Of a DNA stretch of 30,993 nucleotides, positions 1-30,993 are shown in pieces; the first letter of the stretch is position 1; the number at the start of each line of letters is the position of its first letter. This stretch comes from an uncultured Gemmatimonadota bacterium (GTDB lineage: Bacteria > GCA-2686955), in NCBI GenBank assembly GCA_964490075.1, contig CAZBBK010000004.1, positions 124,001 to 154,993 on the forward strand. The letters run 5' to 3'. Both the position numbers and the translations under genes were made by a program. The notes under the pieces were generated by a model. That model did not search any database, had not been told where the DNA came from, and saw only the letters and a program-made list of their open reading frames with translations.

Positions 1-429
1 ATAGGGCTTGACCTCGGAGCTGTAGTAGATCAGCGGCCCGGAGAGCGCGAAGAGGCCCACCGCCAAGGGACGGGCCCGGCGCTCGTTGAAGGCGCGCGCG
101 CAGGCGAGAAAGAGCGGCAGCGAGATCAGTCCACAGAGCAGCGGCACCAGGCGCAGCGCCAGGGTGCTCGGCCCGAGGGCCAGCGTGGCGACCTTCTCCA
201 GCAGATAGAAGCCGAAGGGAGAGGTCTTGCCGAACTCGAGGCTGGCGGGATGGAGGAAGTCCGCGAAGGAGCGATCGAGGACGCTTCCGACGACCCAGGA
301 TTCGTCCAGCCACAGCGCCCGATCGATCAGGAACTGAAGCAGTCTCAGGAGCGCGCCGGCGGCCAGCAGCCAGAGCGTGACTCGTTGGGCCACACCGATG
401 TCCCCGCGCGTGTCGAAGATGGTGCGCAT
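1..429 (-). CDS. GT-C fold (GT39/ArnT-like) membrane glycosyltransferase, 5' part; runs off the window
   Basis: Manual translation from ATG 429: MRTIFDTRG...LLRLLQFLIDRALWLDESW...SPFGFYLLEK...ALRLVPLLCGL...LFALSGPLIYYSSEVKPY. It has LWLDE after TM1 and a YYSSEVKxY motif. Not in the ORF track because it has no stop in the window. Confidence 0.8.
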   Translation of the reverse strand, partial: MRTIFDTRGDIGVAQRVTLWLLAAGALLRLLQFLIDRALWLDESWVVGSVLDRSFADFLHPASLEFGKTSPFGFYLLEKVATLALGPSTLALRLVPLLCGLISLPLFLACARAFNERRARPLAVGLFALSGPLIYYSSEVKPY

Positions 430-470
430 CGGTCGAACGCTATCATGGCGGGGGGGGCGGAAACTCCCCC

Positions 471-499
471 TTGACCACCCCGAAACGCGGGATCACACT
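471..499 (+). promoter_or_regulatory. Putative sigma70 promoter for the beta-helix gene
   Basis: TTGACC (471-476), 17-bp spacer, CACACT (494-499); GGAGG RBS at 532-536 and ATG at 542. Confidence 0.45.
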
Positions 500-541
500 C
501 CAGGCAAGAAGCAGAGCGAAACCCACTTCCCGGAGGGAATC

Positions 542-2222
542 ATGAAGTACCATCGCTCGTCGCTCGTCGCTCGTCGCGCTAGCGCTGTGGGCGGCTCCGG
601 CCTTGGCGACCGAAATCTACGTGTGTGAGGACTGCGTCGCGTGCGGGTTTACGCCGTGCTACGAGACGGTGCAGGCGGCGGTGGATGCAGCCGGCCATGG
701 CGATGAGCTCGTGGTCTACCGGGGTACCTATGAAGACCAGCACGTGGTGATCAAGCCGAAGGCCGCCGATCAGTTCCACCTGACAATCCGAGGCGAAGAC
801 TCCGCGTTCCGTGCCCGACTCCGCTGGGGCGGCCCGGTCGGGCAGCCGCAGGATACCGAAGAGCAGGCGGTGGTCGAGATCCACAACGAGAAGGGTACGC
901 CTGATGTCTGCTGCGATATGCAGATCACGCTGCAAGACCTCGACATCGTGGCCACCAACTCCTTCACCAGCGCGTTGGCCGTGATCAGCTCGGTCGAGGA
1001 CGAGGACCAGGAGTGCAACACCGGGATCTTCCTCTACGGCAACTTGTTCAAGGCGCGCCGCAGCGGGCCCTTCCACGCCGGTGGAGGGGCGGTCTGGATC
1101 GGTCGAAGACCGGTCCACGGCGGTATCTGCGATGCGACGAACTTCGGCGAATGCCTGGTGAACCAGTCGCCCAAATGGGGCATCATCCGCGACAACGACT
1201 TCGTTACCCTGGCGCCAACGGTGCTGCCACCTCCCCCCTCGCTCTCCGACGCGATGTCGGCCTATCATTTCTTCGGGCTGATCGAGGGCAATCGGTTCAC
1301 CAGCACCGGCGAAGGTCTCCACCTGGGCTACTGCACGCTCGATGGCTCCCCACTCACCTGTGTCGACACGGGGGCGATCGGTGCGCTCGATCGCACGTGC
1401 GTACGTCACAACCTCTTCTACTGCAACGAGCAGAACGGCATCCACGTGACCCACGGCACGGTCGCCAAGGTCAACAACAACATCTTCGCCGGCACCTGGT
1501 TCCAGGAGAACGGTGCGGCGACCGGCATCGAGATCGGGCCGATGGCGGCCAGCATCGTGGCGGGTTGCGCCAGCGACACTTGCGATCCGGAGTTCAACAA
1601 CGGCGGGCTGCCTCCGGTTGCGGCGCAGGTGATGTTCAACACCGTCGACCGCAACGAAGGGCACGGGATCGGGATCGATGCGAGCGCCAATCTGAGCGCG
1701 CTGGTGGGAAATATCGTCTCCAGATGCGAGGAGCTGCCGCCGAAGTCCGATGGCGACGAATCGGTCGGGATCATCGTCCACAAGGGGACGTTCGATCCTC
1801 TGAAGGTGTACCCCGACTACAACGTGCTCTGGGAGAACTGGACCGATGCCGGGGCTCGTTCCGATTACGATCCGGCGGGGGTGTGGCCGGTGGGGCTCGA
1901 GGGGGTCCATGATCGGACGCATGAGGACCCAAAAGGAACGAATCCGCATTTCGAGGGGGAGCGGTCGGGGACGAATGTGTATAGTTATCTGTTGCAGAGT
2001 ACCGGCAGTGCGATCTGTGGCAAGGATCTGGGTGACTTTGATTCGCGGGCGATCGATCTGGCGCCCCAGGGATTCGATGACAGTGCATCGCCACCGGGGC
2101 AGGGACAGAGCGCTGGAGACGCAGGTGCCTACGGCGGCCCCGACAACATCTGGGTGAATAGCGATGCCAACAACTGCCCCTTGGAGTTTGGCCTCCCGCT
2201 CTTTGCCGAATGTGCGCAGTAG
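542..2222 (+). CDS. Secreted Cys-rich right-handed parallel beta-helix (pectin-lyase-like) protein; the ATG 542 start is frameshifted relative to the main ORF 603-2222
   Basis: YETVQAAVDAAGHGDELVVYRGTY cap motif, repeated IxxNxF/NxxxGI turns, C-terminal DAGAYGG, about 19 Cys. The RBS-linked ATG 542 is out of frame because of the repeat at 553-577. Confidence 0.75.
553..577 (+). repeat. Heptanucleotide tandem repeat (TCGCTCG) x3 plus TCGC within signal-peptide codons
   Basis: Read directly: tcgctcg tcgctcg tcgctcg tcgc. Confidence 0.95.
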
Positions 2223-2224
2223 AG

Positions 2225-3988
2225 ATGAGGCGCGCCAGCCTGGGTCTTGGAATGGTGATCGTGTTCTGCTCAGTGGGTTGGGGCATCGAGGAGAATGAAG
2301 GTTGGCCCGTAGAGTGGGCGAGTGGTGGCACCGCACCGGTTGTCGTTGATTTCGAAGGGGACGGTGATCTAGAGGTGGTGGCTGGGACCTTCGGCCCTCG
2401 GGAGCTTCGCGCCTGGGACGCGTATGGTCTGCTGCTCGACGGCTGGCCGGTTCCACTGCGATGGCGAGTCGAAGGCGCCCTGGGTGCGACCGACATCGAC
2501 AACGATGGCCAGATCGACGTCATGGTCACAACCGCTTCGGGGAACTCCGACACTTCCTTCGTGCACGCCATTCGTCGTGATGGATCGGAGGCTACGGGCT
2601 GGCCGGTCCTTCTCATGAAAGGTGTTTACGCCGCTCATACGAACTTCGACCTCGACGCCGACGGCCAGATCGAGACGATCCAGCCGTTGATGATCGATCT
2701 GAGCCAGGGCGAGCTGCGGATCTTGTGCTCTGACGGCCGCGATGCCCCCGGTTCGCCTATGCAAATCGGCCGAGCCCTCTGGTCCAGCGCCGCCGTCGGC
2801 GATGTTGATCTGGATGGCGATATGGAGTTCTTCTTCGGCGCCTACCAATATCCGCTCGATCCGATCGGTTGGGTCTACGGCTACCATCACGACGGCACCC
2901 CGGTGATCGGCAGCGACGGCGTGTTCGTCGAGATCGGCAGCGCCGTCGTTCCGCCGATCTCATTGGTCGATCTGGCGGGAGATCAACGCCCAGAGGTGAT
3001 CGTTGCGGACTACTTGGGCAGGATACAAGTCTGGGACGCGAGCGGGCAGCGAGTTCCTGGGTGGCCGCGCGCAAACATGGGCGCCATCGCCACGATCCCT
3101 GTCGTCATGGGCTCCAGTGAAGGCAAGGCGACCGCCCTGTGGACCTCGACGCGCGCAGGCCAGGTCTACATCCGTGACGCCGCGGGCGAGCTGCTCCCCG
3201 GCTGGCCCTGGACCTGCTCCTGGGACATCAAGTCCCAACCCCTGGTCGCCGACCTCGACGGAGACCGCGCCCCCGAGGCCTTCATCGGCGGCTGCGCCCC
3301 CTACAACTGGGCCCTGAACCACGACGGCACGGTGGTCGAGGGGTGGCCGGTTCACACCGACGCCAACGACTTCGGCACCGGCTACATCACCGACCTCGAC
3401 CAGGACGGCGACACCGACATCGTGTTCCAGGGCTACAACAGCATGATCCACGTCTACGACGCCCAGGGTGTCTACGACGTCGACCGCGTGATCTGCCCCG
3501 CCTACCAGTACGACAACTGGCACACCGGCTCGTACGAGAAAGACCTCTACCGCGAGGCGGAGTCGGCCAATGCGCTGGGCGGCTGGGTGGTACGCAGCGA
3601 TACCACGGCCTGGGGGCACGCCTACCTGGCGCGGGACGAGAGCGCGCGGCCGGTCGAGGCCGGCCCGGATGCCGCCGAGTCCGGCAGGCTCTTCTTCCGC
3701 ACCGAGACCCCCGTCTGGCGCCGCTACACGCTCTGGATCCGTCTGCGGCGCACCAGGGGCGAGGCCCCCTGGCCGCGCGTCACCATCGACGACCGTTCGC
3801 TGAACGGGAAGGGCGGCACCGCCCCTTCCCCGGGCGAGTGGATCTGGTACCGAGTCGGCCGGCGCCCCCTGGTGGCCGGGATCCACGAGCTGCGTATCGC
3901 GGCCTCACCGGCGCTGGAGATCGATCGCTGGCTCCTGACCACCCGCGAGAGCTTTCCGCTGCTGGAGGAGCGTCCGCACGGGTGGTGA
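2225..3988 (+). CDS. Secreted FG-GAP/VCBS-repeat beta-propeller protein with a C-terminal CBM-like domain
   Basis: Signal peptide; repeated DxDxDGxxE/D Ca-binding motifs (DFEGDGDLE, DIDNDGQID, DVDLDGDME, DLDGDRAPE, DLDQDGDTD) alternating with GWP; YREAES...GIHELRI...IDRWLLT beta-sandwich tail. Confidence 0.85.
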   Translation: MRRASLGLGMVIVFCSVGWGIEENEGWPVEWASGGTAPVVVDFEGDGDLEVVAGTFGPRELRAWDAYGLLLDGWPVPLRWRVEGALGATDIDNDGQIDVMVTTASGNSDTSFVHAIRRDGSEATGWPVLLMKGVYAAHTNFDLDADGQIETIQPLMIDLSQGELRILCSDGRDAPGSPMQIGRALWSSAAVGDVDLDGDMEFFFGAYQYPLDPIGWVYGYHHDGTPVIGSDGVFVEIGSAVVPPISLVDLAGDQRPEVIVADYLGRIQVWDASGQRVPGWPRANMGAIATIPVVMGSSEGKATALWTSTRAGQVYIRDAAGELLPGWPWTCSWDIKSQPLVADLDGDRAPEAFIGGCAPYNWALNHDGTVVEGWPVHTDANDFGTGYITDLDQDGDTDIVFQGYNSMIHVYDAQGVYDVDRVICPAYQYDNWHTGSYEKDLYREAESANALGGWVVRSDTTAWGHAYLARDESARPVEAGPDAAESGRLFFRTETPVWRRYTLWIRLRRTRGEAPWPRVTIDDRSLNGKGGTAPSPGEWIWYRVGRRPLVAGIHELRIAASPALEIDRWLLTTRESFPLLEERPHGW

Positions 3989-4327
3989 AGGCGCGGATCG
4001 GTTTTTGAACCGACTCAGGGGCCGAAAATGGCCAAGTAGCGACCAAAATCGCCGACTGGGGCGAGTCAGAAGCCCGAAACGACCGCTGAGAGGTCCAAAT
4101 CGCCTCCTGAGGGGGCTCAGCCCTGCGAGATGACCGCTGGACCTCTGCTCGAGGATTCCCCGGGGCATCGGGCGCGCCACGCGCATACGTGGGCAGAGGA
4201 AAACAAAACCGGCCCGGTCGTGCGTCAGGGCTGGACAAACACCCCCGCGATGGGGCGAGCAATACCGCTGTGGTACCCTGAAACGTTCGATCAACCACCC
4301 GGGGGACGGCGAGTGCAGATCAAATCG

Positions 4328-5164
4328 ATGTCCGGTGTAAGCTCGACCGGCCGATCTGCGGTGGCCCACACGGCACGGCGCAAGACCATCCGCTTCTGGA
4401 ACGAGCTGGGGCGGCGCTTTCCGCGCTCCTTTTTCGGCTCGCCGACGACCCGCTTCTACCTCTCCGAAGAGCAGCGCCTGATCGAACAACATGCCGGCGA
4501 CCTGCGCGGCAAGCGGGTTCTCAAGCTCGACCTGTGGAACGAGGCGCAGAACACCGAGGTGCTCTTCTGGATGATGCGCCAGGGGGCCCGCTGCGCCGGA
4601 GTCGACATCGCCGGCACCACCGCGCGCAAGGCCCGTGACCGCGGCCGCGAGCACCGCCTGGCGCTCGACGTGGCGGTGGCGGATGCGGTCTCGCTGCCCT
4701 TCGCGCCGGCCTCGTTCGACCTGGTCTACACCATGGGGACCCTGGAGCATATCGAGCACCCGGAGCCGGCGATCGCGGAGCTGGCGCGGGTGCTGCGCGA
4801 CGAGGGCGTGGCCTTGATCGGAGTCCCGAACCGCCGCGACCCCTTCCTCTTCGCGCTGGCATCGCGACTGGCGCAGGCGCTGGGACGCTACCCCTACGGC
4901 TACGAGCGCTGGTACACCAGCGCCGAGCTGCGCGAGCTGGTCGAGGGCGGCGAACTGCGGGTCAGCGCACGCGACACCATCCTCTTCCTGCCCTGGTTCC
5001 TGCGCGCCGCGGACATCTACCTCTGGATCTCCCGGCCCTGGCTCTCCAGGCCGATCGCGGTGCTGGTGCAGCCTTTCCGCTGGGCGGCCCGGCTGCGCGC
5101 CTGCTCGCGCCGGCTCGGCTACCTGACCGTCTGCGTGGCGCGAAAGGGGGGACGGCGCGCGTGA
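4328..5164 (+). CDS. Class I SAM-dependent methyltransferase
   Basis: GVDIA, VADAVSLPFAPASFDLVYTMGTLEH, ELARVLR...GVPN. Start uncertain (ATG 4328 or GTG 4361). Confidence 0.85.
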   Translation: MSGVSSTGRSAVAHTARRKTIRFWNELGRRFPRSFFGSPTTRFYLSEEQRLIEQHAGDLRGKRVLKLDLWNEAQNTEVLFWMMRQGARCAGVDIAGTTARKARDRGREHRLALDVAVADAVSLPFAPASFDLVYTMGTLEHIEHPEPAIAELARVLRDEGVALIGVPNRRDPFLFALASRLAQALGRYPYGYERWYTSAELRELVEGGELRVSARDTILFLPWFLRAADIYLWISRPWLSRPIAVLVQPFRWAARLRACSRRLGYLTVCVARKGGRRA

Positions 5165-8100
5165 GGGGTCCGAAGCTGACCCAGGCCCTCGTGTTGCTCG
5201 GCGTCGCGCTCTTTGCCGGGGTGCTGCTCTTCGTGCGCCCCGCCGACGAGTCTCTGAGCCCGCACGAGTTCGACGAGTCGTACTACGCCCTGCTCTCGCT
5301 GAGGCTGGCCGACGCGGAGACCTCGTGGCTGCTGCCGCGCCATCGCGGCGGAGCGCCGGCCGCAGACAAGCCGCCGCTCTTCGCCTGGATCCAGGCGACC
5401 TCGATCCGCATCGCCGGCTTCAACGTGGCGGCGCTGCGAGTGCCCTCGGCGCTGGCGGCCTGGGGCGCGATTCTGATCTGCTCTCTGGCGGCGATGCGCA
5501 TCGCCGGCGCCGACGCGGGGCTCTGCGCCGGGCTGATCCTGGCCTCGACGCCGCAGCTCTACACGCCGCACGGCGTCTGGTACGGCGTGCTCGAGGGCGG
5601 CGCGCTGCTGTTGACGACGGCGATCCTCGCCCAGTCGCTGGCCATCCTCCGGCGCATCGAGCCACCCGAGACGAGCGACGATTCGACGCCGCCGAGCGCG
5701 GGACCGACGGCCGCGCAGGGGATGGCGCTCGGCGCGTTGCTGGGGCTCCTGGCGATGTTCAAGAGCGGGCTGGTGATTCTGCCGGTGGCGGTGCTGCTGG
5801 GCTGGGCGGCGCTACGTCGCGGCCGCGAAGCGGAGGCTCTGGTGCGCGGCTCCGGCGGCGTCGTGGCGGCGGCGCTCCTGGTGTCGGTCCCCTGGTACGG
5901 GTTCGCCCTGGCGGCGGGGGAGGGCCAGTATCTGAGCGGGATCTGGGGAGTCGAAGTGCTGGGGCGAGTGGCCGGGATCGACACCATGTCGCCGCGCCCC
6001 CTCCACTACATGCCGGAGCGGATCTTCGCCGGCCTCGGCGTCTGGTCCTGGCCGGCGCTGGTGCTGGTGCCCTGGGGCCTGTGGACGGCGCCGCGGACCA
6101 TGCGCCGGCCCCTAGCCTTCGCCGGGCTGTGGGCCGCCGCGACCGTGCTGCTCTTCAGCCTGAGCCGCACCCAGTGGCCCTGGTACGGGATTCCGACCTA
6201 CCCCGCGCTGGCGATCGTCATGGGCGTGGCGCTGGCGCGGGCGGCGCGCCGGCCGCGGGGACGTCGGGTGGCGGTCGCCGCGGGGATCGCGCTCGCGATC
6301 GGATTCGGTTTCGAGAACGTCGACCTGGCGACGGGGGCATTCGGGAGGATCGGCCGCCCGGAGCTCGACGGGCTCTCGATCGCGGTGCAGCCGCCGCGCT
6401 GGCTGGCGGATGCCGCGCCCGGAGCCAGAGCCGGCGGGGTGGCGGCGCTCGGGGCGATCGCGCTGGCGGTGGCGCTCGGGGTGCGCCTCGGCGAGCGGCG
6501 GCGGCGGCGGTTCTGGAGCATGGCCCCCCTGGGCGTGGTCGCCGCGCTGGCGGCGGTATCGGGGCTGCGCGTGGCCGGGGCGGCGCGGAGGATCGACACC
6601 GCGCAGACGGAATCGCTCGGATCGGCGTTCTTCTCTCGGGCACAGGGGGTCTGGGATTTCAGCGACCAGCGGCTCCCCGAGATTCCCGAATGGTGGCGCG
6701 TCGAGCTGGAGCTGCTCGAGTCGCGGCGGCCGCGGGCGGCCGTCCCGGTCCACCTCGAGGTGCAGGTTCCGAGACCCGAGCAGGCGACCTGGACTCCCTT
6801 TTTCGCCGCCACCGGGCTGTGGTTTCACGGCGTCGAGGCTCCGGTTCTGGATGGCGCACGAGTCGCCGTCGAGGTATTCGATCTGCGACCGGGTTGGACG
6901 GCGGAGCCCTCGTGGCACAGAACCGAGCTCGTGCCGGTGGGTGGCGGGCGCTTCGAGGGTCGCATCGAGACTCGGCTCGGAAAGGGAGAAGCGCTGCGCT
7001 ACCGCTTCGTCCACAGCCCCGACGGAGGCGAGACCTGGCTTCCCGAGCTGGGCGGCTGCGTCCGCACGCTGCGTCATGACGCGGGTGGGACCGAGGTCGA
7101 GCTGGTCTTGCAGCACCAGTTCGGGGCGCCCTTGGTGCCCTCGGCCGCATCGCCCTGGATCGCTGGGCTCAGTTGCCGGGAAGTCGGCGCGCGCCAGTAC
7201 TCCCGCGAGGCGGCGGAGACCGAGCTCCCGCGCTGGCGGGAACGGGATGCTCGGCGCTCGATCGCCCAGGTCGCCGTGCCCCCGCCCCACCAGATCAGGA
7301 GGCTCTTCGCCGCGCTCGATTCGCCCGACGTGCCGCAAAAGGAGGCCGCCACGGACGCGCTGGAGGCGAGCGCCAGGTCCGAGGACCAGGGCTGCGCGAT
7401 GAGAGAGATGCTCGAGCATGCGGTGACCGGCGACGCCGTCACCCGCGCGCTCGCGGCGGCGGTGGTGCTGGGGCGCTTGGGGCCTCTGGGACGGGATGCC
7501 ATCGAGCGCCTGGTCGACGTGATCGGTGATCGGCGCCCCGGCATGACGCTGGCGTCGCTCTGGGCGCTGGAGCAGATCGGGTGGGATCCGGGCGATCATC
7601 TCGCAGGACTCCTGCCGGTGGTGAGCCACGGCGGCGGCAGCGACTCCCGCCCTCTGCTGATCGCCCTCGACCGGGCTCTGCAGGCCGACGACCGGCGGCC
7701 GGGCTCCCGGGCCGAGGCCGTCGAGGCGATCGTGGCGCTGCTCGATCGCTACGAAGAGCGGAGCATCCCCACGGCTGCCTGGGTCCTCGGCCGCCTGGGG
7801 AACGACGCCGAGCCGGCGCTCGCAGCTCTGCTGGATTGCCTGCGGATCTCGGACTGGCCCACCGCGGTCTACTGCGCCCACGCGATCCACGCCATCGCCC
7901 CCCAGCGGGCGGTGTCGATTTTCAGCGACCTGGTCGAGGATCTGAATGCGCCGATCCGCGATCGGGTGAACGCGGTTCGCGCCCTGGGCTTGCTCGGGAG
8001 AGATGCGATGCCGGCCCTTCCGGTGCTGCTCGCCGCCGTGGTGGCACCGCAGCCGGAGCTCGAAGAGGCCGCCGCCAGGGCATGCGGAAGGCTCGGCCCG

Positions 8101-8673
8101 CGCGCGACCCGGCGGCTGCGGGCGCTTGCGCGGACCAGCGCGCTTCGGGTCTCCGCCCACCTGGTGAGCGTCCTCGACGCTCGGGGCGCTTTCGAAGCCG
8201 GCGATGCCGACGTGCTCGAGACGATTCTGCGGCAGGGTGACGATGCCGCGCGCGCCGCGGCGGCCCGAGCGCTGGGGGGGCTGCGCTCGGCCGCGGCCGG
8301 CGCGGTGCCGGAGCTGGCGCGCACGCTGGAGCAGGCGGACGATCCGGCGCTGCGCCGGGCGGCGACCGAGGCCTTGGGGCGGATCGGGTCGGTCGAAGCG
8401 CTCCCGGCCCTGCTCGCGGTGCTGTCGCGCCGAGCTCTGGAGGCGCCGGCCGGGGCCAAGGACTTCGAGGCGCTGCGCGACTCCGACCGCTTGCTGCGGG
8501 TGGAGGCCGCCCGGGCCTGTGCCGCCCTGGGCACCGGAGCCGAGGCGGCGCTGCCGCACCTGGAAGCGATGCTGCACGACCGCAGCGCCGAGGTGCGGCG
8601 GGCGGCCGCGGGCGCGCTGCGCCGGGTTCGGGACCAAGCGCTCGCAGCACCATCGGCGGCAACGCGCTCGTGA
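5161..8673 (+). CDS. ArnT/GT39-like membrane glycosyltransferase fused to a C-terminal HEAT (PBS lyase-like) repeat region
   Basis: FDESYY and DKPPLFAW motifs, multiple TM segments, YGIPTYPALA; C-terminal repeats such as RRAATEALGRIGSVEALPALL and LEAMLHDRSAEVRRAAAGAL. GTGA overlap with the upstream gene. Confidence 0.8.
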   Translation: MRGPKLTQALVLLGVALFAGVLLFVRPADESLSPHEFDESYYALLSLRLADAETSWLLPRHRGGAPAADKPPLFAWIQATSIRIAGFNVAALRVPSALAAWGAILICSLAAMRIAGADAGLCAGLILASTPQLYTPHGVWYGVLEGGALLLTTAILAQSLAILRRIEPPETSDDSTPPSAGPTAAQGMALGALLGLLAMFKSGLVILPVAVLLGWAALRRGREAEALVRGSGGVVAAALLVSVPWYGFALAAGEGQYLSGIWGVEVLGRVAGIDTMSPRPLHYMPERIFAGLGVWSWPALVLVPWGLWTAPRTMRRPLAFAGLWAAATVLLFSLSRTQWPWYGIPTYPALAIVMGVALARAARRPRGRRVAVAAGIALAIGFGFENVDLATGAFGRIGRPELDGLSIAVQPPRWLADAAPGARAGGVAALGAIALAVALGVRLGERRRRRFWSMAPLGVVAALAAVSGLRVAGAARRIDTAQTESLGSAFFSRAQGVWDFSDQRLPEIPEWWRVELELLESRRPRAAVPVHLEVQVPRPEQATWTPFFAATGLWFHGVEAPVLDGARVAVEVFDLRPGWTAEPSWHRTELVPVGGGRFEGRIETRLGKGEALRYRFVHSPDGGETWLPELGGCVRTLRHDAGGTEVELVLQHQFGAPLVPSAASPWIAGLSCREVGARQYSREAAETELPRWRERDARRSIAQVAVPPPHQIRRLFAALDSPDVPQKEAATDALEASARSEDQGCAMREMLEHAVTGDAVTRALAAAVVLGRLGPLGRDAIERLVDVIGDRRPGMTLASLWALEQIGWDPGDHLAGLLPVVSHGGGSDSRPLLIALDRALQADDRRPGSRAEAVEAIVALLDRYEERSIPTAAWVLGRLGNDAEPALAALLDCLRISDWPTAVYCAHAIHAIAPQRAVSIFSDLVEDLNAPIRDRVNAVRALGLLGRDAMPALPVLLAAVVAPQPELEEAAARACGRLGPRATRRLRALARTSALRVSAHLVSVLDARGAFEAGDADVLETILRQGDDAARAAAARALGGLRSAAAGAVPELARTLEQADDPALRRAATEALGRIGSVEALPALLAVLSRRALEAPAGAKDFEALRDSDRLLRVEAARACAALGTGAEAALPHLEAMLHDRSAEVRRAAAGALRRVRDQALAAPSAATRS

Positions 8674-9968
8674 GCGAAAACGAGCCGCTCCCGGAGCGGA
8701 TCGTGCTGATGCCGATCCGCCCCGACGACCCGGGCGCGGCACCGGAATGGGGCGGTGTCGCGACCTTCTGCGCCGCCCTGGCGAGGCGTCTCGACGCCCG
8801 ATCCGGTCCGCCCTGCGCGCTCCTCTACCCGAGCGCTCCGGAGCCGGAGCCGGAGCGCCGCGCCGGAGCGCCGCGCCGGATTCCGGTGACGGTGGGCGAC
8901 GGACCGTGGGCCGCCCGCATGGCACGCTTCAACGCCCGGAGCGCGGAGCTGCTGGGGGCACGACGCCACCGGATCCTGGCCTGCGACTACTGGGTGGTAC
9001 CGCCCTCGCTGCCAAGCTCTTCGACCCTAACCGCCGTGGTTCCGCTGCTCCCCTCGCAGCTGGCCGCGGTGCTCTTGGCCGAGCGGCTGCCCCGGCCGCT
9101 GGTCCCGCTGGCCGTGCGCGCCGCCTCCGTCGTCCCGTACCTCCGCGGGCACCGGCCGCTATGGGCGGCCTCGCTGGCGGCGGAGCGGGCGGCCCTGCGG
9201 CGGGTCGACCGGCTCTTGCTGCCGGCCCCCTCCATGGTCGACCGGACGCGCGCGCACTGCCGCTCCGACGCGCGCATCGAGCTGCTGCCCTGGGGAACGC
9301 CGGAACCGATCGCGGCGCCGCCGGAGCGCGCGGAGGCCCGCCGGCTGCTCGGACTCGAGCCGCAGGCCAAGCTGATCGTGACCCTGGGCCGCATCCATCC
9401 CCAGAAAGGGCTGGTGGACCTGGTCCGGGCCTGGGAACTGCTCGAGCCGCCGGCGCCGACCCTGGCGTTGGTCGGGCCGGTGGCCGATCGGCGCCTGGCG
9501 CGGCGACTGGAGCGCCTGGCCGCCGGTCGCGGCGACGCCCGCCTGCTCCTGCCCGGACCGGCCGATCAGACGCGCTGCGCGCTCTGGCTGGCCGCGGCCG
9601 ACGTCTACGCATCGGGCGCGCTGCACGAACCCTTCGGCCTGGCGGTGCGCGAGGCACTCCGCGCCGGGGTGCCGGTCGCGGGGCTGGCGGTCGACGGCCT
9701 GGTGGAGGTGCTGCGTCCGCCGGGGGCGATTGCGGTGGCGTCACAGCCGGCTGGCGATCGCGCCGAGCGCTTGGCCGGCGCCTTGCGCCGATTGCTGGAG
9801 CGACCGCCGCGGCCCGCCGAGGTGGCCGCCGCGCTGCCGGCCCGCACTCTCGCCGACGCCGCCGAGGACGCGCTGCGGCGCGCCTGGGACGAGGGGGACG
9901 AGGCGGACGAGGCAGGCGAAGCGGGAGCGGGGACGGAGCCGGGGGCGCCGGGAGAGGACGCAGGGTGA
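8670..9968 (+). CDS. GT4 (GT-B) glycosyltransferase
   Basis: LGRIHPQKG and ADVYASGALHEPFGLAVREALRAGVPV (ExFG...EA motif); GTGA coupling. Confidence 0.85.
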   Translation: MSENEPLPERIVLMPIRPDDPGAAPEWGGVATFCAALARRLDARSGPPCALLYPSAPEPEPERRAGAPRRIPVTVGDGPWAARMARFNARSAELLGARRHRILACDYWVVPPSLPSSSTLTAVVPLLPSQLAAVLLAERLPRPLVPLAVRAASVVPYLRGHRPLWAASLAAERAALRRVDRLLLPAPSMVDRTRAHCRSDARIELLPWGTPEPIAAPPERAEARRLLGLEPQAKLIVTLGRIHPQKGLVDLVRAWELLEPPAPTLALVGPVADRRLARRLERLAAGRGDARLLLPGPADQTRCALWLAAADVYASGALHEPFGLAVREALRAGVPVAGLAVDGLVEVLRPPGAIAVASQPAGDRAERLAGALRRLLERPPRPAEVAAALPARTLADAAEDALRRAWDEGDEADEAGEAGAGTEPGAPGEDAG

Positions 9969-11524
9969 GCGCCGGCAGGGCCGGGCCGACGCCGTCCGCC
10001 ACCGCCGGCGCGCTGCTCCTGGTCTACCTGGTCGGGGCGCTGGTGGTGTGGCTGCGCTCGCCGCCCCACGGCATCGACGACGCCCATATCTTCTATCGCT
10101 ACGCCGAGAACCTGGCCGCCGGCAGGGGTTTCGTGTTCAATCCCGGCGGCGAGCGGGTCGAAGGGGTGACCAGTCTGAGCTGGGTGGCGATTCTGACCGG
10201 CGCCGTGCGGCTCGGACTGCCGGTCGACGCGGTCGCGCGGGCGCTCGGGGTTCTCTGCGGCGCCGCGACCGTCGTCCTGAGCTACTTCCTCGGGCTGCGG
10301 GTGCTGGGCTCTCGCCGGGCGGCGGCCTGCGCCGGTCTGGCGCTGGCGCTCGATCCCGGCTTTCTGGTCTGGAGCGCGGCATCGGGGATGGAGAGCGCGC
10401 TCTACGCCTTGCTGGCGACCGGGTTGCTGCTGGCGGCGCTCGGCGGACGCCCGGGAACGACGGCGGCGCTGGCGCTGCTGGCGGCGCTCACGCGGCCGGA
10501 GGGGATCGCGCTGTGGCTCCCCACGGTCGCGATCCTGAGACGCCGCGGGCGCCACCCCTCCGGACGACTCGCGGCACCCTTCGCGGTCGCCGCTCTGGTC
10601 CTCGGGTTGGTCTTCGCCGCTCGCGTCGGCTACTTCGGCCACCCCCTTCCCAACACCTACTACGCCAAGGTGCACGGGCTGCACCTGCGCGCCCTCGCCG
10701 AGGGGGTGGTCTACTGCCTGGGCATGGCGACGCGTTACCACCTGATCCTGGCGGCGGCGCTGGTCGGGGCGGTGGGTGCCCTGCGCGCCGGGCGGGGCGA
10801 GGGTGCGGTGGTCGCGACCGGGGCCTTCGTGGCGACAGGGTTTGGGACCTATGCGCTGGCGGGAGGCGACCATTTCGCCGCCTGGCGCCACTTGCACTAC
10901 GGCTACCCCGCGCTGGTGGTGCTGGCGGCGGCGGGGTTGGTGCGGGGAGCGCGGGCGTGCGGGGGGCTCGACGCGGGGGGCGATCTGTCGCGGCGGACGG
11001 CGCGGGTCGCCGGGCTGGTGATCGTGCTCTGGGCGGCCGGCAACCGGAGTCTTCTCGGGGCGCTCGACCTGGAGCTCGATCTGGCGGCGCGCGGGCGCGA
11101 GGAGGGGGCGTACTTGCGGGACTGGGCACCGCCGGGAGTCAGGGTAGGAGTGTTGCTGGCGGGGGCTTTGCCCCATGCCTCGGGGGTGCAGTGCTTCGAC
11201 CTGCTGGGGCTCAACTCCACCGCGGTCGCCCACGCCGCGAAGCCGCGCTTCGGGCACGGTCCCAAGAACCACGAGTCGTTCGATCGCGAGACATTTTTCC
11301 GGGTCGCGCCCGAAATCGTGTGGCATGGTCTGGAGGTTGCCGGCGGGCGTTGTGCTCCGCATGCCGTCGAGCAGATGCTGATGCAAGGGCTGCCGGACGA
11401 CCCGCGATTCGAGGCGCTCTACGAGCCGCGGCTGCTCACGCTCCCCGGCGGTCGTTCCCACGCCTTCTTCGCGCGGCGCGACCTGGAGCTGGAGTCGAGC
11501 GTGCCCTGTGCCGCGGCGGATTGA
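9965..11524 (+). CDS. Polytopic GT-C-like membrane protein (putative glycosyltransferase)
   Basis: DDAHIFYRYAENLAAGRGFVFNPGGERVEGVTS, SGMESAL, LTRPEG, PLPNTYYAK, FDLLGLN. The start is the GTG 9965 overlapping the upstream TGA; the ORF-track start 8204 is an over-extension. Confidence 0.8.
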   Translation: MSAGRAGPTPSATAGALLLVYLVGALVVWLRSPPHGIDDAHIFYRYAENLAAGRGFVFNPGGERVEGVTSLSWVAILTGAVRLGLPVDAVARALGVLCGAATVVLSYFLGLRVLGSRRAAACAGLALALDPGFLVWSAASGMESALYALLATGLLLAALGGRPGTTAALALLAALTRPEGIALWLPTVAILRRRGRHPSGRLAAPFAVAALVLGLVFAARVGYFGHPLPNTYYAKVHGLHLRALAEGVVYCLGMATRYHLILAAALVGAVGALRAGRGEGAVVATGAFVATGFGTYALAGGDHFAAWRHLHYGYPALVVLAAAGLVRGARACGGLDAGGDLSRRTARVAGLVIVLWAAGNRSLLGALDLELDLAARGREEGAYLRDWAPPGVRVGVLLAGALPHASGVQCFDLLGLNSTAVAHAAKPRFGHGPKNHESFDRETFFRVAPEIVWHGLEVAGGRCAPHAVEQMLMQGLPDDPRFEALYEPRLLTLPGGRSHAFFARRDLELESSVPCAAAD

Positions 11525-11566
11525 GCAGAAGCTGACGCGCCGCGATCCCTTCAAGAATCGGAGGCG

Positions 11567-11944
11567 ATGGACGATCTCCTCGATGATCCCTCCATGCCGC
11601 GTGGCTTGATCGAGATGCGAGGGGCTGTCACCGACGAGGAGATCCGAATGGAAATGCGGGTGCCCGAAGTCATCGCGGGAAAGAGCGCCGATTGCCAGGT
11701 GCGTGGATTCACGAAGGAGCCGGGAGATCTGATCGAGGTCGGTGAGTATCTCGGCGAGCTGAGGGTGGAGTACGACGAAGGCGACTTCACCGATTGCCCG
11801 GTCCTCTACTACGGGGATCTGGTGGCGAGGGCGCGGGGGGTGCTGGTCGAATCCCGTGTCGAGCAGGTCAGCAAGCAGGGGGACGTGCTGGCGATCGTCG
11901 GGGATCGGCCCGGGAGCTTCTCGCTCGAATTCGTCACGTTCTAG
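11567..11944 (+). CDS. Stand-alone biotinyl/lipoyl-attachment-domain-like protein lacking the acceptor lysine
   Basis: GGAGG RBS; MEMRVPEV...KEPGDLIEVGEYLGEL...ARARGVLVE...GDVLAIV follows the lipoyl-domain pattern; the hairpin is YDEGDFTDCPVLYYG with no Lys. Confidence 0.6.
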   Translation: MDDLLDDPSMPRGLIEMRGAVTDEEIRMEMRVPEVIAGKSADCQVRGFTKEPGDLIEVGEYLGELRVEYDEGDFTDCPVLYYGDLVARARGVLVESRVEQVSKQGDVLAIVGDRPGSFSLEFVTF

Positions 11945-11957
11945 GCAGGAGACAGAG

Positions 11958-13556
11958 ATGGAGCGCTGCAAGCTCGTCATCGTCGATCTCGACGGCACAC
12001 TTTGGGATGGGATCCTGTTGGAGGATGGGATCGGAGGACTGTCGCCTCGAGCCGAGATGGTCGCCACGCTGCGCGAGCTGGATCGTCGCGGGATCTTGCT
12101 CTCGATCGCGAGCAAGAACCACCCCTAGGACGCCCACCGTGCCCTGGAAGAGCTCGGTCTCGCCGATCTGTTCGTCTTTCCGCAGGTCACTTGGGATCCA
12201 AAGTCCGATGCGGTCGGGCGAATACTGAAATCGCTACGTTTTTCTCCAGCTCATGCGATCTTCGTGGACGATACGGCGTACGAGCGAGAGCTGGTGAAGG
12301 CGATGATTACGAAGATCACGGTCACCACGCCCGAGGAGTTTCCCGGTCTGGCGAGCGGCGAGGGATTCACCGGTTACGCCACCGAGGAGTCGGGCGCCCG
12401 CAAACAGTTCTATCGTGACGAGGAGAAGAGACAGAAAGCGGAAGCCGCCCACGAAGGGGCCTATCGGAGTTTCTTGCGGGAGATCGGTCTCGAAATCCGC
12501 ATCGGCACGGCGACCGATCGGTGCGCGGGTCGGGTGGCGGAGCTGGTGCAGCGCACCAACCAGATCAACTTCTCCAACAACCGCTATGACCAGGAAGAGG
12601 TGCGCGCGCTCCTCGATTCCCCGCGGCACCCTTCCTTCGTCGTCTCCGCCGAGGACCGCTTCGGACCGTACGGAATTATCGGTTTCGCTTGCCTCCGTGA
12701 CCGGGGCGATGGCTCGCTCTTCATGCAAGATCTGATGCTCTCGTGCCGAATACAAGGGCGCGGCGTCGAGAGCGCGCTGATTGCGTCGCTCGCGAAGCTG
12801 ATGGCCGATGGCGGACATCGGAGGCTGGTCGGGCTCTATCGATCCACCGAACGCAACGCTCATATCGCCAACGTATATACGCGACTCGGTTTCGAGCCGA
12901 TCGAGCAGGAGGGCGAGGGACAACACTTCGCCCTCGATCTCACCGGGGCTTTGCCTGCGGCGCCTTCGCATGTGCGCGTCGTTCACTGTGAGGATGTGGC
13001 GGCCGAGAAGAACGAGGGCATTCCTTTCATTCGCCGGATCGTCGAGGACTTGGTCAAGCACGACGTAGTGACCGGCAAGATCATCGATGTGGGCGCGGGT
13101 TGGGACGGCGTGCTGGGTGAGGACTGCGATTCCTGGCTGAGTCGCGGGGACAACAGCCACATCCGACTCGATCAAGAGGCATATCCCCGCACCGACATCG
13201 TGGCGAACGCGCAGGATATGCCCGATGTCGAGACGGAGACCTTCGATTCATTGCTCTGCCTCGAGGTGCTGGAGCATTGCACCAACCCCTTCGAGCTGAG
13301 TCGGGAGATCATGCGTGTCTTGCGCCCTGGCGGCGCAGCCGTCATCTCCGCGCCCATGAACTACGTGATCCACGAACACCCAGGGGATTACTGGCGCTTC
13401 ACCCCCGACGGACTCAAGATCCTGTTGCAAGACCAGGCCGAGGTAGTTCAGGAAGACGTCGAGGGCGACCCGGAGCACCCGGTCCGGACCGTGCTGACGA
13501 TTCGCAAGCGAACCAGCGCTTCGGCCCGTGCCGACAGCTCTTCCGCGATCGCTTGA
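11958..13556 (+). pseudogene. fkbH: FkbH-like HAD-IIIC/GNAT glyceryl transferase fused to a class I methyltransferase, interrupted by an in-frame TAG at 12126-12128 (nonsense allele or read-through)
   Basis: AGGAG RBS; DLDGTLWDG, LSIASKN, FVDD..YE, ELVQRTNQIN, DRFGPYGIIG, LSCRIQGRGVE; then IIDVGAG, EVLEH, PGDYWRFT. The frame is continuous on both sides of the TAG (532 aa if read through). Confidence 0.8.
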
Positions 13557-15238
13557 TTGAAGCGGTCGTTGGGGTGGTGGTCGGGGTGCAGCCACCTGCC
13601 GAGCTCCTTGCCTTGCTCTCCGTTCAGGCATCGGTAGCCCACGAAAAGAGCGCCCCTCGCCTCCGCGATACGGCGGATCGCCCGGTCGAACTGTGCGTGT
13701 CGCTCGGCCTGTAGGCGGCTGAGAGCCGGCATCGGCAACATGCCGAGATATGCCTGGGTCGCGTCCGGGCAATGATGAGACAAGATGTCCGCGAGCTCAT
13801 CGAGTGTCGCCTCGAAGCGCTCGGGCTTCGCTTGCGGCTGGTACTCGTAGACCCGATGGGGGTGAACCCGGGGAACCCGACCGAGCTCGAGGAAGTCGAT
13901 CCCCGCCATGACCCCTTTGCGTTCGATCAGATCGGTTCGGCCGAGACAGATTGCGATCAGGTCGGGCGCGAACGCGGCCAACTGGTCTCCCAGTGTGTGC
14001 GCGACGGTTTTCGCAAGCGACACACTGGCGCGGGGGGATGCGAGATTCCAGAGCTCAACGCTACGCCAGGCATAGATCCGCCCACGAGAGAAGAGGTAGT
14101 CCTGGCTCCAGGGCTGGGCGCTCAGCGGCGCGGTCTCTCGGGATTCTCGCGCGAATCGCTGCTCGATGAGCCACATGAAGCGCGCGGGCCACATGCCCTG
14201 GATCTCGTAGCGCTTCCGGAGCATGGCGGTCCATTCGGCATGAGCGTCGCGGGATGCCTTCGCGGATCGTCGGCGGTTCGATTCGCTGGCGCCGATGATC
14301 AGCACGCGAAATGGGTCGATGCCCTGGCTCGGCTCTTCCAGGCGGACGCGGGGAAGAGAGCGTTCACGGGTAGCCGTCGCCGAGTGATTCCTGGTCGGAA
14401 CCGTCTCGCCTCCCGGTCGCTGCGGAGCGAGGGAGCCGGGTCGGATGGCGCGCGCGATCGCGGCCGCGGTGGCGGCGTGGTGCTTTTCGGCGGGGAAGCC
14501 GTCCGGCAAGAACCACCCCTCGTTCTCGGCGGTGCTGCGCTCGGAGATCGACAGGGGCGGCAGGTAGAGGTGGCCGACTCGCTCGGCCGCCGCCTGCGCG
14601 GCGTTCCGGAAGCCGGCCAGGCGCTCCCCTTGGTCGCCGATCGTCCGGGGATCGAGATCGAGTCCGAGGACGACTCCTCGCGCGTTCGGGCAGCACTTCC
14701 GGAGCACCCGCGCGAAGCGCGTGAGTGTCGCGCGAAAGGCCTCGACTTCTCGCAGTGCTTCGAACTTGTAGTGCATCTGGGGCTCGAACAGGTGGGACTC
14801 ACCGGCCTCGAGAAGATCGCTGCCCTGGAGCGAAAGATCCTCGCCGCGGAAATCGTGACTCCCGACGCAGGTCACCACCAGGTCCGGATCGAATGCCTGG
14901 ACTCTTCTGAGGAGGGCGGCCAGCAGGGCTTCCAGGCAGGTGAGCGTGGCACCGGCGATGGCGACGTTCCACAGTCGGCCGTGCTCCCAGTCGCTGGTCT
15001 TTCCCGGCCGCTGCAGGGCGCTCCGGTGCCGCGAAAGGGCCCGGTCGTCGGGAGCCGCCAGACCGCGGGCAGCGGCGTCGAGATGGGCCATGAGCAAGGC
15101 GGGCCAGCTCCCCGGGGTTCGGTAGCGACACCGCAGCTCTTCCATCCAGATGCGGTGCGCATCGGCGCTCCACGAGAGCGGAAGGGCGTTGGTGGTCTCG
15201 CTGCCGCCCAGAGCGAGGACTTTGAACGGTTTCGACAT
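13448..15238 (-). CDS. Tandem SGNH/GDSL-hydrolase-like protein (two domains, no signal peptide)
   Basis: Duplicated blocks: VLALGGSE / VLIIGASE, LWNVAIAGA / LWNLASPRA, FDPDLVVTCVGSHD / FAPDLIAICLGRTD, PDGFP / PDHHPN. GGAG upstream of ATG 15238. Confidence 0.7.
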   Translation of the reverse strand: MSKPFKVLALGGSETTNALPLSWSADAHRIWMEELRCRYRTPGSWPALLMAHLDAAARGLAAPDDRALSRHRSALQRPGKTSDWEHGRLWNVAIAGATLTCLEALLAALLRRVQAFDPDLVVTCVGSHDFRGEDLSLQGSDLLEAGESHLFEPQMHYKFEALREVEAFRATLTRFARVLRKCCPNARGVVLGLDLDPRTIGDQGERLAGFRNAAQAAAERVGHLYLPPLSISERSTAENEGWFLPDGFPAEKHHAATAAAIARAIRPGSLAPQRPGGETVPTRNHSATATRERSLPRVRLEEPSQGIDPFRVLIIGASESNRRRSAKASRDAHAEWTAMLRKRYEIQGMWPARFMWLIEQRFARESRETAPLSAQPWSQDYLFSRGRIYAWRSVELWNLASPRASVSLAKTVAHTLGDQLAAFAPDLIAICLGRTDLIERKGVMAGIDFLELGRVPRVHPHRVYEYQPQAKPERFEATLDELADILSHHCPDATQAYLGMLPMPALSRLQAERHAQFDRAIRRIAEARGALFVGYRCLNGEQGKELGRWLHPDHHPNDRFNQAIAEELSARAEALVRLRIVSTVRTGCSGSPSTSS

Positions 15239-15387
15239 CTGCACTCCGAAAAAAGGCGCGGGGCGCCGAGATGGGAAGTCGTTCTTGCGCGGTTCTCTGG
15301 CTGATCGACGATCCCTTGGAGCGCTGAACCCGCCTTCGTTCGCCAGCTCGCGCCGCGACAGGACGCTCACTCCGAGCGCACGTGAGC

Positions 15388-15537
15388 TTGACATTTTCCG
15401 CACCGAGCGGGGTTCAGTTTGACAGTCGACGCCGATGGGTCGCCGAATTGGGCCTCTGGGGCGCCTCTGGGGGCCGAATCGGGCTCCCAAGAGCCCAAGA
15501 TGTCAAACTGAACCCCGCTCGGTGCGGGAGATGTCAA
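15388..15537. repeat. 150-bp element with 37-bp inverted arms (35/37 match) around a 76-bp spacer; MITE-like or invertible element
   Basis: 15388-15424 TTGACATTTTCCGCACCGAGCGGGGTTCAGTTTGACA versus 15501-15537 TGTCAAACTGAACCCCGCTCGGTGCGGGAGATGTCAA. Confidence 0.9.
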
Positions 15538-15577
15538 ATTCGGGTGGGTTGGGCGTGTTCTCGGGGCGTTGTGCCGC

Positions 15578-16828
15578 TCACGCCCCCCGGCGGCGGATCC
15601 CGCGCCTTCTTCGCGCGGCGCGACCGGTGCCTGGAATGGAGCTCTCGCTGTCGTGGGGCAGCATCCGGCGCAGCAGGCGATCGTAGGAGCCGACCATCGA
15701 GTCGACGCCGAAGCGGAAGCGCGCGGTGTCGCGGGCGGCGCGGCGCAGCTCGGGGAAGGAGTCGGGGGATTGGAGCAGGCTCTCGAGGGTGCGCAGCCAG
15801 GCCGGGCGGTCTTCGCGGTCGAGGATGAAGCCGGTCCGGCCGTGCTCGATCAGGTGCGGCAGGGGGCCGACCGCGCTGGCGACGACGGGCAGGCCGTGGG
15901 CCATCGCCTCGACGGCCACCAGCCCGAAGGTCTCGTAGTGGGTGGGATGGAGCAGAGCCCAGGCCGAGCGATAGAGGTCGGCCATCTGGTCGAAGGGTAC
16001 GCGCAGGCGCAGGTTGAGCCAGTGGTCGTTGCGGTGGCGGCGCACCAGGCGCTCGGCCAGCGGGCCGTCGCCGGCGATGGTGAGACGCAGATCGGGGATC
16101 CGCTCGCGGAGCACTCGGGCCAGCTCGATCGCCTCTTCCACCCCCTTCCAGGGGACCAGGCGGGCGACCACGAGGAGCTCCGGGGTGCGCGAGCGGGCGT
16201 CGGGATCGGGCGTCTGGTGGGCCTGCACCGCCATCGGGATCGCGGTGGAGGGGGCCGGGGTGTAGCGGGCGGCGGCGGGGCGCGACTCGTCGTCGAAGAG
16301 GACCACGCGGTCGAGACGCCGGTAGCGGCGGCGCAGGCCGCGATCGACCAGGGTCAGGCCGGCTCTGGTCGCCAGAGGAAGGTGGGGCCGCTCGGGCATG
16401 CGGGCACGATGGAAGAAGAGCAGCTCGAAGAGGGGGTCGGCGCCGAACACCGCCGCGACCGGTCGGCCGCGGGCGCCGCCCAGGGCGGCCAGCGCCCCGA
16501 CCTGGAAGTCGAGCGCCAGCCAGAGGTCGACGCGATCGGTGAGCGATCGCACCTCGCGGGTCAGCGCTCTGAGCAGTAGCGCGCGGGCGCGTCTCGATTC
16601 CCAGCCGCGGGCCCAGGGGTGGCGGGCCCAGCGCACGCGCACCTGGTCGGGCCAGTGCTCCAGGAAGGGTTCCGGTCCCACCAGGGGAGCCACGACCTCG
16701 ACGCGCCAGCCGCGGCCGGGCAAGCCCTGGGCGAGCTGGGTCGCCAGTCGGGCGCAGCCGCCGATTCGAGGCAGGAAGCTGTAGGAAACCAACCCCACGA
16801 CCGGCTCGGGGCGAATGGGCTCGGACAT
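15578..16828 (-). CDS. GT4 glycosyltransferase
   Basis: SYSFLPRIGG, VARLVPWKG, IAGDGP, YETFGLVAVEAMAHGLPVVAS; GAGGA RBS before ATG 16828. Confidence 0.9.
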   Translation of the reverse strand: MSEPIRPEPVVGLVSYSFLPRIGGCARLATQLAQGLPGRGWRVEVVAPLVGPEPFLEHWPDQVRVRWARHPWARGWESRRARALLLRALTREVRSLTDRVDLWLALDFQVGALAALGGARGRPVAAVFGADPLFELLFFHRARMPERPHLPLATRAGLTLVDRGLRRRYRRLDRVVLFDDESRPAAARYTPAPSTAIPMAVQAHQTPDPDARSRTPELLVVARLVPWKGVEEAIELARVLRERIPDLRLTIAGDGPLAERLVRRHRNDHWLNLRLRVPFDQMADLYRSAWALLHPTHYETFGLVAVEAMAHGLPVVASAVGPLPHLIEHGRTGFILDREDRPAWLRTLESLLQSPDSFPELRRAARDTARFRFGVDSMVGSYDRLLRRMLPHDSESSIPGTGRAARRRRGIRRRGA

Positions 16829-16926
16829 GAAGTCCTCTTGCATCGCGACGCCATCGGGGGGGGGAAGCTCGTTCGGTCCTGGTAAGGATAGCTTCCCCGG
16901 CCTCGTCTTGCGCTGCCGACAAGCAA

Positions 16927-17006
16927 AGGGCCACCCAACCGCGGCGGGGAGTCCGACGGTGGGGCGGCCCTGGCGAGCCGCGCAGGAGGGGGGTGGCGCG
17001 GCTCGC
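16927..17006 (-). terminator. Two tandem hairpins downstream of hsp20; the second is followed by a T-rich tail
   Basis: Perfect 11-bp stem 16973-16983/16996-17006; 15-bp imperfect stem 16927-16941/16957-16971 followed on the minus strand by TTGCTTGT. Confidence 0.55.
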
Positions 17007-17034
17007 TGTAGTTCTTGCTGGTTGGAGGTCAGCG

Positions 17035-17472
17035 CTAGCGGCGAGTGATCGGCAGGCTGCGGGGCTTCGCTTTCTCCGACTTGGGCAGGCGAATCTCCAG
17101 CAGGCCGTTGTGGAACTCGGCGCCGGCGGCCTCGGCATCGACGCCGCGGGGCAGGCGGAAGCTGCGCGTGAAGCTGCCGCGGCGACGCTCGATTCGATGA
17201 TAGGTCAGCTCTTCGCTCTTCGCCTCCTGCGAGGTCTCGCCCTTGACGGTCAGCAGGCCGTCCTCGACGGTGACGCTCACCTGGCTCTCGTCGAAGCCGG
17301 GGATCTCGAGCACCAGGCGGTGGGCGTCGGCGTCCTCCAGCACGTCGGCGCGGGGCAGCCAGCCGCCGGCGGCGTCGTCGGCGCAGGCGGGGGCGTGCCA
17401 GAGGTCGGAGAAGAAGCGATCGATCTCGTTGCGAAGGGCGGGGGCGGCGGGATTCCAGGTTGCGAGTCTCAT
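17035..17472 (-). CDS. hsp20: Hsp20/alpha-crystallin small heat shock protein
   Basis: WLPRADV, EIPG, LTVKGE, ERRRGSFTRSFRLP, AEFHNGLLEIRLPK; GGAAGGA RBS before ATG 17472. Confidence 0.95.
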   Translation of the reverse strand: MRLATWNPAAPALRNEIDRFFSDLWHAPACADDAAGGWLPRADVLEDADAHRLVLEIPGFDESQVSVTVEDGLLTVKGETSQEAKSEELTYHRIERRRGSFTRSFRLPRGVDAEAAGAEFHNGLLEIRLPKSEKAKPRSLPITRR

Positions 17473-17595
17473 GACGGGTTCCTTCCGAGGGGGATGTTCC
17501 GGCTGAGGCCGGGTTCGGCGGCGCGGCCGGTGGATGCTGGGTGTGGGGCGGGGCCCCGGTCGATGCGAGGGTTTCTCGCGTTCGCTGGTCGCCTT

Positions 17596-17612
17596 TGCAA
17601 CCGGCGGGCCAA
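17596..17612 (-). promoter_or_regulatory. sigma54 (-24/-12) promoter of hsp20
   Basis: Minus strand TTGGCCCGCCGGTTGCA versus consensus TGGCACG-N4-TTGCW; exact GG-N10-GC spacing. Confidence 0.75.
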
Positions 17613-17641
17613 CTCGGAGCGCAGGTGCGGCGGAAAGACAA

Positions 17642-17666
17642 CAACTCGTTGGAAAACCACTAGTTA
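17642..17666. promoter_or_regulatory. AT-rich IHF-like site between the promoter and the enhancer
   Basis: TTCCAACGAGTTG (minus) and AAACCACTAGTTA (plus), each about 2 mismatches from WATCAAN4TTR, in a GC-rich background. Confidence 0.45.
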
Positions 17667-17723
17667 CGAGTGCACATCCGAACCCGAGGGGGGCAAGAGG
17701 GCGAGGTGGCCAGGCGAGCGAGA

Positions 17724-17756
17724 TGTCAAAGTGGCAGCAATTCTGCCATAACGACA
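17724..17756. promoter_or_regulatory. Tandem imperfect palindromes, putative enhancer-binding-protein sites
   Basis: TGTCAAAGTGGCA (17724-17736) and TGCCATAACGACA (17744-17756), 20 bp centre to centre, about 110-145 bp upstream of the sigma54 site. Confidence 0.55.
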
Positions 17757-17776
17757 TGACAACGGAAGGAGGGGTC

Positions 17777-19297
17777 TCAGCCGCGTTCCGCCATCCGAAG
17801 AGCGGCGACCGGAACCGTCGCCTTGGCCAGCGACTCGGCGTACTCCTCCTCGGGCAGGGAGTCGGCGGTCACCGCTCCGCCGACTCCGAGCGTGACGCGC
17901 CCTTCGCGACGAACCAGGGCACGGATCAGCACCGAGAGATCGAGGTTGCCGTTGCTCGATACGTAGCCCAGGGCGCCCGCGTACGGTCCCCGCGCCACCG
18001 GTTCCAGGGCGTCGATGAGCTGGCAGGTGCGGATCTTCGGCGCGCCGGTCATCGACCCCGGCGGGAAGGCGGCGCGGATCAGCTCGGCCGGACCGACTCC
18101 CGCGGCTCGCAACGCGCTCACCGTGCTCACCAGGTGGTAGACCGAGGGGTGGCGCTCGGGGCGGCAGAGGCGCTCGACGCGCACCGAGCCGACGCGCGCC
18201 ACCCGCCCGAGGTCGTTGCGCGCCAGATCGCAGATCATGAGGTTCTCGGCGCGGTCCTTGGCGCTGCTCAGCAGGGCGCGCAGGGCGCCGCGCTCGGTGG
18301 CGGCGCCGCGCGGGCGGGTGCCCTTGATGGGCCGGCTTTCGATCCGTTGGCCGCGCGCGCAGAGGAAGCGCTCCGGAGACGACGACACGATGGTGGCGCC
18401 GGGCAGATCGGCGAAGGCCGAGAAGGGAGTGGGGCCGAGCCGCCGCAGCGCGGCGTGGATGGCGGGCGGGGGCGGGGCCGAGGGCAGCTCCAGGCGCTGG
18501 GTCAGGTTGACCTCGTAGCTGTCGCCGGCCCGAATCGACTCCTGGATGCGGCGCACCGCGGCGAGATAGGCGGCGCGACCCAAGGACGACGCGACGCCCT
18601 CCGGCAGGGTGCGCAGAGGCGCCAGCGGGGGCGGGGGCGGGGGCCGCCGTTCGGAGGGCGGCGGATCGCCCGCCGCAGTGGCGCGTGCGGCGGCCTCGAG
18701 CAGGGCCGCGCCGGCCCCTTGCAGCGACTCGACCAGCTCGATTCGTCCGCGCATCCGGTCGTGCACCAGCGCGGCGCCGTAGAAGTGGGCCCGCAACAAC
18801 GCTTCGCGCGGCGCCTTGGGCGGCAGGGGCGCGAAGGCGCCGGGCTCGATCAGCCGGATGAGCTCGTGGGAGAGCGAGACGACGGCACCGCCGGTGAAGG
18901 GCAGCGCGGCGGGCGCGGCCGGGCCCATGACGCGCGAGATGGTCTCCAGGGATGCGATCGGATCGCCGCGCCAGCGCAGCGCCGTATCGCCCGCGGGGGC
19001 GCGCAGCACGAGCTCGGATCGCCCGGGGCCGATCTCGAACGCTTCGAGGCTGGCGACGGGCGCCAGGAAGAGCAGAGTGCGGCGCGACACCGGCCCCAGC
19101 GCGCCGCCCGACTCCAGCAGACAGGCTCCCGGGGGGTGACCGGCGAGCTCCAGGATCCGGGCGGGATGGGGCGCGTCGGGCAGCGGCACCCGGCGCGGCT
19201 CCGGCAGGCGGCGGCGCGGTGGAGCCAGGGCGTCGAGCACCCGGCGCAGCCGGGGCGCGTCGTGCACGAGCCCGGGAGGGGCGGGGGCCCCGATCAT
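17777..19297 (-). CDS. pabB: Aminodeoxychorismate synthase component I
   Basis: LLESG, PFTGG, SSSPERF, PIKGT (Lys form, PabB-type rather than TrpE PIAGT), AENLMICDLARNDLGRV, FPPGSMTGAPK. Confidence 0.88.
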   Translation of the reverse strand: MIGAPAPPGLVHDAPRLRRVLDALAPPRRRLPEPRRVPLPDAPHPARILELAGHPPGACLLESGGALGPVSRRTLLFLAPVASLEAFEIGPGRSELVLRAPAGDTALRWRGDPIASLETISRVMGPAAPAALPFTGGAVVSLSHELIRLIEPGAFAPLPPKAPREALLRAHFYGAALVHDRMRGRIELVESLQGAGAALLEAAARATAAGDPPPSERRPPPPPPLAPLRTLPEGVASSLGRAAYLAAVRRIQESIRAGDSYEVNLTQRLELPSAPPPPAIHAALRRLGPTPFSAFADLPGATIVSSSPERFLCARGQRIESRPIKGTRPRGAATERGALRALLSSAKDRAENLMICDLARNDLGRVARVGSVRVERLCRPERHPSVYHLVSTVSALRAAGVGPAELIRAAFPPGSMTGAPKIRTCQLIDALEPVARGPYAGALGYVSSNGNLDLSVLIRALVRREGRVTLGVGGAVTADSLPEEEYAESLAKATVPVAALRMAERG

Positions 19298-20157
19298 GGG
19301 GCGCCTCGCGCCGCGCTGGCGGCGCGGAATCGGGCCAGCTCGGCTTCGAAGCGGGCGCCCAGACGGGCGCTGATCGGACCGGGGCAGCGGTCGCCGATCG
19401 GGCGCCCCTCAAGCAGGGCGATCGGCAGCACGCCGATGCCGGCCGAGGTCAGGAAGGCTTCGTCGGCGGCACGCAAGCGGGCCAGCTCGTGACGCACCTC
19501 GCACGCCCCGATGCCCTGCTCCGCCGCGTCACGAAGCACGAAGCGGCGCGTCACTCCGGGCAAGGGGCCGAGCTCCAGCGCCGGGGTGTGGAGGATGCCC
19601 TGGTGGACCCAGAAGACGTTGCTGCAGGTGCCTTCGATGACGCACCCGCCGGAGTCCAGCAGCAGCGCCTCGGTGGCCCCGGTGGCGAGCGCGGCGCGCC
19701 GCGCCAGCAGCAGCGGCTGAAACGAGATCGACTTGATCGTGGGCGACCGCGGCGCGCCCCGGGCCCCCTCGGCGACCACGACCCGCGCCCCGGCCCCCGC
19801 CGGAGCCTTTGCCAGAGCGCGCAGGTGCACCGCCAGGGTGGGGCCCCCTCCCCCATCGCGGCCCTCGAGGTCGGCCTGGACGCCGCGGCTGAGGGTGACC
19901 CGCGCCAGGCACTCCGCTCGAGCATTGCGCGCGCTGAGCTCGGCGACGATCGCGTCGAGATCGGCAAGGGCGGCGGGCGCGGGGATGCCGCAGAGATCGA
20001 GCCCGGCGCGCAGCCGCTCGACATGCGCCGCGAGCCGGAAGGCCCGCCCGCCGGCCACGCGCAAGGTCTCGAAGAGACCGTCGCCGCTCAAGAAGCCGGC
20101 GTCGCGGGCCGACACCACGGGATTGTCGCCAAAAACGCCGTCGACGAAGGCGATCAA
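19294..20157 (-). CDS. pabC: PLP fold-type IV enzyme, probably 4-amino-4-deoxychorismate lyase
   Basis: DAGFLSGDGLFETLR, HVERL, TIKS (PLP Lys), EGTCSN, LPGVTR, ADEAFLTS; TTG start overlaps the upstream TGA; adjacent to pabB. Confidence 0.75.
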   Translation of the reverse strand: MIAFVDGVFGDNPVVSARDAGFLSGDGLFETLRVAGGRAFRLAAHVERLRAGLDLCGIPAPAALADLDAIVAELSARNARAECLARVTLSRGVQADLEGRDGGGGPTLAVHLRALAKAPAGAGARVVVAEGARGAPRSPTIKSISFQPLLLARRAALATGATEALLLDSGGCVIEGTCSNVFWVHQGILHTPALELGPLPGVTRRFVLRDAAEQGIGACEVRHELARLRAADEAFLTSAGIGVLPIALLEGRPIGDRCPGPISARLGARFEAELARFRAASAARGAP

Positions 20158-22751
20158 GGGAGCACTTCCAGCAGCATGCCGGCGCCGTCGAGCGCCACAC
20201 CGCCGGCAATGATCTCGAGCGCCGCGCCGTGAGTGCCCGGCGCCAGCGCCGGCAGGCGGCGACCGATCTGGAGCTCGCGGGTCTCGGCGGGCGCCAGCGA
20301 GCCGAAGGGCATCCGGCCGACCGGAGCGCCGTCGAGGACCAGGCGCAGGGCGACGTCCTGCACCTCGCCGGAGTGGTTGGTGACGCGGACCGTCGCCTGG
20401 ACCGGATCGCCCGCACGCACTCCGAGCAGGGCCGCCGGCCGTAGGTCGATGTCGATCAAGGGCGACACCTCGCCGAGCAGCGCCAGATCGTCGATCCACC
20501 ATCCCTCGCCGGCCAGCGAATCGTCCGAGCCGAGGTGCCAGCGCAGCAGCACCTGCTGGCCGACGTAGTCGGCGAGCGCCACCACTTCGCGCCGCCAATC
20601 GACGCGGCCGCTCCAGCCGGGCTCGCCGGAAAGCGCCTGGTTGGCGCCCGGGAAGGCGGGCAGCGAGTAGCCGCGCGAGGGCTCGAGCACGGCCCAGGTC
20701 TGGCCGGCGTCGGTGGAGATCTTCAGGTTGCCGCCGTCGTAGCCCTCTTCGGTGGCGAGCTGGTGGTGGAAGGCGATTCGGGCGTCGGCGCCCCGCACCA
20801 CCAAGGGCGGGGCGATCAGGCTGGCGTCAGCCTGGTTCGGGTAGCCGCCGCCCAGCGGCGCTCCCCAGAGCGCCGGTGCGCTGTGGGCGTCGGGCCCGAC
20901 CCCGTGCGCCCACACCCCACCTCGAGCTGTCATGCCGCCCGAGGTCTGATCGAAGTCCTGCACCGGCGCCAGCACCAATTCCGTCGCGAGTGTGTCGCCG
21001 GCGACGATCACCAGGCTCTCCGGCGGCGCGGCGCGCAGCACGGCCCGCGCCTCGAGCACGACCAGCGAATCTCCCGGCAGGTCGTCGAGCTGGAAGAGCC
21101 CATCGACCTTCGAGGGAGCGTGGGCCTGCGCCGGGAGCACGCGCAGTGCCGCGCCGGTCGCGACACCCTCTTCGGTGGTGCAGGTGCCCATCACCGAGCC
21201 GCCCGCCAGGGCGCGCGGCGCCAGGTCGAGGGTGGTGATTCCGCCGGCATCGACCGCCACCCAGGCGCTGTCGGGCGCCAGGCCCCAGGCGCCGGCAATC
21301 ACCAGCTGCTCGGCGCCTTCGGGCAAGGGCAGCAGGTAGTCGCCCTCGGCCTCGTCGACCAGCACGTCGAAAGCGATGGCGGCGGCGCGCACCCGGGCGC
21401 CGCGGGCCAGCGCGGCATCGGAGCGCGGCAGCAACACCCGGCCCTGGACGTGACCCAGCAGCTCGTTGCGCACCCCGATCGCGGCCCGCGCATCGATCCG
21501 CCCCCAGCCATAGTGGTCGTCGCGGCCGGCCGCGCCGAGATCGACCGCCCCCAGAGCCAGCGAGAGCAGCAGGGCGTCGCGGTGCGGCGCGAAGGGGCTG
21601 GCCGACGCCACCAGCGCGGCGCAGCCGGCCGCCAGCGGCGCCGCGAAGGAGGTGCCGCTGGCCGAGGTGTAACGCCCGTAGATGTCGGTGGTCCAGACAT
21701 CCTTGGCTGGTGCGGCGAGGCGGATCTCGGGACCGCGGGCGGAGCTGGACCACAAGGTGTCGCCGCGGGTGGTGCCCGAGATCGCCACCGCGTCGTCCAG
21801 GGTCGCCGGATAGGCGACATTGTGTCCGGTGTTGCCGGATGCCGCGACCAGCAACACTCCGGCCCGGCGCGCCTCGGCCAGCGCGGCGTCGATCGCCTGC
21901 GAAGGCGAGACGCTGAGCGAGAGCGAGATGATCTGCGCGCCGGCGTCGATGGCGTAGAGAACGGCGTCGTCGAGGACCTCGGAGTAGGGACCGGCCTCGC
22001 CGATCTGCAGCGCCATCACCCGCACACCGCCCGCGCCACCCCAGCCGCCCGCGATTCCGGCGACACCCTTTCCGTTGGCGGTGCGCGCCGCGATCACTCC
22101 CGCGACACGCGTGCCGTGCGACGAATCGGTGGGGCGCGGATCGTTGTTGTCGTTGGCGAAATCCCATCCCCACAGATCGTCGATGAAGCCGTTCTCGTCG
22201 TCGTCCAGGCCGTTCAGGCTCTCGCCCGGGTTGCGCCACGCGGCGCCCCAGAGGTCGGTGTGCTCGAGCTCGATTCCGGAGTCGAGCAGGGCGACGACGA
22301 TGTCGCCCTCGCCGGTGGAGATGCGCCAGGCGTCGCGGGCGGCCAGGTCGGCGCCGGGCAGCCCACCCTCCTGGCCGGTGTTCTCGAGATGCCAGGCGTC
22401 GGCGAAGCGCGGATCGTCGGGAAGGGGCGGATCGGCGCCGAAGATCAGCCAACGGCCCGGAGCGACGACCTCGGCCCAGCGCACGCCTGGATCGAGGGCC
22501 AGGCGCCGCGCCGCGGCCTGCGCCCTGCCCGGGCGCGCGTGCGCATCGGCGATTCCCAGGCGGTTGACGCGCGCCAGACGCAGGCCGTGCCGCCGCGCCA
22601 GCGCTTCCGCCGCCGCCACCCCGCCGCCGCGAGGCGCAAAGGAGATCGCGGCGTGGCGATCGGCGGGAGCATGCGGCAAAGCTCGCGAGTCGAAGTCCTC
22701 CGCCGCGGCAACACCGAGGCCAGCGGCGATGGACAGGAGCAGGGTCTTCAC
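20154..22751 (-). CDS. Secreted S8 (subtilisin-like) serine peptidase with C-terminal Ig-like and MAM/InhA-like domains
   Basis: Signal peptide; triad motifs LLDSG, SHGTRVAG, SGTSFAAP; AASGN oxyanion motif; C-terminal YDGGNLKISTDAGQTW...GWWIDD. Confidence 0.92.
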   Translation of the reverse strand: MKTLLLSIAAGLGVAAAEDFDSRALPHAPADRHAAISFAPRGGGVAAAEALARRHGLRLARVNRLGIADAHARPGRAQAAARRLALDPGVRWAEVVAPGRWLIFGADPPLPDDPRFADAWHLENTGQEGGLPGADLAARDAWRISTGEGDIVVALLDSGIELEHTDLWGAAWRNPGESLNGLDDDENGFIDDLWGWDFANDNNDPRPTDSSHGTRVAGVIAARTANGKGVAGIAGGWGGAGGVRVMALQIGEAGPYSEVLDDAVLYAIDAGAQIISLSLSVSPSQAIDAALAEARRAGVLLVAASGNTGHNVAYPATLDDAVAISGTTRGDTLWSSSARGPEIRLAAPAKDVWTTDIYGRYTSASGTSFAAPLAAGCAALVASASPFAPHRDALLLSLALGAVDLGAAGRDDHYGWGRIDARAAIGVRNELLGHVQGRVLLPRSDAALARGARVRAAAIAFDVLVDEAEGDYLLPLPEGAEQLVIAGAWGLAPDSAWVAVDAGGITTLDLAPRALAGGSVMGTCTTEEGVATGAALRVLPAQAHAPSKVDGLFQLDDLPGDSLVVLEARAVLRAAPPESLVIVAGDTLATELVLAPVQDFDQTSGGMTARGGVWAHGVGPDAHSAPALWGAPLGGGYPNQADASLIAPPLVVRGADARIAFHHQLATEEGYDGGNLKISTDAGQTWAVLEPSRGYSLPAFPGANQALSGEPGWSGRVDWRREVVALADYVGQQVLLRWHLGSDDSLAGEGWWIDDLALLGEVSPLIDIDLRPAALLGVRAGDPVQATVRVTNHSGEVQDVALRLVLDGAPVGRMPFGSLAPAETRELQIGRRLPALAPGTHGAALEIIAGGVALDGAGMLLEVLP

Positions 22752-24751
22752 GACGCCGCTCCCAGCTCGATGCTCTCCACCACCGCGTCGAAGAGCGGCT
22801 CGTCGCCGGGCCCCGGGTTCTCCATGGTGAACATGAAATAGGTGTCACCGTCCAGGAACACCAGGGCCAGGCGTCGCAGGCCGTCGTCCGGGTCGACGAA
22901 ATCGAGACGCAGGGCGGGCACCCCACCGATCCGCAGCGCGCGCCGCGCGGTGAAGCGGCCGACGTGCGCCGCGATCCGCGCTTCCGCACCGGCCAGGGAG
23001 AAGTCGTAGCCCACCACCAGGGCCTTCACCGCCAGCCCGGCGAGCTTGGCCGGGTCGGCCGGGTAGAACATCTGCAGGTAGTCGGGAGGCAGCTCTCCGG
23101 CGGGGCTGGGGCGCCACCCGCCCGGCGCCCGAAAGCGCAGTCGATGCTCCGGGCTGCGCACCGCGGCGCCCTCGATCCGCAGCGCGGGCCGCGCTCCGCC
23201 GAAGCGGATGCCGCCGGCCACGTACTCCTCGACCTCCAGGTCGATCCGTCCCATCACGTCGAGCATCGGCACGAAGGCGCTGCCGATCGCCCCCTCCGCC
23301 AGGGTGTTGGAGGCGATCTTGACGTGGGTGGCGTCGACCGAGTCGAGACCGAAGGCGGGGTCGAGGGGGAACCAGACCCCGACATAGACCTCGGTCCACA
23401 TGTGGTAGCCGAAGGCGCCGCGGAAGTAGACCAGGCCGCTGGCGGCACGCGCCGGAATGGCGGCGGCGCGGCACAGGGCGACCAGCAGCAGGGCGTGCTC
23501 GGTGCAGTCGCCCTCGCGGCGGCGCAACGCCTCCAGCGCCGAGGCGAAACCGACCTCGAAGCTCTTCTTGCCGATGGAGCGGAAGACCCACTGGTTGAGG
23601 ACCCGGGCGGCGGCCAGCGGATCGCTCTCGGCGCCGACCTGGTCGGCCACGACGCGCCGGATCTCGGGATCGCCGGACTGGATCAGGAGAGAAGAGGCGA
23701 GCTCGGCCGCCAGATCGGGGCCGCGATAGGGCCGCGTGTAGCTCGGCGTCGGCTCGGGAGGGCGGCGAATCGAGAGGCGCATCGGGGGCGTCGCCAACGA
23801 GGGATGAGTGGCGAGAGGCGCGTCGCCGCCGGCCGACGCGGCCACCTCGGGCGGCTCGACGGCGACCTGGTGGGGCGGCCAGCTCAGGCGGCCGCGATAG
23901 GCGGTGCCGGCATCGCGTGGCGAGACCCGCAGCAGCAGCTCGTCGACGGCGCGCGGCCGGGGGATCCGGCGCCCGGACTCGACCAGGGTCTCGAAGAGCA
24001 GATCGAGGGTGTAGTCCAGGGGCGGCGCCTCGGCGGCGGCGCGGTCGACCAGCCGGGTCTCCTGGACGATCCCCATCAGGTCGGCGCGCGAACGGAGCAC
24101 GGTTCCGGTCGCGATGTCGCGCCATTCGTCGGTCCCGGCATCGGGCATGCTCGACATGCGGGTGCGGGTATGCAGCAGGCGCCGGTCCTCGTCCCCCTGC
24201 TCGACGCCGAGCAGCTCCACGTCGAAGGTCTCGATGCCGCCCATCTCCGGCACGAAGGAGCGGTAACGCAGCTTCGACTCGCCGGCGGCGAAGGCGGCGG
24301 CCAGGAGGCGGTCGGCGGTCCAGGGGAAGACCAGATCGGCCCCGACCGGCAACGCCCGGCGCTGGCTCGCCTGGAGCCCGAGGGTGGTCAGAACGAGCGA
24401 GTCGCCCACCACTTCGCCGTGGGTCCGAGTCGAGGTCGCGGCGACCCGCTCTTCGTAGTCGATCGCCACCGGGCGCCCCTCGCGGGTCTGCACGAAACGC
24501 GCGGTGGTGCCCATCTCGACCCGCGCGCCCATGCGCCGCACGCGCATTTCGGTGTCGAGGGTGAGCGCGATCTCCTGGTCGCCTTCCCTCTCCACGGAGA
24601 CATGGAGAAAGCCGACCTTCTTTCCGCCAAGGGACAGGTCGTGCCACTCCTGGTGGGGCGGCTCGTGCGGCGGCCAGGTGTGGGCGGAGAACGCGGGAAG
24701 GGCCCAGAGCAGGGCAGCGAGAGCGGCGATCGAAGGGCGATGGCGGATCAT
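22748..24751 (-). CDS. Secreted transglutaminase-like (Cys-His-Asp) domain protein
   Basis: Signal peptide; GDCTEHA...RAAAIPAR, HMWTEVYVGVWFPLDP. Confidence 0.88.
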   Translation of the reverse strand: MIRHRPSIAALAALLWALPAFSAHTWPPHEPPHQEWHDLSLGGKKVGFLHVSVEREGDQEIALTLDTEMRVRRMGARVEMGTTARFVQTREGRPVAIDYEERVAATSTRTHGEVVGDSLVLTTLGLQASQRRALPVGADLVFPWTADRLLAAAFAAGESKLRYRSFVPEMGGIETFDVELLGVEQGDEDRRLLHTRTRMSSMPDAGTDEWRDIATGTVLRSRADLMGIVQETRLVDRAAAEAPPLDYTLDLLFETLVESGRRIPRPRAVDELLLRVSPRDAGTAYRGRLSWPPHQVAVEPPEVAASAGGDAPLATHPSLATPPMRLSIRRPPEPTPSYTRPYRGPDLAAELASSLLIQSGDPEIRRVVADQVGAESDPLAAARVLNQWVFRSIGKKSFEVGFASALEALRRREGDCTEHALLLVALCRAAAIPARAASGLVYFRGAFGYHMWTEVYVGVWFPLDPAFGLDSVDATHVKIASNTLAEGAIGSAFVPMLDVMGRIDLEVEEYVAGGIRFGGARPALRIEGAAVRSPEHRLRFRAPGGWRPSPAGELPPDYLQMFYPADPAKLAGLAVKALVVGYDFSLAGAEARIAAHVGRFTARRALRIGGVPALRLDFVDPDDGLRRLALVFLDGDTYFMFTMENPGPGDEPLFDAVVESIELGAAS

Positions 24752-24833
24752 GTAGAATCGACTCGGGCGTGTGGGACAGTGCAACAGTGCAAACATCTAT
24801 CTTGACGCAGGTAGAGACGAGCCGCCAGTCCAG

Positions 24834-25196
24834 ATGAAGAGAACTCGACCCAAGCTTCGAATCCCCCTCCCCCGGGCCGGCTGCCCTTTCTGCTGGGAGT
24901 GGTTGCCGCCGCCGGACCGAAACGCTCCCACCCACGGCCGTGAGCTGCCCGCCGGTCGCTGCGCCTGCGGCGCCTTCTTCGTCTTCGACCAGAGCGGCAA
25001 GTCCGCGGGCCAGGCGCAGATCGATTTGCGCACCCTGGCCTGCGGGGGCGACGTCGATCGCGGCCTGAAGCTGCGCGCCGACGAGGACTTCGACCTGCGC
25101 TCCAAGGCGCTCGGGGCGCAGACGATCCAGGGCCGCCGCGTGGTGCGCGGGCACCCCTATCTGCAGCCCAAGGTCTGGGCGCTCGAGCTTCGCTGA
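24834..25196 (+). CDS. Small hypothetical protein with a CPFC...CxCG zinc-ribbon-like motif
   Basis: CPFCWEW...GRCACGAFFVFDQSG; strong GC3 codon bias; co-oriented with the downstream ACAD. Confidence 0.7.
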   Translation: MKRTRPKLRIPLPRAGCPFCWEWLPPPDRNAPTHGRELPAGRCACGAFFVFDQSGKSAGQAQIDLRTLACGGDVDRGLKLRADEDFDLRSKALGAQTIQGRRVVRGHPYLQPKVWALELR

Positions 25197-25248
25197 TCGC
25201 AGCCCGCTGAAGGTCTATGCTCCGGGGACAATCTCAGGAGATTCGCCG

Positions 25249-26400
25249 ATGGCTTCAAAGCTGTTTTCCGAGGATCACGAGCTCTTCCGCGATGCCTTCC
25301 GCCGCTTCGTCGCGACCGAGGTGACGCCGCGTGTCGAGGAATGGGAACGGGCCCGCGAGGTTCCGCGCGAGCTGTGGCTGAAGATGGGGGAGCAGGGGTT
25401 TCTGTGTCCCGGGTTGCCGGAGGCCGAGGGGGGCCTGGGGCTCGACTTCGGCTACTCGATGATCGTCAACCAGGAGCTGATCCGGGGCGACGGCTTCGGG
25501 GTTGGAGTGCCGCTGCACAGCGATGTCGCGACACCTTATCTGGTCGACTATGGGACGGCCGAGGCGAAGGGGCGCTGGCTGCCGGGCTGCTTGAGCGGCG
25601 AGACGATCAGCGCGGTGGCCTTCACCGAGCCCGATGCCGGCAGCGACCTGGCGGCGATTCGCACTCGAGCGGTGCGGATGGGCGACGAGTACGTGATCAA
25701 CGGACAGAAGACCTTCATCACCAACGGCTGGGTCTCCGATCTGAACGTGGTGGCGGTGAAGACAGATCCGGAGGCCGGACACAAGGGGATGAGCCTGATT
25801 TTGGTCGAGGCGGGGGCGCCCGGCTTCGAACGCGGGCGCAAGCTGGAGAAGATGGGCTACCACATGCAGGACACGGCGGAGCTGGCGTTCGTCGACTGCC
25901 GCGTGCCGGCGACCAATCTGCTCGGCGAAGAGGGGCGGGGATTCCGCTACCTGATGGAGAAGCTGCAGCAGGAACGGCTCGAGGTGAGCATCAAGTGTCA
26001 GACCATGGCCGAGGAGTGTCTGCGCGAGGCGATCGGCTACGCGCACACCCGCAGCGCCTTCGGCAAGCCGATCGCCGTCCACCAGGCGAATGCCTTCCAA
26101 CTGGCGGAGATGGCGACCGAGGTGGAGTTGGGGCGCACTTTTCTGGAGGATCTGGTCGTCGAGCATATCGCCGGCAACAACATCGTTCAGCGGGTGTCGA
26201 TGGCGAAGTACTGGCTGGCCGAGATGGCCAACCGGGTGGCCTACGCGGCGGTTCAGCTCCACGGCGGCTACGGCTACATGGAGGAGTATCGAATCTGTCG
26301 GCTGTTCCGCGACGTGCGCTCGCTGCCGATCGTCGCCGGGACCAGCGAGGTGATGAAGCTGATCGTGGCGCGCGGGTTGGCGCCAGGGAAGTCGAGGTAG
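25249..26400 (+). CDS. Acyl-CoA dehydrogenase (long-chain type)
   Basis: FTEPDAGSDL, NGQKTFITNG, LQQERL, QLHGGYGYMEEY, AGTSEVMK; AGGAG RBS. Confidence 0.95.
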   Translation: MASKLFSEDHELFRDAFRRFVATEVTPRVEEWERAREVPRELWLKMGEQGFLCPGLPEAEGGLGLDFGYSMIVNQELIRGDGFGVGVPLHSDVATPYLVDYGTAEAKGRWLPGCLSGETISAVAFTEPDAGSDLAAIRTRAVRMGDEYVINGQKTFITNGWVSDLNVVAVKTDPEAGHKGMSLILVEAGAPGFERGRKLEKMGYHMQDTAELAFVDCRVPATNLLGEEGRGFRYLMEKLQQERLEVSIKCQTMAEECLREAIGYAHTRSAFGKPIAVHQANAFQLAEMATEVELGRTFLEDLVVEHIAGNNIVQRVSMAKYWLAEMANRVAYAAVQLHGGYGYMEEYRICRLFRDVRSLPIVAGTSEVMKLIVARGLAPGKSR

Positions 26401-27465
26401 ATGATGCAGGTGCGGCTGTTCGAGGAGGGCGACGAGGAGCGCGTGGGGGCGTTGCTGGAGGAGTGCTTCGGCGACCTCTATACGCGGGAATTCTTGCGCT
26501 GGAAGTACCGCGACAACCCCTGGGGATTCCTGCCGCCGGCGTTGATGGAAGACGAAGGCGAGATCGTCGGTCACCTGGGGTTGGTGTCGCTGCCGTTCCG
26601 GGTGAGCGGGCGCAGCGTGCTCGGGCTACTGGCGGCCGACGCGGCGGTCTCGCCACGGATGCGCAAGACCAGCCTCTCCGACGGCGGCGCGCTGCGCGAG
26701 ATGTGGAATCTGGTGAGCGAGATGGGGGCACGCAGGGCCGACCTCGGAGTGTCGATTCCGGTGGCCGGCTTCTACGCGGTTGGGCGACGCTACTTCGGCG
26801 CCAAGCATCTGTGTACGATCCCGGAGCTCAAAGGGGTGGTGTCGCACTATCCGGCGTATCGCGGCCGGGGAGCGCCGAAGCCGGTCGCGCGGGCGCTTTC
26901 GGCGCTGACCTCCGGGCGCAGGCGGGCGCGCTTTCGGCGCGGCGGGGCGCAGGGTGAAGTGGCGCGGATCGAAGCGAAGGACCTGGGCGAGGGCTTCGAT
27001 TCCTTTTGGAGCGCGTGCGCTGCGACCCGCAAGGTCTCGATCGTCAAGGATTCGGCCTATCTCACCTGGCGCTACCTGAACCATCCGCTCTTCGACGTCG
27101 ACCTGCTGGGATGCTCCGCGGGCGGAACCTATCAAGGGTTCATGGCGCTGCGCTTCTCGCGGATCGACGAGTGGCGTTTCGCCGACATCCTCGACTTCGA
27201 GTGCCGGGATGGGCGCGTCGAAACCGCGGCGGCCCTCTTCGACGCCTTCCTGCAACGCGCGCGCGCCGTGGGAACCGACTTCGTACGCATCTGGTGTACG
27301 GCGGCGCACCCGCTGCGCCCCTTCATCGACGGCCTGGGGCTGCAGCCCGAAGGCAAGGGAGTGCGGACCTTGATCTACCCGGTGTCGAGCGAGGCGATCG
27401 ATCGCGAAGCGCTCACCGATGGTGAGAATTGGCTGTTCGCGATGGGGGACAGCGAGGGGCGCTAG
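26401..27465 (+). CDS. GNAT-family N-acyltransferase (two-lobed)
   Basis: FLRWKYRDNP, GEIVGH, DAAVSPRMR, YLTWRY, C-terminal GDSE; abuts the ACAD stop codon. Confidence 0.7.
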   Translation: MMQVRLFEEGDEERVGALLEECFGDLYTREFLRWKYRDNPWGFLPPALMEDEGEIVGHLGLVSLPFRVSGRSVLGLLAADAAVSPRMRKTSLSDGGALREMWNLVSEMGARRADLGVSIPVAGFYAVGRRYFGAKHLCTIPELKGVVSHYPAYRGRGAPKPVARALSALTSGRRRARFRRGGAQGEVARIEAKDLGEGFDSFWSACAATRKVSIVKDSAYLTWRYLNHPLFDVDLLGCSAGGTYQGFMALRFSRIDEWRFADILDFECRDGRVETAAALFDAFLQRARAVGTDFVRIWCTAAHPLRPFIDGLGLQPEGKGVRTLIYPVSSEAIDREALTDGENWLFAMGDSEGR

Positions 27466-27472
27466 CCAGGGG

Positions 27473-28423
27473 TCAGCGCAAGACGTCCTTGACGATGTAG
27501 CTCGGGCGGTTCTGCACCTGGTTGAAGATCTTGCCCAGGTAGACGCCGACGACCCCCAGGCCGGTGGTCAGCAGGCCTAGGCTGAGCGACAGGAAGGCCA
27601 TGATCGAGGTGAAGCCGAGCAGGGTGTCGTCGAAGATCAGTTTGCGCAGCACCAGGTAGGCGACGAACACCAGGCTCAAAAATGTGACGCTGACTCCAGA
27701 GTAGAACAACCACACCAGAGGCTGCGAAGAGAACGAGCTGACGGCATTGACCATCAGGCGCAGCCTCCTGCCCAGGGTGTAGGTGCTGCTCCCGGCGCGT
27801 TGCTCCTTGGCGATCGGGATGCCGACCCGATCGAATCCGGTCCAGCTCAGCATTCCCGCCATGAATACGTTGTGATCGCCCATCTGTAACAGGGCGTCGA
27901 CGAAGCGCCGCGTCATCAGGCATTCGGTCAGGATGTTCTCGGGGATGTTGGTGTCGCTCAGCCAGTTGAAGCCCTTGTAGAAGAGCTCGCCGCTGCACCG
28001 TTCGAACCAGCTCCCTTTGCGGGCTTGCTGGTAGCCGTACACCATGTCGTAGGCCCGTTCCTTGTGCTTGCGATAAAACTCGACGAGCACCGAGGGAAGG
28101 ACTTCGAGATCGCAGTCGATCATGAAGACCAGCTCTCCACGGCAGTGCCTCAATCCGGCCAGCAAGGCGTGATGGTGGCCGAAGTTGCGGGAGAGATCGA
28201 CCACCACCAGCTGCGCGATGTCTTGCTTGCGCTGCGCCAGGTAGGCGACGGAGTCGTCCGGCGAACCATCGTTGACCAGGAGGATCTCGAAGTCCTCGCA
28301 GCCAATCTCCGCCACCGCGTCGAGACAGCCGCGCAGAAACTCCTCGAGGAAGGGGCGGGAGCGGTAGAGCGTAGAGACGATGCTCAGCTCTGGCCGTCGG
28401 CGGCTCTGCTCTGTCTGATTCAT
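27473..28423 (-). CDS. GT2 polyprenol-phosphate glycosyltransferase (GtrB/ArnC-like)
   Basis: LVNDGSPDDS, LSRNFGHH, MIDCDLE, two C-terminal TMs, YLGKIF...NRPSYIV. Confidence 0.92.
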   Translation of the reverse strand: MNQTEQSRRRPELSIVSTLYRSRPFLEEFLRGCLDAVAEIGCEDFEILLVNDGSPDDSVAYLAQRKQDIAQLVVVDLSRNFGHHHALLAGLRHCRGELVFMIDCDLEVLPSVLVEFYRKHKERAYDMVYGYQQARKGSWFERCSGELFYKGFNWLSDTNIPENILTECLMTRRFVDALLQMGDHNVFMAGMLSWTGFDRVGIPIAKEQRAGSSTYTLGRRLRLMVNAVSSFSSQPLVWLFYSGVSVTFLSLVFVAYLVLRKLIFDDTLLGFTSIMAFLSLSLGLLTTGLGVVGVYLGKIFNQVQNRPSYIVKDVLR

Positions 28424-28571
28424 GGCGATGCTGGTGTTCGGTTCCGGGTCTGGTGACGCCGCCAGGGTCTTCGCCGGGCCTCCGGGCGAGACAGTCGCCC
28501 GAGTCTACTCAATGATCGCCTCTCCGCGTGACCGCGCTGCTCGATCCGGTCCCCGGGGTGATTGGTCCCGG

Positions 28572-30374
28572 TTACTCCTCGATCAACACGCGCAGCGTCG
28601 ACACGGCGGGCGGCTCTCCGCCCTCGGTCTCGACCATGCCCTCGATGATGGCGACACCAAGCGTGTCTTCGGGCGCCGGCGCGAAGCGGAACGAGCGACC
28701 GACGGACTGGCGCGGGCGCAATCTGAATTGCGTCTCGCCGGAGATCTCGCGCACGCTGCTGTCGGGCAGGTGCGCCACGACGCGGCCCACGCCGGAGCGC
28801 GGCACGGTGTCGGTGTTCTCGACCAGCATCTGAAGCTCGAGCGCGGCACCGCGGGCGACGCGCGGCTCCGCCTTCGGCAGCAGCAGCACCGAGAAGGGGG
28901 GATCGTGCTCGCGCTCCTCGAGCCGCACCGAGTCGATGGTCCAGCCGTCGGCGGTGTTGGAGTGGCTGCGGGCGTCGAGGCGAAAGCGCAGCCGCAGCGC
29001 CCCCTCGCCGACGAAGGGGCTGAGATCGACCGTCCGGCGCGCCCAGTCGGGATTGGAGGCGAGATAGTGCGAAAACACTTCCTCCCAGGTCTCGCCGAAG
29101 TCGCGAGAGATCTCGGCCACGCCCTTGTCGTAGTGGGTCAGGTCGAAATGATCCCAGAAGACCAGGCGCGGCGAGCGGGCGCGGCGCAGATCGAGCAGGT
29201 AGGCGAGTGTCGCGGTGTGGTTGCCGCCATCGATATAGTTGCCGCCAGGACTGTCGTCGAGGACGTGGGTGCCGACGTAGGCGTCGGCGACGGTGGTGAT
29301 GGCCCAGTCCCCCTCGATCTCCCAGCCGTCGGTGCGACACTCGAAGCTGTCGCTGCCGGGGGGAGTAATGGTCACCAGCGGCGCATCACGGAACGCGATG
29401 TTGTCGATCGACCAGCCCGCGGCGGTGTTGGAATGGGAGCGGGCGTCGAGACGGAAACGCACCATCACGGCGCCCTCGCCGCGATAGAGGTCGAGGTTGA
29501 CGGTGCGGCGATGCCAGTCGGCGTTGCTGAACAGATAGTGGTCGAACACCGGCTCCCAGGTCCATCCCAGGTCGGTCGAGATCTCGATGACGCCGCGGTC
29601 GTAGTGGGTCAAATCGTAGCGATCGTCGAAGCTCAGGCGCGGGTTGAGCGCCTGGCTGAGATCGACCGCGAAGCCGGAGGTGAGGGTGTGGTTGCCGCCG
29701 TCGATATAGTTGGCGCCCGGCGAATCGCAGAATCCGAGACTGCCGGCCGCGGCAGCCTCGGCGGCGACCGCCCAGTCGCCATCGGGCATCCAGTCCAGTC
29801 CCCCGTCCTCGAAGCCGTCCACGACCGGGGTGGCGCGGACCGGAACGCGGCGGTCGAAGAGCTTGATGTCGTCGACATACCAGCCGTCGGCGGTGTTGGA
29901 GTGGGAGCGCGCGTCGAGACGGAAACGCAGCCAGACCCGCTCGTTGCCCGCCAGCTCGCGCAGGTCGGCCACCCGGTGCGCCCAGTCGAGATTGGTGAAG
30001 AGGTAGTGCTCGTGCACGACCCGCCAGGTCTCGCGCTCGTCGATCGACATCTCGACCAGGCCGCGGTCGTAGTGGGTGAGGGTGTAGCGATCCCAGAACT
30101 GCAGCGTGGGCAGGGTGGTTCCCGAGAGGTCGATCGGCTCGTCGAGCATGAAGGTGTAGTCGGTGCCGTCGACGTAGTTGCCGATCGGGCTGTCGGTGGC
30201 GCACCACAGCCCCTGGTGCGCGGCGCTGGAGACCACGGTCCAGTCACCGTCGGATTCCCAGCGCTCACCGCCGCTCTCGAAGCCCTCGACGAGGGGAAGT
30301 GGGAGAAGGGCACCGGCGCGCGGTGCCAACGATGCGATAGATGCCGTGACGGCGAGCAGTCTGAGACGGTGCAT
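28572..30374 (-). CDS. Secreted protein with three tandem ~156-aa MAM/InhA-like jelly-roll repeats and a C-terminal Ig-like domain
   Basis: Signal peptide (..APRAGA); three copies of FE..W...GDW...DSP.GNY.DG...LTHYD(R/K)G...HYL..N.DW...RFRLDARSHSNTA(D/A)GW..D; GGAGG RBS. Confidence 0.8.
   Translation of the reverse strand: MHRLRLLAVTASIASLAPRAGALLPLPLVEGFESGGERWESDGDWTVVSSAAHQGLWCATDSPIGNYVDGTDYTFMLDEPIDLSGTTLPTLQFWDRYTLTHYDRGLVEMSIDERETWRVVHEHYLFTNLDWAHRVADLRELAGNERVWLRFRLDARSHSNTADGWYVDDIKLFDRRVPVRATPVVDGFEDGGLDWMPDGDWAVAAEAAAAGSLGFCDSPGANYIDGGNHTLTSGFAVDLSQALNPRLSFDDRYDLTHYDRGVIEISTDLGWTWEPVFDHYLFSNADWHRRTVNLDLYRGEGAVMVRFRLDARSHSNTAAGWSIDNIAFRDAPLVTITPPGSDSFECRTDGWEIEGDWAITTVADAYVGTHVLDDSPGGNYIDGGNHTATLAYLLDLRRARSPRLVFWDHFDLTHYDKGVAEISRDFGETWEEVFSHYLASNPDWARRTVDLSPFVGEGALRLRFRLDARSHSNTADGWTIDSVRLEEREHDPPFSVLLLPKAEPRVARGAALELQMLVENTDTVPRSGVGRVVAHLPDSSVREISGETQFRLRPRQSVGRSFRFAPAPEDTLGVAIIEGMVETEGGEPPAVSTLRVLIEE
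28915..30296 (-). repeat. Intragenic triple repeat with a period of about 470 bp
   Basis: DNA block GGCGGTGTTGGA(G/A)TGG recurs near 28950, 29422 and 29889. Confidence 0.85.
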
Positions 30375-30756
30375 GATGGAGCCCTCCCTGGGGGTCCGCG
30401 CTGCCTCCGGCGGGCTGTCGGGTAGGAGGCCAGGAGGTGGAGCGCGGGCGCCTGTCCGAATGGACCGACTTCTGCAAGATATGGAGGCACCGCGTCCTTG
30501 TCACCATTCCCCGAAAAAGGGGTCCGGCCCGAAAGCGGGAATCGGATGCGGATTGTGGGGCGCTGCCCTCACTCCGCGTCAATGCGCCGCCTGCGCGAGC
30601 TCTGCCGCGTGCTCACCGCCGAGGGCGAGGTTGCCGCGCTGCATTTCTCCTGCGAGGGGGCCAGGCCTTCCCCGCCTCGGTCATTCTCTGCGGCCTGCGC
30701 GACGTGCGTGATTACAGGGCCGCCTCGGGCGGCGACCCGACCCGCCTCGGCACCGC

Positions 30757-30993
30757 CCCTGGCTGGTCAACGCGCTGGAGCGCGAGGTGGTCGACGAGAT
30801 GGGGATCTCCGCACCGACGCCGATCACCATCGAGCACCTCGACGAGGCCAAGGAGCGGCTGATCCTGGCGCGCGCCACCCACCTCGATTCTCTGGTGAGC
30901 AAGCTGCACGAGGATCGGGTGCGGCGGGTGATCGCGCGGCTGATCGCCGATCTTCCGGATGGGCCGCGTCGGTCCCTTGCGCGCGGAGAGGCG
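30757..30993 (+). pseudogene. Internal fragment of an AAA-like ATPase gene
   Basis: PWLVNALEREVVDE...ITIEHLDEAKERLILARATHLDSLVSKLHEDRVRRVI; in-frame TGA at 30709, and no Walker A or start codon upstream of the homologous block. Confidence 0.6.

What the first reader, a model, noticed from the sequence alone, without database searches (positions are those of the whole stretch)
11567..11944. Lipoyl-like domain with TDK replaced by TDC in an extended hairpin
Seen: the flanking strands match the lipoyl/biotinyl pattern (PGDxIEVGEYLGEL ... AxAxGVL ... GDVLAIV). The attachment turn is about 11 residues longer, acidic, has no Lys, and reads F-T-D-C-P (Cys77, codon 11795-11797) where lipoyl domains have E-T-D-K-A. 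Inference: the protein cannot be lipoylated or biotinylated at that turn; an exposed Cys on a lengthened loop could be a genetically encoded swinging thiol.
Basis: partly seen in the sequence, partly recalled or inferred. Interest (0 to 1): 0.72.

Follow-up and report, generated by a model that had tools for sequence, protein, structure and literature searches.

The report
Lysine-less lipoyl-fold partner of FkbH
A small protein shaped like the carrier domains that normally hold lipoic acid or biotin has lost the attachment lysine, carries a cysteine on a lengthened tip, and is predicted to put that cysteine against the active-site cysteine of its neighbouring enzyme, so it may be an acyl carrier that needs no cofactor.

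Summary
No Pfam or NCBIfam model hits it. An AlphaFold model (pLDDT 91.9) matches lipoyl and biotinyl carrier domains (Z 9.0-7.2, top 14 rows), and hhalign to this genome's own lipoyl/biotinyl domains gives 87.5% probability with an 11-residue hairpin insertion. The lysine column holds Tyr42, so T-D-C is not positionally T-D-K.

The family is rare (14 clusters). Cys16 is invariant. Cys50 is in 11 of 14. The three without it form a subfamily that, in both of its loci I could read, is not next to FkbH.

The Cys50 subfamily lies directly upstream of an FkbH-methyltransferase fusion in four lineages, with an SGNH-like gene alongside and no ACP nearby. A complex prediction scores 0.71 against 0.00 for controls. 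It places Cys50 against FkbH Cys263, the only cysteine invariant in 119 of 119 FkbH domains.

Best reading (about 40%): a cofactor-free carrier that takes a glyceryl unit as a Cys50 thioester. No experiment supports this. In this window the FkbH gene carries a premature TAG.

The parts
11648..11944 (+). Gene for the 98-aa lysine-less lipoyl/biotinyl-fold protein (P0001).
11693..11695 (+). Cys16 codon (TGC). It is invariant in 14 of 14 family members and aligns with the Gly of the E-G motif of genuine lipoyl domains.
11774..11800 (+). Residues 43-51: the acidic, lysine-free loop at the tip of the lengthened hairpin (strands 34-42 and 52-60). Model confidence is lower here.
11795..11797 (+). The complex model puts it in contact with FkbH Cys263.
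11958..13556 (+). FkbH domain (HAD-IIIC phosphatase plus GNAT-like part) fused to a class I methyltransferase. It starts 13 nt after the small gene's stop. An in-frame TAG interrupts it at codon 57.
12126..12128 (+). Premature TAG in the FkbH-methyltransferase gene, where the L001 homolog has Glu. Contigs of three runs from one study carry the same letters.
12744..12746 (+). Codon of FkbH Cys263 in the invariant S-C-R motif. It is the only cysteine conserved in 119 of 119 FkbH-domain proteins aligned.
13448..15238 (-). Convergent gene for a tandem SGNH/GDSL-like protein (596 aa counted from the Met that matches the homologs). It is conserved beside the pair in L001 and L002, and L009 has a single-domain homolog.

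Best explanation
The gene encodes a free-standing, 98-residue barrel-sandwich-hybrid protein. It is homologous to lipoyl and biotinyl carrier domains, has lost the modifiable lysine, and has gained an 11-residue acidic extension of the carrier hairpin that bears Cys50.

It is the dedicated partner of the enzyme encoded 13 nt downstream, an FkbH-methyltransferase fusion. FkbH enzymes take 1,3-bisphosphoglycerate, form a (phospho)glyceryl thioester on their own cysteine, dephosphorylate it, and pass the glyceryl group to the phosphopantetheine thiol of an acyl carrier protein.

Proposed mechanism here:
1. The lengthened hairpin enters the FkbH active site.
2. Cys50 takes the glyceryl group from FkbH Cys263 by transthioesterification. 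The small protein thus acts as a carrier whose thiol is genetically encoded rather than supplied by a prosthetic group.
3. The fused methyltransferase O-methylates the tethered glycerate.
4. The neighbouring SGNH-like protein releases it or transfers it to an acceptor, possibly a cell-envelope glycan, given the glycosyltransferase-rich surroundings in this window.

Shown by computation: the fold, the loss of lysine, the insertion, the conservation pattern, the gene linkage, and a predicted interface with Cys50 next to Cys263.

Inferred: binding in the cell, acyl transfer to Cys50, methylation on the carrier, and the role of the SGNH protein.

In this particular genome the FkbH-methyltransferase gene carries a premature TAG, so the pathway is probably inactive here.
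For: Fold and homology:
- AF2 model pLDDT 91.9.
- Top 14 VIA-align rows are lipoyl/biotinyl carriers, Z 9.0-7.2.
- hhalign Prob 87.5% with an 11-residue insertion and Tyr42 in the lysine column.

Gene linkage:
- The small gene lies directly upstream of an FkbH-methyltransferase fusion in the window (13-nt gap), in L001 and L002 and in L009-L011, which hold one identical protein.
- Pokkaliibacter has adjacent locus tags WH50_12570 and WH50_12565.
- In all, 8 of 15 FkbH-methyltransferase ortholog clusters could be paired with a small-protein cluster. Four pairings are direct, one is by locus tags, and three are by equal source and contig length.

Cys50 tracks the linkage:
- It is invariant in the 11 subfamily-A sequences.
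- Subfamily B, the three members without Cys50, has two loci I could read. The genome's own paralog on contig C17 and G003's copy are not beside an FkbH gene.
- The genome has only one FkbH gene.

No conventional carrier nearby:
- No PP-binding match on the window's 155-kb contig.
- None on the module contigs of G002 and G004.
- None among the 50 short ORFs (55-200 aa) around the L009 module.

Complex prediction:
- ipSAE 0.70, 0.71 and 0.72 against a best control of 0.00 (3 controls).
- That mark was reached by 58 of 80 solved complexes and 2 of 110 mismatched pairs.
- Partner pLDDT at least 88; the runs agree in at least 94% of contacts.
- Listed pairs include FkbH residues 263, 264, 266 and 202 with small-protein residue 50.
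- PDB sequence search returned no FkbH complex with a lipoyl-fold protein (closest: HAD part, 3slr), so a pass from memory is unlikely.

Active-site identity:
- Cys263 is the only cysteine conserved in 119 of 119 FkbH domains.
- OzmB is described as forming phosphoglyceryl-S- and glyceryl-S-enzyme intermediates before transfer to an ACP (PMC9057759, passages).

Interface specificity:
- Interface residues L90, R94, F95, G167 and R170 are invariant in the 14 orthologs.
- They differ in the 105 generic FkbH-like proteins: N/D at 94, L/M/I at 170, D at 168.
- Two ortholog-specific arginines therefore face the acidic hairpin.

Precedent for the logic:
- FkbH plus a stand-alone ACP, with an O-methyltransferase acting on the tethered unit (PMC7489565, passages).
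- An FkbH-like domain loading glycerate onto a PCP, followed by an OMT domain (PMC13122637, passage).
Against: - There is no experiment of any kind. Binding and chemistry rest on one structure-prediction job, run with my own shallow alignments (14 and 11 rows), for which the tool says its calibration holds only roughly.
- Cys16, not Cys50, is the invariant cysteine of the whole family (14 of 14). The model does not explain it.
- Subfamily B lacks Cys50, so the fold family's original role cannot depend on it.
- Three PP-binding genes exist elsewhere in the genome. One of them could serve FkbH in trans.
- 7 of 15 FkbH-methyltransferase ortholog clusters have no identified small partner, and 3 of 11 Cys50 proteins sit on contigs too short to show context. 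My searches could not reach those loci.
- The loop has lower model confidence: the block of residues 41-50 has mean pLDDT 74.
- No fused form of the two proteins was seen.
- A single cysteine on a roughly 9-residue loop has much less reach than an 18-20 Å phosphopantetheine arm (length recalled). Visits to the methyltransferase and SGNH sites were not tested.
- In the window the partner gene is broken by a TAG, which is also present in contigs of three runs.
Confidence: 0.4

Rival explanations
1. Non-covalent subunit. The small protein binds the FkbH-methyltransferase as a structural, specificity or regulatory subunit, either a lid or plug over the active site or a recruiter of substrate. It never carries an acyl group. 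This would resemble the lysine-less BCCP homologs (BADC) that bind and inhibit plant acetyl-CoA carboxylase.
For: - Gene linkage and the predicted interface fit a subunit as well as a carrier.
- Lysine-less carrier-fold proteins acting as regulators are known (BADC; abstracts in the listing).
- Subfamily B works without Cys50.
- ACPs exist elsewhere in the genome.
Against: - Cys50 is invariant in all 11 subfamily-A sequences, within an invariant D-C-P.
- It is modelled in contact with the one universally conserved FkbH cysteine. A plug would not need that.
- No ACP gene accompanies the module in any of the four lineages examined.
Confidence: 0.25
2. Thiol-redox or sulfur-relay protein centred on Cys16. 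The family's function would be persulfide carriage, disulfide exchange or metal binding. Cys50 would be a second, resolving or partner thiol. It might form a regulatory disulfide with FkbH Cys263.
For: - Cys16 is invariant in 14 of 14.
- Subfamily B copies lie near a class V aminotransferase (the cysteine-desulfurase-type fold) in two genomes, and near a radical SAM gene in one.
- Residues 17, 19 and 20 next to Cys16 are in the modelled interface.
Against: - The aminotransferase is separated from the small gene by non-conserved genes, and nothing downstream is conserved.
- No sulfur-relay family matched.
- FkbH chemistry as described needs an acyl acceptor, not a redox partner.
- The Cys16-Cys50 distance could not be measured, because the tools give no coordinates.
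Confidence: 0.15
3. Acceptor of a stable modification. The FkbH-methyltransferase builds a permanent glycerate-derived group on Cys50, a new prosthetic group on a lipoyl-fold domain. The modified protein then works elsewhere.
For: Same linkage and interface as for the carrier reading. Lipoyl-fold domains are typically hosts of prosthetic groups.
Against: A thioester is labile, and no enzyme that would convert it to a stable link is evident in the conserved three-gene module. No downstream client is conserved across lineages.
Confidence: 0.1
4. Decayed relic. The gene is a degenerate lipoyl or biotinyl domain, or a spurious ORF in GC-rich DNA, with no function of its own.
For: No Pfam or NCBIfam match. 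The neighbouring enzyme gene is broken in this genome.
Against: - The same 97-104-aa protein is conserved at 31-89% identity across distant lineages with 12 invariant columns.
- It folds with pLDDT 91.9.
- It keeps its position next to FkbH-methyltransferase.
Confidence: 0.03

Closest known systems
Lipoyl domains of 2-oxoacid dehydrogenase E2 subunits (Pfam PF00364 Biotin_lipoyl), e.g. PDB 3crk_C, 1iyv
   Same: Same barrel-sandwich hybrid fold (Z 9.0 and 8.6). Recognisable flanking-strand motifs. Remote sequence homology.
   Different: No Pfam match. The lysine column holds Tyr42. The hairpin is 11 residues longer and acidic, with Cys50. There is an extra C-terminal strand. The protein is free-standing and is not in a dehydrogenase or glycine-cleavage context.
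Biotin carboxyl carrier proteins and B. subtilis BLAP (PDB 2d5d, 1bdo, 1z6h)
   Same: Same fold (Z 8.4-7.5). BLAP is the best sequence-profile hit (E 1.3e-3) and is also a small stand-alone protein.
   Different: No Met-Lys-Met. No carboxylase partner.
BADC proteins of plants (lysine-less BCCP homologs that inhibit acetyl-CoA carboxylase)
   Same: A carrier-fold protein that has lost the attachment residue yet still binds the enzyme complex (abstracts listed).
   Different: BADC have no replacement thiol and act as negative regulators. Here a conserved cysteine sits on an inserted loop aimed at the partner's active site.
FkbH/OzmB with stand-alone ACP (FkbJ/OzmE) and O-methyltransferase in methoxymalonyl-ACP and tetronate pathways; FkbH-OMT-PCP loading modules (suomilide bsl cluster)
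   Same: An FkbH domain with the HAD Asp-x-Asp motif and the invariant S-C-R cysteine, coupled to a methyltransferase and to a roughly 100-aa partner encoded alongside. The same logic is described in PMC7489565, PMC9057759 and PMC13122637 (passages).
   Different: The partner is an all-beta lipoyl-fold protein, not a four-helix phosphopantetheinylated ACP or PCP. No PKS or NRPS genes and no dehydrogenases are present. The FkbH surface at the modelled interface carries ortholog-specific residues.
FkbH-domain gene cj1302 in the Campylobacter jejuni flagellar glycosylation locus
   Same: An FkbH-domain gene in a glycan-modification locus (PMC7099621, passage). A di-O-methylglyceric acid derivative of pseudaminic acid is reported on that strain's flagellin (PMC3958885, passage). 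This shows that methylated glycerate can decorate glycans.
   Different: The link between cj1302 and that modification, and the presence of ACP genes in that locus, are recalled, not taken from a call. No lipoyl-fold partner is known there.

Membership tests
Biotin/lipoyl attachment domain (PF00364; single hybrid motif) | Flattened beta-barrel (barrel-sandwich hybrid) fold | tested here: met
   AF2 model pLDDT 91.9. VIA-align Z 9.0-7.2 to 14 lipoyl/biotinyl carriers with 67-76 residues aligned. Foldseek top rows are the same families, at weak E-values.
Biotin/lipoyl attachment domain (PF00364; single hybrid motif) | Match to the family HMM above the curated cut-off | tested here: not met
   No Pfam family even at E<=10. 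No NCBIfam hit. The L009 homolog gives only Biotin_lipoyl_2 at E 0.0052, 17 bits against a cut-off of 29.8. hhalign to five genuine domains of the same genome: Prob 87.5%.
Biotin/lipoyl attachment domain (PF00364; single hybrid motif) | Modifiable lysine at the tip of the beta-hairpin (D-K-A or M-K-M) | tested here: not met
   The lysine column aligns with Tyr42. There is no Lys in loop 43-51 and no invariant Lys in 14 sequences.
Biotin/lipoyl attachment domain (PF00364; single hybrid motif) | Association with 2-oxoacid dehydrogenase, glycine cleavage or biotin carboxylase components | tested here: not met
   The neighbours are an FkbH-methyltransferase and an SGNH-like protein. The genuine domains of the genome lie on other contigs.
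Phosphopantetheine-type carrier proteins (PF00550 PP-binding) | Four-helix bundle with a conserved Ser for phosphopantetheine | tested here: not met
   The model is all-beta and has no PP-binding match.
FkbH-type glycerate loading system | FkbH domain (TIGR01686) above cut-off, with HAD Asp-x-Asp and the invariant cysteine | tested here: met
   L001 227 bits, L002 226.8 bits, L009 216.3 bits, against a cut-off of 146.65. The window scores 222.7 bits but has 1 TAG inside. D10, D12 and C263 are invariant.
FkbH-type glycerate loading system | Phosphopantetheinylated ACP or PCP as glyceryl acceptor, encoded alongside | tested here: not met
   No PP-binding match on the module's contig in G000, G002 or G004, and none among the 50 short ORFs (55-200 aa) around the L009 module. 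ACPs elsewhere in the genomes are not excluded as acceptors.
FkbH-type glycerate loading system | Formation of glyceryl-S-enzyme from 1,3-bisphosphoglycerate and transfer to a carrier thiol | not testable with these tools
   This needs enzymology. Only a predicted Cys263-Cys50 contact is available.
SGNH/GDSL hydrolase-acyltransferase (neighbouring gene) | Match to the GDSL models above cut-off | tested here: met
   Lipase_GDSL_2 55.3 bits (cut-off 32.9) and Lipase_GDSL 37.5 bits (cut-off 23.6) for window 13448-15490. The L009 homolog matches only weakly in Pfam (E 0.0076) but aligns with the window protein at E 4e-29.

The most novel reading that the evidence does not exclude
This is a new class of acyl carrier protein that needs no prosthetic group. 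A lipoyl-fold domain uses a genetically encoded cysteine on a lengthened, acidic hairpin to accept a glyceryl thioester directly from the catalytic cysteine of FkbH. It then presents the unit to a fused O-methyltransferase and to an SGNH-type transferase, taking the place of the phosphopantetheinyl-ACP in this pathway.
Probability: 0.35. Interest if true: 0.9.

Novelty: new variant of a known kind. Interest (0 to 1): 0.72.

Why it matters
Every acyl, lipoyl or biotinyl carrier I can recall depends on a post-translationally attached arm (phosphopantetheine on Ser, lipoate or biotin on Lys); no call tested this. A carrier whose reactive thiol is simply a cysteine would be a third solution to the same problem. 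It would show how a lipoyl-type domain can be repurposed. It would also give natural-product and glycan engineers a carrier that needs no phosphopantetheinyl transferase.

The work also assigns a testable partner and chemistry to one orphan group, the FkbH-methyltransferase fusions that have no ACP nearby.

If instead the protein proves to be a non-covalent subunit, it is still a bacterial counterpart to the BADC type of lysine-less carrier-fold regulator.

I found no paper that mentions an FkbH-like protein together with a lipoyl domain (0 papers). The 12 best-ranked papers of a search on lipoyl-like domains, cysteine, thioester and carrier protein described nothing similar. These searches cover only the held library.

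Tried and rejected
- Pfam at E<=0.01 and E<=10, and NCBIfam, gave nothing for the small protein.
- phmmer against PDB sequences gave only an irrelevant E 0.37 hit.
- The one long hit of the representative search, P0010 (2424 aa, 7 stretches), is a repetitive surface protein that matches a short low-complexity stretch. I dropped it from all alignments.
- Fused forms of the small protein with FkbH were not seen. The length-unrestricted phmmer search returned only proteins of 97-104 aa. The 15 FkbH-methyltransferase ortholog clusters are 430-544 aa, with no N-terminal extension.
- tblastn of a Roseibium ortholog against plasmids found only generic FkbH genes, with 0 records at 80% coverage or more.
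- The contexts of P0020, P0022, P0024, P0028-P0030 and of P0005-P0007 could not be fetched.
- L009 and L011 are not held by the genome search.
- Earlier findings of this scan: nothing by place or by sequence. The word search returned only lysine-bearing lipoyl carriers in arsenic or Hdr contexts, which do not bear on this case.
- Sequencing runs: no RNA holder is listed, so nothing can be said about expression.
- The tools return no model coordinates, so burial of Cys16 and the Cys16-Cys50 distance could not be measured.
- The ESM Atlas features search agreed with the fold (23 of 30 hits in Biotin_lipoyl clusters, score 0.91). Its top six clusters are unnamed proteins of about 120 aa that I could not retrieve.
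- I considered reading the TAG at 12126-12128 as a sense codon and rejected it. The small gene itself ends in TAG at the position where all homologs end.
Full report
**1. What is in the sequence**

A search of the 5.8-billion-protein collection returned four close proteins. All are 98 aa and cover only the last 78% of the query. Every further relative found is 97-104 aa and starts at the same Met. That Met is ATG 11648, preceded by GAGGAG at 11636-11641. I therefore take 11648-11944 as the gene (98 aa, P0001).

**2. Is it a lipoyl-like domain**

Family libraries are blind to it:
- No Pfam family matches, even at E<=10.
- No NCBIfam family matches.
- A single-sequence search of PDB sequences gives no meaningful hit.

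- A profile of nine family members against PDB sequences gives 12 hits at E<=10. Eleven are lipoyl or biotinyl proteins; the best is B. subtilis BLAP at E 1.3e-3, and the twelfth is an RNA polymerase subunit.
- An AlphaFold2 model built from that alignment has mean pLDDT 91.9 and pTM 0.79. Its strands are at 2-4, 15-19, 34-42, 52-60, 64-69, 80-84 and 93-96.
- Foldseek against the PDB ranks lipoyl domains first, but only at E 3.5e-3 and weaker.
- VIA-align against 48,161 representative chains gives Z 9.0 (PDH E2 L2 domain, 3crk_C; rmsd 2.9, 76 residues aligned), 8.6 (1iyv) and 8.4 (BCCP 2d5d). The top 14 rows are all lipoyl or biotinyl carrier domains. Membrane-fusion proteins and other hybrid-motif proteins follow.
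- The tool notes that a best Z of 7-8 is common for models without a clear Foldseek match. The weight therefore lies in the uniform identity of the top rows and the near-complete coverage of those small domains.
- hhalign of the 14-member family against five genuine lipoyl/biotinyl domains of the same genome (found, aligned) gives Prob 87.5%, E 3.6e-6.
- The ESM Atlas feature search puts 23 of 30 hits in Biotin_lipoyl clusters.

The fold is established as far as a model can establish it. Remote homology is likely.

**3. The hairpin**

Both, together with the PDB profile alignments, put the lysine column at Tyr42.

In the model the two strands of the hairpin are lengthened (34-42 and 52-60) and are joined by a nine-residue loop, 43-51. 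That loop is acidic, has no Lys, and has lower confidence: the block of residues 41-50 has mean pLDDT 74. Across 14 sequences no Lys column is invariant. Lipoylation or biotinylation at the turn can be excluded on sequence grounds.

**4. Conservation of the cysteines**

The family is small. Five true relatives appear among 1.84 billion cluster representatives, and there are 14 clusters in all after a profile search.

Invariant columns are M1, P6, C16, G26, E37, D49, P51, G56, L58, G64, G78 and F91.

Cys50 is present in 11 of 14. P0008 has Ser, P0013 has Asn and P0014 has Ala. These three form a subclade with a two-residue insertion, which I call subfamily B. Within the other 11 (subfamily A), D49-C50-P51 is invariant. 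It aligns with the Gly of the E-G motif of true lipoyl domains.

**5. Context: a conserved three-gene module**

The downstream gene. Thirteen nucleotides after the stop, a gene begins at 11958 that encodes an FkbH domain fused to a class I methyltransferase. The FkbH domain comprises a HAD-IIIC phosphatase and a GNAT-like part (TIGR01686). The methyltransferase matches Methyltransf_11 at E 2.4e-10.

The same pair recurs:
- in two MAG records labelled Gemmatimonadetes (L001, L002);
- in three metagenome records that hold one identical, only 36%-identical protein (L009-L011);
- in Pokkaliibacter plantistimulans, judged by adjacent locus tags.

How common the enzyme is. A search with the enzyme shows a sharp boundary. 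Fifteen clusters of FkbH-methyltransferase orthologs (430-544 aa, E<=1e-156) are followed by generic FkbH-like proteins of about 610 aa that match only the FkbH part. Eight of the 15 can be paired with a small-protein cluster. Seven could not be checked.

The third gene. It encodes an SGNH/GDSL-like protein:
- A tandem-domain form lies convergent downstream in the window (13448-15238), with 58% identity in L001 and 34% in L002.
- A single-domain homolog lies immediately upstream in L009 (E 4e-29). By the ATG-to-stop listing, its end overlaps the small gene's start by four bases.

What is not conserved or not present:
- Flanks beyond these three genes differ between lineages.
- No phosphopantetheine-type carrier gene lies near the module. 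There is none on the 155-kb window contig, none on the module contigs of G002 and G004, and none among the 50 short ORFs (55-200 aa) around the L009 module.

Composition. In the window and in L009 the module is lower in G+C than its flanks: 0.62-0.67 against 0.73-0.79, and 0.43-0.53 against 0.64-0.66. This suggests lateral acquisition.

**6. Cys50 tracks the FkbH neighbour**

The window's genome holds a second family member on contig C17, with Ala at position 50. The genome has only one FkbH gene, the one in the window. The C17 copy lies near a class V aminotransferase, a metallo-beta-lactamase-fold gene and a radical SAM gene.

The Ser50 copy of genome G003 also has the class V aminotransferase upstream and no FkbH in the 3.3 kb held.

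Both subfamily-B loci that I could read therefore lack FkbH, and all subfamily-A loci that I could read have it. The numbers are small, and the genomes of this phylum are kin (4 of 5 carry the family).

**7. Predicted complex**

I folded the L002 pair: the 544-aa enzyme with a 14-row alignment, and the small protein with an 11-row alignment of subfamily A only. I left subfamily B out on purpose.

Result:
- ipSAE was 0.70, 0.71 and 0.72. The best of three controls was 0.00.
- That mark was reached by 58 of 80 solved complexes and 2 of 110 mismatched pairs in the tool's calibration. The tool says the calibration holds only roughly for user alignments.
- Partner pLDDT was at least 88. The runs agreed in at least 94% of contacts.

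The interface uses small-protein residues 17, 19-20, 36-37, 39, 43-44, 47-56 and 97-98. This is the lengthened hairpin and its base. On the enzyme it uses residues 87-97, 166-170, 201-202, 263-267 and 299-309. Among the best-determined pairs are enzyme residues 263, 264, 266 and 202 with small-protein residue 50.

Residue 263 is the Cys of an invariant S-C-R motif. In my alignment of 119 FkbH-domain proteins it is the only cysteine conserved in all 119. Those 119 are the 14 orthologs plus 105 of the generic hits listed. I excluded P0019, the window's truncated piece.

A review describes OzmB as forming phosphoglyceryl-S-OzmB and then glyceryl-S-OzmB before transfer to the ACP OzmE (PMC9057759, passages). 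That the S-C-R cysteine is this residue is my inference from its unique conservation. I did not read it in a paper.

The remaining interface residues fall into two sets:
- Universal FkbH residues: N201, Q202, R264, Q266 and R299.
- Residues invariant only in the 14 orthologs: L90, R94, F95, G167 and R170. P97 and T168 are nearly invariant. Generic FkbH-like proteins have N/D at 94, D at 168 and L/M/I at 170.

Two ortholog-specific arginines thus face an acidic hairpin. This is what a co-evolved docking surface would look like.

A PDB sequence search returned no FkbH complex with a lipoyl-fold protein. The closest entry found covers only the HAD part of an uncharacterised protein, 3slr. The pass is therefore unlikely to come from a remembered structure.

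**8. Most likely mechanism**

Published logic:
- FkbH plus a roughly 90-aa stand-alone carrier gives glyceryl-S-carrier, and O-methyltransferases act on the tethered unit (PMC7489565, passages).
- NRPS loading modules combine an FkbH-like domain, an OMT and a PCP to make methylated glycerate starters (PMC13122637, passage).

The module here has the FkbH and methyltransferase parts in one polypeptide and a roughly 100-aa partner, but that partner has a lipoyl fold and a cysteine. I therefore propose that Cys50 receives the glyceryl group from Cys263 by thioester exchange, that the fused methyltransferase modifies it, and that the SGNH-like protein releases or transfers it.

SGNH proteins acting as O-acyltransferases on polysaccharides is recalled knowledge, not a call result. 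The glycosyltransferase and PMT-like genes around the module in this window fit a glycan acceptor but are not conserved in other lineages. O-methylated glycerate on a glycan has a precedent in C. jejuni flagellin (PMC3958885, passage), whose glycosylation locus holds an FkbH-domain gene (PMC7099621, passage). The causal link between those two is recalled, not read.

I put this reading at about 0.4. The main rivals are:
- a non-covalent subunit or lid, BADC-like (abstracts), at 0.25;
- a Cys16-centred redox or sulfur-relay role, at 0.15;
- a stable modification of Cys50, at 0.1.

**9. What speaks against or remains open**

- Nothing has been measured.
- Cys16 is unexplained.
- Subfamily B shows that the fold family can do without Cys50.
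- Housekeeping ACPs exist elsewhere in the genome.
- Seven ortholog clusters and three Cys50 proteins lack context information.
- The tools give no coordinates, so burial and distances were not measured.

In this genome the enzyme gene carries TAG at codon 57 (12126-12128), where the L001 homolog has Glu. Contigs from three runs of one study show the same letters with no differences; run X1 may be the source of this DNA. The stop is therefore probably real rather than an error of a single assembly, though all three runs come from one study and contigs hide rare variants. TAG is a normal stop here, since the small gene itself ends with it. The module is probably inactive in this population, although the small ORF is intact and 89% identical to its L001 counterpart.

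**10. Verdict**

Relative to known systems this is a new variant. It combines a lysine-less lipoyl-fold protein, a kind known from BADC and many hybrid-motif domains, with the known FkbH-carrier-methyltransferase logic, in a form I did not find described (within the held library only). If Cys50 does carry the acyl group, it would be a new class of carrier protein.

Noticed in passing
window 12126-12128: In-frame TAG at codon 57 of the FkbH-methyltransferase gene, where the L001 homolog has Glu. Contigs of runs X1 (possible source), X2 and X3 from one study carry identical letters. Likely a real nonsense allele.
   Followed up: yes
G000:C17:57437-57733 (L017 8438-8737): A second family member in the same genome, with Ala in place of Cys50. 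It lies near a class V aminotransferase (L017 5665-6855), a metallo-beta-lactamase-fold gene (7610-8395, minus strand) and a radical SAM gene (3109-4869, minus strand). The aminotransferase neighbour recurs in G003 (L015). An ORF of 173 aa with coding-like GC3 and no Pfam match follows it directly (8741-9262).
   Followed up: partly
window 11001-14000; L009 4001-10000: The three-gene module is lower in G+C than its flanks in two unrelated lineages, which suggests lateral transfer of the module.
   Followed up: no
window 5161-8673 and 8204-11524: Very GC-rich (0.73-0.79) genes for a PMT_2-type membrane glycosyltransferase fused to HEAT repeats and for a second PMT-like membrane protein. GT4 glycosyltransferases (8670-9968; 15578-17644, minus strand) and a methyltransferase (4130-5164) flank them. 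This looks like an envelope glycan cluster around the module. Overlapping ORFs in several frames make the gene limits uncertain.
   Followed up: no
L009 10107-12294: Next to the module's island lie genes matching the anti-phage ATPase IteA (E 8.2e-56, below its cut-off) and, weakly, the peptidase IteS. A sulfatase-like STM4013-family hydrolase (8304-9095) and a lysA-like decarboxylase (3643-4947) flank the module.
   Followed up: no
ESM Atlas: The six best feature matches are unnamed clusters of about 120-aa proteins, mostly from Pseudomonadota. They score slightly above the Biotin_lipoyl clusters and may be further lysine-less relatives. I could not retrieve the sequences.
   Followed up: no
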